Shown: piece after piece, positions 1-64,000 of the stretch
Layout of the letters: every line of letters begins with the position of its first letter
How positions within the stretch are numbered: the stretch's first letter is position 1
Source of the DNA: an uncultured Actinomycetota bacterium
GTDB lineage: Bacteria > Actinomycetota > Thermoleophilia > RBG-16-64-13
Reading direction: 5' to 3'
Length of the DNA stretch: 64,000 nt
Assembly: GCA_963701105.1 (NCBI GenBank)
Contig: OY969565.1
Location: 583,429 to 647,428 of the forward strand
Translations under genes and position numbers: made by a program
Notes under the pieces: model-generated
Told to the model about the DNA's origin: nothing
Databases searched by the model: none
Seen by the model: the letters and a program-made list of their open reading frames with translations, nothing else

Positions 1-355
1 GCAGCCCGGGTCGGTGGTCGTGGACATCAGTATCGACCAGGGCGGCTGCTTCGCCACGTCGCACATGACCACCCACAGCGACCCGACTTTCGTGGTCGAC
101 GGTGTCGTGCACTACTGCGTGGGCAACATGGCCGGAGTGGTGCCCATCACCTCGACGCTAGCGTTGACCAACGCCACCTTGCCCTACATCATGAAGTTGG
201 CGGAGAAGGGATTGGTGGCGGCCGCACGGAGCGATCCAGGTCTCGCGCGGGGGATCAACGTGATGGAAGGTAAGGTCACCAATCCAGAGGTGGCGAAGGC
301 CACGGGCAACGCCTATTTTCCCCTGGAGAGCCTCCTGCCGATCGAGTTCTCTTGA
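1..355 (+). CDS. ald: Alanine dehydrogenase, C-terminal part (5' end outside window)
   Basis: Translation [14 protein letters not shown]...[26 protein letters not shown] matches the Ald C-terminal signature. Confidence 0.93.
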
Positions 356-1365
356 AGGTCGCCGCAGCGTTACCGGGGTCCGGCCCTTCGGCCGACGCAG
401 GCTTGCCGAGGTCAGTCCCTTCGGCCGGCGCAGGCGCGTCGAGGTCGGGTCCTTCGGCCGCCGCGGCTCTTCCCGCGTCGGTGGTGGACTACCTCACCGC
501 GCTCCGCCTTGAGAGCGGACTAGCTGAGCACACGATCGCCTCCTACAGGCGGGACCTCGCTCAGCTTGCGGGACATCTGTCGGCGGCCGGAGTCACCTTA
601 GAGGCAGTGCGCACCGACGATCTGCGCGGATTCCTGGCCGCCGGCGAGTGGCGTCCGTCCACCAGGGCCCGCAAGACGGCGGCCATCCGCTCCTTCTACG
701 CCTACCTGGTGCGGATCGGCGTACTGGGAGTCGATCCGACGGTAGGGTTGGCCTCGCCCCGGCTCGCTCCTGGATTGCCGAAACCTCTCTCGGTGGAACA
801 GGTGGAACGCTTACTCACCCGTCCACCCGGGACACCGAGCGGTCTCAGGGACCGAGCCTTGTTGGAGGTACTCTACGGCTCCGGACTACGGGCCTCCGAA
901 GCCGTCAGTCTGCGGCTTCAAGACTTCGATTTGGAAGTGGGCTTCGTGAGGACCATGGGCAAAGGTTCGAAAGAGAGAGTGGTGCCGTTGGGGCGAAAGG
1001 CCGTCGCCGCCATACAAGCCTATCTGGCCCGCGGGCGCCCGCTCTTGGGGTTGCCCGGCGGCATTAAGCCCCCACAGGTGTTCTTGAACGCACGGGGTAG
1101 GGGTCTGTCGCGTCAGGGGCTACACCTCGTCGTGAAGAAGTACGCTCGGGAGGCGGGTCTGGGGGCCGACGTCTCCGCCCACACTCTGCGCCATTCCTTC
1201 GCCACGCACCTTGTGGAAGGCGGCGCTGATCTGCGGGCCGTCCAAGAGATGCTCGGTCACGCAGACCTCGCCACCACGCAGATCTACACCCACCTGAGCA
1301 CGGCCCACCTCCGGAAGGTCTACGAAGACGCCCATCCGCGCGCGCGTTCGGCTCGGGTCGGTTGA
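352..1365 (+). CDS. xerD: Tyrosine recombinase XerD
   Basis: [57 protein letters not shown]; located upstream of deoB/PNP as in the Bacillus ripX-drm-punA order. Confidence 0.92.
373..471 (+). repeat. Three imperfect 33-bp tandem repeats at the xerD 5' end
   Basis: Units at 373, 406 and 439 share ..GGTC..CCTTCGGCCG..GC; they encode [11 protein letters not shown] / [11 protein letters not shown] / [11 protein letters not shown]. Confidence 0.8.
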
Positions 1366-3414
1366 TGGGTCGTTTCGTCATCATGATCCTCGATGGGGTG
1401 GGGGCCGGCGCGCTCCCCGACGCCGCCGACTACGGAGATGTCGGTTCGAACACGTTGGGCAACGTGGCGGAACTCGTGCACCTCCGGGTCCCCAACCTCG
1501 CTTTGCTCGGCCTGGGCAACATCCTGCCCCTCAAGGGGGTTCTCGCTGCGCCGGAACCTACCGCGCTCCCGGGTCTTCTCCGCGAAAAGTCGGCGGGTAA
1601 AGACACCACCGCGGGGCATTGGGAGCACATGGGCGTGGTGACGGTCTCGCCCTTTCCCACGTACCCGGACGGCTTCCCTCCTGAGGTTCTGGACCGGTTC
1701 GAGCAGGCCATCGGTCGCAAGACCATAGGGAACGTCGCTGCGTCGGGCACCGAGATCATCGCTGAACTCGGCGAGGAGCATATGGCCACCGGCGCACCGA
1801 TCGTGTACACGTCGGCCGACAGCGTCTTCCAGATCGCAGCACACGTGGAGGTCATCCCACTGGACGAACTCTACAAGTACTGTCAGATCGCCCGCGATCA
1901 GCTGACGGGGCCGCACGCGGTGGGGCGGGTGATCGCCCGGCCCTTCACGGGGAAGCCGGGTGCATTCGTGCGTACCAAGGACCGCAAGGATTTCTCGCTG
2001 GAACCTCCTACTCCCACCTATCTCGACCTGCTCACCGAGGCCGGCGTGCCGGTGGTGGGCATCGGTAAGATCTGCCAGATCTTCGCCGGCCGAGGGGTCG
2101 GGGAGCAGATCAAGGCCGCCTCGAACGACGAGAACATGGATCTCCTGGCCGGGGTGCTCGATCGCGGTGACGACGGGCTGATCTTCACGAATCTGGTTGA
2201 CTTCGACATGACGTGGGGTCACCGCAATGACGTCGATGGCTTCGCCGAGGGCTTGGCGGCCGTCGATAGAGTTATCCCCGAGATCATCGGAAGGCTGCGT
2301 CCCGACGACCGACTGCTGATCACAGCCGACCACGGGGTCGATCCCACGACCGTGTCGACAGACCACAGTCGCGAGTACGTCCCCTTGCTGTACTACCCAC
2401 GGCCGAGCGACGCTCCGCAGCGGACGTACGCGGGTTTTATGAGCGACACGGGGGCCACGGCCTACCGCCACCTCACCGGCGGGGATGCGGTCTTGGGCGG
2501 CAGCCCCCTGCAGGAACTACGTCCGGCGCTGGGCTGGAGAGACTACCCATCGTCGGCCCCGGCGCGGCGCCCGTTGGCAGGAGGAGCGCGTGCGGATTCT
2601 CGTTCTCCTGGCATTTCCGCCGGCGCCGACGGGGCCGTTGCGGACGCGGCCGCCTGGCTCGCCGAGAACCTCGGCTCTGCACCTCAGGTGGCCGTGGTGC
2701 TCGGCTCGGGACTCGACGCGGTGGCCGAGGCACTGTCGGGGGCCGAGGACGCCACTTTCGCCGAGATCCCAGGTTGGGCCTCCGGTTCCGTGGCGGGTCA
2801 CAGCGGACGCCTCACCGTCGGCAGGCTGGAGGGACGGAGGGTCGCCCTACTACGGGGGCGGGTGCACGGCTATGAGGGATTCGATACCGAGGTGACCCAG
2901 CGCCCGGTGCGTACGCTCGCGGCGTGGGGGGTGCGACGAGGTGGTGATCACGAACGCCTCCGGCGGACTCGGAGCCGGTTTGAGCCGGGAGGACGTGGCG
3001 GTCGTCGGCACTGTGCTCGACTTCCAGATGACCCTGGACGACGGCGAACCCGAGGTGCTCCGAGGCTCCGACCCTGCCACACTCGCTCTTTTGGCCGACA
3101 CGCCCGGGGAGCCGCTGCCTGTCGTCACGTACGCCGCGCTCCCCGGCCCACAGTATGAGACGCAGGCCGAAGTGGCGGTGTTGAAGGGCCTGGGAGCCGA
3201 CGTGGTGGGGATGTCCACGGCTCAAGAGGTGCGTGCGGCTCGAGAGGCGGGTGTGGCCGTGACCGTGCTCACGGTGGTGACCAACGTCGCGGGTGAGGTG
3301 GGATCTGACGGCAAGGCGGTCCACCAAGAGGTCGTCGAGGCCTCGACGGCGGCGGCGGGGAAGGTACTGGCGACCCTCTCCGGTCTGTTGCGCCGGCGTC
3401 CCGCGGAGAGTTGA
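1365..3414 (+). CDS. deoB: Phosphopentomutase fused to purine-nucleoside phosphorylase (frameshift near 2930-2940)
   Basis: DeoB motifs ([52 protein letters not shown]...[10 protein letters not shown]) continue in frame into PNP motifs ([20 protein letters not shown]); ORF 2941-3414 supplies TNASGG, GPQYET, DVVGMST, VTN. Confidence 0.85.
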
Positions 3415-3415
3415 C

Positions 3416-4729
3416 GTGAGGGCGGTGGACCTCATAGCGGCCAAGAGGGCCGGCGCTCGTCATTCGAGTGACGAGATCAAGTGGCTCATAGATTCCTACG
3501 TTGGCGGCGCGGTCCCGGATTATCAGGTGGCGGCGTGGCTGATGGCGGTCTGCTTCACGGGCCTGAATACGGAGGAGACCTGCGCGCTCACCAGCGCCAT
3601 GGTGAGAAGCGGCGAGACGGTAGACATGTCGGACATCGGCGGTGTGGTCGCCGACAAACACTCCACCGGAGGCGTGGGAGACAAAGTGTCTCTGGTCCTG
3701 GGACCCTTGGTCGCTTCGTGCGGTGTGTCGTTCGCCAAGATGAGCGGACGGGGACTGGGTCACACGGGAGGGACCATCGACAAGCTGGAATCCATCCCCG
3801 GCTTCCGCACCGAACTCACCATCGACGAGTTCCGGCGACAGGTGAAGGAGACGGGCATCGCGATTGTCAGCCAGACTCCGGGGCTGGTTCCCGCGGACAG
3901 ACTCCTATACGCTCTGCGTGATGTGACGGCTACGGTCGAGCAGGATTCGCTCATCGCTTCCAGCGTCATGAGCAAGAAGATCGCCGCGGGAGCCAACGCC
4001 GTGATACTCGATGTCAAAGTGGGCGGCGGCGCTTTCTTGCGAGAGGTGGAGCAGGCACGTGGAGTGGCTCGTCTTATGATCGACCTCGGCCGGGACGCAG
4101 GACATGACGTGCGCGCAGTGCTCACAGCGATGGACGAGCCGCTCGGCCTTGCGGTGGGCAACGCCTTAGAGGTGCGGGAAGCCTTCGCTCTACTCTCGGG
4201 CAACGGACCCGCCGATCTCCGCGAGGTCGTCTTGACGCTTGCCGGGCACCTCCTGGCGATGGCCGGAAGAGAAGAGACGCCGAGTCTGGGCCGCGAGCGG
4301 GCGGCAGAGCACTTGGAGAACGGAAAAGCCCGCGACATGGCCAGACGCTGGGTGACCGCTCAGGGAGGTCATCCCGACGTCGTGGACGGGAAGGATCTGC
4401 CGCAGGCGGCCTTCGTCCTGCCACTCCGTTCCGAAAGAACGGGGTGGCTGCAGGAGGTGGCCGCACGGCCGATCGCGGAGGCCTGTTTGACCTTGGGCGC
4501 CGGGCGGGAATCGAAAGGGGCGAGCGTGGATGCCTCGGTGGGCGTTGTTCTCGCCGGCGGGAGTGGGACTGAGATAGCCGCCGGTGAGCTCCTGGCGTCG
4601 ATACACGCGCGCACTGAGGAACAGGCCCGTGCTGTCGAGCCTCTGGTCAGGTCGGCCTTCACCGTGGGGGCGAAACAACCGGCGGCGCGCAAGATAATAT
4701 TGGAAGAGATCTACGAGGGGGTTTCGTGA
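3416..4729 (+). CDS. pdp: Pyrimidine-nucleoside/thymidine phosphorylase
   Basis: DKHSTGGVGDK, KMSGRGLGHTGGTIDKLESIPG, LYALRDVTATV, SKKIAAG; GTG start at 3416 just after the PNP stop. Confidence 0.95.
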   Translation: MRAVDLIAAKRAGARHSSDEIKWLIDSYVGGAVPDYQVAAWLMAVCFTGLNTEETCALTSAMVRSGETVDMSDIGGVVADKHSTGGVGDKVSLVLGPLVASCGVSFAKMSGRGLGHTGGTIDKLESIPGFRTELTIDEFRRQVKETGIAIVSQTPGLVPADRLLYALRDVTATVEQDSLIASSVMSKKIAAGANAVILDVKVGGGAFLREVEQARGVARLMIDLGRDAGHDVRAVLTAMDEPLGLAVGNALEVREAFALLSGNGPADLREVVLTLAGHLLAMAGREETPSLGRERAAEHLENGKARDMARRWVTAQGGHPDVVDGKDLPQAAFVLPLRSERTGWLQEVAARPIAEACLTLGAGRESKGASVDASVGVVLAGGSGTEIAAGELLASIHARTEEQARAVEPLVRSAFTVGAKQPAARKIILEEIYEGVS

Positions 4730-5532
4730 GTCGGACTCCGGAACATCGCAGCGAAGACGGCTTCGATCGTGGGGCCGAGCGGCCGAGAAGGCCCCGGCGT
4801 CGAGTGCCTGTGGGCAGGATAGTGCTGAACCTGGCTGTCGTCGCCGCCTTCGCAGCGGCGGTGTTCGTCGTCTACAACCTGGTGCAGGACTCGGGGATCC
4901 TCGACGGGACCACGGTGAGTAATGCAGGGCGCACTTTCGAAGACGTCCCGGCCGACAACCCGTTGCGGGACTCCATCGAGGAGGCCGTACGCGTGGGCCT
5001 GGTTGAACCTGCGAGTCCGTCGCGTTTCGGGCCCACGGAGAGTGTGTCACGGGGAGAGTTCGCCGGCATCGTGGCGAGGACCATGGAGCTCGACGTGACT
5101 GCTGACGAGCCTCAGAGCTTCTCCGACGTCACGGGAGATGCCAAGGTGGTGGACGAGGCCGACTACATCGCCGTGATTGCCGCCGCCGGGATCATGGGAG
5201 GGACCGGCGGCGACCCGCCGGCCTTCAACCCCTCAGACCCCGTACTGATGCGCCACGTCATCGTGGTGTTCGCACGGGCGGGCGGCGACGCGCTGCCCGA
5301 AGCTACGGAGATCGACCCTGCCATCGAGGCGCTCGAGGTCAGCGACGAAGTCCGCACCGCCTACCAGAGGCTGGCGTCCGCCGGCATCCTGGACGGCGTG
5401 GTCATGGACTCTGCCGACACCTCCTTGTCGAACGAAGCAGACCGGGAGCAGATAGCGGCTATGGCGGTCAACTTCAGGCACTTCATGGCGGAGACGGAGT
5501 CGTCCGGGAGCGACGGGACCGTCCGAGGCTAA
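4726..5532 (+). CDS. Membrane-anchored S-layer homology (SLH) domain protein
   Basis: N-terminal TM helix; SLH-like repeats FEDVP...GLV...FGPTESVSRGEFA and FSDV...GIMGG...FNPSDPV. Confidence 0.7.
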   Translation: MSRTPEHRSEDGFDRGAERPRRPRRRVPVGRIVLNLAVVAAFAAAVFVVYNLVQDSGILDGTTVSNAGRTFEDVPADNPLRDSIEEAVRVGLVEPASPSRFGPTESVSRGEFAGIVARTMELDVTADEPQSFSDVTGDAKVVDEADYIAVIAAAGIMGGTGGDPPAFNPSDPVLMRHVIVVFARAGGDALPEATEIDPAIEALEVSDEVRTAYQRLASAGILDGVVMDSADTSLSNEADREQIAAMAVNFRHFMAETESSGSDGTVRG

Positions 5533-5642
5533 GTGCCGCGCCAACGGGCGATCCCGCGACCGAGCCGGTTCGCCGCCCGCGGCTCTGCTGGCCGCTCCGT
5601 GGTCGTGCCTTCCTTGCTCCGAGGCCGCCACATGGCCGGGAC

Positions 5643-5696
5643 GTCGTCGCTCCTTCGTCGCGCCATCGCGCTCAGGGTCGTCGCTCCTTCGTCGCG
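5643..5696. repeat. 20-bp perfect direct repeat GTCGTCGCTCCTTCGTCGCG, two copies, period 34
   Basis: Copies at 5643-5662 and 5677-5696 in the intergenic region. Confidence 0.85.
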
Positions 5697-5760
5697 TCGC
5701 CCAGGCGCGGCGTACGCCGGCCGTCATCGAGGCCCACCACGGCTATACTAGGCTGCGGTC

Positions 5761-8508
5761 ATGTCTCTATCGTCCGCCCACATCAAAGTCGCTGACGTCA
5801 TCACCACCCACCAGAACGCCGACTTCGACGCGTTCGCGGCGACGGTGGGCGCTTCGCTGCTGTTCCCCGAGGCGCGCATCGTGTTCGCCGGCTCGCTCAA
5901 CCGCAACGTGCGGGAGTTCGCGGCGCTTCATGGGGAGCACCTCCCCACGGTCGGGGTCCGTTCGCTCGATTTCGATTCCGTCCGCAGGCTCATCATGGTA
6001 GACACGGCCGATTGCGCGCGTCTCGCCGAACTCGCCCCACTCTGCGGACGACCGGGCGTGGAGGTGATCGTTTTCGACCACCACCAGGAGGAGGCGCCGG
6101 AACGGCCTTCGTTCGTGGAGGGCGAGAACTGGGTGGTCTCGCCGGACGGCGCACAGGCCACCTCTATGGTCCACATCCTGCGGGAGAGAGAGGTGCCCAT
6201 CTCGCCTCTCGAGGCCACCATCTTCGCGCTCGGCATCCACGAAGACACGGGCTCACTCACCTACCCTCGCACCACCGTGCGTGACGCCGAGATGCTGGCT
6301 CTGTGCATGCGGCTGGGGGCCTCGCAGACCCTGATCGAATACTACCTGCACAATCCACTGACGTTGGAGCAGAGAGAGATCCTGTTGCGGATGGTGGACG
6401 AAGTGAGGGTGGAACGGGTGCGGGGGATGGAGATCCACGTGGTTGCGATGTCCAACCCGGTGTACGTCGACGGGCTCAGCGTCATCGCCCACAAGGTCAT
6501 GGACCTTCTGAATTCGGACGTCCTCCTCCAGATAGTGGAGATGGAGGGGCGGGTGTTCGTGACCGCGAGGTCGCGCTCCACCGCCGTAGACGTGGCGCGC
6601 CTCCTGGTCTCGGTGGGGGGTGGCGGCCACGCTCAGGCCGCGTCCGCGGTGCTCCGCGATACTTCCCCCGAAGAGGTTCTGGGCCTGCTGCTGGACGAGC
6701 TGGCCGCCACAGCACCAACGCTCCCCACCGCGGGTGACATCATGAGCCGCCCCGTTCGCTTCATCGACGTGGAGACATCGGTGGAGGACGCTCTGCTCGC
6801 GGCCCAGCGATACGGCCACTCGGGCATCTCGGTGAAGGAAGGCGACAAGGTGGTGGGCATCGTCGCCCGCCGCGACTTGGACAAGGCGGTGCGGCACGGT
6901 CTCGGTCACGCGCCGGTGAAGGGGGTCATGACCCGCAACGTCGTGTTCGCCCCAACGTCGGCCACGGTGGAGGAGTTGCGCCGTCTCATGGCGTCCACGA
7001 ACGTGGGCCGCCTGCCCATCCTCACCGACGCGGCCTACGAGGATGCTCGTCGGTCGGGTGTGGTGGATGTTTCAACCGTGCTTGGCATAGCCACCCGCAC
7101 CGACGTGTTGGCGGCGCTTCAGGCGGGTGGAGTAGGGGAGTCCGAGAGCGACGAGGCTGTGGTGTGCACCATCCCTTCGCTGAGCGACCTGCCCGCCTTC
7201 GGCACTCTGTTCCGCGCCATCTCCGCGCTCTCGGAAGATTTCTCTGGTGTGTATCTGGTGGGAGGATTCGTCCGCGATCTTCTTCTCGGAAAGCCGAATG
7301 CCGACGTGGATATCGCGGTGGACGGAGACGGGGTGGAATTCGCGAGACGGTTGGCGGCGAGGATGGGAGGGAGGGTCAGAGTCCACCAGGAGTTCCAAAC
7401 GGCTGTGGTGCTCATCTCTACCGACGCTGTAGGTGAGGGGGAGGCACCGATACCCATCGGTCCCGAACCCTTCCACGTGGACGTGGCGACCACGCGCACG
7501 GAGTTCTACGACTACCCCGCCGCCTTACCCAGCGTGGAACACGCCTCCATCAGGCAGGACCTCTTTCGCCGAGACTTCTCGATCAACGCCATGGCCGTGG
7601 CGTTGAAGGGGGAGGAGTTCGGCGAAGTGCTCGATTTCTTCGGCGGCCTAAAGGACCTGCACGAGGGCGTGATCCGGGTGCTCCACAACCTGAGCTTCAT
7701 CGAAGATCCCACCCGCATCTTCCGAGCCGTACGCTACGAGAACCGCTACGGGTTCCGGATGGACGAACAGACTCGATCCCTGGCCAGGGCCTGCGTTGAC
7801 ATGCGGCTGGTCGGCGACCTTTCGAGTGCGCGTCTTCGCGACGAATTGGTGGCCCTGTTGGGCGAAGCCGACGTCGACTGGACGCTGGGGAGGTTGTACG
7901 AGTTGGGCGTCGCCCGTCAGGTCCACCCCAAACTCGCCACCGGAGAGCGCACGATGGACCTCATCCACGCGCTCGACGCGCTCGTAGAGGATTTCGCTCT
8001 CGCTGCCGAGGTGGTCACGTGGCGGCTGCGGCTCGCTGCGATCACGCGCAATATGTCCCACGAGGAACTCTTCATCTGGCTTGAGAAACTGCGGCTCAGG
8101 CACGCCGACCGCCAAGTGGTGCGCGACAGCGTGATACTCGGTCCGCGCCTCGTGGAGCAACTGGCGGAACAGGACATGGGGGATTGGGATATCTTCAGCC
8201 TTCTACACAAGGTGCCTCTGGAGTCGGTGGTCTTCGCCCTCGGGCGGGCTCCCGCCGGTGTGGGGCGCGACCGCCTCCGCCGTTTTCTGGGCGTCCTCAG
8301 GGGCCGCGCTCTGGAGGTCGTCGGCGCCGACATAATCGGGCTGGGTCTACCTGAGGGGCCGGCGGTAGGGCGTGTGTTGACGGAGTTGACCAGACGGAGG
8401 GTGGAAGGTTCGCTGGAAGGAAGGGACGAGGAGCTGGAAGCTGCAAGGGCCCTGGTGGAGGCTATGCTGATGGATGCGACACGTGGAAGAAACGGCAAGG
8501 GAGTCTGA
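5761..8508 (+). CDS. cca: tRNA nucleotidyltransferase (A- or CCA-adding) with DHH-DHHA1-2xCBS N-terminus
   Basis: HQNADFDA, FDHH, GGGGHAQAASA, CBS pair, LVGGFVRDLLL..DVDIAV, RTEFY, DLFRRDFSINAMA, EDPTRIFRAVRYE; TATACT at 5744-5749. Confidence 0.9.
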   Translation: MSLSSAHIKVADVITTHQNADFDAFAATVGASLLFPEARIVFAGSLNRNVREFAALHGEHLPTVGVRSLDFDSVRRLIMVDTADCARLAELAPLCGRPGVEVIVFDHHQEEAPERPSFVEGENWVVSPDGAQATSMVHILREREVPISPLEATIFALGIHEDTGSLTYPRTTVRDAEMLALCMRLGASQTLIEYYLHNPLTLEQREILLRMVDEVRVERVRGMEIHVVAMSNPVYVDGLSVIAHKVMDLLNSDVLLQIVEMEGRVFVTARSRSTAVDVARLLVSVGGGGHAQAASAVLRDTSPEEVLGLLLDELAATAPTLPTAGDIMSRPVRFIDVETSVEDALLAAQRYGHSGISVKEGDKVVGIVARRDLDKAVRHGLGHAPVKGVMTRNVVFAPTSATVEELRRLMASTNVGRLPILTDAAYEDARRSGVVDVSTVLGIATRTDVLAALQAGGVGESESDEAVVCTIPSLSDLPAFGTLFRAISALSEDFSGVYLVGGFVRDLLLGKPNADVDIAVDGDGVEFARRLAARMGGRVRVHQEFQTAVVLISTDAVGEGEAPIPIGPEPFHVDVATTRTEFYDYPAALPSVEHASIRQDLFRRDFSINAMAVALKGEEFGEVLDFFGGLKDLHEGVIRVLHNLSFIEDPTRIFRAVRYENRYGFRMDEQTRSLARACVDMRLVGDLSSARLRDELVALLGEADVDWTLGRLYELGVARQVHPKLATGERTMDLIHALDALVEDFALAAEVVTWRLRLAAITRNMSHEELFIWLEKLRLRHADRQVVRDSVILGPRLVEQLAEQDMGDWDIFSLLHKVPLESVVFALGRAPAGVGRDRLRRFLGVLRGRALEVVGADIIGLGLPEGPAVGRVLTELTRRRVEGSLEGRDEELEAARALVEAMLMDATRGRNGKGV

Positions 8509-9161
8509 TGTCGGAGTTGTTGGGTTTCGTGGTGCTGTTGCCGGTGCTGCTATTGTCGATGGTCGCCCACGAGGTGGCGCACGGCGCGGTCGCGCATCGG
8601 CTCGGGGATCCTACCGCGAAAGAACACGGGCGGCTCACCGCCAACCCCCTCAAACACCTCGACCCGCTGGGTACGCTCATGTTCGCCATCACCTATTTCG
8701 CCGGTGGCTTCATCTTCGGCTGGGCCAAGCCCGTGCCGGTGAACGCAGGATACTTCCGCAACCACCAGAAGGGGATGATGTTGGTAGGACTGGCCGGTCC
8801 CTTCACCAACTTCCTCATCGCCATCGTCCTTGCCGGCATCTTGAACCTGGTGGCGCCGGCCGCGTCGACGTTGGCCGCACTGAGGGGCGGGTCGTTACTC
8901 TTCCAGGCCTTGTTCATCGGTTTCCAGGTGAACGTCGTCCTCGGCATCTTCAACCTGGTCCCTATCCCGCCACTCGATGGATCGAGGGTGATCGCAGGAT
9001 TCATGCCCCCGGCGACGTACGTCCGCTGGGCCGGCCTCGACCGTTACGGCATGCTCTTCATCCTGCTCGTGTTCTTCGTGTTCCAGCGCCCCTTCTTCAG
9101 CCTGCTCGGCGGCGGGTTTCGTTTGGTGAGCAAGGTCCTGCTTCCCGCCTACGGCTTCTGA
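8508..9161 (+). CDS. Site-2 protease (M50 family)
   Basis: HEVAH motif, AGP..N, FNLVPIPPLDGSRV, multiple TM helices. Confidence 0.92.
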   Translation: MSELLGFVVLLPVLLLSMVAHEVAHGAVAHRLGDPTAKEHGRLTANPLKHLDPLGTLMFAITYFAGGFIFGWAKPVPVNAGYFRNHQKGMMLVGLAGPFTNFLIAIVLAGILNLVAPAASTLAALRGGSLLFQALFIGFQVNVVLGIFNLVPIPPLDGSRVIAGFMPPATYVRWAGLDRYGMLFILLVFFVFQRPFFSLLGGGFRLVSKVLLPAYGF

Positions 9162-9329
9162 GCAGCACGGCCGAAGACCGGCGGCACCCCGCGGCGGGAG
9201 ACAGGTACTCCGACCGAGACTTTCCTTCCGGGCGCTGGTCACGTACTATATGAGCTTGACTATGGTATCCACGCCACGCCAGCACCTCTTCGGCCGGCGC
9301 TCCCCCCGCGTCCTTAGACCCCACCGCTC

Positions 9330-10079
9330 ATGAGGGTCCTCGACCTAGACCTCGACGTCTATCAAGGCCCCTTCGATCTCCTCTTTACCCTCGTGCTCCG
9401 CGAAGAAGTGGACATCTTCGAGGTGCCCATCGTGGAGGTGATCCTCGCCTACATCGAGGCGTTGGTGGAGACCGAGGCGGTCGACTGGGAGGGAATCACT
9501 GAGTTCCTCGTGTTGATCAGTTCCCTCCTTGAGTTGAAGTCGCGGGTCCTTCTCCCTGGTGAAGAGCTAGGCAGCGAGGACGTGAGCGCCGAGGTGACCA
9601 AAGACATCCTTCTGCAACGCCTGCTCGCCTACCGCCGCTTCAAGATGGCGGCAGCATCGCTGACGGCCGGCCGGGACCGGCAGAGGGGCCGCCTCTTGCG
9701 TGCTCCATCTCGGGAGGCGCGCCGTCTGTTGCTGAGCGATGAAGAGGTGCGCGCCAGTCAGGCCCCCGCCGGTCTGTGTGAAGCTGTACGCAGGCTCATC
9801 GAGACCCGCCGGGTGCCGGATACGTCGCACGTGGCCGTCCTGCGCGTCGGCCTGAATCGGCAGATCGCAGCGATCCGACATCTGCTGCGCGAGCGAGGCC
9901 AATTCTCGTTCGAAGAAGAGTTCGGAGCGGAGGAGCCCATGGTACAGGCCGTCAGCCTGCTCGCGCTTCTCGGGCTCCTGGCCCGGGGAGACGTCAAGGT
10001 GGCTCAAGCTGCGCATTTCGGTGACATCACGGTGCAACAGGCCGTCGCGCCACGCGTCGCGTTGGCGGGTACGGGATGA
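9330..10079 (+). CDS. scpA: Segregation and condensation protein A
   Basis: YQGPFDLLFTL, ELKSRVLLP, Q...FGDI; paired with scpB. Confidence 0.9.
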   Translation: MRVLDLDLDVYQGPFDLLFTLVLREEVDIFEVPIVEVILAYIEALVETEAVDWEGITEFLVLISSLLELKSRVLLPGEELGSEDVSAEVTKDILLQRLLAYRRFKMAAASLTAGRDRQRGRLLRAPSREARRLLLSDEEVRASQAPAGLCEAVRRLIETRRVPDTSHVAVLRVGLNRQIAAIRHLLRERGQFSFEEEFGAEEPMVQAVSLLALLGLLARGDVKVAQAAHFGDITVQQAVAPRVALAGTG

Positions 10080-10696
10080 CGGACCCCGTACGCATCAGCG
10101 CCGCCGACCTTGCGGGCAGATTAGCCCGGGACCTGGAAGCACTTCTCTTCGCGGCCGGGCGTCCTCTCGACCTCGAGACGCTCACTGCCGCGGTCTCCCA
10201 CGCCACCCCTGTGGATCGGGTCACGGTGGCGGAGGCGCTTGCAGTTCTGGAAGCGCGCTACCCTGTGGACGGGAACGTGGGGTTCGAACTCGCGCGGGTC
10301 GCCGGAGGCTGGCTGTTCCGCACGAACGCCGCCTGCGAGCCGGCCCTCGCCCGTCTCTTCGACGTGGGGGAGGAGTTGCGGCTGTCGCCCGCCGCCATGG
10401 AAACACTGGCGATCGTCGCCTACTTGCAGCCGGTGTCCCGTCCGGAGATGGCTGAGATCCGAGGCGTCAACTCGGATTCGGCACTGCACACCCTCCTCGA
10501 CAGAGACCTCGTGCGTGAGGTGGGCCGCCGGGACGGGCCGGGCGCCGCCGTACTGTACGGCACCACCACCCGTTTTCTGGTGGCCTTCGACCTGGATAGC
10601 CCGGCATCTCTGCCTCCCATCGAGGAGTTCGAAGTGGGGGAGCAGCAGAAGGAAGAACTCAAGCGGAGGCTGGGCCTGGTGGTGTCCCAGGGATGA
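10076..10696 (+). CDS. scpB: Segregation and condensation protein B
   Basis: LEALLFAA, LSPAAMETLAIVAYLQPVSR..IRGVNS, LYGTT..FL. Confidence 0.95.
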   Translation: MTDPVRISAADLAGRLARDLEALLFAAGRPLDLETLTAAVSHATPVDRVTVAEALAVLEARYPVDGNVGFELARVAGGWLFRTNAACEPALARLFDVGEELRLSPAAMETLAIVAYLQPVSRPEMAEIRGVNSDSALHTLLDRDLVREVGRRDGPGAAVLYGTTTRFLVAFDLDSPASLPPIEEFEVGEQQKEELKRRLGLVVSQG

Positions 10697-11406
10697 GTCC
10701 ACGGCTGCAGCGTGTGCTGGCCTCGGCCGGCCTCGGCTCGCGGCGCTCGTGCGAGAACCTTATCCGCGAAGGTCGTGTGACCGTCGACGGCCGCGTGGCC
10801 GAATTGGGCTCGTCGGTCGATCCCGAACGACAGACCGTCCTCGTCGACGGCGTGCCTATCCGGCTGGAGGCTCCCGAGTACTGGGTCCTCAACAAGCCCA
10901 AAGGGGTCGTTTCCACGGCAAAAGACCCGCAAGGACGGCGAACGGTGGTAGACTGCGTGCCTACCGCCGCCCGGATCTTTCCGGTGGGGCGACTCGACGT
11001 GGACACTACCGGGGTACTGCTGCTCACGAACGACGGCGAGTTGGCGTACCGTCTGCTCCACCCGAGTTTCGGCGTAGAGAAGGAGTACGAAGCGGTGGTG
11101 ATGGGTCGGTTGACCGGAGCCACAGCCGCCCGGTTGGCTCGAGGTATCGAGTTGGAGGACGGCGTCACGGCCCCCGCCTTGGTCGAAGTGACATCCACGG
11201 ACCCCGGGCGGAGTGAGCTGCGGCTCCGCATCCACGAGGGCAAGAACCGTCAGGTCCGGCGGATGCTGGAGAGCGTCGGGCATCCGGTGGTCCAGTTGCA
11301 TCGGGCGCGCTTCGGCTCGTTGGCGGACGAAGGCCTGAGGGCGGGCGAAGCACGGCCGCTGAGCGCAGAAGAGGTCGAGAGACTACGAGGTCTGGTCCAC
11401 GTGTAG
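10693..11406 (+). CDS. rluB: 23S rRNA pseudouridine synthase (S4 + RsuA/RluB domain)
   Basis: RLQRVLASAGLGSRR, LNKPKG, PVGRLDVDTTG, HEGKNRQVRRM. Confidence 0.92.
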   Translation: MSPRLQRVLASAGLGSRRSCENLIREGRVTVDGRVAELGSSVDPERQTVLVDGVPIRLEAPEYWVLNKPKGVVSTAKDPQGRRTVVDCVPTAARIFPVGRLDVDTTGVLLLTNDGELAYRLLHPSFGVEKEYEAVVMGRLTGATAARLARGIELEDGVTAPALVEVTSTDPGRSELRLRIHEGKNRQVRRMLESVGHPVVQLHRARFGSLADEGLRAGEARPLSAEEVERLRGLVHV

Positions 11407-11446
11407 GGTGGGTCCGTAAGCGCCTCGCACCAGAACGGGATGGATC

Positions 11447-12553
11447 ATGAGACTTAACAAGGCGCTGGAGTCGCTGACCGCCTACTCAGGCGGACCGCCG
11501 ATGCGCTCCCTCCTCGATCGATACGGCTTGGACAGAGTCGTCATGCTGGGAGCGAATGAGTGTCCGGAAGGTCCTTTTCCGGAGGTGCTCGAGGCGCTCG
11601 AGGCCGCGCTGCCGTCGCTCAACCGCTACCCGGACGGTTCGTGTGACGATCTCAAGGCGGCCTTGTCTGAGCGTCTGGGGGTGCCGGGTCAGCAGCTGGT
11701 TTTCGGCAACGGTTCCTGCGAGTTGTTGATGCTTCTTGGCGAAGCTTTGATCGCGCCCGGCGAGCACATGGTGTTCGCGGAGCCTTCGTTCGTGGTCTAC
11801 CGAGCGATAGCGCTGGCCCGGCAGGCGGCGTTTCAGGCAGTCCCGCTGCGGGAGCACGTCCATGACCTGGAGACGATGGCCGCCTCCATCCGCCCGGACA
11901 CGCGTCTCGCGATCGTGTGCGAACCGAACAATCCTACGGGCACCTACGCGGGCCCCCGGGCTCTTCGTCGATTCATGGATTCGGTCCCGCCTGAGGTCGT
12001 AGTGGTGTTCGATGAGGCCTACACCGAGTACGTCACGCACCCCGAGCACGAGGACACCATCCCCTGGATGGAGGACTATCCGAATCTGGTGGTGCTGCGC
12101 ACCTTCTCAAAGATCTACGGCCTGGCGGGCATGCGCATAGGGTACGGGGTCTTCCCTTCAGAACTGGCTGAGGCATTGAACAAACTGAGGCAGCCCTACA
12201 ACGTCACGAGTCTCGCTCAGGTGGCGGCATCAGAGGCACTGCGCCACCCTGCGCGCGTGGGCGAACGCCGGGAGCACGCTCGCAGCGAGTGCGGGCGGTT
12301 GTCTCGGGAACTGGAAGGCATGGGGGTGGCCACCGTCCCCAGCCAGGCGAACTTCATGCTCGTGAACGTGGAGGGACTCTCTGTGCCGCCTGAAGAGGTG
12401 CCGCAGGCCTTGCTCCAAAGAGGCGTGGTGGTCCGTTCCGGATGGGGGATCGGTTGCCCCGGCTGGATGCGGGTGACGGTCGGGACTGTCGATGAGGACG
12501 ATCTCTTCCTGGACGTGATGAGGGATCTGGCCGGCAAGGAGGGCCAGCAGTGA
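11447..12553 (+). CDS. hisC: Histidinol-phosphate / aromatic aminotransferase
   Basis: NRYPD, GNGS, PNNPTG, DEAY, RTFSKIYGLAGMRIGY. Confidence 0.93.
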   Translation: MRLNKALESLTAYSGGPPMRSLLDRYGLDRVVMLGANECPEGPFPEVLEALEAALPSLNRYPDGSCDDLKAALSERLGVPGQQLVFGNGSCELLMLLGEALIAPGEHMVFAEPSFVVYRAIALARQAAFQAVPLREHVHDLETMAASIRPDTRLAIVCEPNNPTGTYAGPRALRRFMDSVPPEVVVVFDEAYTEYVTHPEHEDTIPWMEDYPNLVVLRTFSKIYGLAGMRIGYGVFPSELAEALNKLRQPYNVTSLAQVAASEALRHPARVGERREHARSECGRLSRELEGMGVATVPSQANFMLVNVEGLSVPPEEVPQALLQRGVVVRSGWGIGCPGWMRVTVGTVDEDDLFLDVMRDLAGKEGQQ

Positions 12554-13596
12554 GCCTGCTCGAAGCCGGCAGCATCGAGATGATGATCGTCATGCGAGAG
12601 GGCGCGACCCAACAGGAGGTCGAGCACGTGCTCGAACGCCTGGCCGACGCGGGAGCCCGTGGCCATGTCTCCACCGGCGACGTCGTCACCGTGATAGGGG
12701 TCATAGGAGACCGGGAAGTGATAGCGGGTATCCCCTTGGAGGCCTTCGTCGGGGTCGACAAGGTCCTGCCCATCCTCAGACCCTACAAGCTCGTGAGCCG
12801 GGAGTTCCGGCGCACGGACACCGTCATCGAGGTGGGTGCCGGGAAGATCGGTGGAAACCACGTAGGACTTATCGCGGGCCCGTGCTCCGTCGAGAGCCGG
12901 GAACAGCTCCTTTCGGCGGCGAGGTACGTGAAGGAGGCGGGCGCTTCCATGCTGCGCGGCGGTGCCTTCAAACCCCGCACGTCGCCCTATGCCTTCCAGG
13001 GGCTTGGGATAGAAGCCCTGGAGATACTGGCCGAGGCGCGTGAAGAGACCGGGCTCCCTGTGGTCACCGAGTTGATGGACCCGCGCCATCTGGAAGCCGT
13101 GGCCGAGTACGCCGATGTCATCCAGATCGGGGCTCGTAACATGCAGAACTTCTACCTGCTGTCCGCAGTGGGGGAGGTCGACCGCCCGATCCTGTTGAAG
13201 CGCGGACTTTCCGCCACCATCGATGAATTGCTCATGGCCGCCGAGTACATCGCGAACGCCGGGAACAGCCGAGTCATCCTGTGCGAACGCGGCATCCGTA
13301 CCTTCGAGACGGCCACACGCAACACCCTGGACCTCTCGGCGGTCCCGATCATCAAGCAGCGTTCACATCTTCCCGTGATCGTTGATCCAAGCCACGCCAC
13401 CGGTAAAGTGGATCTGGTAGAGCCACTGTCGCTTGCCGCCTTGGCCGCGGGGGCCGACGGACTCCTCATCGAGTCGCATCCGGTGCCCGAAGCGGCGCTC
13501 TGCGATGGCGGCCAGTCGTTGAATCCACGGGAGTTCGTGCGTACGGCCAACCGCATACGCGAGTTGGCCGCCTGGCTTGGTAAGTCGATGGGCTGA
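12550..13596 (+). CDS. aroF: DAHP synthase (type I-beta, N-terminal regulatory domain)
   Basis: IAGPCSVES, RGGAFKPRTSPY, QIGARNMQN, LKRG, CERGIRT, DPSH. Confidence 0.95.
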   Translation: MSLLEAGSIEMMIVMREGATQQEVEHVLERLADAGARGHVSTGDVVTVIGVIGDREVIAGIPLEAFVGVDKVLPILRPYKLVSREFRRTDTVIEVGAGKIGGNHVGLIAGPCSVESREQLLSAARYVKEAGASMLRGGAFKPRTSPYAFQGLGIEALEILAEAREETGLPVVTELMDPRHLEAVAEYADVIQIGARNMQNFYLLSAVGEVDRPILLKRGLSATIDELLMAAEYIANAGNSRVILCERGIRTFETATRNTLDLSAVPIIKQRSHLPVIVDPSHATGKVDLVEPLSLAALAAGADGLLIESHPVPEAALCDGGQSLNPREFVRTANRIRELAAWLGKSMG

Positions 13597-13600
13597 AGTA

Positions 13601-14737
13601 GTGCATCTCACCGGTGAGGCCGGAGTTGTTCGCACGCTCGCGATAGTGGGGGTGGGGCTCATGGGCGGCAGCTTGGCGCTCGCCGCCCGCCAACGGGGGC
13701 AGGTGCGAGAGGTGCGCGGCTACGATAGCGACCCTCGCAGCCTCGACGACGCGCTGGCCGGCGGCGTGATCACCCGGCGCTGCGCCTCAGTGGCAGAGGC
13801 CGCCGCCGGAGCAGATCTCGTCGTGGTGTGCACTCCGGTGCGCCTGATTCCCGCGCTGGTAGAAGAGGCGGCGGCGGCGCAGCCGCCGCCGCACATGATC
13901 AGCGACATCGGCAGCACTAAGGCGACTCTGCTCGGGCGGCTCTCCGCCCGAGCACGTCCCCTCTTCATCGGCGGGCACCCTGTCTGCGGAGCGGAGACCA
14001 GCGGGGTGCGTTTCGCGAGGCCCGATCTGTTCGAGCGCGCCACCTACTTCCTCTGTCCCTCCGACGACGTGTCTCCCGATATGCATGAGGCGCTCCACAC
14101 CTGGGTGGCAGGCCTCGGGGCGAGACCGGTGGTCATCGGTGCCGAAGCCCACGACCGCATCATGGCTCTGGTCAGTCACGTCCCTCACGTGCTGGCGAAC
14201 GTGCTGATGTCGGAGGTGGGTGGCTTCGAGGCTTCGGGTCGCAGGGCCCTCTACTCGGTGGGTCCGAGCTTCAAGGACCTCACGCGGGTCGCGGGAGCCA
14301 ACCCCGCCATGTGGAGCGATATCTTCCTGGACAATCGAGACGCGCTCGTCTCCTCGCTGAAGAGCATAGCGGCCGACGTCATGCTCTTGTGCGAGCATCT
14401 ACGCGACGGCGACGAGGCACAGATCGCCAAAGGCATCGACAAAGCGGCGGCCTACCGGCGAGAACTCCTCCAATACGAGGATATCGTCCCGGAGACCCTG
14501 TATCAGATCACCGTGCGCATACCGGACGAACCCGGAGTCCTCTCTCGAGTGATGACGGCACTCGGCAACGCCAACATCAACATCGAGGACCTGACGCTGC
14601 ATCACTTCAGTCGCTCCGTCGGTGGAGATCTGGTGTTGTACGTCAGCGGCGAAGAGGAAGCGGACACGGCTCGGGGACTGGTGGAAGCTCTGGGCTACCC
14701 CGTTGTCGTCACCTTCACGGGTACCATCAGTGCCTGA
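13601..14737 (+). CDS. tyrA: Prephenate dehydrogenase with C-terminal ACT domain
   Basis: GVGLMGGSLA, DIGSTK, GGHP, HD...SHVPH, DLTRVA; ACT motif IPDEPGVL..NINI; start approximate. Confidence 0.92.
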   Translation: MHLTGEAGVVRTLAIVGVGLMGGSLALAARQRGQVREVRGYDSDPRSLDDALAGGVITRRCASVAEAAAGADLVVVCTPVRLIPALVEEAAAAQPPPHMISDIGSTKATLLGRLSARARPLFIGGHPVCGAETSGVRFARPDLFERATYFLCPSDDVSPDMHEALHTWVAGLGARPVVIGAEAHDRIMALVSHVPHVLANVLMSEVGGFEASGRRALYSVGPSFKDLTRVAGANPAMWSDIFLDNRDALVSSLKSIAADVMLLCEHLRDGDEAQIAKGIDKAAAYRRELLQYEDIVPETLYQITVRIPDEPGVLSRVMTALGNANINIEDLTLHHFSRSVGGDLVLYVSGEEEADTARGLVEALGYPVVVTFTGTISA

Positions 14738-16058
14738 GTGGGTCCGGTTCGAGCCGGCCAAGGAGGGTCTCCTGGGGACCGTCACCGTCCCCGGTGACAA
14801 GTCGGTGTCGCACCGGGCTCTTCTTCTTGGCTCCGTGGCCCGTAGCCCGGTCGTGGTGCGGGGATTCCTGCCCTCCGCCGACACCCTGGCCACCCTCGAC
14901 GCGGTACGCGCTCTCGGAGTCCGGGTGGAGGTACAGAGCCCCACCGAGGTGGTGGTCCACGGAGTCGGCTGGGAGGGACTCCAGGAGCCGGACGACGTCA
15001 TAGACGTGAGCAATGCCGGCACTCTTATGCGACTTCTCCCGGGTCTCGTGGCCGGCAGGCCGTTCCTCACGGTGCTGACCGGCGACGCCAGCATCCGCAG
15101 ACGCCCCATGGCACGCGTCCTCGAGCCGCTGGCGGCGATGGGCGCTGCCGTGTGGGGCCGAAACGGAGGTTCGCTGCCTCCCATAGGCATTCTCGGGGGC
15201 GCCCTCCGAGGCATCTCACACCGGCTTACCGTCGCATCCGCGCAGGTGAAGTCCTGTCTCCTCCTGGCGGGGCTGCAGGCTGAGGGCGACACCGAGGTGG
15301 TGGAGCCGGCCGAGACTCGCGACCACACGGAACGGATGATCCGAGCCGCCGGTGGCGCGGTGGAGCGTCTCCACCTGGAGGGCGGAGCGGTGAGCGTGAA
15401 GGTCCGGCGTCTGGAAGTGCCATCTCTGGACCTGGTGGATGTGCCGGGAGACTTCAGTTCGGCTGCTTTCCTGATCGTCGCGGCACTGCTGGTCCCGGGT
15501 TCTGACATCACCATCCAGGGAGTGGGACTCAATCCTACACGCACGGCCCTGCTCGCCGTTCTGGAGCGGATGGAGGCGAGCATCACCATTACCGTGGACG
15601 CAGCCGAGGGAGTGGAACCGCGCGGGGAGATCAGGGCACGTACCAGCGACCTCAGTGCCGTGGACATCGACGCGCTCGAGGTCCCACTTCTCATCGACGA
15701 ACTGCCCATCTGGGCGCTTGCCGCTGCCCGGGCACGAGGCACGTCGCGTCTGCGGGGTGCTGCGGAGTTGCGGGTCAAGGAGAGCGATCGCTTGGCCGGC
15801 GTCGCCGCTCTCCTCCGCGCTCTCGGAGTAGAGGTGCAGGACGTCCCCGACGGATGGGATATCTATGGACGCCCCGATGGGTGGGACGGAGGAGCGGTGC
15901 GCACGTATGGAGACCACCGGCTCGCCATGGCGGGAGCCGTGGCCGGCCTGGCTTCGCGCGACGGAGTGGTGCTGGACGAGGCCGACTGCGTATCTGTGTC
16001 TTTCCCCGGGTTCGCTGCTACCATTGCGCAACTGCGAACGTTCGGGGGAAGGGCATGA
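14730..16058 (+). CDS. aroA: EPSP synthase
   Basis: PGDKSVSHRA, NAGTLMRL, RRPM, ASAQVKS, RDHTERM, ELRVKESDR, DHRLAM. Confidence 0.96.
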   Translation: MPEWVRFEPAKEGLLGTVTVPGDKSVSHRALLLGSVARSPVVVRGFLPSADTLATLDAVRALGVRVEVQSPTEVVVHGVGWEGLQEPDDVIDVSNAGTLMRLLPGLVAGRPFLTVLTGDASIRRRPMARVLEPLAAMGAAVWGRNGGSLPPIGILGGALRGISHRLTVASAQVKSCLLLAGLQAEGDTEVVEPAETRDHTERMIRAAGGAVERLHLEGGAVSVKVRRLEVPSLDLVDVPGDFSSAAFLIVAALLVPGSDITIQGVGLNPTRTALLAVLERMEASITITVDAAEGVEPRGEIRARTSDLSAVDIDALEVPLLIDELPIWALAAARARGTSRLRGAAELRVKESDRLAGVAALLRALGVEVQDVPDGWDIYGRPDGWDGGAVRTYGDHRLAMAGAVAGLASRDGVVLDEADCVSVSFPGFAATIAQLRTFGGRA

Positions 16059-16738
16059 TCATAGCGATCGATGGGCCTGCCGGGTCAGGCAAGAGCACGA
16101 TCGCGCAAGCGGTCGCCGCCCGCCTAGGCCTCACCTTTCTGGACACGGGGGCCATGTATCGGGCAGTCACCCTGCTGGCGTTGGAGAAGGGTGTTTCACT
16201 TGACGACGATGACGCCCTGGGGGCTCTCGCTCTCGACCTGGAATTCGAGTTCTCTCAAGGGCTGAACGGCGAGATCGGGGTGCGGGTGGACGGAAGAGAT
16301 GTCACCGAGGAGATCAGAGGTCCGTCGGTGAGCCAGAAAGTCTCGTTCGTCGCCGCTCATCGGAAGGTGCGCAACGCCCTCACGATCCGACAGCGCAAGG
16401 CCGCCGAAAGCGGCGATCTCGTTCTCGAAGGAAGGGACATCGGCACCGTGGTGTGCCCCATGGCCGACGTGAAGATATACCTCACCGCCTCTGCAGAGGC
16501 ACGTGCCGAGCGTCGCAGACGGCAACTCGAGGAGCAGGGCATCTGCATCTCTGCGAAAACGCTGCAACGGGAGCTGCTCCTCCGTGACAGTCACGATTCG
16601 GGCAGGGCGCTCGCCCCGCTCAAGAAAGCCAGGGACGCGATCCAGATCGACACGACTGATATGAGCGTAGAGGACGTGGTGGAGAGGATAGTGGCCGTGG
16701 CGGCCGGCGTCCCTCGGAGCGAGGATCCCGGGTGCTGA
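16055..16738 (+). CDS. cmk: Cytidylate kinase
   Basis: MIIAIDGPAGSGKST, LDTGAMYRA, EGRDIGTVV. Confidence 0.96.
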   Translation: MIIAIDGPAGSGKSTIAQAVAARLGLTFLDTGAMYRAVTLLALEKGVSLDDDDALGALALDLEFEFSQGLNGEIGVRVDGRDVTEEIRGPSVSQKVSFVAAHRKVRNALTIRQRKAAESGDLVLEGRDIGTVVCPMADVKIYLTASAEARAERRRRQLEEQGICISAKTLQRELLLRDSHDSGRALAPLKKARDAIQIDTTDMSVEDVVERIVAVAAGVPRSEDPGC

Positions 16739-17382
16739 AGAAGGGGCCGTTGGATACGACGCTCTACCGCGTGATCTGGTTGGCCATCTTCGGTCCTTTT
16801 CGCCTGTCCTTCCGTATGCGCATCTCCGGGCTCGAGCACATTCCTCCGGAGGGACCGGTGGTCTTCGCTTCCAACCACCTCTCCAACCTCGACCCCATCT
16901 TCCTCGGTGAAGCGGCTAACCGACAGATCCACTTCATGGCGAAGTCGAGCCTCTGGTCGTTCGGGCCGCTGGGGAAGCTCGTAGAGGCCCTAGGCGCCTT
17001 CCCGGTGAGGCGTGGCGAGGCGGATAGAGAGGCCATCCGCACCGCCATCTCCTACCTCGACGCCGGAGCGGGGGTGGGCATCTTCGCTGAGGGCACCAGA
17101 CAACTGCACGGACGCCTTGGGGATCCTCAGCCCGGTTTCGCTCTGCTGGCCTTGCGGAAGGGGGTCGTGACCATCCCCGTGGTGCTCACTGGGACGGACC
17201 GCATCGGCCGTCGTCGCCTGCCTCGATTCAGCAAGGTCACGGTGACGTTCGGAGCGCCTCTCGACGTCGATACGTCGGGCATGGTCAAAGGTGATCGTCA
17301 CGATGAGATAGGGCGCCGACTCAAGCAGGCGTGGACCCTCATGCTGGGCGACATGGCGGGCACCGGAACGAGATCGCGTTGA
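16732..17382 (+). CDS. plsC: 1-acyl-sn-glycerol-3-phosphate acyltransferase
   Basis: NHLSNLD, FMAK, FPVRR, FAEGTR. Confidence 0.9.
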   Translation: MLKKGPLDTTLYRVIWLAIFGPFRLSFRMRISGLEHIPPEGPVVFASNHLSNLDPIFLGEAANRQIHFMAKSSLWSFGPLGKLVEALGAFPVRRGEADREAIRTAISYLDAGAGVGIFAEGTRQLHGRLGDPQPGFALLALRKGVVTIPVVLTGTDRIGRRRLPRFSKVTVTFGAPLDVDTSGMVKGDRHDEIGRRLKQAWTLMLGDMAGTGTRSR

Positions 17383-18227
17383 GCCGTTTCCGCGTCGTCG
17401 TGGCTTCGGAGGCAGGTTTCTGCTGGGGCGTCGAACGGGCTCTCGAGATAGCCAGAGAAGCCGTGCTGACGGCCCAGGCCCCCATCGACACCTTGGGCCC
17501 TCTCATCCACAACCCGGGGGTGACCCTCGAGTTGGCCGAGCAGGGCATCGGGCTGAGTCACGATGAGGCGGCCAAGACAGCGGGCACGGCCATCATCCGG
17601 TCGCACGGCGTTCCGCGCGAGGTCATCGAGTCTCTCGAAGCGCGGGGCGTGGCCGTGATCGATGCCACCTGCTCCTTCGTCAAGTCCGCCCAGACCAAAG
17701 CCGCCCGTCTGCGGGAGCAGGGCTACCGGGTGGTCGTGCTCGGGGAGCCGGACCATCCGGAAGTCCTGGGCATCCGCTCGTATGCGGGACCGGATTCGGT
17801 GACGGTGCTGGAGCCGGACGACCTGCCCGAGGATCTGGAGGGCCGCCGCGTGGGCGTGGTGGTGCAGACGACGCAGTCTCCCGCGCGGCTGGCTGCTCTC
17901 ACCGCCGCCCTGGCGCCGAGGGTCAGGGAACTGCGCGTGTATAACACCATCTGCAGCGCCACCGAGCGCCGGCAGGAGGCGGCCATCGCCATGGCCGTCG
18001 AGGCCGACGTGGTCCTTGTGGTCGGTGGGCGCTCGTCGGCGAACACCGCCCGCCTGGCGGAGTTGTGCGCGCAGGTCCAGCCGAGCACCTACCACATCGA
18101 GAGTGCCGAGGAGATAGAACCCGCCTGGCTGGACCTGGTGGAGGTAGTGGGCGTGACCGCCGGGGCATCTACGCCGGCCGTTCAGATCGAGCGTGTAGTG
18201 GAACGACTGAGGGAGTTGGGATCGTGA
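17379..18227 (+). CDS. ispH: 4-hydroxy-3-methylbut-2-enyl diphosphate reductase
   Basis: GFCWGVERA, IHN, RSHG, DATC, HPEV, QTT, TICSAT..RQ, SANT, GVTAGAST. Confidence 0.95.
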   Translation: MSRFRVVVASEAGFCWGVERALEIAREAVLTAQAPIDTLGPLIHNPGVTLELAEQGIGLSHDEAAKTAGTAIIRSHGVPREVIESLEARGVAVIDATCSFVKSAQTKAARLREQGYRVVVLGEPDHPEVLGIRSYAGPDSVTVLEPDDLPEDLEGRRVGVVVQTTQSPARLAALTAALAPRVRELRVYNTICSATERRQEAAIAMAVEADVVLVVGGRSSANTARLAELCAQVQPSTYHIESAEEIEPAWLDLVEVVGVTAGASTPAVQIERVVERLRELGS

Positions 18228-19561
18228 GTCTTTCAAGCGCTCTTCCGCGCGTTGCCGTGGTCGGTTACCCCAATGTGGGCAAGTCGACGCTGTTCAACCG
18301 CCTCACCGGCGCGCGCGAAGCCGTGGTGTCTCCCACGGCGGGGGTGACGCGCGATCGAAAGGAGTGTCCGGCGGAGTGGCTGGACCGACGGTTCGTCGTG
18401 GTCGACACCGGAGGTATAGACCTCACGGCGAAGGAGCCACTGTCGGACCAGGTGCGTGACCAAGCGCGCCAAGCCATATCTCTCTCGACCGTCGTGATCT
18501 TCGTCGTCGACGGCAGGAGTGGGGTGGGCCCGCAGGAACATGAGATCGCCCAGATCCTTCGCCGAGGCTCGGTACCCGTCGTCCTGGCAGTGAACAAGAT
18601 CGATAGCCGCGAGGCCGCCGCCAGGGAGAACGAGTTCTGGGAGCTCGGCTTGGGCACGCCGTACGGTATCTCGGCGGAGCACGGACTCGGCATCGGCGAC
18701 CTCCTCGACGCCGTCATCGAAGCGTTGCCTCCGGCAGAGGAGACGGCAGGGGAGACGCCCGAGGCGACCGGGGGCGTGAACGTAGCCATAGTGGGTCGGC
18801 CGAACGTGGGCAAGAGTTCACTGTTGAATGCCCTCCTGGGAGACGAACGCACGATCGTGTCCGCCGTGCCCGGCACCACCCGCGACTCCATCGACACTCC
18901 GTTGGAGTTCGAAGGGCGTCAACTCACGCTGGTGGACACCGCCGGCCTGCGCCGGAGAGGCAAACGCAGCGAGGAAGAAGTCGAGTTCTACAGCTCACTG
19001 CGGACGATCAGGGCGCTGGAGCGGAGCGACGTGGCCTTGGTGCTCATCGATGCGTCGGAGGGCCTGGTGGACCTCGATCTGCAGGTGGCCTACGAGGCGC
19101 AGCGGGCGCGTTGCGCCACCGCCATCCTGTTCAACAAGTGGGACAAATCGGTCGTGGATCTCGACATGACCACGGCCCGCCTCAACGCGAAGGTACAGAT
19201 GCGGCCGCCGTGGCTCACCATCTCCGCGCTCACCGGGCGCAATCTGAACCGCGTGCTCCCGCTCGCCCTCGATCTGCACGATAGATATGCCGCCCGGATC
19301 CCCACAGCCGCCCTCAACCGCTGGTTGGAAGAGGTGAGGGAGCGTAAGGACCCACCGCAGAAGAGGGGGAAGGCGCTCAAGCTGTTCTATGCGGTGCAGT
19401 ACGAGGATTCGCCCCCGCGCTTCAAAGTCATGGTCAATTCCAAGGCCCTCATCACCCGTAGTTACGGCTACTTCTTGGAGAACAGGCTGCGCGACGCCTT
19501 CTCTCTTTGGGGCATTCCTCTCGTCATCGACTTCGAAGGGAAAGAGGAGCGCTATTCGTGA
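18224..19561 (+). CDS. der: Ribosome biogenesis GTPase Der (EngA)
   Basis: Two GTPase domains (GYPNVGKST/DTGG/NKID and GRPNVGKSS/DTAG/NKWD) plus KH-like tail. Confidence 0.96.
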   Translation: MSLSSALPRVAVVGYPNVGKSTLFNRLTGAREAVVSPTAGVTRDRKECPAEWLDRRFVVVDTGGIDLTAKEPLSDQVRDQARQAISLSTVVIFVVDGRSGVGPQEHEIAQILRRGSVPVVLAVNKIDSREAAARENEFWELGLGTPYGISAEHGLGIGDLLDAVIEALPPAEETAGETPEATGGVNVAIVGRPNVGKSSLLNALLGDERTIVSAVPGTTRDSIDTPLEFEGRQLTLVDTAGLRRRGKRSEEEVEFYSSLRTIRALERSDVALVLIDASEGLVDLDLQVAYEAQRARCATAILFNKWDKSVVDLDMTTARLNAKVQMRPPWLTISALTGRNLNRVLPLALDLHDRYAARIPTAALNRWLEEVRERKDPPQKRGKALKLFYAVQYEDSPPRFKVMVNSKALITRSYGYFLENRLRDAFSLWGIPLVIDFEGKEERYS

Positions 19562-20208
19562 CGGAGGCGCTTCTGATCGTGGGGGCATACCTCATTGGGT
19601 CCATCTCCCCGAGCGTGCTCCTCGGGCGCCTCTTCAAGCACGTCGACCTGCGCGAGCACGGTAGCGGCAACGCCGGGACAACCAACGCCTTCCGGGTGCT
19701 GGGAGTCAGACTCGGGCTGGCGGTGCTCTTCGTAGATGTAGTTAAGGGATTCATTCCGGCTATGATCGCCCAGTCCCTGGTGGGACCGACAGCCACCATC
19801 TTCGTGGGCCTCGCGGCCATGGCCGGACACAACTGGTCCATCTTCCTGCGGGGGAGGGGCGGCAAAGGCGTGGCAACCGGGGCAGGGGTCCTGCTCGCGC
19901 TGATGCCCGTCACTGCGGTGGTCCTCGTGGGCGTCTTCGTGGTGGTCTTGTTCACCACCTCCCTGGTATCGTTGGCGTCGTTGTGTGCGGCCGTGATGCT
20001 CATCCCCATGTCGGTGGGCACGGGCAAGCCGCTGCCGTACGTAGTGTTCTCGGTTCTTGCCGCCTCCTTTGTCGTGTACGCTCACCGCGGGAATATCAGG
20101 CGGCTCGTGAGAGGGCGAGAGCCGCGCTCCAAGCTCTCGTGGAGGAGTCTCAGCCGAGTGCCCGCCCGGGACGCCCGCGACGCCGAAAGGAGTAAGCCCG
20201 ATGAGTGA
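19558..20208 (+). CDS. plsY: Glycerol-3-phosphate acyltransferase PlsY
   Basis: YLIGSI, GSGNAGTTN, GHNW..GGKGVAT, HRGNIRRL. Confidence 0.95.
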   Translation: MTEALLIVGAYLIGSISPSVLLGRLFKHVDLREHGSGNAGTTNAFRVLGVRLGLAVLFVDVVKGFIPAMIAQSLVGPTATIFVGLAAMAGHNWSIFLRGRGGKGVATGAGVLLALMPVTAVVLVGVFVVVLFTTSLVSLASLCAAVMLIPMSVGTGKPLPYVVFSVLAASFVVYAHRGNIRRLVRGREPRSKLSWRSLSRVPARDARDAERSKPDE

Positions 20209-20232
20209 GAGCCCCGATGAGTGAGAGCCCCG
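20201..20232 (+). repeat. Perfect 16-bp tandem duplication ATGAGTGAGAGCCCCG at the plsY/gpsA junction
   Basis: 20201-20216 is identical to 20217-20232. Confidence 0.9.
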
Positions 20233-21257
20233 AGCTGGCGCCCAGGGAAGGGGACACCCTCAGGGTGGCGGTCGTGGGCTCCGGGAGTTGGGGCACGGCG
20301 ATGGCGCGCCACCTCGCTCTTCTGGGCCTACGCACCCGTCTCCTCGGACGTCGTGCGGAACAGGCCGAGGCCATCCGCGCGACCGGCAGGAACCCCTCGT
20401 ACCTTCGCGATACGCAGCTGCCTCCTTCCCTGGACGCCGGAGTCTACACGGAGGGGAGCCTCGAAGACGTAGATCTCGTCGTCATGGCGGTCCCCAGCAA
20501 GGGGTACGCTGCGGTGGCCGACTCCTTGGTCGATCGATTGCCTCAGGGCGTGAACGTCCTCAGCCTCACGAAAGGCGTGGAGCCGGGCTCCCTGCGCAGA
20601 TTCAGCGTGTTGCTGGCAGACGTGTGGGGTCACCTCGAGCCGAGGATCGCCGTGCTGGCGGGGCCTAACCACGCCGAGGAGGTGTCCCTTGACCAGCCTA
20701 CGGCCACCGTGATCGCGTCTTCGGACCTCGATTACGCAGAGTCATTGCAGCTTCTCCTGTCCAACGAGAACTTCCGAGCCTACGTCAACCACGATCTCGT
20801 CGGAGTGGAACTTGCCGGCGCCGTCAAGAACGTCATCGCTCTGGCCACAGGGATGGGGGACGGGATAGGGTACGGCGACAACGTCCGTGCCGCCTTGATC
20901 ACGCGTGGCCTCGCCGAGATGGCGCGCTTGGGCGTGGCCTTGGGCGCCGAGCAGCTCACGTTCGCCGGTCTCGCAGGCCTGGGAGACCTGGTGGCCACGT
21001 GCACCTCCCACCACAGTCGGAACCGCCTCGCCGGAGAACTCATCGCCCTCGGGCACTCGCCCTCCGAGGTCGAGCAGGAGATGGGCATGGTGGCCGAAGG
21101 TCTCACGGCCGCCCCGGCTATCCTCGCGCTGGCAGATGAATTCGGGGTAGACATGCCCATCACCCGCAACGTCGTCGCCGTCGTCTACGAGCAGAAGTCG
21201 GTGCAGGAGTGCGTGGCCGATCTCATGTCGCGGGAGCCGCGCACCGAGCGACATTGA
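20217..21257 (+). CDS. gpsA: NAD(P)H-dependent glycerol-3-phosphate dehydrogenase
   Basis: GSGSWGTA, TKG, GPNHA, KNVIA, GLGDLVATC.S.HSRN. Confidence 0.95.
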   Translation: MSESPELAPREGDTLRVAVVGSGSWGTAMARHLALLGLRTRLLGRRAEQAEAIRATGRNPSYLRDTQLPPSLDAGVYTEGSLEDVDLVVMAVPSKGYAAVADSLVDRLPQGVNVLSLTKGVEPGSLRRFSVLLADVWGHLEPRIAVLAGPNHAEEVSLDQPTATVIASSDLDYAESLQLLLSNENFRAYVNHDLVGVELAGAVKNVIALATGMGDGIGYGDNVRAALITRGLAEMARLGVALGAEQLTFAGLAGLGDLVATCTSHHSRNRLAGELIALGHSPSEVEQEMGMVAEGLTAAPAILALADEFGVDMPITRNVVAVVYEQKSVQECVADLMSREPRTERH

Positions 21258-21270
21258 CCACGCCTCCGGG

Positions 21271-21279
21271 TGGTATACT
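21271..21279 (+). promoter_or_regulatory. Extended -10 element (TGgTATACT) for tRNA-Pro
   Basis: TG-N-TATACT 11 nt upstream of the tRNA 5' end. Confidence 0.6.
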
Positions 21280-21290
21280 GGCCGCTGCGT

Positions 21291-21364
21291 CGGGACGTGG
21301 CGCAGTCTGGTAGCGCATCCGGCTGGGGGCCGGGAGGTCGCCAGTTCGAATCTGGCCGTCCCGA
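21291..21364 (+). tRNA. tRNA-Pro(GGG), CCA not encoded
   Basis: Acceptor CGGGACG/CGTCCCG+A, D arm GCGC-AGTCTGGTA-GCGC, anticodon loop CT-GGG-GG, T arm GCCAG-TTCGAAT-CTGGC; followed by CTT. Confidence 0.96.
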
Positions 21365-21463
21365 CTTCGTTCTGTGGGCTTGAGGGTCGTCCAGTCTCGG
21401 TGCGCTTCAAATCCGCGTTGTCCCGAGTTTCGGTGACGGCAGTGGAGGTGTACGCTGGCCAAC

Positions 21464-21994
21464 GTGCTGACCATGTTCCGGCTCCTCTTGATACCGGTCT
21501 TCATCTACTTCTTGGCCGGGGACCGCGGAGACGGCTCGCTCGTGGCAGGGATCCTCTTCGCAGTGGCATCGGTCACCGATTGGCTTGACGGCCAGATAGC
21601 GCGTCGCACCGACACCGTCACCGATTTCGGGCGTTTCGCCGACCCTCTGGCGGACAGACTCCTGATCGGCAGCGCCCTGATCATCCTGCTGGCCAAGAAC
21701 CAGCTGCCCACCGTCCCGCTCATGGCCGTCTTGGTGCGCGACACGTACGTCATGGCCGGAAGCTACGTCTTGAACCGCAGAGGCTTCCGCGTGCCCGTGA
21801 GCATGCTCGGGAAGACCGGCACCGCGGTTCTCATGGCCGCTCTGTTTCTCGCCATCATCGGCGTCGAGGCCGCCATCCCCCTGTTCTGGGCGGGAGTAGC
21901 CCTGTCGTTGGCCTCTGCGGCTTTGTATACGAGCAAGGGTTTTCGCCAGCTGCGTCGACCCGAGGCCGGAGTGATCCGCCGGGCAGACACCTAG
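21464..21994 (+). CDS. pgsA: CDP-alcohol phosphatidyltransferase (PgsA family); true start may be upstream (~21400) across a frameshift
   Basis: [11 protein letters not shown]...[11 protein letters not shown] motif; the upstream LANVLT is in frame. Confidence 0.85.
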
Positions 21995-22011
21995 GCCGAG
22001 GAGGTTCCACC

Positions 22012-24531
22012 ATGAGAGCGGTCGTGATGGCCGGTGGCCAGGGTACGCGTCTGCGTCCTCTGACTTCCAACATGCCGAAGCCCATGGTGCCGGTGGTGAA
22101 CAAGCCCACGGCACTCCACATCCTGGAGCTACTTTCGCGCCACGGTATCCACGACGTGGTGATGACTGTGGCGTTCATGCCTCAACTGATACAGAACTAC
22201 TTCGGTGACGGTTCTACCTTCGGCATGCGCATCGACTACAGCGTGGAAGAAGCTCCTCTCGGAACGGCGGGATCCGTCAAGAATGCCCAGGCGTATCTCG
22301 ACGATACCTTCCTCGTTATCAGCGGAGACGGACTTACCGATTTCGATCTCACCGCGATCCTCGATTTTCACAGGAAGCGCGACGCCATGGTGACCATTGC
22401 GCTGAAGAGTGTCGACAATCCGCTTGAATTCGGCGTGGTGATCGTGGACGAGCACGGCCGAATAGAGAGGTTCCTGGAGAAGCCGGGGTGGGGGCAGGTC
22501 TTCTCTGACACCATCAACACCGGTATCTACGTGCTCGAACCGGAAGTGCTCGACCACATCCCGCCGGCGGCCCCGTTCGACTTCAGCCATCAGCTGTTCC
22601 CGCGCCTCTTCGAGGAGCGGAAGCCCCTGTTCGGCATGCTCTGCGAAGGCTACTGGCAGGACATCGGGAGTCTCCCTCAATTCCTCCAGGCGAACAGAGA
22701 CGCGCTCGACGGGAAGGTCCAGGTGAACCTGCCCGGGGTCAGGTTACGCGGCAACGTCTGGGTGGGTCGGGGCGCGGATTTCGAGAGCCTCGACAACATA
22801 CAAGGGCCGGTCCTGATCGGAGACTACACCAGTGTGGCCCCGGCGCGTTCATCGGGGCGCACACCGTCCTTGGGAACAACGTGGTCGTCAGGGACGGGGC
22901 TTCGGTGGCGGGATCGGTGATCGGAGACGGCTCCTACCTGGGGCCCGGAGTGCGCATGCGGGGGGCGATCGTGGGATCCGGGGTCGACATCCGTGCGAGC
23001 GCGGCCGTCGCTGAGGGTGCCGTCCTGGGGGATGGCGCTTCCGTCGGTGAGAAGGCGGTGGTGGGGAACCACGTCAAGGTCTATCCCGCCAAGTTCATCG
23101 AGGCGGGAGCGTCGGTGCTCTCCAGCCTCATCTGGGAGTCCCGAGGGCAGCGTTCACTGTTCGGAAAAGAGGGAGTGCGCGGCCTCATCAACGTGGACAT
23201 CACTCCCGAGATGGTGATGCGACTCGGTATGTCCTACGGCACGTCCCTGAGCGGAGGTTCCGTCGTCACTACCAGCCGAGATCAGCATCCGGTCACCCGC
23301 GTACTCAACAGGGCACTCACTGCGGGGTTGAACGCGACGGGCGTGACCGTGAGAGACCTGCGCGTAGCTCCCGGTTCGCTCACCCGCTTCGACTTGAAGG
23401 AGGGGAACTCGACGGGAGGGGTGCACATCCGTGTGAGCACGGACAACCCTGAAGAGGCGGAGATCGTGCTCTCGGAGCGCCCGGGGATCCCCATGACCTC
23501 TCAACGAGAACGCAGCATCGAGAACATCTTCTTCCGTGAGGACTATCGTCGAGTGGCCCCGGAACAGATGGGCGCCATCGTCTTCCCCGCACGACTGCTG
23601 GAGACCTACCTGGGAGCCCTCCTCGATGCCTGCGACATCGACCGTATCCGCAGGCGGGGGTTGCGCGTGGTGCTCGACCAAGGAGGCGCAGGCAATACCC
23701 AAATCGCGTCCAGCGTCCTGGACGCACTCCGCCTGGAAGTGATCTCTGTCAACATCTTGGATGACGGCGACAGGCAACCCGGCTCGGCAGGCGCGCCTGC
23801 GGCGGAACGGGTCGAGAGGGTGGGGCGACTGGTGTGCGCTATGCAGGCCCACATCGGAGTGATCTTGGACCCGGCCGGTGAGTCGGTGACCGTCCTCGAT
23901 GAGAACGGGCGGATGGTGTCCGATGTCTCTCTGCTGTTGCTCCTGCTGAGGCACGCCTGCGAGATGCACGGGCCGGGGAACCTGGCCGTGCCGATCCACA
24001 TGACGCGGCGCGTCGAGGAGGTGGCGGAAGGCTGCGGGGGCAGTGTCATCCGTACGAAAGCCTCGGAAAGCGCGCTGTTGGCCGAAGCGAGCCGGCTCGC
24101 ATACGGTCTTCGCCGGGACTGCGGGCGGCAAGTTCATACTGCCCGCCTTCCTGCCCGCGCCCGACGGGCTCATGAGCTTCATCTTCGCGCTCGAGATGGT
24201 GTCCGTGGCCGCCGTGACGCTGTCAGAGTTGGTGGCTGCTCTGCCCGAGGTGACCGTGCGGCACGCCGTGGTCGCGTGCCCCTGGAACGTCAAAGGCGCG
24301 GTCATGCGCAGGTTGGTCGAAGACCTGAAGCAGCAGGAGGTATCACTGCTCGACGGGGTGAAGTTGACGATCGGCTCCGACGAGTGGGTGCAGTTCCTCC
24401 CCGATGCGGGCAAGCCGGTGTTCCACGTGTATGCCGAGGGCCTGACCTCTGCCGCCTCCGACGCGCTGTTGGCCGATTACGTGGGCATGCTGGAAGAGGT
24501 CGTTCGCGACGCCGGCAAGGCGGCCGGCTGA
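22012..24531 (+). CDS. Mannose-1-phosphate guanylyltransferase with hexapeptide repeats fused to phosphomannomutase-like domains (frameshifts near 22840 and 24090)
   Basis: [34 protein letters not shown]; left-handed beta-helix repeats; LFGKEGVRG; PMM C-terminal [17 protein letters not shown]. Three ORF pieces: 22012-22920, 22881-~24090, 24043-24531. Confidence 0.85.
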
Positions 24532-24534
24532 CCG

Positions 24535-26272
24535 ATGCGCCGATCCGGCCTGGCATTCGGACTCGTGGCGATGGTGGCTGTCGCCGTTGCCGCTGTCCTG
24601 TTCCTTTCGGCGGCAGAAAGCCCGGGCACGATCGCCCAAGGTACCACCGTGGGTGGCATCGATATCGGCGGTCTCTCTGCAGCGGCGGCTACCGAGAAGG
24701 TGGCGGCGGCCTCTGCGGCGGCGCTGCGCCGACCGGTGACCGTCAGAGCGGGGGAGAGTGTCAGTATGTTGTCCCCGGAGGCGGCGGGTTTCACGGTAGA
24801 TGCGCGAGAGGAGCGTGGCCGCCGCCCTGGCGCCGTCCGCGCCCGAACCGTCCGCGGTTCGGGCGGCATGGGATCGTATAGTCGGTCGAGGCCAGGCGAG
24901 AGATCTCCCGCTGTACGTGGAGGCGGACGACGTGCGCCTGGCCTCTGCCATGGACGAGGTGGCGCTCTCGGCGGAGCGCCTGGTCAAGGACGCACGGCTG
25001 ATCCTGGAGCGGGGGCGCCCCAAGGCGGTTGCCGCAGAGCCGGGCCTGATACTCGATAGGGCGGCGCTCCGAGCGGCACTCGTCCGAGCTATCGCCGAAG
25101 GCGAGTCAGAAGTGGATGCTCCCATACGCGAGATCGTGCCGGCCGTGACCACGGAAGACGCCCAGTCGGCCTTGGCCGTTGCGCGCGCCGCCCTGGCCGA
25201 CCCCCTGACCTTGGGATACCAAGGCGCCCAGTTCGAGATCGCACCGGAGGAGCTGTCGGCCATGGCAGCGCCCGACCCCTCGGGCATCGGGGCCGGCAAA
25301 CCCATCACGTTCGACACCGACGCGGCCCGCGAACTCCTTGGGGAGCGCCTGCGTCCGCTGGAGGACCCACCGGTCGACGCACAGGTCGTTCCCAGCGACG
25401 ACGGCCGCGGATTCACGGTGAGGCCGAGTTCCGACGGCACGCTCGTAGAATGGCCTGCGCTGCTGGCCTCGATGACCCGCGTGGCGCTCGAGCGGGGGCG
25501 CCGATATGTGCCCGTGCCCACCACGACGGTGCGTCCGCGACTGACAACGCTCGACGCCCAAGAACTGCGAGAGCGAAGAGAGATCGCGTCGTTCACCACC
25601 TACTTCAGTCCGGCGAGTCTGGCAAGAGTCAAGAACATCCAGCAGGTGGCGCAGCTTTTGAACGGGTACGTGATACGTCCGGGAGAGACGTTCTCCTTCA
25701 ACAAGGTGGCGGGGCCGCGCACGCGGGCCGCGGGCTTCGATGAAGCCCCCGTGATCCGCGACGGCGTCTTGACCCCGGGGGTGGGGGGAGGGATCTGCCA
25801 GGTCTCCACGACGCTCTTCAACGCCGTCTTCTTCGCAGGATTGCCGGTGGTGGAGAGGCAACCGCATTCCTTCTACATCGACCACTACCCGGTGGGACGC
25901 GACGCCACTGTGTCCTACGGCTCCGTCGACTTCAGATTCCGCAACGACTCCGATACCGTGCTGCTGCTCTCGGTCTCGACCACGTCGGAGTCGGTGACGG
26001 TGTCACTTGCCGCCCCGGCGTGGGACCGGTCGGTGTCTTACGAGACCTCCTCCTTCCACGACCTCGTGGAGCCTCGGAGCACTCAAGAGAGTCCACGGAG
26101 GCTCCGCGACCCTACGCTGCCCCGCGGTTCGACGTCCGTCATGGAGCCGGGTGTGAGCGGTCGCTCGGTGGAGGTCAAGCGCGTGGTCAAAGGCTCAGGC
26201 GGGGTCCTGTTCGAGGACGTCTTCGCGAGTGTGTACGCGCCGAAGGACTACGTGGTGCGTGTAGGAGGCTGA
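24535..26272 (+). CDS. VanW/YoaR family protein with N-terminal anchor and peptidoglycan-binding region (frameshift near 24805)
   Basis: TM helix + VGGIDIGGL; FTTYF..RVKNI..PGETFSFN..GGGICQVSTTLFNA..ERQPHS..GRDATV..DFRFRN. Confidence 0.85.
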
Positions 26273-26292
26273 GCCTCCGTCCGAGCTTCGGG

Positions 26293-26877
26293 TCAGCCCT
26301 GTCCGGTCCTGGCGATGACCTGCTTGCACACAAGCCTCAGGGTCTCGAACACGCCGATGCCGCTAAGGGCGCAGGCTTCGATCACGGGCGAGCCCGTGTG
26401 GTTCAAGAGGTCCCGCATATCGTCGGCCGAGAAGATGTCTGAGAGATCGCGCTTGTTCAGCTGGATCACGAATCCCAGGTTGGTGAGGTCGTCTCCCTGG
26501 TCGAGCAGGTTGTCCCACAAGTTGAGATAGCTCTCGACGTTCTCGTCGAGACGGGTTATCTGGCTGTCCGCGACGAAGACCATGCCGTCGACGCCCTGGA
26601 GCACCAGCCGCCGCGACGCGTTGTAGTAGGACTGGCCCGGCACCGTGTACAGGTGGAACCTGGTCTTCATTCCCCGCACGGTGCCTAGGGACAAGGGCAG
26701 AAAATCGAAGTAGAGGGTGCGCTCCTCCTCTGTGGCGATGCTCACCAGTTTGCCGCGGGCGTCGGGATTCACCTTCTTGTGGATGTACTGGATGTTGGTG
26801 GTCTTGCCACAGAGGCCGCAGCCGTAGTACACGATCTTGTAGTTGATCTCTCGGGCCGCGAAGTTGATCAGTGGCAC
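26293..26877 (-). CDS. mglA: MglA small Ras-like GTPase (Myxococcus/Thermus type)
   Basis: KIVYYGCGLCGKTTN, RTLYFDFLP, HLYTVPGQ, GVDGMVFVADSQ, NKRD. Confidence 0.93.
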   Translation of the reverse strand: MPLINFAAREINYKIVYYGCGLCGKTTNIQYIHKKVNPDARGKLVSIATEEERTLYFDFLPLSLGTVRGMKTRFHLYTVPGQSYYNASRRLVLQGVDGMVFVADSQITRLDENVESYLNLWDNLLDQGDDLTNLGFVIQLNKRDLSDIFSADDMRDLLNHTGSPVIEACALSGIGVFETLRLVCKQVIARTGQG

Positions 26878-26881
26878 TCTG

Positions 26882-27394
26882 CTACTCCATGTCCGCGAAC
26901 AGGTCGTCGATGGCCTCGTCGGCGAGGAGAGAGTAGTCGTCGTCGATTATGACGGAGGCCTGATCGTCTTCATCCATGAGTTCGAAGACGGGCTTCAGCA
27001 CCTCTATGGCCCGATTGGTGTACAGCCGCACCTTCCCAACCTGGGTCTCCCGTCCGAAGGTGATGACGAGGAGAACCTGGTCGGTGACCTGGGCAACGTG
27101 GAGGTTCGATTCGCGGCCTTCGTGGAACAGGAGCGTGAACTCCCGCTCGTTGAGCACCTCGGCCAGTTGTTGTGTGGCGGCAAAAGATCCGGCCGCCAAC
27201 GACGCCAATGTCAAGGTGTCGGGATGCCCTTCGACGGCGGAGGTGGTGATGGGTTGCCCGCTGGTGGAGACGAGTGCGATGAAGCGAGACCCCGATACCT
27301 GGCGCAGTTTATCCAGGATGTCGTCCACGGCCCGCATCTGGCGGTTGCTGATCACGAGTCCCCTGCGACGAGGCACAACCACCTCCTTGGACAC
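26882..27394 (-). CDS. mglB: MglB roadblock/LC7 protein (GAP partner of MglA)
   Basis: LASLAAGSFAATQQLAEVLNEREFTLLFHEG, LLVITF..GKVRL, acidic C-terminal helix EAIDDLF; directly upstream of mglA. Confidence 0.9.
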   Translation of the reverse strand: MSKEVVVPRRRGLVISNRQMRAVDDILDKLRQVSGSRFIALVSTSGQPITTSAVEGHPDTLTLASLAAGSFAATQQLAEVLNEREFTLLFHEGRESNLHVAQVTDQVLLVITFGRETQVGKVRLYTNRAIEVLKPVFELMDEDDQASVIIDDDYSLLADEAIDDLFADME

Positions 27395-27431
27395 GGCTAG
27401 GGCCGCTTGAGAACGGCTTGGGGCATGGCGA

Positions 27432-27483
27432 AGTATAACAAGGCCCCGTGCCCTTTGCTACGCGCGCGGGCCGCTGGTACAAT
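27432..27483. promoter_or_regulatory. Divergent sigma70-type promoters for mglBA (-) and gcvH (+)
   Basis: Minus strand: TGtTATACT (-10 at 27437-27432). Plus strand: TTGCTA(27455)-17 bp-TACAAT(27478-27483). Confidence 0.55.
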
Positions 27484-27568
27484 CCGGCGCGATTCCCCGG
27501 CCGCGCGGGAGCGCCTGGGGCCTGTGCTATGATGAATGCCAGCCACGCCTGGCGAGAAAGGAGCGCTT

Positions 27569-27955
27569 GTGAACCCGAAGAATCTGAAGTACCACAAGGA
27601 GCACGACTGGGCGCGCATCGAGGGAGACGTCGCGACTCTCGGAGTGACAGATTACGCCCAGGAGTCCCTCGGTGACATCGTCTACATCGAGCTCCCCGAG
27701 GTCGGTGCCGAAGTCTCCGCTGGTACTTCCTACGCCGAGATCGAATCGGTCAAGGCTGTTTCCGACGTGTACGCCCCTGTGAGTGGAACAGTCATAGAGG
27801 CGAACGATGAGGTTGTGGACGCTCCCGAGCTCATCAACGAGAGCCCCTACGAAGACGGATGGCTAATCAAGGTGAAGCTCAGCGACCCGGGTGAAGCCGA
27901 CGATCTCATGTCGGCGGAGGATTACGAGGAGATGCTGGCCGAGCAGGAGGAATAG
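27569..27955 (+). CDS. gcvH: Glycine cleavage system H protein
   Basis: KYHKEHDW, GVTDYAQESLGDIVY, lipoyl-Lys motif IESVKAVSD, NESPYEDGWL; SD AAAGGAG. Confidence 0.96.
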   Translation: MNPKNLKYHKEHDWARIEGDVATLGVTDYAQESLGDIVYIELPEVGAEVSAGTSYAEIESVKAVSDVYAPVSGTVIEANDEVVDAPELINESPYEDGWLIKVKLSDPGEADDLMSAEDYEEMLAEQEE

Positions 27956-28080
27956 CTCTTCGTCAGCGGCGGAAGGGCCGGATACTCGGAGAAGCGGGCG
28001 CATCGGGTCCGCTTCTCCATCAGTGGGTGGTTCAGGCCATGACGAGCTACCGGTGGCTAACTCCATACCTCTAGTTGACG

Positions 28081-28109
28081 TTGAAGGTTTCTGAGCTTGG
28101 GAGTATACT
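28081..28109 (+). promoter_or_regulatory. Sigma70 promoter giving a probably leaderless rsiG-like mRNA
   Basis: TTGAAG-17 bp-TATACT, then 6 nt to ATG 28116, no SD. Confidence 0.65.
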
Positions 28110-28115
28110 GAAGCC

Positions 28116-28394
28116 ATGGAAGAACACGATACGACTTCTTTCGAACTGCTTCTGGAGATCCAGAACCTCAGCGATGACGAGATCAAGCGCACGGCGGAGG
28201 CTCTGACTGAAGAAGAGCGCGCCGTATCGAAGACTCGTCGCATCATTCACGCGAAACTCGATCTTCTTCGTGCGGAGATGGTGCGTCGTCTGCGCGACAA
28301 GCACAGCGCGGGGGGGAGTCTCTTCGAAGAGGGAGACGTGGACAAACTGAGCGCCATTCTCAGTTCCCGGGGTCTCGCTGAGGAAGAAATCTGA
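28116..28394 (+). CDS. rsiG: RsiG-like c-di-GMP-binding anti-sigma factor, single-motif form
   Basis: LSDDEIK..L.EEERAVSKTRRIIHAKLDLLRAE = E-x3-S-x2-R-x3-H-x3-D in a predicted coiled coil; 92 aa. Confidence 0.75.
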   Translation: MEEHDTTSFELLLEIQNLSDDEIKRTAEALTEEERAVSKTRRIIHAKLDLLRAEMVRRLRDKHSAGGSLFEEGDVDKLSAILSSRGLAEEEI

Positions 28395-28406
28395 ACGGAG
28401 GTCCCG

Positions 28407-28697
28407 ATGGGCGATAGGATCGAGCGCATCGTTGCCGGGGTTCAGGAACTATTCCACGACCTTTCGGTCGGTGCCCGCGAGGAGCGGGTCATGCGCTACG
28501 TCGTAACCGAACTCCACAAAGGTCGTTCCTTCGACGACCTCATGGCCGATCCCTACGTCGTGAACCACACGACGGAGGAAGATCGGGCACGCCTCCTTGA
28601 GAACCCCGATAATCTTCGCGAGATAGAGGATCGTATCGCCGCGGAGTTCCACGACTATCGTCGCCAGATAACCCACGGTGATGAGGGTGTGGAGTGA
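28407..28697 (+). CDS. Hypothetical helical protein
   Basis: 96-aa ORF with SD GGAGG; overlaps the next gene (GTGA); no recognised motif. Confidence 0.75.
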   Translation: MGDRIERIVAGVQELFHDLSVGAREERVMRYVVTELHKGRSFDDLMADPYVVNHTTEEDRARLLENPDNLREIEDRIAAEFHDYRRQITHGDEGVE

Positions 28698-29164
28698 TCG
28701 TCTGCCCCAAGTGCGGCACGCAGAACGCGGAAGACGCCAACTTCTGCAGTAGGTGCGGTGGCCGCTTGGTGTTGCGCGACCTTTCGGAGACCACGGTCAC
28801 CTACGCTCCCACCGCTACCGACGAGGCCGGCGCCGTCTCCCGTGCCGGATCCACGGTCGGTCAGGCGCCTTTGCTCTTGATCATGGCGGGAGGGGGGAGA
28901 GAGGGCGAGCAGATTCTCCTCGAGGATGATCTTCTCACCATCGGCCGCAGTCCCGACAGTCACCTGTTCTTGGACGACGTGACCGTGTCGCGTCACCACG
29001 CGCGAATCGTCCACGACGCCACCGGATTCGCGGTCGAAGACCTCAACAGTCTCAATGGCACTTACGTGAATCGCGGGAGGGTGGAGCGCCAGCACCTCAG
29101 CGATGGGGACGAGGTCCAGATAGGCAAGTTCAAGTTCGCCTACTTGGAGCCCTCGGAGTCGTGA
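28694..29164 (+). CDS. Zinc-ribbon + FHA domain protein (GarA/OdhI-like)
   Basis: CPKC..FCSRC, ETT phospho-motif, FHA IGR..FLDDVTVSRHHA..DLNSLNGTYVN..GDEVQIGKFK. Confidence 0.88.
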   Translation: MIVCPKCGTQNAEDANFCSRCGGRLVLRDLSETTVTYAPTATDEAGAVSRAGSTVGQAPLLLIMAGGGREGEQILLEDDLLTIGRSPDSHLFLDDVTVSRHHARIVHDATGFAVEDLNSLNGTYVNRGRVERQHLSDGDEVQIGKFKFAYLEPSES

Positions 29165-29919
29165 GCGCAGACACCGCCGGGTCTGGCCGTTCCGGAAGCC
29201 TGGAGGGCAGACAGTCCCTCGGAGAAGGCGGGAAAGACGGCGATCTGCTCACCATCGGCCAGGTGGTCGACACCTTGCGGGGGGAGTTCCCAGACCTGAC
29301 TATCAGCAAGGTCAGGTACCTTGAGGATAGAGGTCTTCTCAAACCGGATCGCACGGCCGGGGGTTACAGGAAATTCAGTCCCACCGGGATCCGGGCCCTT
29401 CGCACCATCCTGACTCTGCAACGCGATGAGTTCCTGCCGCTGGACGTGATCAAGGAACGCATCGATCGGGGCACGGCCTCTGCGATCGGCCGAGCGTTGG
29501 CCCCATCCGGTCCGTTCGAAGCCCGGAAAGGTCTTCCGAAGGACGAGAGCACGCACACGTGGCGGGAGTCGCTGGAGATCACCGGGGTCTCGGAAGAGTT
29601 CCTGCGGTCTCTCGGAGACTTCCACCTCTTCGAGCAGCGAGACCGTGCCGGGGACCCCGTTTTGAGCGATACCGACCTGGAGGTCGTGAGGATCTGCGAT
29701 CTCTTGGCGAAACACGGGGTCGAGCCGCGCAACCTTCGTCTGCTGCGCTCAGCCGCCGAGCGGGTATCGGCCATGCTGGCACAAGTAGCGGCACCTGCTC
29801 TGCGCTCGGCGCATCCGGAACGCCGCCAGGAGGGCGAGCACCTGCTCGCGGATCTGGGGTCGCTGATGGCCCGCCTCCTCGACTTGTTGCTCTACAAGGA
29901 ACTCAGCCGCCTCGTCTGA
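29161..29919 (+). CDS. MerR-family regulator (FtsR/Rv1828-like)
   Basis: LTIGQV..EFPDLTISKVRYLEDRGLLKP.RT.GGYRK..QRDEFLPLDVIK; gcvH-FHA-MerR synteny. Confidence 0.85.
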   Translation: MSADTAGSGRSGSLEGRQSLGEGGKDGDLLTIGQVVDTLRGEFPDLTISKVRYLEDRGLLKPDRTAGGYRKFSPTGIRALRTILTLQRDEFLPLDVIKERIDRGTASAIGRALAPSGPFEARKGLPKDESTHTWRESLEITGVSEEFLRSLGDFHLFEQRDRAGDPVLSDTDLEVVRICDLLAKHGVEPRNLRLLRSAAERVSAMLAQVAAPALRSAHPERRQEGEHLLADLGSLMARLLDLLLYKELSRLV

Positions 29920-29949
29920 TCGAGGCCTCGCCTGCCGCCAAGGAGATCG

Positions 29950-30465
29950 ATGGATCTGAAGACCTTCATACGTGACGTCCCTGACTTCCCGAAACAGGGC
30001 ATCCTGTTCAAGGACATAATGCCCCTGCTTCAGAATCCGCAGGCTCTCCGATACACAGTCGATCGGCTGGCGGAGTTCAGCGCCCCCAAACACCCCGACA
30101 TTGTCCTCGGGGCCGAGGCACGCGGGTTCATCCTGGGAGCCGCGCTTGCGTACTCCATCGGAGCCGGTTTCGTGCCGGCTCGGAAGCCCGGAAAACTCCC
30201 GTGGCGCGTTGCCTCGGCCGAATACGCGCTTGAGTACGGGGTGGACACCCTCGAGATGCACGCCGACGCCATAATGCCTGGGGAGAGGATCATAATCCAC
30301 GACGATCTGTTAGCGACGGGGGGTACTGCCAGAGCCAAGATAGATCTGGTGGAGCGCGCCGGTGGGGTCGTGGTAGGTCTGGCTTTCATCATCGAGCTCG
30401 GCTTCCTCGAGGGTCGCAAGAAGTTGGCGGGCTACGACGTCTTCAGCCTGATCACCTACTCATAG
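29950..30465 (+). CDS. apt: Adenine phosphoribosyltransferase
   Basis: PDFPKQGILFKDI, EARGF, RKPGKLP, LEYG, DDLLATGGT. Confidence 0.96.
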   Translation: MDLKTFIRDVPDFPKQGILFKDIMPLLQNPQALRYTVDRLAEFSAPKHPDIVLGAEARGFILGAALAYSIGAGFVPARKPGKLPWRVASAEYALEYGVDTLEMHADAIMPGERIIIHDDLLATGGTARAKIDLVERAGGVVVGLAFIIELGFLEGRKKLAGYDVFSLITYS

Positions 30466-30476
30466 TAAGAACCGAT

Positions 30477-30515
30477 AGAAAAACGGAAGGCCGCCCACAA
30501 GGGGGCGGCCTGCCG
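30477..30515 (-). terminator. Intrinsic terminator with U-tract on the minus strand (possibly bidirectional)
   Basis: Stem AGGCCGCCC(30488-30496)/GGGCGGCCT(30503-30511) extended by CGG/CCG; minus-strand tail TTTTTCT. Confidence 0.8.
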
Positions 30516-30662
30516 CAGATTTCGGACGCATCGGCTCCCGAAGGCGCCGTCGACAGCGTTCGGTCGTTAGGACGACGGCTAGCGGCGGGTGCCACCTCCG
30601 GTCCTGAAGCCGTCACGTCCGCAACGCAAACTGTCTATGGGGACCACCTCCTTTCGACGCTT
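30477..30662 (-). ncRNA. Putative ~190-nt small RNA or sORF transcript of unknown family
   Basis: Bounded by promoter TTGGCA-17-TAAAGT and an oriented terminator; contains AAAGGAGGTG, a second GGAGGTGG and several helices; no long ORF. Confidence 0.5.
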
Positions 30663-30668
30663 GGTGTG

Positions 30669-30697
30669 ACTTTACTAGCTCGAAGGCTCGTTGCCAA
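30669..30697 (-). promoter_or_regulatory. Sigma70-type promoter for the small transcript
   Basis: Minus strand TTGGCA(30697-30692)-17 bp-TAAAGT(30674-30669). Confidence 0.6.
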
Positions 30698-30783
30698 GCC
30701 CTATCCTGTAGAGCTGGGGGGTGGGCGGAAATCGACGCCTGCGGGCGGAGCAGAGCGGTCCTTGGGTGAATCATCCTTATCGG

Positions 30784-30811
30784 ACTTTACATAACATACA
30801 TTATCGTGCGT
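30784..30811 (-). other. dif: dif site (XerC/XerD chromosome dimer resolution)
   Basis: Minus strand ACGCACGATAA-TGTATG-TTATGTAAAGT vs E. coli GGTGCGCATAA-TGTATA-TTATGTTAAAT; AT-rich, intergenic, at the gene-strand switch. Confidence 0.88.
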
Positions 30812-30864
30812 AGCACGAAGCGTGCAGAAGGGAGGCTGAATCAAGCCGACCTGCTGTATCTCGC

Positions 30865-31743
30865 TTAGAAGAGCTTCTTGTGCAGTATGGTCTTGAGCCG
30901 ATCGAGGGCTTTGACCTGTTCACGCGACACTGTGCGTTGGGTCAAGCCCATCTCATCGGCCACCTGCTGCTGAGTGAGGTCCCCGAAGAAGACCAGACAA
31001 ATGATCTTCTTCTGCAGATCAGAGAGAACTCGCAGCGCGTCGTACAGCAGGATGCGGTCCTCGACGGGTAACGAGAAGTTCTGCGCCCGGATGGCCTTCA
31101 CCAGAGACTTGTCGACCGCGTCGTCGGACGACCCGTTGAGCGGTTCGTCGAGCGAATGCAGATTCGTCGCCCCGTAGACTCGGATGATCTCAAGGACACC
31201 TTCGGCCTGGATGTTCACTTTTTCGGCCAGTTCAGCGATCGAGGCCGAACGGTGATGCTCTTGAAAGAAGGCGGATTGGGCCTCCTGGATCCGAGTGTAG
31301 AGCGCATGCGCCCAGCGCGGTTGCCGAAGGAGAAGCGCGTCACGGAGATGGTGGCGCACTTCGCCGTCGACGATGGCCACGGCGTAGGTGCTGAAGGCAT
31401 GCCCGCGACTCGTCTCAAAGCGCTGAGCGGCCTTCATGAGGCCGATACGTGCCAGTTGGAACAGGTCCTCATAGGGTTCCGTGGTCCACGAGAAGCGCTT
31501 CAATGTGTGGTGCAAGAGCCCCTGGTTGACCTCCAGCAGGAGGTCGAGGGCGCGGAGGTCGCCCTTCTGGTATCTCTCCACCAGTTCTTCGTTGGTCCCC
31601 GCGGCGTGATTCCCCTCCATCGGAGTCTCAGCGTTCTCAATGGTAAGACCATTGCCTCCGGCCAGCGACCTGAGCCTCGCGCGAGCGCCGCCGGCCGGCG
31701 GGCGTGCGTCCAGCTGCGCCGCCACGGGTGCGGCAGTGCTCAC
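30865..31743 (-). CDS. Atypical group 3 sigma factor (SigB/F/G-like); alternative start ATG at 31620
   Basis: EDLFQLARIGLMKAAQRF..FSTYA..GEVRHHLRD, SLD, LTQQQVADEMGLTQRTVSR. Confidence 0.88.
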   Translation of the reverse strand: MSTAAPVAAQLDARPPAGGARARLRSLAGGNGLTIENAETPMEGNHAAGTNEELVERYQKGDLRALDLLLEVNQGLLHHTLKRFSWTTEPYEDLFQLARIGLMKAAQRFETSRGHAFSTYAVAIVDGEVRHHLRDALLLRQPRWAHALYTRIQEAQSAFFQEHHRSASIAELAEKVNIQAEGVLEIIRVYGATNLHSLDEPLNGSSDDAVDKSLVKAIRAQNFSLPVEDRILLYDALRVLSDLQKKIICLVFFGDLTQQQVADEMGLTQRTVSREQVKALDRLKTILHKKLF

Positions 31744-32954
31744 TGCACCAGCTGGAAGAGGTTGAAGATGGGCAGGTACATGGAGATGACCACCAGACCC
31801 ACTATGCCGCCGATGAAGATCATCATGATGGGCTCGAGGATCGAGGTCAGCGACTTGATGGCTGAATCCACCTCATCTTCGTAGAAATCGGCGATCTTGT
31901 GGAGCATCGTGTCAAGGGCCCCGGTCTCCTCCCCGATGGCTATCATCTGGGTGACCATGGGTGGGAACACGGAGACCTTCTCGAGCGGCCGGGCGATAGA
32001 GTCGCCGCTCTTGATATTCTCCTTCACGCCTTCCATCGCGTGTTCGATGACCGTGTTGCCTGAGGTACGGCCGGTTATCTCGATAGCCTGCAGAATGGGC
32101 ACGCCGGAGCTCACCAGAGTGGCCAGGGTGCGGCTGAAGCGCGCCACGGCGATCTTCTGGACGATAGGCCCGAGTTTCATGGGCAGGCGGAGTTTCGTCT
32201 TGTCCCAGGTCTCGCGACCGGTCTTGGTGGCCTTGAGTCGCTTGAGCCCGTAGATAGCCAGGAACATCGCCGGGAAGACCACGAACCAGAACGAACGCAA
32301 GAAGTCGCTGAGCGAGACCATGATGCGCGTGAGCAGGGGCAACTGGCCCCCGAGGTCGTTGTACATCGCCCCGAAGACCGGGATCACGAAGATGATCAGG
32401 GCGAAGAGCACGAGGATGGCGAACACCCCGATCATGATCGGATAGGTCATCGCCGACTTGACCGAGCGCCGCAGGCTGTCGTCTTTCTCCAACTGCGTGG
32501 CGAGCCGCTCGAGCGTCACGTCGAGCACGCCGCCCACCTCTCCGGCCCGGACCATGCTCACGTAGAGCCGGTCGAAGGCCACGGGGTGCCTCTCGAGAGC
32601 GTCTGAGAGTGGTGACCCCGCTTCTACGTCCTGCCTCACCTCGCTCAGGATCTTTCTGAAACGGGGATTCTCTGTCTGCGCCTCAAGAATGTAGAGGGCG
32701 CGCAGTAGGGCGAGGCCCGCCTTGATCATGGTAGCGAACTGGCGGGAGAAGATCACCTTGTCGTGGAGCTTGATGCGGGTGAATCCTTCCATGAGCTCAG
32801 AAAGGTCAGGAAGACCCTTCTGCTCTTCGACACTCAGCACCGTGAGCCCGCGCCGGCGTAACTCGGCGGCGACGGCCGCTTTGGAGTCCCCTTGGATCTT
32901 GCCCCGCGTCTGCGCGCCGGCGGACGGCTTGGCGGTATAGGAATAGGTGCTCAC
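31740..32954 (-). CDS. pilC: Type IV pilus platform protein PilC (GspF family)
   Basis: FSRQFATMIKAG, MVRAGEVGGVLD, SAMTYP, RFSRTLATLVSSGVP, MIAIGEETG, LEP. Confidence 0.95.
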   Translation of the reverse strand: MSTYSYTAKPSAGAQTRGKIQGDSKAAVAAELRRRGLTVLSVEEQKGLPDLSELMEGFTRIKLHDKVIFSRQFATMIKAGLALLRALYILEAQTENPRFRKILSEVRQDVEAGSPLSDALERHPVAFDRLYVSMVRAGEVGGVLDVTLERLATQLEKDDSLRRSVKSAMTYPIMIGVFAILVLFALIIFVIPVFGAMYNDLGGQLPLLTRIMVSLSDFLRSFWFVVFPAMFLAIYGLKRLKATKTGRETWDKTKLRLPMKLGPIVQKIAVARFSRTLATLVSSGVPILQAIEITGRTSGNTVIEHAMEGVKENIKSGDSIARPLEKVSVFPPMVTQMIAIGEETGALDTMLHKIADFYEDEVDSAIKSLTSILEPIMMIFIGGIVGLVVISMYLPIFNLFQLVQ

Positions 32955-33004
32955 CGCGGCCTCCCTGGTTGGAGTTCTCTGCTGGACATCAGCTGTGCTC
33001 CCAT

Positions 33005-34069
33005 CTACGCCGCTCCGGTCATCATCAGTCGAGTCAGATCTTCAGGATTCGAAGACTGTCGCTCGGCCAGTTCCCTGGTGATGAGCCTGCGACGAACGAG
33101 ATCTGCCAAGGCGGCGTCCATCGTCTGCATGCCGAATTTCGTGCCCGTCTGCATGACGGTGTAGATCTGGTGCGTCTTGCCTTCTCTGATGAGATTGCGC
33201 ACCGCCGGCGTGGGCACCAACACCTCGCAGGCGACGCAGCGACCGCGCCCGTCTCTGGTGGGAAGCAACTGCTGCGACACGATGCCCTGGATGGTAGAGG
33301 CGATCTGAACGCGTATCTGGTCTTGTTGGTGCGGTGGAAAGACGTCTATGAGGCGGTCGATGGTCTGCGGCGCGTCTTGCGTGTGCAGGGTGGCGAGGAC
33401 GAGGTGACCGGTCTCGGCCGCCGTGAGCGCCGTCTGGATGGTCTCGAGATCCCTGAGTTCGCCCACCAGGATGATATCGGGGTCCTGGCGCAGGACGGAC
33501 TTGAGCGCCCTGTTGAAGGATTTGGTGTCGCTTCCCACTTCGCGCTGGTTGACCACGCAGGACTGGTGCCGGTGCAGGAACTCGATGGGGTCCTCGATGG
33601 TCATGATGTGTTCGCACCGGGTGCGGTTGATCTCGTCGACCATGGCGGCGAGCGTAGTGGACTTGCCGGAGCCTGTTGGCCCGGTGACGAGCACGAAACC
33701 ACGCGGTTTTGCCGCCAACTCGTGGAGCACCTTGGGCAGGCCGAGCTCTTCGACGGACCGTATGTCGATGGGGATGAGCCGGAAGGCGGCCCCCAAGCTG
33801 TCGCGCTGGAAGTAGGCATTGACACGGAATCGGGCGCGCCCCGGCACGGAGTAGGAGAAATCGAGTTCCCAATCGGTCTCGAGCCGCTGACGCTGGTCTT
33901 GGGTGAGCACGCTGTACACCAGATCGCGGCTGTCGTTCGCGGTGATGACGGGATAATCCATCGCCTCGAGCCTTCCGCTCACTCTGAGCGTTGGCGGAAC
34001 ACCCACGGAGAGGTGGAGGTCCGAGGCTCCACGATCCAGGACTTCCTTTAAGATTTCTATCAGATCCAC
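33005..34069 (-). CDS. pilT: Type IV pilus retraction ATPase PilT
   Basis: ASDLHL, GPTGSGKSTT, TIEDPIE, LRQDPD, ETGHLV..TLHT, AVRNLIRE, GMQT. Confidence 0.95.
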   Translation of the reverse strand: MDLIEILKEVLDRGASDLHLSVGVPPTLRVSGRLEAMDYPVITANDSRDLVYSVLTQDQRQRLETDWELDFSYSVPGRARFRVNAYFQRDSLGAAFRLIPIDIRSVEELGLPKVLHELAAKPRGFVLVTGPTGSGKSTTLAAMVDEINRTRCEHIMTIEDPIEFLHRHQSCVVNQREVGSDTKSFNRALKSVLRQDPDIILVGELRDLETIQTALTAAETGHLVLATLHTQDAPQTIDRLIDVFPPHQQDQIRVQIASTIQGIVSQQLLPTRDGRGRCVACEVLVPTPAVRNLIREGKTHQIYTVMQTGTKFGMQTMDAALADLVRRRLITRELAERQSSNPEDLTRLMMTGAA

Positions 34070-34082
34070 TGCGTCCTCCCCG

Positions 34083-35804
34083 TCACACGATGACCCGGGC
34101 GATCTCTTCGATCGTGGTGCGGCCCTGCAGGACCTTCTCTATTCCGTCTTCCCGCAGATTCTTCATGCCCTCTGCCTGCGCCACTCGACTAATCTCATCG
34201 GCACTCTTGCGCTCGACCGTTAGCCGTTCGATAGCTTCTGTCACCAACATGACCTCATAGATGCCCACGCGGCCCTTGTATCCGGTGCCATTGCAGCGGG
34301 CGCAGCCGATAGGCTTGTACAGCTTCACGTTCTCCCAATCTTCAACGGCTTCAGGGGGGAAATCGTTGCGCCGGAGCATCTCTTGAGTGGGCTGATACTC
34401 CTCCCTACACGTGTCGCAGAGCTTCCGAGCCAGGCGTTGGGCAAGGACGCAGTCCACCGCGGAGGCGGTCAAGAAAGGCTCGACTCCCATCTCCGTGAGG
34501 CGAGACAGGGCGCCCGGCGCGTTGTTGGTGTGGAGCGTGGAGAGCACCAGGTGGCCCGTGAGCGCCGACTCGACGGCGATCATCGCCGTTTCTCTATCCC
34601 GGATCTCCCCGATCATCACGATGTCGGGATCGCAGCGGAGTATGGATTTGAGTCCAGAGGAGAAGGTGAGTCCGGCCTTGATGTTGGTTTGCACCTGGTT
34701 GATGCCGGCCAGGCGATACTCGACCGGATCTTCCACGGTAATGATGTTCTTCTCGGGCGTGTTCAGGATATTGAGCGTGGCGTACAGCGTGGTGGACTTG
34801 CCGGAACCCGTCGGGCCGGTGACCAGGATGGCTCCGTAAGGCTTTGTAAAGGACTTCTCGTAGCGGGCCAGACTCTTGGGCGCGAAACCCAGATCTTCCA
34901 GTCTGAGCATCACGTTAGACCTATCCAGCAGGCGGATGACTATCTTCTCTCCGTAGACCGTGGGGAGCGACGCCACCCTCATGTCGATGGGCTTGTTCCC
35001 CACCATGAGCCCGATACGACCGTCCTGGGGCACCCTCCGTTCGGCGATGTCCAGGTCGGCCATGATCTTGACTCGAGACAGTACGCCGGCCTGCATCCTG
35101 CGCGGGATCGACATCACCTCGTGGAGCACGCCGTCGTTACGGAAGCGCACCACCATCTCCTTGGCCTGGGGCTCGAAGTGTATGTCGGAGGCACCGTCGT
35201 CCGCCGCCTGCGCCATGACGCTGTTGACGAGTTTGACGATGGGAGCTTCGTCCATCTGCTCGCGGATATCGCGGACCTCGTTGGCCGACAGCTCGCCGGT
35301 GGGCACTTGGTCGTCGAGGTTCTCCCCCACGCTGTCGCCGAGCCTGCGGAGTTTTGAGATCTGGGTGAAGATGTCCTCTTCGGTGGCTATGGCGGGCTCG
35401 ATGTCGCAGCCGGTGAGCATACGCAGGTCATCGACGGCGAAGATGTTCGCCGGATCGACCATCGCCACCAGCAGGGTGTGGTCGTCAAGGTAGGAGACCG
35501 GGATGGCTGCGTAGCGCCGCGCGTCTTTCTCAGACACCAGGTTGGCCGCGGAGGCGTCGACGGTCATGGCTCCCAGGTCAAGGTGCCTGACCCCTAAGCG
35601 TTCGGCCAAAGCCACGCTGAGTTGTCCGGCCGTGAGCCAGCCGTGCTCGATCAGGATCTCGCCGATGCGGAGCCGCGAGGTCTTCTGCTCGGCCAAGGCT
35701 TGGTCGAGCTGCTGCGGTGTGATGAACTCCATCTCGATCAGGATCTCGCCGGTGCGTTTCTTGCCGAGCCGCCGTTGAGGTAACTCTTCTCGCGGAAGTT
35801 GCAT
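34083..35804 (-). CDS. pilB: Type IV pilus extension ATPase PilB with N-terminal MshEN domain
   Basis: MshEN-like tandem motif; ASDIHFEP, PQDGR, GPTGSGKSTT, EDPVE, Cys4 (CDTC..CARC), GYKGR; ATG overlaps the aroE stop. Confidence 0.94.
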   Translation of the reverse strand: MQLPREELPQRRLGKKRTGEILIEMEFITPQQLDQALAEQKTSRLRIGEILIEHGWLTAGQLSVALAERLGVRHLDLGAMTVDASAANLVSEKDARRYAAIPVSYLDDHTLLVAMVDPANIFAVDDLRMLTGCDIEPAIATEEDIFTQISKLRRLGDSVGENLDDQVPTGELSANEVRDIREQMDEAPIVKLVNSVMAQAADDGASDIHFEPQAKEMVVRFRNDGVLHEVMSIPRRMQAGVLSRVKIMADLDIAERRVPQDGRIGLMVGNKPIDMRVASLPTVYGEKIVIRLLDRSNVMLRLEDLGFAPKSLARYEKSFTKPYGAILVTGPTGSGKSTTLYATLNILNTPEKNIITVEDPVEYRLAGINQVQTNIKAGLTFSSGLKSILRCDPDIVMIGEIRDRETAMIAVESALTGHLVLSTLHTNNAPGALSRLTEMGVEPFLTASAVDCVLAQRLARKLCDTCREEYQPTQEMLRRNDFPPEAVEDWENVKLYKPIGCARCNGTGYKGRVGIYEVMLVTEAIERLTVERKSADEISRVAQAEGMKNLREDGIEKVLQGRTTIEEIARVIV

Positions 35805-36673
35805 CAGTGGCCTCGAGCCTTCGATCTCATCAATTGCACGGGTGCCGTCCTCCCAGTCCACAATTCGTACGAACGGGCGGCCTGTTGCACCAGCATCTCG
35901 TACCCATCCAGTGCGACAGCTCCTCGTATGTCCGCGGCGGCCAGGAGCGGAGTCGTGCGCGTCGAGCACACGATATCCATGACCGTCTGTCCGCCACGGA
36001 AGATATCGACAGGAACCGGGGTTCCCTTGACCTTCTCGTCAAGGCCGACGGAGGTCGCGTTGACTATCAGGTCGGCTCGGGGCCCGAAAGACAGAAGGTC
36101 GCTCTCGCTGAGGACGCGCGTGGGGACCGCGCTCCACGTGGAGGCCTCCCGGCATAGATCGCCCGCCCGCGCGGCGGTGCGGTTGTAGAGCCATATCTCC
36201 GCCGCACCGCCTGAAGAGAGACCGGCGATGACCGCCCGCGCCGCGCCGCCTGCCCCGATGACGAGACACCTGGCCCCGGCGGGCCCTCTCCCCCAGCCGC
36301 TCTCGAGCGCCGACAGGAATCCATGGACATCGGTATTGTGTCCGATGAGCCGACCGCCGCGGTTCACGATGGTGTTCACGGCACCGATGCGCTCGGCGAG
36401 GGGCTCGACATCGTCGAGGAGAGAGATCACCCGCTCCTTGTGGGGAACGGTCACATTCGCCCCTACGGCCCCGAGCGCCCGCAGCCCCGCCACCGCTGCG
36501 GTGAGATCCTCGGCGAGTACGTCGAAGGCGAGATAGACGAAGTCGAGTCCTTGGGAGACGAACGCAGCGTTGTGCATGGCGGGCGACCGGGAGTGGCTGA
36601 CGGGATGGCCGAGCAGGCCGATCAGCTTGGTAGCCGCTCCGATGACCGTGCCCCTCTCTTCGTCCACGCGCAT
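35804..36673 (-). CDS. aroE: Shikimate dehydrogenase
   Basis: GHPVSHSRSP.MHN, NVTVPHK, GAVNT, NTD, GAGGAA, NAT. Confidence 0.95.
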   Translation of the reverse strand: MRVDEERGTVIGAATKLIGLLGHPVSHSRSPAMHNAAFVSQGLDFVYLAFDVLAEDLTAAVAGLRALGAVGANVTVPHKERVISLLDDVEPLAERIGAVNTIVNRGGRLIGHNTDVHGFLSALESGWGRGPAGARCLVIGAGGAARAVIAGLSSGGAAEIWLYNRTAARAGDLCREASTWSAVPTRVLSESDLLSFGPRADLIVNATSVGLDEKVKGTPVPVDIFRGGQTVMDIVCSTRTTPLLAAADIRGAVALDGYEMLVQQAARSYELWTGRTAPVQLMRSKARGH

Positions 36674-36780
36674 GGTCCTTTCTTCTTGGGCCCAGGGGCT
36701 ACGCTAGCATGCGGATAGGACGTCGGTCCCCGGTCTTTCGTTGGTGATTGACCACCGTCGATCAGAGGCCGGCACAAACA

Positions 36781-37839
36781 TCAGGGAGCCGGCGCGTTCT
36801 CCTTCGCCTGAAGGAACTCGTCATACGAGGCCGTGAAGAAGTGGTGGCCCTCTGCGTCCACGAGAACGTAGTAGAGGAAGTCAACCGCCGCTGGTTGTAG
36901 GGCGGAGCGCATGGCCTCGAGGCCCGGACTGGCTATCGGACCAGGCGGCAGTCCCTTGACCTTGCGCGTGTTGTAGGGGGAATCCACCTCGAGGTCGCTC
37001 TTTGTGAGCGGCTCCGTCCATTTCTTCAACGCGTAACGGGTGGTCGCGTCGATCCCCAGTGCCATGTCCTTCTTCAGACGGTTGTAGATGACCGCCGATA
37101 CCTTGTCGCGTTCTTCGGGTACGCGGGCTTCTTTCTCGATCATGGACGCAACGATCACGACCTGATAGGGAGTGACGCCAAGGGCTTCAGCCGCGGCCCA
37201 GGGTAGGTCCGCCGTCTCATCGAAGAACGCGTCCAACTGCATCTGCATGAGTGTCTCCGTCGTCGTATCCTCTTCCAAGAGATACGTGTTCGGAAAGAGC
37301 AATCCTTCCAGCGACTTCACGTCGAGGGTCTTTCCCCCGAGCGTGGAGAGTGTGAATGACTCCGGCCTTTCTGCCGACTCCAGATATGTGTCGGCGTCGA
37401 GCCTCCGTTCGCTCCGCAGTCGCTCGGCCACCTGATCCACCGATAAGCCTTCTGGGATCGTGAGCTTGTAGGTGTTGCGAGGAGGGCCCTTCAGCAGCGC
37501 GGCTATCACGGATTTGTTGTCCTGGCCGGTGGTGAACACGTACGTGCCGGGTTTGATGCTCCCCCCGGCATCTTCCAGCCGCACTTGGACCAGGAAGGTG
37601 GTAGCAGACCCGATGATGCCTTCCCGCTCGAGGATCTTCGCGACGTCCTGAGCGCTGAATCCGGGAGGGATGACCACCTTACGGGTCTCGCCCGCCGCCG
37701 GCGCGACTGTGCCCCCGGTCCTTCTCTTCCAGACGTCAGACGAGGACACGACCGCGAAACCCGCGACCACCAGGAGGAGGAACCCGGCGGCGACGAAGAT
37801 GCGCCGCCCGCGGCGCGTGAGGCGGAACGATCCAGCCAC
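36781..37839 (-). CDS. mltG: Endolytic transglycosylase MltG
   Basis: TM helix, TIPEG, LEGLLFPNTY, ASMIEKEA, NRL..M.L.ID, SPYNT, GLPPGPI; start approximate. Confidence 0.93.
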   Translation of the reverse strand: MAGSFRLTRRGRRIFVAAGFLLLVVAGFAVVSSSDVWKRRTGGTVAPAAGETRKVVIPPGFSAQDVAKILEREGIIGSATTFLVQVRLEDAGGSIKPGTYVFTTGQDNKSVIAALLKGPPRNTYKLTIPEGLSVDQVAERLRSERRLDADTYLESAERPESFTLSTLGGKTLDVKSLEGLLFPNTYLLEEDTTTETLMQMQLDAFFDETADLPWAAAEALGVTPYQVVIVASMIEKEARVPEERDKVSAVIYNRLKKDMALGIDATTRYALKKWTEPLTKSDLEVDSPYNTRKVKGLPPGPIASPGLEAMRSALQPAAVDFLYYVLVDAEGHHFFTASYDEFLQAKENAPAP

Positions 37840-37841
37840 GA

Positions 37842-38246
37842 CTAGTCCTTTTGACCGGCGGTAGAGCAGTGATCCAAATAACCCTGCAACATGTGGCAGG
37901 CGGCCACCGAATCGATGGGCTCGCCTTTGGGCCGGCTGCCCCGCGCAAGTTTCGAGGTGAAACGCTCGTCCCATGTGGTTACCGGGAGAGGAGAGAGTGC
38001 GGCCAACCGTTCGACGAAGGCCTCGACGCTGCGGAGTTGCGCGTTCGAACCTCCCGAGAGTGGTCGAGGCAGGCCCACCACTATCGTGCCTGCCTGCTCG
38101 CGCTCTGCCGCCGCCAAGACCGCCGCCACGACTGCTTCGGGGTCCTTCTGGTGCAGGACGTCAAGCGGGCGACAGCTGATGCCGAGTGGATCGGACAGTG
38201 CCATTCCCGTGCGCGACCCCCCCACGTCGACGCCCAGGAATCGCAT
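37842..38246 (-). CDS. ruvX: YqgF/RuvX pre-16S rRNA nuclease
   Basis: LGVDVG..RTGMALSD, VVGLP, DERFTS, IDSVAA..LQ.YL. Confidence 0.93.
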   Translation of the reverse strand: MRFLGVDVGGSRTGMALSDPLGISCRPLDVLHQKDPEAVVAAVLAAAEREQAGTIVVGLPRPLSGGSNAQLRSVEAFVERLAALSPLPVTTWDERFTSKLARGSRPKGEPIDSVAACHMLQGYLDHCSTAGQKD

Positions 38247-38249
38247 GGT

Positions 38250-40868
38250 TCAGGCGCTCAGACTCGCGAGAAGACGCGAGCGCACCGACTGCAGCCCTTC
38301 GGCCAGTCGGGCCGGGTCGCCGCCGCCGCCGCGACCCAGAGTGGCGTTCCCGCCGCCCCCGCCGCCGATCTCGTTGGCCAGGTCCTTGATGAGGTCTCCG
38401 GCATTCGCACCGTCGACGCCCTTGGTGACCGCGGCGGCAGCCAGCACCTTGCCGTCCGAAACACCGGCGAGAAGGACGACCGCTGGGGCGAGTCGGTCGC
38501 GGACCTGGTCGAGCAGGGCAAGCAGGTGATCGTTGTCTCTGACATCGACCTGCGTGACAGCGACGTTGACGTCGCCGGCCGCGACTGCGCTCTCCAACAC
38601 CGTCGACGCGAGGTCAGAGGATTTCCCAGCGAGGAGGCCGGCGACCTCCCCTTTGAGCCTGGTCACCTGGTCCTGCAGTCGCTGCACGGCCGGAAGCAGG
38701 GCGTCTTCTTGGACGGCCAACAGTCGGGCGGCGGTGGATACCGCTTCATCCCGGGCGCGGTAGTACTCGACCGCCCGGCGACCGGTCACGGCCTCTATGC
38801 GGCGGACGTTGGCGCCCACGCTCCCTTCGGAGAGGATCTTGAAGATGCCGATCTCACTGGTGGCCGCCACGTGGGTGCCCCCGCAGAGTTCGCGGCTGAA
38901 GTCGTCGACCTCCACCACCCGCACGAAATCCTCGTATTTCTCCCCGAACAACGCGGTCGCGCCCAGGTCCCGCGCGTGTTCGATACTCGTGGTGAAGGTC
39001 CGCACCGGATGGTTCTCGACGATCTTGCGGTTCACGATCTCCTCCACCTCGGCAAGGCGGACGGGACCCAAGGGCTCATGGTAGGCGAAGTCGAAGCGGA
39101 ACTTGTCGGCCCGCACGGAGGATCCGGCCTGCGTCACGTCCTTGCCCAGGGTGGCACGGAGGGCATAGTGGAGAAGGTGTGTACCTGTGTGGTTGGCGGC
39201 CACGGAGTGACGATGCGCCGAGGATATGACCGCCTTGGCTCTGTCACCTACCTGGAGCGTGCCGTCCAACAGACGTCCCACGATCACCTGGACCGCGCCG
39301 TGGTGTTGCACATCCCGCACCTCGGCACGGCCGGTGTCGGTCTCGACCCAGCCTATGTCTGCCGCCTGACCCCCACCTTCCGCGTAGAAAGGGCTCTCGC
39401 GAAGGGTGAGGACAACATAGCCGTCCTCGGCCTCCTCCAGCCCGTCGATGACTGTGAAGACCTCGTCCTGCGAATACCCCACGAACTCAGTGGGATGCTC
39501 TGACTCACGGGCCAAGCGGATGGCTGCCTCCTGCAACGAGTCATGGTCCTTGCCGGTGGCGCGCGCCCGAGCCCTCTGCTCCTCCATGGCGGTGTCGAAG
39601 CCCTGCGTGTCGAGCGAAAGACCTCTCTCTTCGACGATCTCCCGAGTGACCTCGACCGGGAAGCCGTAGGTGTCATGCAGGGCGAAAGCCGCCTTACCGG
39701 GGAAGACCGCGGCACCGGCTTCCTGAGCCCGTTTGATCTCCTCGTCCAAGAGGACGAGCCCCTGGTCGAGCGTTCGGTTGAAGCGCTCTTCTTCCGAATT
39801 GACGATCCGCAAGATCGTCTCCCGCCGTTCGTGCAGTTCCGGGTAAGCGTCGCCGAGAAGATCGATGTTCCGCTCGGCGAACCGTCCCAAGAAGGGGGGC
39901 TTCATCTCCACGTCACGGCTGAATCGAGCCGCCCGGCGGATGACCCGCCGCAGCACGTATCCCCTACCTTCGTTGCCCGGCAGAACGCCGTCGGCGATCA
40001 GGAACGACATGGAGCGGGCGTGGTCTGCTAGCACCCGGAGGGCGGTGTCGGCCCTGTCGGACTCTCCGTACTTGAGTCCGGAGATCTCCTCTCCCAGTTC
40101 TATGAGGGGATAGAAGGAGTCGGTCTGGAACACTGAATCAACGCCCTGCATGAGCGCCGCTATGCGCTCGAGACCCATGCCCGTGTCGATGTTCTTCGAT
40201 GGCAGCGGGGTGAGCCGACCATGTTCGTCCATGTTGTACTGCATGAACACGAGGTTCCAATACTCGAGGAACCTGTCGCAATCGCAACCCGGTTTGCAGT
40301 CGGGATCACCGCACCCCTTGTCCTCTCCGCGGTCGTAGTAGAGTTCGGAGCACGGCCCGCAGGGCCCGGTGGGTCCGGGCGGGCCCCAGAAGTTCTCGCT
40401 GCGCGGAAGAGCCACCATGCGTTCGCGCGGGACGCCCATCTGCTCCCAGTGGCCCATGGCCTCTTCGTCGGGCTCGACCTGTGCATCACCTTCGAACACC
40501 GAGACCCAGATCTTGTCCGGGTCGAGCCCGAGTCGCTGGGTGGAGAGCTCGTACCCGAACCGTATGGCCCCCTCCTTGAAGTAGTCCCCCACCGAGAAGT
40601 TGCCGAGCATCTCGAAGAAGGTGCAATGGCGGGCCGTGAAGCCGACGCGATCGATGTCGGTGGTCCTGAAACACTTCTGTACGCTCGTCATGCGGGTTGC
40701 CGGGGGTTCGGCCATGCCCAAGAAGAACGGTTTGAACGGCTGCATACCGGCCGTGGTGAGCAGCACCGACGGATCCCGGTACGGCACGAGCGAAGCGCTG
40801 GGCATCAGCAAGTGCCCGTTCTCCACGAAGTAATCCAAGAACAGTTTTCGAAGATCGACTGTCTTCAC
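38250..40868 (-). CDS. alaS: Alanine--tRNA ligase
   Basis: AGMQPFKP, RHCTFFEMLGNFS, GPCGPCSE, DTGMGLER, HTGTHLLH, ELCGGTH. Confidence 0.97.
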   Translation of the reverse strand: MKTVDLRKLFLDYFVENGHLLMPSASLVPYRDPSVLLTTAGMQPFKPFFLGMAEPPATRMTSVQKCFRTTDIDRVGFTARHCTFFEMLGNFSVGDYFKEGAIRFGYELSTQRLGLDPDKIWVSVFEGDAQVEPDEEAMGHWEQMGVPRERMVALPRSENFWGPPGPTGPCGPCSELYYDRGEDKGCGDPDCKPGCDCDRFLEYWNLVFMQYNMDEHGRLTPLPSKNIDTGMGLERIAALMQGVDSVFQTDSFYPLIELGEEISGLKYGESDRADTALRVLADHARSMSFLIADGVLPGNEGRGYVLRRVIRRAARFSRDVEMKPPFLGRFAERNIDLLGDAYPELHERRETILRIVNSEEERFNRTLDQGLVLLDEEIKRAQEAGAAVFPGKAAFALHDTYGFPVEVTREIVEERGLSLDTQGFDTAMEEQRARARATGKDHDSLQEAAIRLARESEHPTEFVGYSQDEVFTVIDGLEEAEDGYVVLTLRESPFYAEGGGQAADIGWVETDTGRAEVRDVQHHGAVQVIVGRLLDGTLQVGDRAKAVISSAHRHSVAANHTGTHLLHYALRATLGKDVTQAGSSVRADKFRFDFAYHEPLGPVRLAEVEEIVNRKIVENHPVRTFTTSIEHARDLGATALFGEKYEDFVRVVEVDDFSRELCGGTHVAATSEIGIFKILSEGSVGANVRRIEAVTGRRAVEYYRARDEAVSTAARLLAVQEDALLPAVQRLQDQVTRLKGEVAGLLAGKSSDLASTVLESAVAAGDVNVAVTQVDVRDNDHLLALLDQVRDRLAPAVVLLAGVSDGKVLAAAAVTKGVDGANAGDLIKDLANEIGGGGGGNATLGRGGGGDPARLAEGLQSVRSRLLASLSA

Positions 40869-40922
40869 GCACGACCTCTTCCCGGTAAGGTGCTTCGGAG
40901 CCCCATCGGCCCCGGTCTACTG

Positions 40923-41744
40923 CTAATTCGTGGGCGATCCGCTCTCGCCCTGGTCCCTCATCATCTGACGAAGCATGTCTATCGACTTGCGGATCAGGCG
41001 GGAGACATGCATCTGGGATATCCCCACGCGGGCGGCGATCTGGGTCTGAGTCATCCCCTCGAAGAAGCGGAGATGCAGTATGAGACGCTCCCGTTCGTCG
41101 AGTTGGCTCATGACCGGCGCCAGGTAGCGTCGCTGCTCGACCAGCTCGTACTCCGGTTCTTCTCGCCCCAGGTAGTCGAGCAGTTCGAGTGAATCCTCGT
41201 CGTCGGACGCCCCACTGGAGAACAGTGAAAGTGAGTTGTATGCGCGTCCGCTCTCAAGTGCCTCGAGCACTTCCTCCTCTGTCACCTCGCAGGCCACGGC
41301 CAATTCAGCGATGGTGGGTGAGCGGTTCAGCTCCACCGTCAACTGCTCCATGACCTTGTTCAGGCGGATATTGAGGTCTTGTAGAGCCCTGGGCACCTTG
41401 ACCGCCCAGCCTTTGTCCCGGAAGTATCGCTTTATCTCTCCGAGGATGGTGGGAGTGGCGTACGTCGACAGCTCTACGCCGCGGTCGATGTCGAACCGGT
41501 CGATGGCCTTGATCAGCCCGATAGACCCCACTTGGATGAGGTCTTCTACCGGCTGCCCCCTGGAGGCGAAGCGACGAGCGAGGCTTCTGACCAAGGGTAG
41601 GTAGCGCGTGATGAGTTCGTCTCGCGCCGCCGTGTCGGTCTCGCGGTGGACACGTCGCAGCAGTTCTTTCTCGGGGACCGTGTTGATGGGCTCCGAGAAG
41701 AGCGCGGTGCGGGCGTTATGCTTGACGGACCCGGCTTCGGTCAT
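40923..41744 (-). CDS. SigB/SigF-type stress sigma factor
   Basis: EDLIQVGSIGLIKAIDRFD, TYATPTILGEIKRYFRDKGW..VPR, TQTQIA.RVGISQMHVSRL. Confidence 0.95.
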   Translation of the reverse strand: MTEAGSVKHNARTALFSEPINTVPEKELLRRVHRETDTAARDELITRYLPLVRSLARRFASRGQPVEDLIQVGSIGLIKAIDRFDIDRGVELSTYATPTILGEIKRYFRDKGWAVKVPRALQDLNIRLNKVMEQLTVELNRSPTIAELAVACEVTEEEVLEALESGRAYNSLSLFSSGASDDEDSLELLDYLGREEPEYELVEQRRYLAPVMSQLDERERLILHLRFFEGMTQTQIAARVGISQMHVSRLIRKSIDMLRQMMRDQGESGSPTN

Positions 41745-41748
41745 TCGA

Positions 41749-42153
41749 TTAGCCGGTCAGCTTTCGCAGCACGACTGCATATGATCCATCTTCGAAGTCG
41801 CGCACAGTGTAGTCGTCGACCAACGAGCGGAGGATCATGCAGACATCCAGGCATCTGTCGGCGGCTCCCGCCGGCACCGCCCCCTGAACGAGCGTGTCGC
41901 GCAAGTCCTGCTGAGTGAGCGGGCTCAAGCGTATGTCCAGCCCTTCGTCTCGCAGTTCCACGGACATTGAGATCTCTCCCCCCCCAGGCTTCTCGTCGAT
42001 CAGGACGCTGTCAACGGCGAGTTGTAGATCGTCAAGAGCCTCGAACGACAGATTCCGGCGCAGAGCGATACCCCCGAGGATCATGCTGAAGAGAGGCAGT
42101 AGATCCGCGTCGTGCGGGATGGTCAGGGAGACTGTGTGAGTGGTCACGCCCAT
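41749..42153 (-). CDS. Degenerate RsbW-like anti-sigma factor
   Basis: VSLTIP, LDDLQLAV, MILRSLVDD, V.LRK; immediately upstream of the sigma gene; kinase N/G boxes not conserved. Confidence 0.65.
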   Translation of the reverse strand: MGVTTHTVSLTIPHDADLLPLFSMILGGIALRRNLSFEALDDLQLAVDSVLIDEKPGGGEISMSVELRDEGLDIRLSPLTQQDLRDTLVQGAVPAGAADRCLDVCMILRSLVDDYTVRDFEDGSYAVVLRKLTG

Positions 42154-42180
42154 ACGGCCGAAGGGTCTGACCCCGTGGGC

Positions 42181-42429
42181 TCAGGCTTGCTCGCCGAGGC
42201 GCTTCTCGATCTCGGCCTGCTTCTGCGCGGCTGCGGTGCGGCCGGCATCGTAGGCCTCCCTGCCGCGGGCCAAGACCTCTTCCGCATAGCGCTCGGCCTC
42301 AGCCGGCACTTCGTTCAGAGCCTCGGTGAAGCTCTTGCCCGTCTCCCGAGAGATCTTGTGAGCCAAGGCGGCCGCGGTGCCTATTGTGGCGGCAACGCCG
42401 AGGGTGAGCCCGAAAGTGAATCTACCCAT
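42181..42429 (-). CDS. YtxH-like general stress protein
   Basis: N-terminal hydrophobic GRFTFGLTLGVAA followed by a charged helix; follows a DUF948 gene. Confidence 0.55.
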   Translation of the reverse strand: MGRFTFGLTLGVAATIGTAAALAHKISRETGKSFTEALNEVPAEAERYAEEVLARGREAYDAGRTAAAQKQAEIEKRLGEQA

Positions 42430-42803
42430 CACTGTTCCTTTCGACGACCGGCTATGAAGGATGACACCGCTTCGCTCACACCCGCCGATACGCCGGCCAT
42501 CTTCTTCACCGGCGACGATATCGCGCTCTGTACGGCAGACGTGGTGTTCTGTATCGCCCCGGTCACGTGCACCACAGACCCGGTGATCTCGTCGATCTTG
42601 CCCAGTTCAGAGTTGACTTCGTCCACCGTCGTCTGCAGCCGAGACAGTATGGGAACGAATTCTTTCGTCATGTCCCCCAACATCGCGGCGATCTCTTTGA
42701 ACACGGCGGCCAAGCGCACGAGCGCGTATGTGAGACCGACGGCGAACGCGAGGAAGAAAAGGCCGATGGCGATCTTCATGAACGCTGCCGCATCCCACTC
42801 CAT
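42429..42803 (-). CDS. DUF948 (YtxG/YoxC-like) protein
   Basis: TM helix + heptad helix TTVDEVNSELGKIDEIT...SPVKKMAG. Confidence 0.7.
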   Translation of the reverse strand: MEWDAAAFMKIAIGLFFLAFAVGLTYALVRLAAVFKEIAAMLGDMTKEFVPILSRLQTTVDEVNSELGKIDEITGSVVHVTGAIQNTTSAVQSAISSPVKKMAGVSAGVSEAVSSFIAGRRKEQ

Positions 42804-42846
42804 TGACGCTCCCTTCTCCGCACCACTGTTCCACGTGACGGTCACC

Positions 42847-42872
42847 ATACCCGCGTTCTGCACGATTACAAC
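42847..42872 (-). promoter_or_regulatory. SigB/SigF-type promoter
   Basis: Minus strand GTTGTA-14 bp-GGGTAT upstream of the DUF948-ytxH-rsbW-sigma operon; overlaps an extended -10 TGcTATAGT. Confidence 0.6.
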
Positions 42873-42880
42873 TATAGCAT

Positions 42881-43009
42881 AGGCCTCGTGGAGCCCAGCC
42901 TTGCGGGCAAAGGGCCCTAGAGTCCAGCCTTGGGGCTTAAGGCCTCGTGCGGGCCGGCTTTGCGGGCAGAGACCCAGGAGAGGCCCAGGGAGCCCGGCCT
43001 TGAGGCAGC
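42881..43009. repeat. About four degenerate 29-30-bp tandem units (GGCC..GAGCCCAGCCTTG.GG)
   Basis: Units begin near 42881, 42911, 42940 and 42981. Confidence 0.6.
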
Positions 43010-43010
43010 T

Positions 43011-44540
43011 TCAGCCTGTACCTGAGGTTTGTGGTGCTCCCGCGCGCGCCGTCCTATGGATGACTCCGGCGAGGACGACCCGATCTCCCTCGAACACCAC
43101 TCCCGTCTGTCCCCTCGCTACCCCGACGACCGCGGACTTCAGTCGGAGGATGAGCCCCGAAGCGGTGTGTTCCAAGTGGGCCGGGACCGTGAGTCCGCTG
43201 GAGCGCAACTGGGCGGTGAGGTCCTCTTCATCCTCAACCGCCGATTGCCACACCACGTCGCGGAGTACGACCTCATCCACAAGGAGGTCTTCCCTCGGCC
43301 CGACCACTACCACGCCGCCGGCACGGATGTCGGACACGTACACGGGGTCGCCCATCGCCAGCCCCAGACCTTTGCGCTGGCCGATCGTGAAGCGGTAGGC
43401 CCCCTCGTGCGTGCCCAAATGTCTGCCCTCCCGATCGATGATCGGACCGCGCGCCACCCCCAGCCGTTCGCTGAGGAACCGCCGGTAGTCGTCATCGGGG
43501 ATGAAACAGATCTCCTGACTCTCTTCTGCATCGTGGACTTCGAGGCCGGCAGCCTTGGCCAGCTGCCTTACTTCGGGCTTCGAGAATGCGCCCAACGGGA
43601 ACTCGACCCGCTCCAGGAGTTCCGGGGCGACCCTGGCCAAGACGTACGCTTGGTCTTTCGCCGGGTCGGCCGCCCGATGCAGACGCCGTGGCGTCCCGAG
43701 GAGCAGAGCGTAGTGGCCGGTGGCCACCCTGTCGATGCCGAGCCGGTCGGAAAGCTCGACGAGGGCCGAGAAACGGAGCATGTAGTTACAGGCCACGCAC
43801 GGATTGGGAGTGCGGGCGGCCGCATATTCCTTGACGAAGTCATCCACCACCGTGCGGTGGAAATCGTCGGTGAGATCGACGGTCACGTGCGGCATACCCA
43901 GTGCGTGAGCCACGCGTCGGGCGCGCAGCACGGTCTCGGGACTACAGCATCCCGCACCGACGGAACAGCTCGGGTCGCTCCACAGTCGGAAGGTGACACC
44001 GACCGGCTGCAGGCCTTCTCTCCTCAGCAACAGCGCTGCGACCGAGCTGTCGACCCCGCCACTCATAGCCACCAGCACCGTCTTCGGTCTGCTCAGACCC
44101 GGACGAGACAGTGGCGCCGCCGGGCCAGACAGCGATGCCCGCCCTCGCACCCAATCCTCGAGGGCGTTATGCAGCGCATCGGCGGCCACCTCGGAACACG
44201 CCCGCTTCTGATCGGGCAGCGCCAGTTCATCGGCGATGGACTCGTGACCTAGGCGGGCCGCCTCCACGAGGTCACAACCGGGGAGTCGGGACACGATCTC
44301 GGCCGCGGCGGCGATCGTCGCCGGGCAGCCGAAGGCCTGGAAGCGCGCGTCGACGATGACTCCCGCTTCCACACGGAGTCGGATGTGGACGAGGTCTCCG
44401 CAGGATTGAGAACCGGCCCTGCCTTCAGCGTCGGGGGCATCCAGTGTTCCAGCATGGGGTGCAGACTGCAGATGGGCTAGGACACGGGGAGAATAGCGAC
44501 GCGAGTGACCGGAGGACTGCCGTGGCTGAGTCATGCTCAC
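43011..44540 (-). CDS. mnmA: NifU/IscU-like domain fused to tRNA 2-thiouridylase MnmA
   Basis: N-terminal SCGD, FGC, KRAC; then AMSGGVDSSV, GCC, TPNPCVACN, ATGHY, KDQAY, ESQEICF, TIGQRKG, GQ. Confidence 0.9.
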   Translation of the reverse strand: MSMTQPRQSSGHSRRYSPRVLAHLQSAPHAGTLDAPDAEGRAGSQSCGDLVHIRLRVEAGVIVDARFQAFGCPATIAAAAEIVSRLPGCDLVEAARLGHESIADELALPDQKRACSEVAADALHNALEDWVRGRASLSGPAAPLSRPGLSRPKTVLVAMSGGVDSSVAALLLRREGLQPVGVTFRLWSDPSCSVGAGCCSPETVLRARRVAHALGMPHVTVDLTDDFHRTVVDDFVKEYAAARTPNPCVACNYMLRFSALVELSDRLGIDRVATGHYALLLGTPRRLHRAADPAKDQAYVLARVAPELLERVEFPLGAFSKPEVRQLAKAAGLEVHDAEESQEICFIPDDDYRRFLSERLGVARGPIIDREGRHLGTHEGAYRFTIGQRKGLGLAMGDPVYVSDIRAGGVVVVGPREDLLVDEVVLRDVVWQSAVEDEEDLTAQLRSSGLTVPAHLEHTASGLILRLKSAVVGVARGQTGVVFEGDRVVLAGVIHRTARAGAPQTSGTG

Positions 44541-44612
44541 GCTCCCCCGGAACGCGACGGGCCGGCTCCGCAGCCGGCCCGCACCCGGAACGTAGCCCGT
44601 GTCGGCCGGAGG

Positions 44613-45134
44613 CTAGCGGATGTTCGCGACGTGTTGGTTGAGCGTGCCTTCGTCGGCGTAGCCACTCGTGACACCCTGTATGACCCCGTTAGAGTCGATG
44701 AACGCCACCTGAGGCGGGTAGTCCACCTGGAGTTGCACCGCGAGGTCGCCATAGGCGGCCGGAGTCTTGTAGTCGTACTTGTAGAAATCGACATCAGAGA
44801 ATCGTACCGCCAACTTGTCGAGCTCATCGAGCACCACAGAGTCGTCCGTGCCGCCGGTGACGTAGAAGGCCACCACCATGGGCATGTGCTGCTCGAGGCC
44901 TGTGCGCACATCTTCCGGCGTGTCGTCGCTCGCGACGAGTTCGGTCCCCACGAGCTCGGAGAAGGCCTTACCCGGTAGGGTGGTCACTGTCGTGACGGGG
45001 GGTGGAGCGAGCGTGGTAGACGTGTCGTCTGCAGTGCCACCGCCTCCCCCGCATCCCGCGAACAACATCGCCGCTGCGATGAAGGCGGTCAGGAACGAGA
45101 CCTTGAGCGCCGTTGCCCTACGATGTCGTTGCAT
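44613..45134 (-). CDS. Lipoprotein with a possible thioredoxin-like fold lacking CxxC
   Basis: Lipobox LFAG-C, Thr/Pro linker, PMVVAFY...YPPQVAFIDSNG..SGY; SD GGAGG. Confidence 0.65.
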   Translation of the reverse strand: MQRHRRATALKVSFLTAFIAAAMLFAGCGGGGGTADDTSTTLAPPPVTTVTTLPGKAFSELVGTELVASDDTPEDVRTGLEQHMPMVVAFYVTGGTDDSVVLDELDKLAVRFSDVDFYKYDYKTPAAYGDLAVQLQVDYPPQVAFIDSNGVIQGVTSGYADEGTLNQHVANIR

Positions 45135-45156
45135 GGTTTCCCTCCGGGGAAAAGAA

Positions 45157-45306
45157 ATGCTCCACCTTGCCGTGTCTACTTATCCCTTGAACCTGCGATA
45201 GCAGGTGGGTGACTGTCCCCGGTGAGCTGAGCTGACCGAGAGAACGCGCCTCCCAAGGAGAATGTGTTGGCTCAAGTTCGAGCAGATCACGCACAAGGTC
45301 GAGCAC
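45157..45306 (-). ncRNA. ssrS: 6S RNA (SsrS)
   Basis: 5' TGCTC-ACCTTG-CGTG-TCTGCT pairs with 3' AGTAGA-CACG-CAAGGT-GAGCA; CTTGAGCC/GGTTCAAG stem, central bubble AACACATT, GGGAG..CCCACCTG; downstream of aspS as in Firmicutes. Confidence 0.85.
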
Positions 45307-45310
45307 GTCA

Positions 45311-45339
45311 ACTGTACCACAGCCATATTTGTTCGACAA
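45311..45339 (-). promoter_or_regulatory. Sigma70 promoter of 6S RNA
   Basis: Minus strand TTGTCG-17 bp-TACAGT with TG extension. Confidence 0.65.
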
Positions 45340-45400
45340 AAGGTCCAGGGTCCCTGCCGGCGCGCGCCGGCCCCCCATGTATATGCGGTGCGTCACCACC

Positions 45401-47155
45401 TCACCTAACCTTGATGTGCAGCTCGTCGAGCTGTTGACGGGAGACTTCAGAAGGCGCCGATGTAAGGGGACAGGAACCGCTCTGCGTCTTCGGGAACGGA
45501 ATGACCTCGCGTATAGAGGTCTCCCCCGCCATGAGCATCACGAAGCGATCCAGACCCAGTGCCATGCCCCCGTGGGGCGGCATGCCGTAGTCCATGGCTT
45601 CCACCAGGAAGCCGAACTTGGCGGCGATCTCTTCGTCGCCCAGGCCGAGGGCCCGGAACACCGCGCGCTGCAGAGCAGGCTGGGAGATGCGGATGGAACC
45701 GCTGCCGAGCTCGACCCCGTTCAACACCAGATCGTAGGCTTCTGTGCCCAGGCTGAGCGGTCGTTCCGCCAGTTCCTCCGGATCCGTGACCCGAGGCTTC
45801 GTAAAGGGGTGGTGCTGGGCCTTGAGCCGTCCCTCGTGCTCGTCGAACTCGAACATCGGCGGGTCGACCACCCACAGGAAGTCCCACCCTTCACGGGGGA
45901 TCTCGAGTCGATCGGCGAGCTTCAATCGCAAGGCGCCGAGGGCGGATTCCACGACCGACAGCTTGTCCGCGACGAACAACAGGAGGTCGCCCGGCTGCGC
46001 CTCGAGCCGGGCGACCAGCGCAGCCGTGACTTCCTCGCCGAGGAACTTGGCGATGGGCGATCTGAGGCCGCTCTCTTCCACCCAGATGGGAGCGACGCCC
46101 CGCGCGCCGTATACCGCCGCGTCCTGGGTCAGTTCATCCACGTCTTTGCGGGAGAAGCCTGCGGCACCCCTGGCCCGCAGGCCGCGGACGGCTCCGCCCG
46201 CAGCGAGGGCATCGGCGAACACCTTGAACTCGACACCTGAGACAAGATCGGACACGTCGACGATCTCCATGCCGAAGCGGGTGTCGGGTTTGTCGCTCCC
46301 GTAGCGGAGCATGGATTCGCCGTAGGTGAGGCGGGGGAACGGCCGCGGTAGATCTACCTGCAAAGCCTCGGAGAAGACGTGACACACCATGCCTTCGATG
46401 AGGTCCTGGACGTCGGCCTCGGCGGCAAAGCTCATCTCCACGTCTATCTGCGTGTGTTCGAGTTGGCGATCGGCCCTCAGGTCTTCGTCTCGGAAGGCGC
46501 GCGCGATCTGGTAGTAGCGCTCGAAGCCCGCCACCATCAAGAGTTGCTTGAAGAGTTGAGGCGATTGGGGCAGGGCATAGAACTCGCCGGCGTGCAGTCG
46601 GCTGGGGACCAGGAAGTCGCGCGCTCCTTCCGGCGTGGACTTGGTCAGGATGGGTGTCTCCAGTTCCACGAAACCCTCGGCCCCCAGGTAGCGACGCACC
46701 GCCTGCGCCACCCTATCCCTCAACATGAGGTTGCGCTGCATGCGTTGCCGGCGCAAATCGATGTACCTATACGTGAGCCTGAGTGTCTCGTCGATAGCGG
46801 CATCATCGTCCGGGAAGAACGGAGGCGTCTTCGACTCAGCCAGAACACGCATGTCGCTCACCATGATCTCCACGGCACCGGTGGGGATCTTGGGGTTGAC
46901 CTGCTCTGGTCCACGAGCGACCACCCGTCCGCTCGCCGAGATCACGTACTCTCCCCGCAGGTCGTGGGCAGCCGCGTGGGCTTCGGGGTGTCGCTCAGGG
47001 TCGAAGACCAGTTGCACCAGTGCGCTCCTATCGCGCAGGTCGATGAACACCAAGCCCCCATGGTCGCGTCGGCGGTGCACCCACCCCGCGACCGTGACCT
47101 CTTGCCCCACTGTCTGTTCACCCACATCGCCACACCAGTGCGTCCTGTACGTCAT
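45401..47155 (-). CDS. aspS: Aspartate--tRNA ligase (probably non-discriminating)
   Basis: RTHWCG, RRRDHGG (His typical of ND-AspRS), STPEGARD, LPQSPQ, FRDED.RADRQ, PPHGG..GLDR. Confidence 0.97.
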   Translation of the reverse strand: MTYRTHWCGDVGEQTVGQEVTVAGWVHRRRDHGGLVFIDLRDRSALVQLVFDPERHPEAHAAAHDLRGEYVISASGRVVARGPEQVNPKIPTGAVEIMVSDMRVLAESKTPPFFPDDDAAIDETLRLTYRYIDLRRQRMQRNLMLRDRVAQAVRRYLGAEGFVELETPILTKSTPEGARDFLVPSRLHAGEFYALPQSPQLFKQLLMVAGFERYYQIARAFRDEDLRADRQLEHTQIDVEMSFAAEADVQDLIEGMVCHVFSEALQVDLPRPFPRLTYGESMLRYGSDKPDTRFGMEIVDVSDLVSGVEFKVFADALAAGGAVRGLRARGAAGFSRKDVDELTQDAAVYGARGVAPIWVEESGLRSPIAKFLGEEVTAALVARLEAQPGDLLLFVADKLSVVESALGALRLKLADRLEIPREGWDFLWVVDPPMFEFDEHEGRLKAQHHPFTKPRVTDPEELAERPLSLGTEAYDLVLNGVELGSGSIRISQPALQRAVFRALGLGDEEIAAKFGFLVEAMDYGMPPHGGMALGLDRFVMLMAGETSIREVIPFPKTQSGSCPLTSAPSEVSRQQLDELHIKVR

Positions 47156-48432
47156 GTTCCGCCCTTGTCATCAGCTTCAACGATGAGTGATAGCGCGTCG
47201 ATACGCGGGATCGTCTGCTCGTCTCCCGTACGGAGGTCTTTTAGAGTCACCGAATGCTCTCTGATCTCATCCTCGCCGAGGATGACGGCGTAGCGGGCGC
47301 GGCTGCGGCCCGCCTGTTTCATCTGACCTTTGACGCTCCGCTGGACGTAATCCATATCCACGGCGGCTCCGGCGCGGCGCGCGTCGTGGGCGAATCTGAA
47401 GGCCTCTATTCGCGCAGATTCGGTCAGCGCCACGATGTATGCGGCGGGTGCTTCGGCCTCCGGCAGGTCCTCTCGTGAACGGGCTAGGGCCAGCAGGATC
47501 CTCTCGACCCCCGTGCCGAAGCCCACGCCCGGGGTCGGCGGGCCGCCGATGGTCTCGACGAGATCGTCGTAACGTCCTCCCCCGCCCACGCCGGATTGAG
47601 CACCGAGGACCGCCGACTGGAACTCGAAGGTGGTGCGGGTGTAGTAGTCCATCCCGCGCACCAAGCGATGATCCTCGATGAATGGGATCTCCTGCAGGTC
47701 GAGGTGCTCCTTGACCTGCTCGTGGTGCGCCGCGCACGCCGGGCACAGGTGATCGGTGAGCCTGGGAGCGCTCGCTAGGACCTCGCGGCAGCCGGGCACC
47801 TTGCAGTCGAAGGTGCGGAGGGGGTTCAAGCGGGTGCGTTCGTGACACTCCGCGCAGAGTTCCTCGCTGTGTTCCAGGAGGAAGGAGTGCAGTAGAGCGG
47901 AGTAGGCGGGGCGGCACTCGCGGCAGCCCATGGAGTTGATGCGCAACTCCACTTGGGCCAGGCCGATGTCGCGATAGAGTTCGGCCAGGACTCCTATCGC
48001 CTCCGCGTCCAGGGCGGGCGAATCCGAGCCGAAAGCTTCGATGCCGAACTGGTAATGCTGGCGGTATCGACCGGACTGTGGGCTCTCGTATCGGAACATG
48101 GGCCAGTGGTACCACAGCTTCACAGGCTGCGGCAGCCGGTGCATGCCGTGCTCGACGTATGCGCGCGCACACGGTGCAGTGCCCTCCGGCCGCAGTGTCA
48201 TGCTGCGTCCGCCGAGGTCGGTGAAGGTGTACATCTCCTTGCGAACGATGTCCGTGGACTCCCCCACCCCACGGGCGAAGAGCCGTGTCTCTTCGAAGAC
48301 GGGCGTGTCCAGGCGACCATACCCGTAGCGGCGAAAGATCTCGGCGGCTCGGGACACGACCCAGCGTCTGACCGCCTGATCTTCCGGGAGGATGTCGTAT
48401 GTGCCTTTCGGAGCTGTGAGCTTGTCAGCCAC
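47152..48432 (-). CDS. hisS: Histidine--tRNA ligase
   Basis: PKGTYD, KEMY, LRPEGTA, FRYE.PQ.GR.RQ, LVRGMDYY, GGGRYD, GFG.GVER. Confidence 0.97.
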   Translation of the reverse strand: MADKLTAPKGTYDILPEDQAVRRWVVSRAAEIFRRYGYGRLDTPVFEETRLFARGVGESTDIVRKEMYTFTDLGGRSMTLRPEGTAPCARAYVEHGMHRLPQPVKLWYHWPMFRYESPQSGRYRQHYQFGIEAFGSDSPALDAEAIGVLAELYRDIGLAQVELRINSMGCRECRPAYSALLHSFLLEHSEELCAECHERTRLNPLRTFDCKVPGCREVLASAPRLTDHLCPACAAHHEQVKEHLDLQEIPFIEDHRLVRGMDYYTRTTFEFQSAVLGAQSGVGGGGRYDDLVETIGGPPTPGVGFGTGVERILLALARSREDLPEAEAPAAYIVALTESARIEAFRFAHDARRAGAAVDMDYVQRSVKGQMKQAGRSRARYAVILGEDEIREHSVTLKDLRTGDEQTIPRIDALSLIVEADDKGGT

Positions 48433-49060
48433 GAGCGGAAAGCCCGGAAAGGAACGGGTTGGAGCGTACCTCGTCTTCAAGGGAGGTGGCCTGCATGTGG
48501 CCAGGGTACACCCGCGTGCTGCCGGGGAACCGATCGACGAGCTTCTGGACCGAGAGGAGCAGCGTGCCGAAGTCGCCGCCGGGAAAGTCGGTGCGGCCGA
48601 CGGAGCGATAGAAGAGCAGATCGCCGCAGAACAGAGCGTCTGCCACCGCGAACGTGACGTCGCCCGGTGAGTGGCCGGGGGTGGCGATGGTCTCGATCTC
48701 CAGGGCGCCTGTGCGGATCACGTCTCCGTCTGCTAAGAGCACATCGGGCTCGCGGCTTGGGACGCCCCCGAAACCAGGGAACGGTATGTAGTCGTCGGGG
48801 GAGCGCAGCATCGGGGCCGTCCCTTCCGAACACGCCACCTGCGCCCCGGTGAGGCCGGCCAACCCCGCGGCCCCCGCCAAGTGGTCGAAGTGCCCGTGAG
48901 TAAGAAGCACATGCGTGAGACGCATCCCCTCCTGCGTGAGCACCGCGGCCAGGCGTTCCGGCTCTCCGCCCGGGTCTATGGCTATGGCGACGCCCTCATC
49001 GTCGGCCACCAGATAGCAATTGGCTTGGAGCGGGCCAACGGGGACCGTCAGTATCTTCAT
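48425..49060 (-). CDS. Metallo-beta-lactamase fold hydrolase (glyoxalase II-like)
   Basis: THGHFDH, TPGHSPG, GD.LF..SVGRTD, PGH. Confidence 0.92.
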   Translation of the reverse strand: MKILTVPVGPLQANCYLVADDEGVAIAIDPGGEPERLAAVLTQEGMRLTHVLLTHGHFDHLAGAAGLAGLTGAQVACSEGTAPMLRSPDDYIPFPGFGGVPSREPDVLLADGDVIRTGALEIETIATPGHSPGDVTFAVADALFCGDLLFYRSVGRTDFPGGDFGTLLLSVQKLVDRFPGSTRVYPGHMQATSLEDEVRSNPFLSGLSARG

Positions 49061-49121
49061 GGTGGTGTATACCTCGCGCTGTGCGTTCAGAACTGAGCGG
49101 CAATGATACCAGAGGGGATAG

Positions 49122-50105
49122 TCAATCCCCGGCGAGCATGCGCTCTATCAGTCCGTCGAGTTCGTCGGGCTGACCGGCGGCCGCGTCCAGGTTGCGCGCG
49201 TCCTCGACCGAGCCGGCGTCGGGCGCCGCAGCCTGCGTCTGCAGTCGCACGCCGGCCGCGCGCGCCTCGAAGGCCTTGGACTTCATCTGGCTACGGATCC
49301 TATCGATCCTTTCCTCGAGCGCCGCTCGGTCGGCAGAGGTCGCCGCTCTCTTGGGGCCGTCACGCCCTCGATCCACAGGTGGTGCGGCGCCGGCGTTCCG
49401 TTCGTCCGTCAGACGGGCCGCCTCAAGAAGAAGAGTCTCGAACGAGGAATGCAGGGTGCGTGATGGGCTGCGGTCGGCGGAATCGAAGCTGAAGACGCCG
49501 TTGCCCCAGCCGATGGCTTGGAAGATGGCCTCCTCCCCGCTCGAGGGTCGCGGGCCCTCGAGTCGCGCGGCCACCGACTCGCCTGAGTCCAGCCAGATGC
49601 GCGCCACCTCGCTGCCGGAGACACCGAGGACGGTGAGGCAACCTGAGGCCCGCGCGATGTGGAGTGTCTGAAGGATCTCCGGCAAGGAGAGTTCGGTGAG
49701 GTTACCCCTCAGCCCCCCGGCGGCCAGCGCCGGAGGTATCGACTCGGTGCGTCTGAACACGGCCCGCACGCGGGCGAGCAGCTCGTCATGGCGGAAAGGT
49801 TTGACCAGATAGTCATCGGCCCCGGCGTCGAAACCACGCACCACGTCGTCGACACAACTGAGGAATATCACCGGGATGTGCGCCGTTCGCGGAGACGCCT
49901 TGAGAAGGACGCAGAGCTCGAAGCCGCTCAGCCCGGGCATGAGCACGTCGCTCAGTATCAAGTCGGGAGGATCGTCCACGATGCTCCGTAGGCCGTGCAT
50001 GCCGTCTTCGGAGGCTCGCGCGTCGTAGCCTGCTGCCTTCAGCGATTCCAGGACGAGTGTGCGCACATCTGGATCGTCCTCCACTATGAGTATCCGCTGC
50101 CCCAC
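49122..50105 (-). CDS. Response regulator: receiver + DUF4388 (PatA-N-like) domain + acidic tail
   Basis: IVEDD, LSDVLMPG, GADDYLVKPF; GNLTELSLPEILQTL..SGCL..GEEAI..W..GVFSF..LLLEAARLTDE. Confidence 0.85.
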   Translation of the reverse strand: MGQRILIVEDDPDVRTLVLESLKAAGYDARASEDGMHGLRSIVDDPPDLILSDVLMPGLSGFELCVLLKASPRTAHIPVIFLSCVDDVVRGFDAGADDYLVKPFRHDELLARVRAVFRRTESIPPALAAGGLRGNLTELSLPEILQTLHIARASGCLTVLGVSGSEVARIWLDSGESVAARLEGPRPSSGEEAIFQAIGWGNGVFSFDSADRSPSRTLHSSFETLLLEAARLTDERNAGAAPPVDRGRDGPKRAATSADRAALEERIDRIRSQMKSKAFEARAAGVRLQTQAAAPDAGSVEDARNLDAAAGQPDELDGLIERMLAGD

Positions 50106-50109
50106 CTGG

Positions 50110-52347
50110 TCAGTGTGGCGTGACCCGGTAGGCGTCGTACACCGTGTCGATCATGCGGATGCGCTGCAGTATGGATTCCAGATACTCCACGCCCGGCACC
50201 TCGAACACGAACCTGTCTTTGACCGTGTTGTCGTCGGTCGTCTGGATCTGGGCCGCGAGTATGTTCACGCCGCTTTCGCTCAACGTGCGCGAGATGTCCT
50301 CGAGCAGCCTGCTCCGGTCATAAGCTTCCACCTGTATCTCCACGCGGAAGGGCGCCTTGATGGATTGGTTCCAGGAGACGTTTGCGAAGCGCTCGGGGTG
50401 CTTCTCGAGCGCGCGCACGTTGGGGCAGTCCCTACGGTGGATAGTGATGCCCTTGCCCAGGGAGATGTAGCCCACGATGTCGTCTCCCGGGACGGGCCGA
50501 CAGCACTCGGGCATACGGATGGCCACGTCATCGATGCCCTCCACCTGGATGCCGACGTCGCCCGACGTGGGGAAACGACGCGGCGACGGCATGATGGCGG
50601 GCGGGAGATCCTCCTTGACCGCCCCGATCGTCTCGTCCATGCGCTGCATGACCTTGGTAAGAACCTGCTGGGGGCTCGTCTTACCGGCCCCGATGCTCAC
50701 GAAGAAGTCCTCGCGTTTCTGGAAGCCCATGTCCTTGATCACTTGTGACAGAGTGTCGGAGCCCATGAGCTTCTGCGCAGGCAGGCCATGTTTGCGGAAG
50801 ATCTCGAGCAGCGCTTCCTTACCTAGGTGTTCGGAGTCTTCGCGGCGCTCCCGTTTGAACCACTGCCGGATCTTGTTTCGGGCTCCGGACGTCTGCACGA
50901 AGTTGAGCCAGTCGCGAGACGGCCCCGGCGAGTTCTTGGAGGTGAGGATCTCCACGATGTCGCCGGATTGGAGGCGATACGTGAGAGGGACGATCCTCCC
51001 GTTGGCTTTGGCACCGACGCAATGGTGGCCCACGTCGGTGTGGATGGCGTAGGCGAAATCGACCGGGGTGGCTCCCACCGACAGACTCTTGACCTCCCCT
51101 TTCGGGGTGAACACGTACACCTCGTCCTGCAGCAGATCTATGCGCAGGGACTCCATGAATTCCGTGGCGTCCTTGGTGTCGGACTGCCACTCCATCATCT
51201 GTCGGAGCCAGGCCAACCTGTCGGTGCGGTCCTTCTCGCGTTCCCTGCCCTTGTCCCTATCCTTGTAGATCCAGTGGGCGGCGATACCGTACTCCGCGGT
51301 CTCGTGCATCTCGAAGGTTCGGATCTGTATCTCGAGAGGCTTCCCCTGCGGCCCGATCACCGTGGTGTGCAAGGACTGGTACATATTGAACTTCGGCATG
51401 GCGATGTAGTCTTTGAACCTGCCGGGCAACGGCTTCCACAGGGAGTGGATGATGCCGAGAGCCGCGTAGCATTCCCGCACGGAGGCCACGAGCACGCGCA
51501 TAGCGGTGAGATCGTAGATCTCGTTGAACTCCTTGCCCTTGCGCGTCATCTTGTCGTAGATGGAGTAGAAGTGCTTCGCGCGACCGAGGATCTCGGCGTT
51601 GATCTTGACCTTCTCGAGTTCGCGCTTCAGGTAGTCTCGCGCCTCCTCCAGATACGCCTCTCGGTCGGCCCGCCGTTGCGCGACCATCTGCTGGATCTCG
51701 GCGTACTTGCGCGGGTGAAGCGTAGCGAAGGCGAGGTCTTCGAGTTCCCAGCGGACCGACTCGATGCCGAGGCGGTGCGCGAGCGGTGCGTAGATCTCGA
51801 GGGTCTCCCTGGCCTTCTGGATCTGTTTCTCTTTCCCCAGGTAGCAGAGCGTGCGCATGTTGTGGAGGCGGTCTGCCAGTTTGATCAGGATGACCCGGAT
51901 GTCCTTGGCCATCGCGATGATCATCTTGCGGAAGTTCTCGGCCTGTTCCTCCTCGACGCTGCGGAAGGACATCTTCGTGAGTTTCGTGACCCCATCGACC
52001 AGGAGTCCCACTTCCTCGCCGAATTCCTCTACCACTTCGCTCACGGCCACGTCGGTGTCTTCGACCACGTCGTGGAGGAGCGCCGCTGCGATGGTGGGCG
52101 AGTCGAGGCGTAGATCGGCACAGATCATGGCGGTGCCGACCGGGTGGAGGATGTAGTCCTCCCCACTGGCCCTACGCTGATCCCGGTGATGCGTGACCGC
52201 CAGCGTGAAGGCGCGGCTCAACATGTCTCGGTCGAAGGTGGGGTTGTAGCGGACGATCTTGCGGAAGAGGTCGTCGAGAAGCTCTCGATGCGGAAGCTCG
52301 AGGTCCACTTCCTCGATCGGTTGCGTCTGGGTCACTTCTTCCGGCAT
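50110..52347 (-). CDS. relA: Bifunctional (p)ppGpp synthase/hydrolase Rel
   Basis: HD domain (LLHDVVEDT), KLADRLHNMRTL, RFKDYI, YQSLHT, TGS and ACT domains. Confidence 0.97.
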   Translation of the reverse strand: MPEEVTQTQPIEEVDLELPHRELLDDLFRKIVRYNPTFDRDMLSRAFTLAVTHHRDQRRASGEDYILHPVGTAMICADLRLDSPTIAAALLHDVVEDTDVAVSEVVEEFGEEVGLLVDGVTKLTKMSFRSVEEEQAENFRKMIIAMAKDIRVILIKLADRLHNMRTLCYLGKEKQIQKARETLEIYAPLAHRLGIESVRWELEDLAFATLHPRKYAEIQQMVAQRRADREAYLEEARDYLKRELEKVKINAEILGRAKHFYSIYDKMTRKGKEFNEIYDLTAMRVLVASVRECYAALGIIHSLWKPLPGRFKDYIAMPKFNMYQSLHTTVIGPQGKPLEIQIRTFEMHETAEYGIAAHWIYKDRDKGREREKDRTDRLAWLRQMMEWQSDTKDATEFMESLRIDLLQDEVYVFTPKGEVKSLSVGATPVDFAYAIHTDVGHHCVGAKANGRIVPLTYRLQSGDIVEILTSKNSPGPSRDWLNFVQTSGARNKIRQWFKRERREDSEHLGKEALLEIFRKHGLPAQKLMGSDTLSQVIKDMGFQKREDFFVSIGAGKTSPQQVLTKVMQRMDETIGAVKEDLPPAIMPSPRRFPTSGDVGIQVEGIDDVAIRMPECCRPVPGDDIVGYISLGKGITIHRRDCPNVRALEKHPERFANVSWNQSIKAPFRVEIQVEAYDRSRLLEDISRTLSESGVNILAAQIQTTDDNTVKDRFVFEVPGVEYLESILQRIRMIDTVYDAYRVTPH

Positions 52348-54842
52348 GACCGGACCGCCTCCTCGAAAGCCGCCTGTGCCGCCATGTAGGCGGGGTGTTG
52401 GGTTGCTTTCATTGTAGCCTGTTCTCCGCCGTTGGGCCCGTGGCCAAGAGCCGTGAGCAACTCCCATGAACGCCGGAGTTCATCCGCGGTGGGCATGATC
52501 CCCTCTTTCTCCCAGGAGTCTGACAGCACCCGCTCGAAGACCCCATCGGCCGGAACCGATCCATCCTGAAGGGCCCGGTACAACGCCACCATCCAATGCC
52601 GCGGATGCATGCGGACGCGGAGTTCATGCTCTGTGAGCCGTCGCTCCTCGTCGCCGTAGAGAAGATGGATGCGCGCACCGGAATCGGCGACCCGTCGCAG
52701 CAGCGCCGTGTGACCTGCGCGATAGCTGGGATCCACCACGATCACGTGCCGTTTCGCGCACAGCGACTCGGAGCGCCGTTCCGCGGCGTCCCAGTCGGTG
52801 AAGAGCAGGGCTTCGCTGCGCAAACCCGCGAGCCTGGTGCGCCAGCAGTGCCGACTCACGCAATCGACCCCCACGACGCCGAGCTCCTGCAGAGGCAGCA
52901 CCCCGGCGATGCGGGCCATGTGGCGTTTCACCTCGGCGCCCAGGATCGCCGCGGACTCTCCCGATGACAGGATCTCCGCCGTCCGGGCGAGCCGGCCGGA
53001 CGAATCGCGCAGATCGCGTGCCGGGAACGCCGAGGGGCCGGCGTCGGCGAAGGGGTCGGCGCATCTCGGGCAGGCGGCCGGCGCCTGCACGTCGTCCAGA
53101 AACGGGCAGGTGGGAGAGCAACCGAGAGCGTGCTCCCCGAGATCGGTCGCCCGGTACAGGCTGTGCAGTTGGATCTCCGCCCTGCTCGTACCCTGCCATT
53201 CGCTTGACTCCAGGCGGATGCCGGCGTGCGCGCGCAGGCCGGCATCTTTAAGGTCGGACAGCTTCGAAGCCAGGCCGAAGCCGATACCGCGTGTGCGGAC
53301 GTCGTCTACCACCAGGGTGCATTGCAGGTGATCGCCTTTGCGCGTGGCTCGAGCATCTTCGATGCGGGTATCGAGCGCGATCAGTCTCACCCTCGGATTC
53401 CCCTGGCCGAAAGGAGCGAGCCGCGCAAGGGCGTCGACCGTCTCGAGATTCAGGTCGGTGCCTGCGACCACGGCATCAGGGTGGTAACTGGGCACGAGGT
53501 CACTGTCGCTCAAAGAGTCGGCCGCATGGTGCTCCAGGTCGGCCGTGAAGGCCGCCAGAGCCGTCTCCGGCACAGTGAGGCCGGCCGCCTGAGGGTGGCC
53601 GCCGAAGACGGTAAGGTGTTCTGCACAGGCCGTGAGGCCTTCCATGATGTCGTACGCCGGAATGCTGCGTGCGGATCCGCGCGCGCGTCCGTTGGACAAG
53701 GAGAGCAGGACGGCTGGCCGATGGTAGCGCTCGACCAACCGCGAGGCCACGATGCCGAGCACCCCCTCGTGCCATTCTGACCCGGCGACCACGAGTATGG
53801 CGGGGAGCTGCTCCCGGCCCTCTACGGCTTTGAGGGCTTCGCCGAGGACCACGGCTTCCACCGCCTGCCGCTCGCGGTTGAAGGCGTCGAGTTCCTGAGC
53901 CAGGCGCTCCGCCTCCGTCGCGTCGTCGGTGACGAGAAGACGCAACGGTATCTGGGGATCACTCACGCGCCCCGCGGCGTTCAGCCGGGGCGCCAAGCGG
54001 AAACCTACGGTCTGCGCGTCGACCCTGCCCTCGCCGTTGGCCACGGAGAGCAAGGATCTGAGGCCGACTTTGCCGCTGGCGGCTATTCTGACCAGGCCTT
54101 CTGCCACGTAGTAGCGGTTCTCCCCGCGGAGCGGGACGAGGTCTGCCACCGTGCCGAGCGCCACCAGATCGAGATGCGGCAGTAGACGTTCGGGCACTTT
54201 GTGAGGCGAGACTCCGTCACGTAGTACGTGTAGGGCGTGAAGGACTTTCAGCGCGATGCCCACCCCGCAGAGGTCGGCGTGCGGATAGTCGCCGCGCACC
54301 GGGTGGATTATGGGACACTCGGGCAGGATCTCTCCCGGTCGATGGTGGTCGGTCACGATGACGTCGAGCCCGAGTTGACGAGCCAGGGCCACTTCATCAG
54401 GGTAGTTGATGCCGCAGTCTACCGTGAGGAGCAGGGCGTCTCCTCCGGCGGCGATCTCGCGCACTCCGAGCTCCGACAGCCCGTAACCCTGGATGAAGCG
54501 GCTGGGCAGGTAATGCTCCGCCCGCACTCCGAGATCGCTAAGGCCACGCAGGAGTAGAGCGGTGGCCGAAACGCCGTCGACATCGTAGTCACCGTGCACC
54601 ACGATCCGGCGTCCCGACTGCGCTGCCTGATTCAGCATCTGGACGGCTTCGTCCATGTCCGAGAACAGGAATGGATCCGGTACCACCTCAGGTGTGTCCA
54701 GGAAGGCACGGACCTCATCGGCATCGCGGAAGCCCCTCCGGGCCAGGATCACCGCCACCGTGAGAGGCAATGCGAGGTCTTCAGCTATTCGTTCGGCAGT
54801 GTTCCATGAGAACGGTTTCAGGGACCAGGTAAAAGTGTCCAT
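52332..54842 (-). CDS. recJ: ssDNA exonuclease RecJ with long C-terminal extension
   Basis: HGDYDVDG, GYG, VDCG, TDHH, GTVAD..PL..ENR, PRLNAAGR, GGH..AAG, PFGQGNP. Confidence 0.93.
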   Translation of the reverse strand: MDTFTWSLKPFSWNTAERIAEDLALPLTVAVILARRGFRDADEVRAFLDTPEVVPDPFLFSDMDEAVQMLNQAAQSGRRIVVHGDYDVDGVSATALLLRGLSDLGVRAEHYLPSRFIQGYGLSELGVREIAAGGDALLLTVDCGINYPDEVALARQLGLDVIVTDHHRPGEILPECPIIHPVRGDYPHADLCGVGIALKVLHALHVLRDGVSPHKVPERLLPHLDLVALGTVADLVPLRGENRYYVAEGLVRIAASGKVGLRSLLSVANGEGRVDAQTVGFRLAPRLNAAGRVSDPQIPLRLLVTDDATEAERLAQELDAFNRERQAVEAVVLGEALKAVEGREQLPAILVVAGSEWHEGVLGIVASRLVERYHRPAVLLSLSNGRARGSARSIPAYDIMEGLTACAEHLTVFGGHPQAAGLTVPETALAAFTADLEHHAADSLSDSDLVPSYHPDAVVAGTDLNLETVDALARLAPFGQGNPRVRLIALDTRIEDARATRKGDHLQCTLVVDDVRTRGIGFGLASKLSDLKDAGLRAHAGIRLESSEWQGTSRAEIQLHSLYRATDLGEHALGCSPTCPFLDDVQAPAACPRCADPFADAGPSAFPARDLRDSSGRLARTAEILSSGESAAILGAEVKRHMARIAGVLPLQELGVVGVDCVSRHCWRTRLAGLRSEALLFTDWDAAERRSESLCAKRHVIVVDPSYRAGHTALLRRVADSGARIHLLYGDEERRLTEHELRVRMHPRHWMVALYRALQDGSVPADGVFERVLSDSWEKEGIMPTADELRRSWELLTALGHGPNGGEQATMKATQHPAYMAAQAAFEEAVRSCRKK

Positions 54843-54883
54843 AGCACTACAGTATAGCTGGCCCCACAGACGGACGCGGTTAG

Positions 54884-56560
54884 CTACAACCGGCCCGACC
54901 GCACGATGGCCCACATCAACCAGACCCCGAAGAACAACGCCGCGAGGAAGCCGGGGATGCCCCAGACCGACACCCCCAGGACGTGCGGCCCTTCCGTGAT
55001 GAACACAGCCACCAGAGAGCTGGCTATGCCCAGAGAAACGGCGACCAAGGCCACGACCATCCGGTTCGTCAGGATGTCGAGTTTGTGGCTGAAATCCTCG
55101 AGACCGGTATGCACGAACTTGATCTCGAGTTCCCCATCGCGCATCTCCTCGAGAAGGTCGTGGAGTTGGAATGGGTACTCGCGGAATACCTGGCCGTACT
55201 CGGTGAGCGACCGCGTGAGCCGGCCGAGCGCCACGTCCGGCCGGTACCGGCGGGCCAGGAGCCGCCGGGCGTAGGGCCTGGCCACCTCGAACACGTTGAA
55301 GTCGGGATAGATCTGGGTCACGACTCCTTCGACGGTGAGCAGGGACTTCTCCAACATGAGAAAACGAGTGGGAAGACCGAGGTGCAGGCTGTAGATGATG
55401 TCGAAGACCTCCCTGATCAAGGCAGCCGGGTCGATGTCCGCGAGAGAAGCCCCGAAGTAACGACTGAAGCCCAGCTCGAGCGCGGCGGTGGCGAGGTCGT
55501 CCTTGTCGCGGGACCAATGGACTCCTAGTCGCTGGAGTCTGCGCTTCACCCCCGCGATATCCCGGTTCATGATGTCGAGGAACAGTAGGGTCCCCTGTTC
55601 GAGATCCTCATCACTCAGATTGCCGGCGATGCCGAAGTCAAGCAGGGCGATATGGTCGGCATCCACGTAGGTTATGTTCGCCGGATGGGGGTCCCCGTGG
55701 AAGAAACCGTCCTCGAGTATCTGCTTGAACCACGCGCGGGAGATGGTGTCCGCCAGCCGATACCGTTCGGAGATGCCGAGGTTCTCCAGGTCGAGTTGGT
55801 TCAGCGTGAGGCCCGGTTTCCATTCCAGAGTGAGGACCCGTCTGCTGGAATGCGACCAGAAGACAGCGGGGATCTCGACCTCTTCGTGCTCGGCGAAGTT
55901 CGAGGCGAACCTCTCGGCGTTGCGTCCTTCCAGCGTGTAATCCAATTCCGCCGAAAGGGCGCGTGAGAACTCGTCGATGGTCTCCACGGGGTCGACTGCC
56001 AGTCGCTTGCCGAAGTGTTCGGCGAGCAGCTCCGCGATCTGGTAGAGGAGGTCGATGTCCCGCTCGATCTGTCGGAACGCTCCCGGACGTTGGACCTTGA
56101 CCACGACCTGGACGCCTCCGGGCAACGAGGCGCGGTGCACCTGTCCGATCGAAGCGGCCGCGATGGGGACGGGATCGAACCACTCGAACAGGCGCTCGAC
56201 GGTGAGCCCCAGGTCTTCCTCGATCACCGCCCGCGCTTCGTCAACAGGGAAGGGCGGGACCCGGTCCTGCAACTTCACGAGTTCTACTACGATCTCGTGA
56301 GGCAGAAGATCGGATCGAGTGCTGAGTAGCTGTCCGAACTTAACGAAGCTTGGACCGAGTTCCTCTAGGAACTCGCGTATGTGACGGCCGAGCTGGGAGG
56401 GCGGCGGAGGGACGTCGCGGCGGCGAACAGAGAGTATCTGCCACAGGTTGTGGCGTTCGAAGAAATAACCGAGGCCGTGGCGGACCGCGACCTCGGATAT
56501 CTGCCTCAGACGTTCGAGATTACGGGCCCGACCCCGAAGACCCAGGTGCCGTTGCGTCAC
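54884..56560 (-). CDS. ABC1/AarF/UbiB family atypical kinase
   Basis: LGPSFVKFGQLLSTR, AAASIGQVH, VKVQRP, FFHGDPHPAN, DFG, C-terminal TM helices. Confidence 0.93.
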   Translation of the reverse strand: MTQRHLGLRGRARNLERLRQISEVAVRHGLGYFFERHNLWQILSVRRRDVPPPPSQLGRHIREFLEELGPSFVKFGQLLSTRSDLLPHEIVVELVKLQDRVPPFPVDEARAVIEEDLGLTVERLFEWFDPVPIAAASIGQVHRASLPGGVQVVVKVQRPGAFRQIERDIDLLYQIAELLAEHFGKRLAVDPVETIDEFSRALSAELDYTLEGRNAERFASNFAEHEEVEIPAVFWSHSSRRVLTLEWKPGLTLNQLDLENLGISERYRLADTISRAWFKQILEDGFFHGDPHPANITYVDADHIALLDFGIAGNLSDEDLEQGTLLFLDIMNRDIAGVKRRLQRLGVHWSRDKDDLATAALELGFSRYFGASLADIDPAALIREVFDIIYSLHLGLPTRFLMLEKSLLTVEGVVTQIYPDFNVFEVARPYARRLLARRYRPDVALGRLTRSLTEYGQVFREYPFQLHDLLEEMRDGELEIKFVHTGLEDFSHKLDILTNRMVVALVAVSLGIASSLVAVFITEGPHVLGVSVWGIPGFLAALFFGVWLMWAIVRSGRL

Positions 56561-56943
56561 GAGATCGTGGAGGAATCCGACTCTCGTTCGAGGAGCGTCA
56601 GCCGATGCTCGATCTGCCGCAGGCGGAAGTCCATATCCTCCACCTCCCGTCTTGAAGCGATCCCGAGCTCTCGGAAGACGGTCTGGACCGAGGAGTCTGC
56701 ACTCTTGAGCACTGAACGAGCCTCGTCGCGGCTGCGGGATGCGAGGCCCTCGACCATGTCTCGACCTTCCTCAGCCGAGAGTTGACCTCGTCTCACGAAC
56801 TCGTCTACGACCTTTTGGGCGCGATCCTTCGTAAGAGCGGCCGCCCCCAAGCCGACCAACAGAGTCCTCTCGATGACATCACGCAGGCCTGCCGCTTCCT
56901 GCGTCGGCGTTTCGGAGCGGCGGTCGTCGTGCTGGTCAGTCAT
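56557..56943 (-). CDS. Phasin / PHA-granule-associated family small protein
   Basis: LLVGLGAAALTKD..VDEFVRRGQL..EG, LGIASRREV..L..LE; usual partner of ABC1 kinase genes. Confidence 0.75.
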   Translation of the reverse strand: MTDQHDDRRSETPTQEAAGLRDVIERTLLVGLGAAALTKDRAQKVVDEFVRRGQLSAEEGRDMVEGLASRSRDEARSVLKSADSSVQTVFRELGIASRREVEDMDFRLRQIEHRLTLLERESDSSTIS

Positions 56944-57046
56944 GAACCCTCCCTCGTCAGAAGAATGCCACGTCGGATTCTTCCCGCCCCCAGCTCACCG
57001 CAAAACAAGTCGCACATCGGGGTGGCAGACCGCGAAGCGGGACGAA

Positions 57047-57939
57047 TCAGACAGCCCTATCCGCCATCGCGCGTTTTCGATAGCGGGGTTCCCGCTCCTT
57101 CCAATAGGTGAGAAGCGGGGAAGCCACGAAGATAGAGGAGTACGCTCCCGAGGCGATGCCGATGAACAGCGCGAAAGCGAAGTCTTTGAGCGTCGCTCCC
57201 CCGAACAACAGGATGGTCGCAATGGGGAGCAGAGTGGTCAAAGCCGTGTTCAAGGATCGGGCCAGCGTCTGTCGTATGGAGAGGTCGACCATGGAAGAGT
57301 AGGATTCCTTCTTCATGAAGGCTTGGTTCTCCCTGATCCGGTCGAAGACGATGATGGTGTCGTTCACTGAGTATCCCACGATGGTCAGGATGGCCGCGAC
57401 GGTGGCTGTGGTGACGAGACGTCCGGTCACCGCGTACACGCCCAGGGTGAGAGCCACGTCGTGCAGTAGCGCGACGATAGCGGGAAAGGCGAACTTGTAT
57501 TCGAATCGCCAGGTGATGTACAGGATGATCACGGCGACGGACACCAGGATGGCGATGAGGGCCTTCTGCCCGGTCTCGGCGCCGAAACTCGCGCCGACCC
57601 GTTCGGTCCCGGCGGCCGATTCCTCAGCCCCGTATTTCTCGCCGAGTGCGGCAATGATGGCGGCTTCCTGCTGATCGGAGAGCTCCGAAGCGGTGATGAC
57701 GAAACCTCTGTCGCCCACCGGCTGTACGACGCTGTCGCCGACCCCGGCTTTCGACACGATGGCCCTGACGTCGGCGGTGGGCGCATCCTGCTTGAGTTGG
57801 ACCTCGAGACGGACACCGCCGTTGAACTCGATGCCCAACCGGAGTCCAAGAATCAGTATCGCGGCAAGGCGAACACCGTCACGGCACCGAGCAATATCAT
57901 CGACCAGCGCTTGTACTTCATGAAGGGATATATGGTCAT
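57047..57939 (-). CDS. secF: Protein translocase subunit SecF (frameshift near 57865)
   Basis: GIEFNGG, VGASFG, RFE, HD, GYSVNDTIIVFDRIRE, YSSIFVASP; N-terminus MTIYPFMKYKRW lies in another frame. Confidence 0.9.
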
Positions 57940-59334
57940 CTAATGCTCCGTTTCAACGCCCAGGCCCGTGAGCTTGGAGTTCTTGAACATCTTGAGGCCC
58001 GCGAGAAGGGCGAGTAGGGAGCGGGTGACCACGATTGCTGTGAACATGGAAAGCGCTACCCCGATCCCGAGCGTGAGCGCGAAGCCGCGCACCCCCCCGC
58101 TCGCCGCCCAGAAGAGGACGACGGCGGTTATCAGGGTGGTGACGTTGGCGTCGAAAATGGCACTCAGGGCTTTCTTGAACCCGGACTCCACAGCGGTGCG
58201 GACGCTCTTCCCGGCGTGCACTTCCTCACGGATGCGCGCGAAGATGATCACGTTCGCGTCGACCGCCATTCCCAGGGTGAGGATCATCCCGGCGATACCG
58301 GGCAAGGTGAGGGTCGCATGTATGGAGTTCAGGATGCCCCAGAAGAGCACCCCGTAGATGAGCAGGGCGATGTCGGCGACCAGTCCCAGAAGGCGGTAGT
58401 AGACAAGCATGAAGATCGCCACTAAGACCAGGCCGATGACCCCGGCCAACAGCGCTTGGTTGAGCGAGGCCTTGCCCAGAGTGGCGCCGATGGAGCGCTC
58501 GTCTATGACTTTGAGTTCGATCGGTAGGGCACCGGTCTGCAGCACGAGCACGAGATTCTTCGCCTCTTCCAGAGAGAAGCGTCCTGTGATCTCGGCGCGC
58601 CCTCCGTCGATGCGCTCAGAGACCCGAGGAGCGGACTGCACCACTCCGTCGAGGACGATGGCGAGCAGCTGATCCCGTCCGGTGACTTGGGCTCGTTGCG
58701 CCAACTTCTCGGTGATATCGGCGAACGCCTTCGCTCCGTCCGGTTTGAACTGCATGTCGACCTTGGGCTGATTGTTGACGTCGAAGCCCACCTGCGCGCC
58801 CGACAAGCCCGACCCCGTGACCGCGGGTGCCGCCGACACGATGTAGAACCTATCGGGACCCGCCCCGTCGGACGGGGGCCAGCGGATCAGCCTCTTGTCC
58901 GCCGGCAGGTCGGCCTCAGCGGTGACTCCCGCCGCGGTCAAGGCCTCTTGCTCTGAATTGTACGCAGTGCCGAAATCCTGCACGTCGTAGAACTCAAGCA
59001 CAGCGGTCTTGCCTATGATTGCGAGCGCCTCTTCCTTGTTCGCGATGCCGGGGAGTTGGACGCTGATCTTCCACTCGCCCTGTTGCTGCACCTCCGGCTC
59101 CGTGACTCCGAGACGGTTGATGCGATCGTTGATGATGCTGATGGTCTGCTTCATTCCCTCGGCGGTGCGAGGGGCCCGGGCCGAATCTTGGGCTTCCAGG
59201 ACCACAGCGAGCCCGCCTCGGAGGTCGAGCCCGAGTCGGGTGCTGCTGCCGGGCGGGTAGATGAAATACCCGGCCACGCCCAGTAGCACCGCAACCACCA
59301 CCAGGATCAGCACGTTGCGTCGCGTCGCGGACAA
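57940..59334 (-). CDS. secD: Protein translocase subunit SecD
   Basis: LGLDLRGG, RINRLGVTEP, GALP, LTLPGIAG..GMAVDAN, DANVTT. Confidence 0.95.
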   Translation of the reverse strand: MSATRRNVLILVVVAVLLGVAGYFIYPPGSSTRLGLDLRGGLAVVLEAQDSARAPRTAEGMKQTISIINDRINRLGVTEPEVQQQGEWKISVQLPGIANKEEALAIIGKTAVLEFYDVQDFGTAYNSEQEALTAAGVTAEADLPADKRLIRWPPSDGAGPDRFYIVSAAPAVTGSGLSGAQVGFDVNNQPKVDMQFKPDGAKAFADITEKLAQRAQVTGRDQLLAIVLDGVVQSAPRVSERIDGGRAEITGRFSLEEAKNLVLVLQTGALPIELKVIDERSIGATLGKASLNQALLAGVIGLVLVAIFMLVYYRLLGLVADIALLIYGVLFWGILNSIHATLTLPGIAGMILTLGMAVDANVIIFARIREEVHAGKSVRTAVESGFKKALSAIFDANVTTLITAVVLFWAASGGVRGFALTLGIGVALSMFTAIVVTRSLLALLAGLKMFKNSKLTGLGVETEH

Positions 59335-59483
59335 GGCTATACCTTCCTCAGATCGTCATGTTGTGTACGGGCGGCCGGGCCGGATCGCAGTGTCGAGCCC
59401 GACGAGGGAGCGCAGAAGAAAACGCACCCCGCCGCCGATGTCATTGTTCTATGTGGAGATCAGGCTCGGAAGTCACCCGAGAT

Positions 59484-59813
59484 TCAGACTCCCTCGGGTT
59501 CCTCCGGCTCGGGCGCCTCTATCTCAACGGGCACCACGTGGCGCAGCACCGAATCGCTTATGACCTCCGCGATGGCCTTGCGAGAAAGGTTGATGTCGAC
59601 GCCCTTCGCGATCTCGATGACCACGATGGCTTCCTCGGTGCGTTTGACCTTGCCGTGGATGCCGCCCACCGAGATGATGCGGTCGCCGCGCTTGACCGAC
59701 GAAACGAGTGCGTCGTGGGCCTTGCGCTGCCTCTGCTGGGGACGGATGGCAAGGAAGTAGAATATGGCTATGAAGCCTAGTACGTAGAGCGCGAGAAGAC
59801 CGAAACTGCCCAA
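59484..59813 (-). CDS. yajC: Preprotein translocase subunit YajC
   Basis: FYFLAIRPQQR..GDRIISVGGIHG. Confidence 0.92.
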   Translation of the reverse strand: MGSFGLLALYVLGFIAIFYFLAIRPQQRQRKAHDALVSSVKRGDRIISVGGIHGKVKRTEEAIVVIEIAKGVDINLSRKAIAEVISDSVLRHVVPVEIEAPEPEEPEGV

Positions 59814-59901
59814 TCTATCCTCCTAGGATATGCCGCGTTGTCGGGCGGTACTCTATCGCTAGCCGGTATAGTATCACGCACTTGTCGGCCATCGGCCCGG
59901 A

Positions 59902-61094
59902 CTATGACGGGGAAAAGGACTCGACGACTCTCTTCTTGAATGGCGCGTACCTCCCCTCGCAGATGGCGGCTCTTGCCTCTTGCACCAAACGGAACAAGAA
60001 GACGAGGTTGTGCTCCGTGAGGAGCTGCAGGCCGAGTATCTCCTTCTGCATCACGAAATGCCGAAGAGCGCCCAGTGGGAATGTGGAACAGGCCCGGCAC
60101 GGGCAGCCGGGTTCGAGAGGCTCCCGCGAGCGTGCGTGCTCCGCGTTGCGCAGGTTGATGCGCCCGCGGCGAGTAAAGGCCGTGCCCATGCGGGCGATGC
60201 GGGTGGGCAGGACGCAGTCGAACATGTCGATGCCACGGTCTATCACCTCGAGAAGTCCGACCGGATCACCGATCCCCATGAAGTAGCGAGGCCGGTCGGC
60301 AGGCAGGAGAGCTGCCGTGAGCGCGGTTGTCTCGAGTGTGGCCCCCCGCTCCTCGCCCACCGACAGCCCTCCGACGGCATACGCGGGGAAGCCCACCTCA
60401 AGGAGACCCTCGGCACTGATGCGGCGCAGTCGCGGATCGATACCTCCCTGCACGATGCCGAACAACATCTGCGGGCCGTCGGTGCCCTCGCCTCCCGCTT
60501 CGAGATGCGCGTCCCGGCAGCGCCTGGCCCACCGCGTGGTCCTCTGCACCGCCTTCTCGATCTCCTCGGTGCGGCGCCGGCCGACGGGCACTCGTCGAAG
60601 CTCATGACCATGTCGGCGCCCAGCATCTGCTGCTCGCGCATGACGCGCTCCGGCGTGAATTCGTGGAGCGAGCCGTCGTAGACCGAGCGGAAGGTCACCC
60701 CGTCGTCGTCGATGCGGGTAGTGGCCTTGAGGCTGAAGACCTGGAAGCCGCCGCTGTCTGTGAGGATGGGGCCCGGCCAACCCATGAACGAGTGAAGGCC
60801 TCCCAGATGGGCCACCGTCTCGCTCCCGGGTCGCAGGGCCAGGTGATACGTGTTTGCCAAGACGATCCCAGCGCCGATCTCCCGAAGCCGGTGCGGGGAG
60901 ATGGCTTTGACCGTCCCCTTGGTGCCCACCGGCATGAAGCAGGGAGTATCCACGGCTCCTCGTAGAGTCTCCAGGGTCCCGGCGCGGGCTGCTCCGTCCG
61001 TGGCAACGAGCTTGAAGGGGAAGGCGGGCAGCGCCGACTCAGGCACCCGCACGCCGGACCGGACTGGCCCGCTCGCCTCCTGTCCCCGGCTCAC
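59902..61094 (-). CDS. tgt: tRNA-guanine transglycosylase (frameshift near 60570)
   Basis: [24 protein letters not shown]; then FGIVQGG, GGLSVGE, DMFDCV.PTR, CPCRAC, HN. Confidence 0.92.
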
Positions 61095-62207
61095 GCTTGC
61101 GCCCCCCGGGCAGCGAGGAACATAGCATCACCGAAGCTGAAGAAGCGGTAGCGCTCGGCGACGGCGGCCTCGTAGCAGTCGCGCACGAATCCGACGCCAC
61201 CGAAGGCCATGACCAGGGCCAGTAATGAGGTGCGTGGCAGATGGAAGTTCGTGAGCAAAGCGTCGACCGCGCGGAACGTGTAGCCCGGCGTGATGTAGAC
61301 ACGGGTGGCGCCGTCCAGCGGAGACGTGGGGCCTTCGCCCGGGTCGGACTCGCGGTAGAGGGTCTCGAGAACGCGAACCGCGGTCGTGCCCACCGCGACC
61401 ACCCGCCGGCCTGAGGCGCGCGCCTCGTCGATGGCAGCCGCCGCATCCCGGCCCACGTGGTACCACTCACTGTGGATGGCGTGGTCCTCGATCCGGGCTC
61501 GGTCAGCGGACGGAAGGTATAACGCCCACGTGCAGGGTGACGCCTTCCACGGCGACCCCCCGACCCCGCAAGGCCTCGATCAGTCCGGTGGTGAAATGGA
61601 GCCCCGCCGTGGGCGCCGCCGCCGAACCGGTGACGTTGGCGTACACCGTCTGGTAGTCGCGCTCGTCGCGGAGGGGCTCGTGGATGTAGGGCGGCAGAGG
61701 CATAGCGCCGTAGGTGTCCAAGAGCTCAAGGACGCCTGGTTCCCCCTCGCGCCACCGTCCAGCGCCCGTCACCGTAGGGAGAGACGAGTTCGAGTCCCTC
61801 TCCTCCCTCGAGCGAGAGCACTTGTCCGGCGCGCAGACGGGCTGATGGGCGGGCCAGCACCTCCCAGAGTTCCCTGTGCGCTCCGGCCGAGCGCCCGGCG
61901 GCCGATGTGGCGGCGGGCGTCGACGAGCGGGGTGGCCTTCTCCGTCGTCCAGCCGTCGCAGGAAGAGCAACTCTACCTTTCCCCCCGTCTGTTTCCGGAC
62001 CCAGGCGCGGGCGGGGAACACCTTCGACTCGTTGACGACCAGGAGGTCTCCCTGATGGAGCAGGTGCTCGATGTCGCGGAAGCGCCGGTGATCGATCATC
62101 CCTGTCCGTGGGTCGGCGACCAGGAGCCTACAGGCATCCCGCGGTTCGCAGGGATGCTGTGCCACCAGGCTTTCGGGGAAATCGAAATCGAGTTCTTCAA
62201 GTCGCAC
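61091..62207 (-). CDS. queA: S-adenosylmethionine:tRNA ribosyltransferase-isomerase (several frameshifts)
   Basis: [38 protein letters not shown]; [25 protein letters not shown]. Confidence 0.9.
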
Positions 62208-62241
62208 GGGCTAGCGACTCCGCACGATCTCGCCCAGCCTG

Positions 62242-62767
62242 CTACTCGGCACGGTAGCGCTCCCACTCCGAGAGGAGACAGCCGCAATACTTCTGGCGAT
62301 ACAATCCCGCTTCTCGGGCGGCCCGCGGGAGGCCGAGTAGCGGGCCGGAGATCCTGGTAGAGGAACTCCACCCCGTACTCCTCCTCGGCGGCGGCGCCGC
62401 CGGCGCGGATGGCGTCGTGGTCCTGCCAAGGACTGATGGCGAGGCTGGTAGAGAATGCCTCGAACCCCGAGGCGGCCGCTCGCTGCGCAGTCCCGCGCAT
62501 CCGCGAGCCGATGCAGCGGACACACCGTCCGGCGGGGCCGCGCCGATACTCGTCGAACCAGGCCGCCGGATCGTAGGTAGGTCGTCGAGCAGGTCGAGGC
62601 CGCGCTGTTCGGCGAGGTCGCGCGCCCCCGTGAGCCTCCTGCGGAACTCGAGAAGGGATGGATGTTGGGATTGCGGAAGAAACCGGTCACGTGGACGCCT
62701 TCATCCCGCCAGTGATCCAGCGTGTCCGTGGCGCAGGGCCCGCAACATATGTGAAGCAGAGGTTCAC
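62242..62767 (-). CDS. queH: Epoxyqueuosine reductase QueH (DUF208), several frameshifts
   Basis: Fragments [34 protein letters not shown] in different frames; adjacent to queA/tgt. Confidence 0.82.
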
Positions 62768-63830
62768 GTTTCGAACAGCGTGTCCGGCCCGCCCGGAGGC
62801 TTGGCCCCGCAGTGCAGGTATCCCAGGCGCGTGAGCACCCGGCCGCGCGGAGTGCTCTTGAGGAAGCCCCGCTGCAGCAGGTAGGGCTCGTATACGTCCT
62901 CTATGGTGTCGGGTTCCTCCCCGATGGCCACCGCCAGCGTGAAAGGCCCACGGGACCGCCATCGAACTTCCCCAAGATCAGGGTCAGTATCTCGCGGTCC
63001 ACCCGGTCGAGCCCCTCGTCGTCGACCTGGAACAGACGCAACGCCTCCCGGGCAACCTCCGCGGAGATCTGCCCTCGTGGCGCACCTGGGCGTAGTCGCT
63101 CACCCGTTTGAGCAGACGATTGGCGATCCGCGGGGTGCCTCTGGCACGGAGAGCGAGTCTCCTGGGTCGCCTCGGTCGATGCCCACCTCCAGGATCTCGG
63201 CCGATCGGGCGATGATCGAGGCGAGGTCGGCGTCGGAGTAGTAGTCGAGTCGGTGAGAGAAACCGAAGCGGTCACGAAGAGGCGTGGTGATCAGCCCGGA
63301 GCGCGTGGTGGCGCCGATGAGCGTGAAGCGCGGAAGGTCGAGGCGGATGCTGCGGGCGCTCGGACCCTGCCCGATGATGATGTCGATCTCGAAATCCTCC
63401 ATCGCCGGATACAGGATCTCTTCGATGGCACGGTTCAGCCGGTGGATCTCGTCTATGAAGAGGACGTCGCCTTCTTCCAGATTCGTGAGAATGGCGGCCA
63501 TATCCGCCTTCTTCTCGAGCGCGGGCCCCGAGGTGGTCACGATGTGCACGCCCATCTCGAGGGCGATGATGGTGGCCAACGTGGTCTTGCCCAGCCCGGG
63601 AGGACCCGCCAGGAGCACGTGATCAAGCGGCTCCCCACGATTCTTGGCCGCCTCGATGAAGATGGCGAGTTGCTCTTTCAGCACAGGTTGGCCGAGGAAT
63701 CCGGTGAGGGTACGTGGGCGCAGCGAGCCTTCGATCTCTTGGTCGTCCACGACTCCTCGGGATCGGCCAGGCGTTCGTCCGCGTCGCCTCGGTCCAGGCC
63801 GTCGTCGGGAGTCACGAACGGGTTCACCAT
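62764..63830 (-). CDS. ruvB: Holliday junction branch migration helicase RuvB (several frameshifts)
   Basis: [41 protein letters not shown]; later fragments VDDEGLD..GGPVG. Confidence 0.92.
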
Positions 63831-64000
63831 CAGCCCCGCCTTAGCGCGCGACGGACCATTTCGTTCACGGGAGCATCGGCGTCGGCGTCACGCAGGAGGG
63901 CATCCGCTTCTGCCAGGCCGATGCCGAGTTCCGCCAGCGCGGCCCGCGCGATGGCGAGGTTGCCCGCGTCGTCGGACGTCCCGCGACCCGCGGCCACGAA
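63830..64000 (-). CDS. ruvA: RuvA C-terminal domain (5' end outside window)
   Basis: ARAALAELG....EA......EMVRRALR*, directly upstream of ruvB. Confidence 0.75.

Follow-up and report, generated by a model that had tools for sequence, protein, structure and literature searches.

The link between the RsiG-WhiG pair and type IV pili is already published, and the same paper reports that the His-variant single-motif RsiG of C. woesei, a member of the Thermoleophilia, binds c-di-GMP with a Kd of 25 uM alone and of 1.7 uM with WhiG (PMC8325347). In Synechocystis, the sigma factor SigF drives pilA1 (PMC2532724). The role of MglA in the polarity of motility is established in M. xanthus. Here, we analyzed a window (i.e., the whole stretch of DNA under study) of 64,000 nucleotides from an uncultured Thermoleophilia bacterium, in which mglA-mglB, rsiG, pilB-pilT-pilC, and a sigma gene lie within 9.5 kb. 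Judging from sequence, type IV pili appear to be under c-di-GMP control at three levels in this bacterium, and we consider it moderately probable that a c-di-GMP-gated pilus regulon comprises two gene blocks at the replication terminus and further genes on the same contig.

Two gene blocks at the replication terminus

The features discussed below are as follows (positions in the window):

26293-26877 (-): mglA, Ras-like polarity GTPase of the M. xanthus/T. thermophilus type, full-length match to PDB 6hjh
26882-27394 (-): mglB, Roadblock/LC7 GAP partner, 5 nt upstream of mglA
27440-27483 (no strand): divergent housekeeping-type promoter region of mglB/gcvH; TTGCTA-17-TACAAT with TG on the + strand
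28116-28394 (+): rsiG, by homology a single-motif c-di-GMP-dependent anti-sigma (His variant), 92 aa; first gene of the rsiG-p96-FHA-ftsR operon
28407-28697 (+): p96, conserved 96-aa protein, coupled to the FHA gene
28694-29164 (+): zinc-ribbon and FHA protein, OdhI/GarA-like; PF00498 74 bits; NF041660 110 bits, under cut-off
29161-29919 (+): ftsR, MerR-family regulator; NF050798 192.6 bits, cut-off 150
29950-30465 (+): apt, which ends the left replichore block; NF002633 234.6 bits, cut-off 224
30488-30511 (no strand): GC-rich hairpin terminator in the gap between apt and sigP, which converge; 9-bp stem with 8 GC pairs, then a T-run
30778-30805 (-): dif-like site, located where the strand bias flips and the GC skew levels off
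30865-31743 (-): sigP, divergent SigB/F/G-like group-3 sigma; last gene of pilB-pilT-pilC-sigP
31740-32954 (-): pilC, platform protein; PF00482 241.8 bits, two repeats
33005-34069 (-): pilT, retraction ATPase; TIGR01420 504 bits, cut-off 319
34083-35804 (-): pilB, extension ATPase whose N-terminus bears a tandem MshEN c-di-GMP motif, from profile and PDB matches
35804-36673 (-): aroE, shikimate dehydrogenase domains; stop overlaps the pilB start
36004-36030 (-): WhiG-type promoter motif within the 3' end of aroE and 199 nt before the pilB ATG; TCAAG-N-TGTCGATA
40923-41744 (-): Sig2, canonical SigB/F/G-family sigma; TIGR02980 298.5 bits, cut-off 234
49122-50105 (-): REC-PATAN (DUF4388) response regulator; PF00072 and PF14332

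All the genes named in the initial annotation were recovered at their positions, and its division into separate transcription units holds. The left block consists of mglBA (-), divergent from gcvH (+) and from the rsiG-p96-FHA-ftsR operon (+), whose stop and start codons overlap and which is followed by apt. The right block, aroE-pilB-pilT-pilC-sigP (-), is convergent with apt. No family match was found for p96 in domain and family profile searches; the gene keeps its place, with rsiG before it and the FHA gene after it, in loci of f1 (the source's own family) and of f6, another family of the class. The locus had also been described as lying around the terminus, with which three observations agree: the cumulative GC skew shows a peak and plateau at contig 617-650 kb, the gene-strand bias flips there, and the dif-like site, which we take to be akin to Xer/dif sites, has no second copy, with up to 7 mismatches allowed, in the high-GC part of the contig (998 kb). 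Its core is kept at the same junction in 7/12 f1 loci. A WhiG-promoter match at the same positions was rejected as false, the sequence being the dif-like site.

The idea that these genes form a functional cluster fared less well. The two blocks lie on opposite replichores and face each other across the dif-like site; they adjoin only in f1, are 80-130 kb apart in the family f3, and are found on different contigs in f6. The 9.5-kb stretch is thus most likely two conserved blocks joined at the terminus, rather than one circuit locus. With a completeness of 51% for the assembly and a chimeric contig, little weight can be given to absences.

MglA aligns with M. xanthus MglA over residues 1-191 (PDB 6hjh, E 2.5e-73), including the P-loop, the Arg of the 'RTL' segment, the PGQ motif, and NKRD; identity is about 60% by eye and the catalytic residues are kept. 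MglB matches PF03259 (43.8 bits) and the PDB MglB 6izw_B (E 9.3e-20), and reaches 78 bits with NF052242, below the cut-off of 200. At E<=1e-40, MglA is present in 87 of the 93 genomes of f1, f3, and f6 versus none of 107 from the other families of the class, and in 8 of 401 genomes of a phylum sample, all eight from f1, f3, or f6; this MglA type was found only in these three Thermoleophilia families.

MglA and MglB, apparently driven by a housekeeping promoter, would probably choose the active pole of the pili, and this is the weakest step of our model. There is a real, if lesser, possibility that they steer no pili at all and serve some other polar or cell-cycle process, or that adhesion or DNA uptake, and not reversing motility, is what the pili are used for. 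Such a reading would suit the conserved neighbors, which are VanW and rsiG-FHA-ftsR-apt, i.e., non-pilus genes (mglBA is divergent from rsiG-(p96)-FHA-ftsR-apt in 29/29 loci of f1, f3, and f6, and linked to pil genes in f1 only). It would also suit the promoter region, where a block with GTATAAC is kept in 9/9 f1 loci and neither a WhiG-type nor a SigB-type motif is apparent between mglB and gcvH, and the occurrence of PilT in 74 of the 107 genomes of class families without MglA. However, the resemblance to the M. xanthus motility protein, the presence of PilT in nearly all genomes of the MglA-bearing families (90/93), and a small PATAN gene adjoining mglB in 5/9 f1 loci all favor a role in pilus polarity. 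The REC-PATAN regulator, with orthologues (E<=1e-40) in at least 5 of 201 class genomes, has a possible but weak link to the pilus and MglB.

WhiG-type promoters and the pilus machinery

RsiG scores 48.3 bits with Pfam PF22802 (cut-off 27), aligns with R. radiotolerans RsiG (PDB 7lq4_D, E 7.6e-5), and contains one E-x3-S-x2-R-x3-H-x3-D motif, whose Q/H position is His in 9/9 f1 orthologues. It is the only RsiG match in the genome. The sole true WhiG of the genome (C1:736542-737348; NF004935 367.7 bits, cut-off 343) is encoded about 125 kb from rsiG and carries the K-x3-G-R c-di-GMP contacts, as these residues are given in PMC8325347, K, G, and R being identical to those of S. venezuelae WhiG.

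Scanning for the published WhiG consensus TAAA / GCCGATAA with up to 2 mismatches gave 45 sites in 998 kb, five of which lie between genes and have a gene in the same orientation no more than 350 nt away; of these five, three are found in front of pilD, pilA, and a pilin-like operon. A refined motif has 8 sites, of which four belong to pil operons and two to genes led by a riboswitch, and the reversed sequence, scanned as a control, has 1; having been derived from those same sites, the motif is only a lead. The pilB site was then checked independently. It is kept 199-216 nt upstream of pilB in 11/13 f1 genomes, with invariant hexamers and a variable spacer, and since it lies within the aroE coding sequence, protein constraint contributes to this conservation. 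A WhiG-type motif before pilA is found in 10/11 SigP-bearing f1 relatives and in 5/5 that lack SigP (one of the five by eye). Overall, WhiG-type promoter motifs precede pilD-pilMNO, pilB, pilA, and the minor-pilin operon, and we infer from their sequence that WhiG uses them.

PilB matches PDB PilF/PilB structures (E about 1e-156) and TIGR02538 (651 bits, slightly below the cut-off of 675.65), and its c-di-GMP motif domain scores 61.6 bits with NF053729 (cut-off 38) and 68 bits with PF05157 (MshEN). The pilB ATG and the aroE TGA share 1 nt. The initial annotation had proposed a search of the remaining genome for pilin, pilD, pilMNO, whiG, and GGDEF genes, and all were found: seven N-methyl pilin ORFs (C1:687-693 kb), pilD with pilM-N-O (C1:560-564 kb), the whiG described above, and five GGDEF proteins. 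The modules also occur together in relatives, and none of these outcomes speaks against c-di-GMP control of the pilus as first suggested.

SigP and the pilA leader

The GTG start of sigP overlaps the pilC stop by 4 nt; ATG 31620 is an alternative start because the f3 and f6 orthologues align only from about residue 40-50. SigP scores 166.9 bits with TIGR02980, under the cut-off of 234, and just 80 bits with the FliA/WhiG model, and its top PDB matches are SigB 8x6g and SigF 1l0o (about 3e-24), with WhiG 6pfj at 1e-9. A WhiG-like assignment was discarded since SigB/F/G profiles and structures score better. The 'atypical sigma' noted beside pilC is thus present, with its overlap, but belongs to the SigB/F/G-like class.

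The position of sigP is conserved. The gene follows pilC in 12/36 f1, 32/36 f3, and 18/21 f6 genomes, and in 0/107 from the other families of the class; the f3 and f6 loci read pilC-sigP-riboswitch-pilA. SigP-like sigmas also adjoin pilC in 4/10 loci from other actinobacterial families (38-44% identical to SigP in one such family), and one distant actinobacterial locus reads whiG-pilD-[c-di-GMP-I riboswitch]-sigP. From these arrangements, SigP appears to be a pilus-linked and pilus-dedicated sigma.

Two observations lie outside the window and went beyond the initial annotation, namely a c-di-GMP-I riboswitch in the pilA leader and evidence for a pilus-dedicated sigma. The riboswitch scores 60.7 bits with RF01051 (gathering score 35) and 59.7 versus 59 with RF03167, and the same element is found ahead of pilA in 16 genomes across f1, f3, and f6. 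In 11 of the 16 leaders, a terminator embeds the complement of the aptamer segment GGCAAACC; in 3/16, no terminator was found. The unconstrained MFE of the leader is the antiterminator fold (-59.6 kcal/mol), the aptamer with terminator reaching -52.3. Because the terminator 5' arm and loop can pair with the aptamer instead, bound c-di-GMP should end pilA transcripts, and the riboswitch would act as an OFF switch.

A second motif, P2 [G(T/G)CTAn-N13-(G/T)GGnA(T/G)], was derived from five leaders, and a subsequent search placed it 11-12 nt ahead of the aptamer in 11/11 further SigP-bearing genomes. Ending 11-12 nt before the riboswitch, this SigB/F-class motif is present in 15/16 SigP-bearing genomes, and it resembles the B. 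subtilis SigB consensus quoted in PMC2532724. The strict motif has just one other intergenic site, so no regulon is available as a test. Both P2 and the riboswitch are missing from 5/5 pilA leaders of f1 genomes without SigP. From motif class, position, and co-distribution, we infer that SigP reads P2.

It is also conceivable, although we judge it unlikely, that independent known systems merely flank dif, that SigP is a general or stress sigma of the SigB type with no connection to pili, and that the P2 block is a promoter for SigA (housekeeping) or Sig2, or else acts at the RNA level. Indeed, the blocks adjoin only in the source's family, and the whole VanW...apt block is syntenic, non-motility genes included. 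Moreover, P2 also reads as a weak housekeeping promoter (TTGTCT-N18-nAnnnT, its invariant A and T fitting either class), and, as it was lost together with the riboswitch, it might be a promoter, for whichever sigma, that is inherited along with that element. The four SigP-lacking genomes whose loci were fetched form one clade, so the joint absence of sigP, P2, and the riboswitch counts as about one event. Sig2 is a rival reader of P2. But Sig2 occurs in relatives with and without SigP, and the latter keep it without P2; P2 has an invariant GG(G), which characterizes the SigB/F class rather than SigA (PMC2532724); and the embedding of sigP between pilC and riboswitch-pilA, its pilC-adjacent counterparts in a distant family, and the distant riboswitch directly upstream of a sigP-like gene all argue for the dedicated SigP. 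Very improbable is a third reading, the pairing of RsiG with the adjacent sigma in the initial annotation, whereby RsiG, encoded 2.5 kb off, would let c-di-GMP gate SigP directly: both kinds of group-3-type sigma could be partners in principle, but their genes are close in f1 only (80-130 kb apart or on separate contigs in f3 and f6), RsiG is far commoner than SigP (179/201 versus 63/201 class genomes), and SigP has H-x3-K-R, its H and K replacing two of the three contact residues and R alone being kept, while the true WhiG has all three. Hence, the partner of RsiG is likely the true WhiG, about 125 kb away.

The circuit compared with known systems

In the circuit that we propose, RsiG would inhibit WhiG, WhiG would activate the pil genes and sigP, SigP would activate pilA, and the riboswitch and MshEN-PilB would be further checkpoints. 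At high c-di-GMP, a single-motif RsiG homodimer with c-di-GMP would sequester WhiG, as the homologous proteins of Conexibacter and Rubrobacter suggest. When c-di-GMP is low, WhiG would be free to transcribe pilD-pilMNO, pilB-pilT-pilC-sigP, pilA (from P1), and the minor-pilin operon; SigP, made from this WhiG-dependent operon, would then drive P2, the second pilA promoter, in a feed-forward loop. The MshEN domain of PilB would be a post-translational c-di-GMP input, either activating or inhibitory.

The c-di-GMP control of the pilus at several levels, as first suggested, is thus supported by sequence, including evidence outside the window. The combination had also been thought undescribed. In the literature searched, neither it nor the sigma cascade is in print, but each part is of a known kind, and both the RsiG-WhiG-pilus link and c-di-GMP binding by the His variant stand in PMC8325347.

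Gene content and gene order around the terminus

Every gene named in the initial annotation is present, as established by ORF listing and family scans. The window was taken from one 1.34-Mb contig (C1), rated 51% complete and chimeric by G+C content (64–66% in positions 1 to ~998 kb, ~35% beyond). Its final ~340 kb probably come from a different organism, via a mis-join or a concatenated bin, and our analyses were restricted to the first 998 kb. The gene calls are GC3-based and crude, and the "intergenic" labels of the WhiG-type and P2 motif sites discussed below depend on them. The pilin, pilD, pilMNO, whiG and GGDEF genes sought in the rest of the genome were all located, with five GGDEF proteins, and the type IVa pilus components PilB, PilT, PilC, PilD, PilM/N/O and pilins are all present. 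PilB reaches 651 bits against TIGR02538, slightly below the cut-off of 675.65. The order is pilB, then pilT, then pilC, the stop of which overlaps the GTG start of a sigma gene, here called sigP (starting at the ATG at 31620 would be just as plausible). Among public records that carry sigP, the closest are titled as an uncultured Actinomycetota MAG and, at 89% identity, a Thermoleophilia MAG.

Main features (window positions unless preceded by C1)
26293–26877, minus strand: mglA, full-length alignment to M. xanthus MglA (E 2.5e-73)
28116–28394, plus strand: rsiG, Pfam RsiG PF22802 (48.3 bits, cut-off 27)
ATG at 35804, overlapping the aroE stop: pilB, with an MshE-type c-di-GMP motif domain
36004–36030: WhiG-type site before pilB (refined pattern), 199 nt upstream of pilB
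C1:560.2–563.7 kb: pilD-pilM-pilN-pilO, then aroC-aroK-aroB
C1:687–693 kb: seven pilin-like ORFs, two being PilA paralogues
C1:690075–690149, minus strand: pilA c-di-GMP-I riboswitch, between a WhiG-type promoter and pilA (RF01051, 60.7 bits, gathering score 35)
C1:736542–737348: whiG, NF004935 (367.7 bits, cut-off 343)

The pilD locus (C1:560245–567240) holds pilD-pilM-pilN-pilO and an unknown 215-aa ORF, then aroC-aroK-aroB, and shikimate-pathway genes are interleaved with pilus genes at both loci (aroC-aroK-aroB after pilO, aroE before pilB). In the window, at 61091–62207 and 59902–60780 (minus strand), queA is apparently split into two ORFs, spanning Pfam profile positions 2–193 and 219–322, and the tgt match is limited to profile positions 142–355; frameshifts or errors of assembly may account for this. 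An Rfam scan of window 26–37 kb returned only a sub-threshold match to the CC2171 sRNA (30488–30663, 27.7 bits against 75), which we take for chance or for the terminator.

The initial annotation proposed a candidate circuit clustered within the ~9.5 kb from mglA to pilB; gene order in relatives does not sustain a functional cluster. In the family of this genome (f1), the order VanW-mglA-mglB-gcvH-rsiG-p96-FHA-ftsR-(apt)-sigP-pilC-pilT-pilB-aroE-mltG-alaS-Sig2 is kept in 8/8 fetched loci with SigP, the apt match missing in one and a 4-kb insertion present in one. The left block, mglA-mglB / rsiG-(p96)-FHA-ftsR-apt, is kept in all 20 further loci (8 from f3 and 8 from f6, two other Thermoleophilia families, and 4 from SigP-less f1 genomes). 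The two blocks adjoin in f1 only: mglA and pilT are 80–130 kb apart in f3 and on different contigs in f6. The cumulative GC skew climbs to a plateau at 617–650 kb and gene orientation flips at ~610 kb. Between the convergent apt and sigP lies a 28-nt site (window 30778–30805), unique in the genome, whose core is kept at the same junction in 7/12 f1 loci and which we take to resemble Xer/dif sites. Hence, the skew plateau, the strand flip, the dif-like site and the f3/f6 separation identify the 9.5-kb "cluster" as the place where, in one family, the ends of two replichores meet. Since the unrelated VanW and apt are conserved along with mglBA-rsiG, this neighbourhood by itself shows gene-order conservation and not a functional link.

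We do not count a WhiG-consensus match at window 30777–30803 as a promoter: no gene lies downstream, and the match coincides with the dif-like site. An Xer-type integrase is encoded at window 352–1365, and another integrase adjoins whiG (C1:737349–738326).

Distribution in a sample of 201 genomes of the class (totals include the genome studied here, family columns exclude it)
Protein: total; f1; f3; f6; other families
PilT: 164; 36/36; 36/36; 18/21; 73/107
RsiG: 179; 34/36; 36/36; 20/21; 88/107
MglA: 88; 33/36; 34/36; 20/21; 0/107
SigP: 63; 12/36; 32/36; 18/21; 0/107

RsiG, WhiG and the promoters of the pilus operons

RsiG is the sole match to the RsiG model genome-wide and aligns across the motif helix with the R. 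radiotolerans RsiG crystal sequences. It carries one copy of the c-di-GMP motif E(X)3S(X)2R(X)3[Q/H](X)3D, with His at the Q/H position, as do 9/9 f1 orthologues. The same His variant is described, in the text of PMC8325347, for the RsiG of C. woesei (Thermoleophilia), whose Kd for c-di-GMP is 25 uM on its own and falls to 1.7 uM when WhiG is present. The earlier pairing of RsiG with the adjacent sigma had to be given up. Indeed, SigP has H-x3-K-R at the WhiG contact positions, and a true WhiG is encoded elsewhere on the contig. This WhiG is ~68% identical (by eye) to that of S. venezuelae, and its VKYVAGR segment, identical in both, holds the K, G and R that contact c-di-GMP (the three residues are those of section 10 of PMC8325347). 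Since the contact residues differ in SigP and WhiG keeps all three, the partner of RsiG is most likely WhiG and not SigP. RsiG-c-di-GMP very probably sequesters WhiG. A structure prediction of two RsiG, two c-di-GMP and WhiG scored 0.30 against a mark of 0.34, which weighs neither for nor against binding.

Little space separates the genes for RsiG, a 96-aa protein that matched no family, a zinc-ribbon-FHA protein and FtsR (window 28116–29919, plus strand), and twice a stop codon overlaps the next start by 4 nt; rsiG is probably co-transcribed with regulators of cell division and Ser/Thr signalling. Only 7 nt lie between the end of a sigma-70-like −10 element and the ATG of rsiG, and the transcript may therefore lack a leader.

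The published WhiG search pattern (TAAA / GCCGATAA, at most two mismatches; text of PMC8325347) finds 45 distinct sites in 998 kb, 14 of them intergenic by our crude gene calls. Five of these 14 have a co-oriented gene within 350 nt, and three of the five precede pilD, pilA and a pilin-like operon. With a lineage-refined pattern, the reversed sequence used as a control yields 1 site and the actual sequence 8: before pilD, pilA, the pilin-like operon and two riboswitch-led surface-protein genes, inside mltG, before pilB, and one coding site that is probably a chance match. As the refined pattern was derived from the pil sites themselves, its site count is circular. The pre-pilB site, with invariant hexamers and a variable spacer, recurs 199–216 nt upstream in 11/13 f1, 1/3 f3, 1/2 f6 and 2/6 of f23, another actinobacterial family; it lies within the aroE coding sequence, which weakens the argument from its conservation. 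A WhiG-consensus match inside pilB, upstream of pilT (window 34195–34222), is in coding sequence and is missed by the refined motif. These motifs suggest that WhiG likely drives the pil operons, pilBTC-sigP included.

SigP and the leader of the major pilin gene

The "atypical sigma" that the initial annotation had noticed beside pilC is not WhiG-like. SigB/F/G is its best-scoring family (TIGR02980, 166.9 bits, under the cut-off of 234.35), and its best PDB matches are SigB and SigF (~3e-24), WhiG reaching just 1e-9. Its 80.1 bits on TIGR02479 (cut-off 189.6) and its H-x3-K-R residues do not fit a WhiG/FliA assignment. SigP would work like the SigB/F/G class, of which it is a divergent member at most. 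A canonical sigma of this class, Sig2, is also encoded in the window and passes TIGR02980 at 298.5 bits. A search of the genome for RsbW-type anti-sigma factors identified no SigP partner, the one strong match (C1:144 kb) being unlinked to sigP or Sig2.

In f3 and f6, the gene order is aroE-pilB-pilT-pilC-sigP-riboswitch-pilA-pilA2...pilD. Across the phylum, SigP-like sigmas (38–44% identity) occur in 32/401 genomes, including f23 at 15/32; among the 32 is G288, a genome not yet published, and no other result depends on it. Ten SigP-like loci from outside the class were fetched to read their neighbourhoods: pilB-pilT-pilC-sigP are directly adjacent in 4/10, pilC lies within ~4 kb in 2 more, and at least one pilus gene is found within 8 kb either side in 8/10. 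At a locus of another actinobacterial family (L121, G548:C1:2056300–2073000), the order is whiG-pilD-c-di-GMP-I riboswitch-sigP-like sigma-...-pilA-second riboswitch, the riboswitch before the sigP-like gene scoring 74.4 bits on the GGC-variant model.

The pilA riboswitch reaches 59.7 bits against 59 on that variant model, and we read its variant-defining column as A, as in the parent class. RF01051 matches were obtained in 28/41 relatives, and in f3 and f6 the match directly follows sigP and precedes pilA. The aptamer blocks are invariant across 16 aligned pilA leaders. Downstream of the aptamer lie a hairpin and a U-tract, the 5' arm and loop of the hairpin holding the complement of aptamer GGCAAACC. 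Such a terminator with embedded complement was found in 11/16 aligned leaders by script and in two f3 leaders by eye, and was not seen in three of the 16. The unconstrained fold forms the antiterminator pairing (−59.6 kcal/mol, against −52.3 kcal/mol for the sum of aptamer and terminator), so ligand binding should favour termination. We have good confidence that the element is a functional c-di-GMP riboswitch, and its folding model makes an OFF switch reasonably probable. A search of sequencing runs with the pilA leader gave small shares only (5–8% of words), all from assembled contigs, a form in which the starts and ends of transcripts do not show.

Two more c-di-GMP-I riboswitches, at C1:981780–981857 and 984959–985036 (minus strand, 65.8 bits each), both have TCAAG-N-GTCGATA in front of them. 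Each leads a gene for a pectate-lyase-fold protein, of which one also contains SLH and Big_7 domains, and Wzz/Wzy/epimerase EPS genes adjoin.

Besides its WhiG-type promoter (P1), the pilA leader carries a second motif before the riboswitch, P2: G(T/G)CTAn-N13-(G/T)GGnA(T/G), derived from five leaders (G000, the present genome, and its relatives G020, G025, G023 and G028). P2 was found in 11/11 further SigP-containing genomes, ending 11–12 nt before the aptamer; overall, this distance is 11–12 nt in 15/16 leaders and 102 nt in one. It is similar to the consensus given for B. subtilis SigB in the text of PMC2532724, where Synechocystis SigF, a SigB-related group-3 sigma, is described as driving pilA1. 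In 5/5 SigP-less f1 genomes, the orthologous pilA leader has neither P2 motif nor riboswitch. This pilA lies at the same chromosomal distance from mglA and keeps a WhiG-type promoter in 5/5 (four by pattern, one by eye), and Sig2 is retained in at least four of the five. P2 and the riboswitch vanish together in these genomes; PilBTC and AlaS trees place the four whose loci were fetched in one clade, and they therefore count as about one loss event. One SigP-less genome of family f7 has a riboswitch-pilA leader with a WhiG-type promoter and without P2; three other riboswitch loci of SigP-less genomes were dropped as not comparable, having no pilin downstream. Of the 7 strict copies of the motif in 998 kb, two are intergenic, at pilA and at C1:976379. 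A weak housekeeping promoter also fits the P2 block; on the co-occurrence and the resemblance to the SigB consensus, we lean slightly towards SigP as the sigma that reads it.

The other intergenic strict P2-like copy (C1:976379–976402, minus strand, GTCTAG-N12-GGGTAT) lies in the EPS gene region; no clear downstream gene was found for it.

MglAB, PilB and a possible cascade among known systems

MglA keeps the P-loop, the intrinsic Arg, PGQ with the catalytic Gln, and NKRD, as aligned to M. xanthus MglA, and matches T. thermophilus MglA at E 4.2e-66. Its partner gene mglB, 5 nt upstream, encodes a Roadblock/LC7 domain (PDB MglB match, E 9e-20; 78 bits on NF052242, cut-off 200). This MglA type occurs in 8/401 phylum genomes, all from f1, f3 or f6. 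In the text of PMC4316618, M. xanthus-type Group 1 MglA is listed in other phyla and Actinobacteria are assigned Groups 2 and 5. The MglAB of the three families were perhaps horizontally acquired. That MglAB steers these pili is a tentative reading, which we put just short of even.

Five f1 relatives (loci L027, L029, L030, L031 and L032) have a ~125-aa stand-alone gene between mglB and gcvH, the start of which resembles PATAN/DUF4388 domains by eye; it is missing from the window and from G003, G013 and G011. A REC-PATAN (DUF4388) response regulator adjoins relA (window 49122–50105, minus strand), with orthologues at E≤1e-40 in at least 5/201 class genomes, among the best 11 candidates per genome.

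The N-terminal tandem motif of PilB scores 61.6 bits on NF053729 (cut-off 38) and 68.4 bits on PF05157 (cut-off 23.1), and this MshEN region probably binds c-di-GMP. Since PilB proteins with MshEN are widespread, there is nothing unusual in this part.

These elements can be arranged in a feed-forward sigma cascade bracketed by c-di-GMP. RsiG-c-di-GMP would hold WhiG; WhiG would turn on the pilus machinery and, with it, the pilus-embedded SigB/F-like sigma; SigP would fire the major pilin promoter, sited exactly before an OFF-type c-di-GMP-I riboswitch; PilB-MshEN would be a third c-di-GMP checkpoint; and Myxococcus-type MglAB would add pole switching in three families. That all of this operates as a whole, MglAB pole switching included, in the Thermoleophilia clade and partly in other Actinomycetota seems unlikely.

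Separate publications already cover the RsiG-WhiG-pilus link, MshEN-PilB, and pilins controlled by a riboswitch or by SigF. In the literature searched, outside figures and supplements, we found no description of a pilus-embedded sigma, of a c-di-GMP riboswitch on an actinobacterial pilin, or of MglAB with type IV pili in Thermoleophilia; the text of a 2026 preprint on WhiG regulons, apart from its figures and supplements, contains no "Thermoleophil", "MglA" or "PilB". Nor did that literature describe a pilus-associated sigma subfamily, such as the one that the loci read here point to in Actinomycetota pilus clusters. The controls are known piecemeal (RsiG-WhiG in Rubrobacter, the riboswitch in Clostridioides, MshEN in Vibrio, a SigF-type pilin sigma in cyanobacteria). 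If the cascade is true, all four act on a single output in one lineage, with two alternative sigmas in series, a natural case for asking why one second messenger is checked at transcription initiation, elongation and the motor. A Myxococcus-type polarity GTPase is also placed in a monoderm phylum, and with the cascade and MglAB together, monoderm actinobacteria would be expected to reverse during twitching motility.

In Clostridioides difficile, as Bordeleau reportedly found in 2015, pilA1 is under a class II c-di-GMP riboswitch that turns the pilin ON. Both cases concern a monoderm whose major type IV pilin gene has a c-di-GMP riboswitch in its leader; unlike in C. difficile, the element is here of class I, with a terminator geometry predicting OFF, and stands in Actinomycetota behind tandem alternative-sigma promoters. 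PilB resembles Vibrio cholerae MshE, whose MshEN domain role is cited in the text of PMC8325347, and PilB-type ATPases, by its N-terminal tandem motif above the curated cut-off. Like the MglAB of M. xanthus and T. thermophilus (PDB 6hjh, 3t12; text of PMC4316618), ours show adjacent mglB-mglA and an MglA of full-length similarity with the intrinsic Arg and Gln retained, but the host is a monoderm actinobacterium.

As in R. radiotolerans and C. woesei (PMC8325347, main text), RsiG has a single motif, here the His variant of C. woesei, WhiG keeps the K-x3-G-R contacts, and flagellar-type WhiG promoters precede pil operons. Unlike in the Rubrobacter system described there, rsiG shares an operon here with ftsR and the FHA gene, on the strand opposite to mglBA, the pil genes occupy three separate loci near the terminus, and pilA has a second sigma and a riboswitch as further layers; that main text contains no "riboswitch", "SigF" or "SigB", and its figures and supplements could show such genes. 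In its class, SigP is close to Synechocystis PCC 6803 SigF as described in the text of PMC2532724, a group-3 SigB-related sigma largely dedicated to the major pilin promoter of pilA1, with a G-rich −10/−12 element. Unlike that SigF, SigP is encoded inside the pilus cluster, after pilC, has the putative promoter GTCTA-N13-GGGnAt instead of TAGGC...GGTAA, feeds into a c-di-GMP riboswitch and is seemingly under WhiG control.

Follow-up and report, generated by a model that had tools for sequence, protein, structure and literature searches.

A candidate Ms_IGR-5/CC2171-like small RNA in Thermoleophilia that may engage ribosomes through a complement of the 16S rRNA tail

The small RNAs Ms_IGR-5 (RF02471; actinobacterial sRNA IGR-5 of M. 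smegmatis) and CC2171 (RF01867) are curated Rfam families, and both RNAs are expressed. The STAB-SD of the B. thuringiensis cryIIIA mRNA is a 5' stabiliser, which is thought to bind the 30S subunit and to protect the transcript. Moreover, the infC gene for IF3 is autoregulated through a non-canonical AUU start codon. Dual-function sRNAs such as SgrS/SgrT, RNAIII/hld and SR1/SR1P encode a conserved peptide that lies apart from the base-pairing domain. MS_IGR-5 is reported to carry ribosome footprints in two mycobacteria (PMC4974804). In Streptomyces, its expression as an sRNA unit has been described (PMC8079986, PMC8780764), and in M. smegmatis it has been validated but is uncharacterised (bioRxiv 10.1101/2021.12.14.472595). 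No function of Ms_IGR-5 or CC2171 is reported in the accessible literature. The only lead to a name for the M. tuberculosis homologue was the leader of Rv0810c, which is unrelated.

The window, i.e. the whole stretch of 64,000 nucleotides analysed here, contains on its minus strand a unit of about 30663-30480, corresponding to a predicted structured RNA of about 180 nt (Table 1). All sequence features that a previous sequence-only reading had described were recovered on this strand at the positions given there. Its description of the locus as an unannotated, self-contained unit was also borne out because the unit has a promoter and a terminator of its own that are conserved in relatives. In the region 30200-31100, one promoter-like site is present compared with a mean of 0.3 in shuffles, and one terminator-like site was found compared with a mean of 0.4. 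A TAnnnT hexamer precedes CAAGCG at a constant distance in 16/16 aligned homologues. Transcription may start near 30663-30661, and the leader positions A5, C7 and G8 are invariant among the homologues. Among public runs, no RNA run was found to contain the stretch, and a run labelled 'RNA?' (X20) yielded one 151-nt contig that continues upstream into unlike sequence and is uninformative on expression.

As had been proposed, the unit is followed by no same-strand gene that it could regulate: the next gene downstream, apt (29950-30465, plus strand), is convergent. The suggestion that the RNA is a partner of the sigma factor encoded upstream received no support from the comparison of genomes. In the window, the element sits 200 nt downstream of the sigma gene. 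However, a sigma gene is located upstream only in the window's subclade, while fpg/nei, cinA or gyrA take this position elsewhere. Since the neighbours differ between genomes, the unit is an independent gene of soil actinobacteria rather than a partner to the sigma gene.

Table 1. Features of the unit and of the promoter-like site preceding it (positions in the window)
Feature	Position	Strand	Description
Promoter-like site	30697..30669	-	TTGGCA (30697-30692), 17-nt spacer, TAAAGT (30674-30669)
5' leader, predicted	30663..30656	-	CAAGCGTC; conservation in relatives begins at query positions 57-60
SD1	30655..30641	-	GAAAGGAGGTGGTCC; complementary to the 3' tail of this organism's 16S rRNA
Micro-ORF	30638..30579	-	ATA start 30638-30636, 19 codons, TAG stop 30581-30579
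P1 and P1b, 5' strands of closing helices	30620..30609	-	GGACGT (P1), CGGC (P1b); inside the ORF
Possible pseudoknot partner (H0)	30604..30600	-	GGACC; pairs with GGTCC 30645-30641
P2, 5' strand	30601..30594	-	CCGGAGGT
SD2	30599..30592	-	GGAGGTGG; forms the P2 5' strand; stop follows after 11 nt
Hairpin P3	30593..30584	-	GGC, short loop, GCC; 100% paired
P4, 5' strand	30579..30573	-	GCCGTCG; starts at the G of the stop codon
P4, 3' strand	30552..30546	-	CGACGGC; covariation
P2, 3' strand	30545..30538	-	GCCTTCGG; anti-SD look-alike CGCCUUCGG, masks SD2
P1b and P1, 3' strands	30535..30524	-	GCCG (P1b), GCGTCC (P1); covariation
Intrinsic terminator	30511..30478	-	hairpin 30511-30488, then T-rich tail TCCGTTTTTC

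The 5' end of the RNA is single-stranded and bears a 15-nt complement of the 16S rRNA 3' tail. The SSU rRNA was mapped to positions 1-1514 of L021, and the 16S tail of the organism reads ...GGATCACCTCCTTTCTA. Therefore, SD1 pairs with it by 14 Watson-Crick pairs and one G-U pair. The predicted energy of this duplex is -24.5 kcal/mol, while the duplexes at the 123 mechanical ORF starts in the window have a mean of -7.3 and a best value of -16.3. With up to one mismatch, GAAAGGAGGTGRTCC occurs twice in the 1,336,554-bp assembly, namely in SD1 and on the strand complementary to the 16S 3' end. Thus, the SD is indeed as extreme as had been claimed and, the 16S gene excepted, unique in the assembly. 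About 9 nt separate the start of SD1 from the inferred 5' end, and SD1 is invariant in 42/42 homologues. A ribosome-capturing role, which was among the earlier suggestions, would be compatible with an SD of this kind in front of a non-AUG micro-ORF.

A scan of public sequences yielded 42 distinct versions of the unit, and the relatives of the window's type carry the labels Gaiellales or Thermoleophilia. The unit is single-copy, with one match per genome in 15/24 family genomes in addition to the window's own, and blastn gave the same picture. No match was obtained in the other 9/24 family genomes, one of which is 99% complete and belongs to the same genus. The RNA is therefore either dispensable or replaced in these genomes. 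The sequence-only reading had made its case depend on conservation, and in the family the unit is conserved together with its motifs and fold, though it stands beside differing genes. A CsrA-type GGA sponge, i.e. an RNA titrating this regulator by its two to three GGA motifs, had also been considered. However, CsrA (PF02599) was detected in 0/25 family genomes, of which 15 carry the RNA; the completeness of the assembly that contains the window is only 51%. Moreover, the second GGA motif, that of SD2, is buried in a helix rather than exposed in a loop, and the sponge is hardly credible.

Covariation supports the view that the RNA is folded. The fold was evaluated using 42 distinct sequences and 41 pairs, together with 500 shuffles and slid controls. 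Base pairs are formed in 96.7% of the cells and double changes are present in 22/41 pairs, while none of the 500 shuffles reached any of the fold measures and the slid controls paired in 39-56% of the cells. The MFE z-score is -3.07. Double changes were observed at 7/11 pairs of helix 1, at 3/7 pairs of helix 4 and at 9/12 pairs of helix 5, the terminator hairpin. Helix 2 is 99.7% paired, and an A-U pair is replaced by G-C in six sequences. H0 is paired in 100% of the cells and shows a single double change from C-G to G-U in two sequences; this one compensatory change makes H0 a weak candidate for a pseudoknot. Two other pairings were rejected on inspection by eye. SD1 could pair with the first of the CGCCUUC copies in the P4 loop, but this copy varies (CCTGCC, CTGTCG) while SD1 is invariant. 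Likewise, P1 covaries but CAAGCG at the 5' end, which could pair with the P1 3' strand, does not.

The idea that the RNA forms alternative helices could be upheld in part. The distal pairing of GGACGT/CGGC with GCCG/GCGTCC covaries, and AGCCGTC pairs with GACGGC (30552-30546). The local alternative can be formed in 94.9% of the cells, but its covariation does not exceed that of the shuffles. The four regions, which are able to pair either as 1:4 and 2:3 or as 1:2 and 3:4, would suit a cis-acting attenuator controlled by a leader peptide. However, the missing covariation of the alternative fold and the missing same-strand gene downstream both speak against such a device. The short distance in the window would favour a regulatory link to the adjacent sigma factor gene, but the synteny contradicts it. 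Together, the attenuator and the sigma-linked RNA are very improbable.

The frame that begins with ATA, six nt past AAAGGAGGTG and 8 nt past GGAGG, would encode the peptide IDSLRCGRDGFRTGGGTRR, and the consensus among homologues is IDS[LM]PSKRSGHWTGGGARL. It runs across the 5' strands of P1, P1b and P2 and the hairpin P3, and it stops at the foot of P4. In 40/42 versions the frame is kept at 18-20 codons and ends at one stop position with TAG, TAA or TGA, and 3/5 frame-internal indel events are multiples of 3. The other two homologues (L015 and L024) contain 1-nt indels that break the frame and are possibly assembly errors. An AUG, GUG or UUG close to the SD is present in 0/42 sequences of the window's type. 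It had been asked whether the ATA is an erroneous ATG; among the contigs of four public runs, which were inspected over 30400-30800 in place of raw reads, no variant occurs at 30636-30638. Codon 4 is an in-frame TTG, ATG or CTG in most window-type sequences, and the true start could therefore be codon 4. The GTG within SD1 was dismissed as a start codon as it is out of frame where the spacer comprises 4 nt.

The same module is found across Actinomycetota including RF02471. It consists of GGAGG, 8-12 nt, a start-like codon (AUG/GUG/UUG/CUG/AUH) and a short frame whose stop follows G[AG]GGUG at a distance of 9 or 11 nt. Across all lineages, 101 distinct sequences were compared, and their start-like codon, located 5-12 nt past GGAGG, is ATA (55), TTG (13), ATC (12), CTG (10), ATG (6), ATT (4) or GTG (1), the counts for ATA and ATC being inflated because the scan pattern required ATMGAY. 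The stop codons in these sequences are TAG (81), TAA (10) and TGA (10), and the stop is located 9 nt from G[AG]GGT[GA] in 51 and 11 nt in 44 of them. As an unbiased control, 31 distinct sequences were used that the RF02471 model by itself had retrieved. In 31/31 of these sequences, a start-like codon shares the frame of the stop, as compared to 5/31 and 9/31 for the other two frames; for ATG/GTG/TTG, the values are 21/31 in frame and 0 and 2 in the other frames. Thus, the proposal of a micro-ORF with a non-AUG start gained support, given that relatives have CUG, UUG, GUG or AUG at the same place. AUA and AUC are probably used as start codons in Thermoleophilia and Rubrobacteria. The composite module, with RGGAGGUGRUCC, GGAY and G[AG]GGUG in succession, has a pattern that the window's RNA matches; it was detected in 133 of 401 Actinomycetota genomes and is single in 128 of them; the reversed-pattern control gave 11 genomes among the 401 (counted from the table).

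The frame could belong to an ordinary small-protein gene, with the 19-residue peptide as its effector and an RNA structure needed solely for stability or translational control. Indeed, the frame is conserved, Asp-Ser is widespread after the start with synonymous GAC/GAT and AGT/AGC variation, and part of the variation in codons 3-6, which are unstructured, is synonymous or conservative. However, the peptides, which range from 12 to 20 residues, differ almost wholly between lineages. Some lineages read the conserved G[AG]GGUG as GGG whereas others read it as EV, which suggests that the constraint acts at the nucleotide level. In addition, about 100 nt of covarying structure extend beyond and across the frame. 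We consider a gene of this kind improbable.

A purely non-coding structured sRNA is the opposite possibility. In this case, SD1 would bind the 30S subunit without productive translation, either for protecting the 5' end from exonucleases in the manner of a STAB-SD or for titrating free 30S subunits, and the very weakness of AUA as a start codon would be the reason for its retention. The lack of SD-proximal AUG, GUG and UUG codons in 42/42 window-type sequences, the position of SD1 next to the 5' end and a duplex far stronger than that of any gene start in the window are in line with this explanation. The same is true for the lineage-dependent reading frame of G[AG]GGUG and for codon 7, which varies (K, M, R, W, L) where the helices covary. 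On the other hand, the stop position is held with three different stop codons, three of the five indel events preserve the frame, and the start-like codons of the relatives are at the same place and in frame in all 31 control sequences. Ribosome footprints are also reported for the mycobacterial relative (PMC4974804), although footprints alone do not prove translation. Altogether, a non-coding sRNA appears rather unlikely, but it deserves to be taken seriously.

None of the Rfam gathering scores is reached in the region. The best match is CC2171 (RF01867) with 27.7 bits and an E-value of 6.9e-4 at a threshold of 75 bits, and it is the sole match in the whole assembly at E<=0.01. For RF02471, no match was obtained at the gathering score (45 bits), none at E<=10 on 30300-31000 and none at E<=0.01 in any of 25 family genomes, while this model assigns 31-40 bits to intermediate forms from the window's class. 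Model R2, which represents the 5' module of 14 over-threshold Ms_IGR-5 members, assigned 11.4 bits (E 0.32, rank 2 of 15) to the window's element; the aligned blocks match and the loops differ in length. The same model gave 14.5 bits at 20028-20081 in the window and 15.5 bits at another site of the assembly. Model R1 gave 21-35 bits on other lineages, with the exception of a locus from an Actinobacteria-labelled MAG (L033, 53 bits), but these scores do not discriminate because opposite-strand matches to the terminator only reach 25 bits. Regarding the question raised earlier of whether the RNA belongs to a known Rfam family, it can be stated that no family reaches its gathering score, but that the design is that of Ms_IGR-5 and CC2171.

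Ms_IGR-5 comes from the same phylum, Actinomycetota, and is likewise a single-copy, free-standing unit with a terminator. The 5' design is common to both: a short leader is followed by RGGAGGUGRUCC, a start-like codon at 8-12 nt from GGAGG opens a short frame, and after GGAC and G[AG]GGUG the stop comes at a distance of 9 or 11 nt. The start-codon and stop-spacing feature was derived here and not taken from Rfam. In contrast, the 3' domain of the window's RNA (P1-P4) is specific to its own type. Its frame has 19 rather than 12-14 codons, the loop between GGUCC and GGACC has 36 nt rather than about 18, the start is AUA rather than UUG, CUG, AUG or GUG, and the stop follows the motif after 11 rather than 9 nt. 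The likeness to CC2171 concerns the head of the RNA (CAA, about 5 nt, GAAAGGAGGUGRUCC; GAAAGGAGGUGAUCC), a long-range closing helix whose 5' strand lies just past the start, inner hairpins and the terminator. Moreover, 114/118 distinct sequences of CC2171-type loci (three of the loci tested are above the Rfam cut-off) contain a short frame of 12-30 codons beginning with GUG, and these frames use all three stop codons. However, CC2171 is alphaproteobacterial and thus from another phylum, its GUG is located 7 nt past GGAGG where the window has AUA, and the G[AG]GGU motif precedes the stop in only 17/114. Members of RF01867 and RF02471 do not cross-match at E<=1. The likeness to CC2171 may reflect either common descent or convergence.

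The other systems resemble the locus in single traits. The STAB-SD is a GAAAGGAGG-type perfect SD near the 5' end, but it has no associated start codon or frame, lies in a long mRNA leader and belongs to another phylum. With infC, the window's RNA shares a weak AUH start whose use is expected to depend on initiation fidelity; however, the infC frame is a full-length protein gene, whereas here no product of any size is regulated. Like the dual-function sRNAs, it is a structured sRNA that also bears a short frame, which is translated in the known cases, but this frame crosses the structural core and its peptide is poorly conserved. The scan also returned elements from Spirochaetes and Planctomycetes in which ATG ATH GAY follows a perfect SD (7/100 matches), a likeness that may be due to chance because the scan pattern required ATMGAY. 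In 3/3 loci examined, the Spirochaete elements are situated upstream of a metallophosphoesterase gene.

Comparison shows the promoter, the terminator, the fold and the frame to be conserved and the start positions of the different lineages to be equivalent. On balance, we lean towards the reading that the locus is a diverged Ms_IGR-5/CC2171-like translated sRNA, a free-standing gene that engages ribosomes. In this reading, the RNA is the form that the window's family has of a design which occurs across Actinomycetota, including Ms_IGR-5, and which resembles CC2171. In such a translated sRNA, 30S subunits would dock very tightly on SD1, and initiation at the near-cognate codon would be slow and probably sensitive to initiation fidelity. 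The translating ribosome would melt the long hairpin and set free SD2, which would then be at SD-to-P-site distance from the last codon and could hold the terminating ribosome. We infer that the RNA might toggle in this way between a folded and a ribosome-occupied state and retain ribosomes. Its effect would thus be exerted via the ribosome, with the RNA serving as sensor, parking site or sponge, and not through its poorly conserved peptide.

It would be a bolder and clearly doubtful step to unite CC2171, Ms_IGR-5, the window's type and the Rubrobacter- and Trueperaceae-labelled types in one cross-phylum class of ribosome-docking sRNAs. In all members, the 5' end would be free and pair with the entire 16S 3' tail, the start codon would be weak by design, and a micro-ORF would be read through the closing helices of the RNA itself. 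Such RNAs would have the task of sensing or buffering free 30S subunits or the fidelity of initiation. More generally, the two orphan families Ms_IGR-5 and CC2171 may share a ribosome-loading module rather than a common fold. The suggested core of this module is a full complement of the 16S tail, a start codon from the near-cognate set and a micro-ORF with a fixed distance between the SD-like motif and the stop. The idea that such RNAs may work on or through the ribosome can be tested, and M. smegmatis, Streptomyces and Caulobacter are model organisms at hand for this purpose. For annotation, the analysis provides a clade-specific sRNA family that is undetected by Rfam, with 42 distinct sequences and a covariance model. 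If the cross-phylum class existed, its role towards the ribosome would parallel that of 6S RNA towards RNA polymerase. A 6S RNA (RF00013) is present elsewhere in the window (45155-45307, minus strand).

On the minus strand, the promoter, SD1, the ATA codon with its 19-codon ORF, SD2 and the terminator are all present, as the sequence-only reading had proposed, at the positions listed in the table. A consensus scan of 30200-31100 picked exactly the promoter and the terminator of the sRNA, and shuffled sequences gave 0.3 and 0.4 such sites, respectively. The 15-mer of SD1 has two sites in the 1.34-Mb assembly, one in the sRNA and one complementary to the 3' end of 16S. With the sequence GGATCACCTCCTTTC, the 16S tail forms 14 Watson-Crick pairs and one G-U pair with SD1, so that the 14/15 match noted for the canonical 16S 3' end is borne out on the organism's own 16S. 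The predicted energy of this pairing is -24.5 kcal/mol, compared to -16.3 kcal/mol for the best among the window's 123 mechanical ORF starts. The choice between ATA and ATG had been left to a check of raw reads; contigs of four public metagenome runs keep ATA. Near-identical copies of the conserved part of the sRNA were also present in metagenome contigs from soil, permafrost and sediment; their shares of the 701-nt query (0.15-0.18) match the length of the sRNA within it.

Features of the sRNA unit and their positions in the window
Feature	Position	Strand	Remark
-35 element TTGGCA	30697-30692	minus	sequence reading
-10 element TAAAGT	30674-30669	minus	sequence reading
SD1 GAAAGGAGGTGGTCC	30655-30641	minus	sequence reading
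Micro-ORF start ATA	30638-30636	minus	19 codons, TAG stop at 30581-30579
Second SD-like motif (SD2) GGAGGTGG	30599-30592	minus	sequence reading
Terminator hairpin and T-rich tail	30511-30488 (hairpin)	minus	sequence reading

By blastn, the stretch ~30663-30532 has matches of 68-95% identity in 15/24 genomes of the window's family. The covariance model R1, which was built on the window's sRNA type, found one copy in the same 15 genomes and in the window's own genome, and no match in nine family genomes, one of them from the same genus and 99% complete. The alignment of 16 homologues shows a TAnnnT hexamer whose spacing to the invariant CAAGCG downstream is constant, and the sequence upstream of the hexamer region is unrelated. 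A head-motif scan of one genome per species, whose pattern demanded ATMGAY, yielded 100 stretches that were sorted by type: the window's type (43, from records titled as Thermoleophilia, Gaiellales or Actinomycetota MAGs), the Rubrobacter type (15), the Solirubrobacterales type (11), two further actinobacterial types (2 each), Spirochaete (5), Planctomycete (2), labelled Trueperaceae or 'bacterium' (3), unclassified (14) and too short (3). The flanking genes are not conserved between lineages. Only the window's subclade has a SigB/F/G-like sigma gene (an assignment below the NCBIfam cut-off) and a T2SS-F gene on the upstream side; in most relatives, fpg/nei precedes the sRNA and a C_GCAxxG_C_C gene is convergent to it, and cinA lies upstream in Rubrobacter and gyrA in one Solirubrobacterales locus. 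That the sRNA is a dedicated partner of the sigma gene, as suggested from the sequence, or acts as a cis-regulator was rejected because the flanking genes are not conserved; an attenuator or sigma partner has very little probability. In the window, the next gene downstream is the convergent apt, in agreement with the earlier remark that there is no downstream gene to regulate. The idea of a CsrA-type GGA sponge fares even worse and is extremely improbable, as CsrA was found in 0/25 family genomes. On comparative grounds, the sRNA is a conserved, independent gene.

Three further observations were made. A same-genus genome without the sRNA contains a 38-codon basic small-protein gene around position 1500 of locus L294 (G001:C101), and its leader AAGCG-GC-GAAAGGAGGTGACCCC-ATG closely resembles the sRNA head. 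In line with the sequence-only reading, the sigma gene and the sRNA promoter are separated by an AT-rich, dif-like stretch (~30795-30830, minus strand). 6S RNA (RF00013) matches at 45155-45307 (minus strand, 66.7 bits); therefore, the RNA-polymerase-binding sRNA is a gene separate from the one studied here.

Across 42 distinct sequences, in an alignment that was realigned to the model and leans to its structure, standard pairs occupy 96.7% of 1717 cells and 22/41 pairs show changes on both sides. None of 500 shuffles reached any of the five measures used, and a control with slid 3' partners gave 39-56% pairing. According to this alignment, P1 and P1b close a domain of ~100 nt, whose helix P2 pairs CCGGAGGU (SD2) with GCCUUCGG and carries G-C in place of A-U in six sequences. 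P3 is a 3-bp hairpin, the 5' strand of P4 has the stop-codon G as its first base and the terminator is the last helix of the supported fold. No pairing is supported for the first 45 nt in the 42 sequences, with one possible exception: GGUCC, with which SD1 ends, may pair with the GGACC that immediately precedes SD2, a pairing present in 100% of cells with a single compensatory change, in two sequences. The alternative helices proposed earlier stand in part, as the local GACGGC/GCCGTC pairing belongs to a possible fold joining regions 1:2 and 3:4 that is formable in 94.9% of cells, but the covariation of this fold was not above shuffles. Judged by its covariation, the sRNA is a folded RNA.

In 40/42 sequences of the window's type, ATA or ATC opens 18-20 codons, and the stop (TAG, TAA in L002 or TGA in L058) occupies a single alignment position. 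The frame is broken by 1-nt indels in two of the 42 sequences, and three independent indels within it are 3 nt each. The comparison of frames is more telling in other lineages. A search of 151 phylum genomes (four flagged unpublished) with RF02471, the actinobacterial sRNA Ms_IGR-5, matched 43 at E up to 0.001, 19 of these over the cut-off. The sequences found have GGAGG, 8-12 nt, then TTG, CTG, ATG, GTG or ATT, followed by 12-14 codons; the stop comes exactly 9 nt past GAGGTG. Among 31 distinct sequences of this unbiased set, any start-like codon is in frame with the stop in 31/31 (other two frames, 5/31 and 9/31), and ATG, GTG or TTG in 21/31 (0/31 and 2/31). The window's ATA, 8 nt past GGAGG, occupies the exact CTG position of RF02471 members. 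Among 101 distinct sequences of all lineages, the stops are TAG (81), TAA (10) and TGA (10), and the stop follows the motif at 9 nt in 51 of them and at 11 nt in 44. The totals for ATA and ATC are inflated because of the ATMGAY demanded by the scan. In the comparative sense, the micro-ORF is real. A non-translated 30S binder or a 5' stabiliser is unlikely but deserves consideration. Some lineages read G[AG]GGUG as Gly-Gly and others as Glu-Val, and the peptides are almost entirely unlike between lineages; thus, the reading of the frame and the RNA itself are more constrained than the peptide product. That the locus is a peptide gene is improbable.

The mechanism that we propose starts from the comparative finding that the 5' end is free and purine-rich and is complementary to the 16S tail over an exceptional length, with a start-like codon at initiation distance from SD1. 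The frame runs through the 5' strands of P1, P1b and P2 and through P3, and its stop lies at the foot of P4; SD2 is masked by an internal anti-SD look-alike and lies 6-8 nt from the last sense codon. IF3 has a role in initiation fidelity, and long SDs slow clearance. The 30S subunit would dock tightly on SD1, and the weak start would make initiation slow and fidelity-dependent. The elongating ribosome would then unzip the folded domain, and at termination the freed SD2 could anneal to the 16S tail of that same ribosome and keep it in place. Such an sRNA would report on, or buffer, free ribosomes as a sensor, parking site or sponge.

The transcript had been called unannotated, which holds insofar as no Rfam family reaches its gathering score at the locus, but there is a sub-threshold match to RF01867, the alphaproteobacterial sRNA CC2171 (27.7 bits, cut-off 75, E 6.9e-4). 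With an E-value limit of 0.01, this best permissive match is the assembly's sole hit. Related types from the window's class reach 31-40 bits on RF02471 (cut-off 45), which matches nothing in the window or in 25 genomes of the family. R2, a model of the 5' module from over-threshold Ms_IGR-5 members, aligns its blocks convincingly with the sRNA, at 11.4 bits (E 0.32). Thus, the scores for RF01867, RF02471 and R2 are too low or absent for formal membership in either family. The likeness in design to the known families is strong. The composite pattern GGAGGTGRTCC, 15-45 nt, GGAY, 0-8 nt, GRGGTG occurs in 133/401 phylum genomes (eight of those tallied are unpublished), once each in 128, and its reverse in 11 of 401. 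The best R2 match in the window, at 20028-20081 (minus strand, 14.5 bits), bears GTACACGAcAAAGGAGG, the leader typical of true Ms_IGR-5; the other parts of the module are missing there, and the match probably represents the leader of an ordinary mRNA.

CC2171-type loci from alphaproteobacteria (L169-L288) were collected with a head motif that contains GTG, and three of those tested exceed the Rfam cut-off. A GTG-started frame of 12-30 codons is present in 114/118 distinct sequences, which suggests that CC2171 is translated; all three stops are used and the peptides are of at least three types (14, 18 and ~25 codons). An SD-like motif lies 7-12 nt before the stop in only 17/114. Members of RF01867 and RF02471 gave no cross-matches. 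RF01867 also matches below the cut-off in the control genome of Thermus thermophilus, and this match fits the Trueperaceae-labelled loci L054, L077 and L108, which have the same head and frame.

In the accessible text of the reports, IGR-5 lies between MSMEG_5794 and MSMEG_5795, is called 'validated but yet uncharacterized' and is NAD-capped (bioRxiv 10.1101/2021.12.14.472595). In a cold-stress study, a re-annotated sRNA overlaps IGR-5 (PMC10454040), and ribosome footprints lie on MS_IGR-5 in M. abscessus and M. smegmatis (PMC4974804). S. lividans expresses MS_IGR-5 (PMC8079986), and in S. avermitilis it forms an sRNA transcription unit (PMC8780764). Methylorubrum expresses CC2171, whose function is given as unknown (bioRxiv 10.1101/2022.01.24.477521), and the accessible part of Rfam 15 has CC2171 only as a table entry (PMC11701678). 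The 16S-tail complement, the near-cognate starts and the SD-to-stop spacing were not found described for IGR-5 or CC2171 in the accessible literature, which excludes most subscription journals and the original 2008 and 2013 descriptions. As far as sequence comparison can tell, the sRNA is a genuine, conserved element that belongs to a known, unexplained kind of sRNA and represents a new version specific to its clade. The main value of the locus is that it points to a translation module that two orphan Rfam families may have in common.

Short conserved units were also observed in Spirochaete (L027, L030, L066, L089 and L115) and Planctomycete (L025 and L121) MAGs. Each has a perfect SD, then ATG ATH GAY, a frame of 10-11 codons in which AGGAGG or GAGGTGG precedes the stop by ~9-11 nt, and lastly a terminator. 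The Spirochaete units lie upstream of a metallophosphoesterase gene in 3/3 loci examined.
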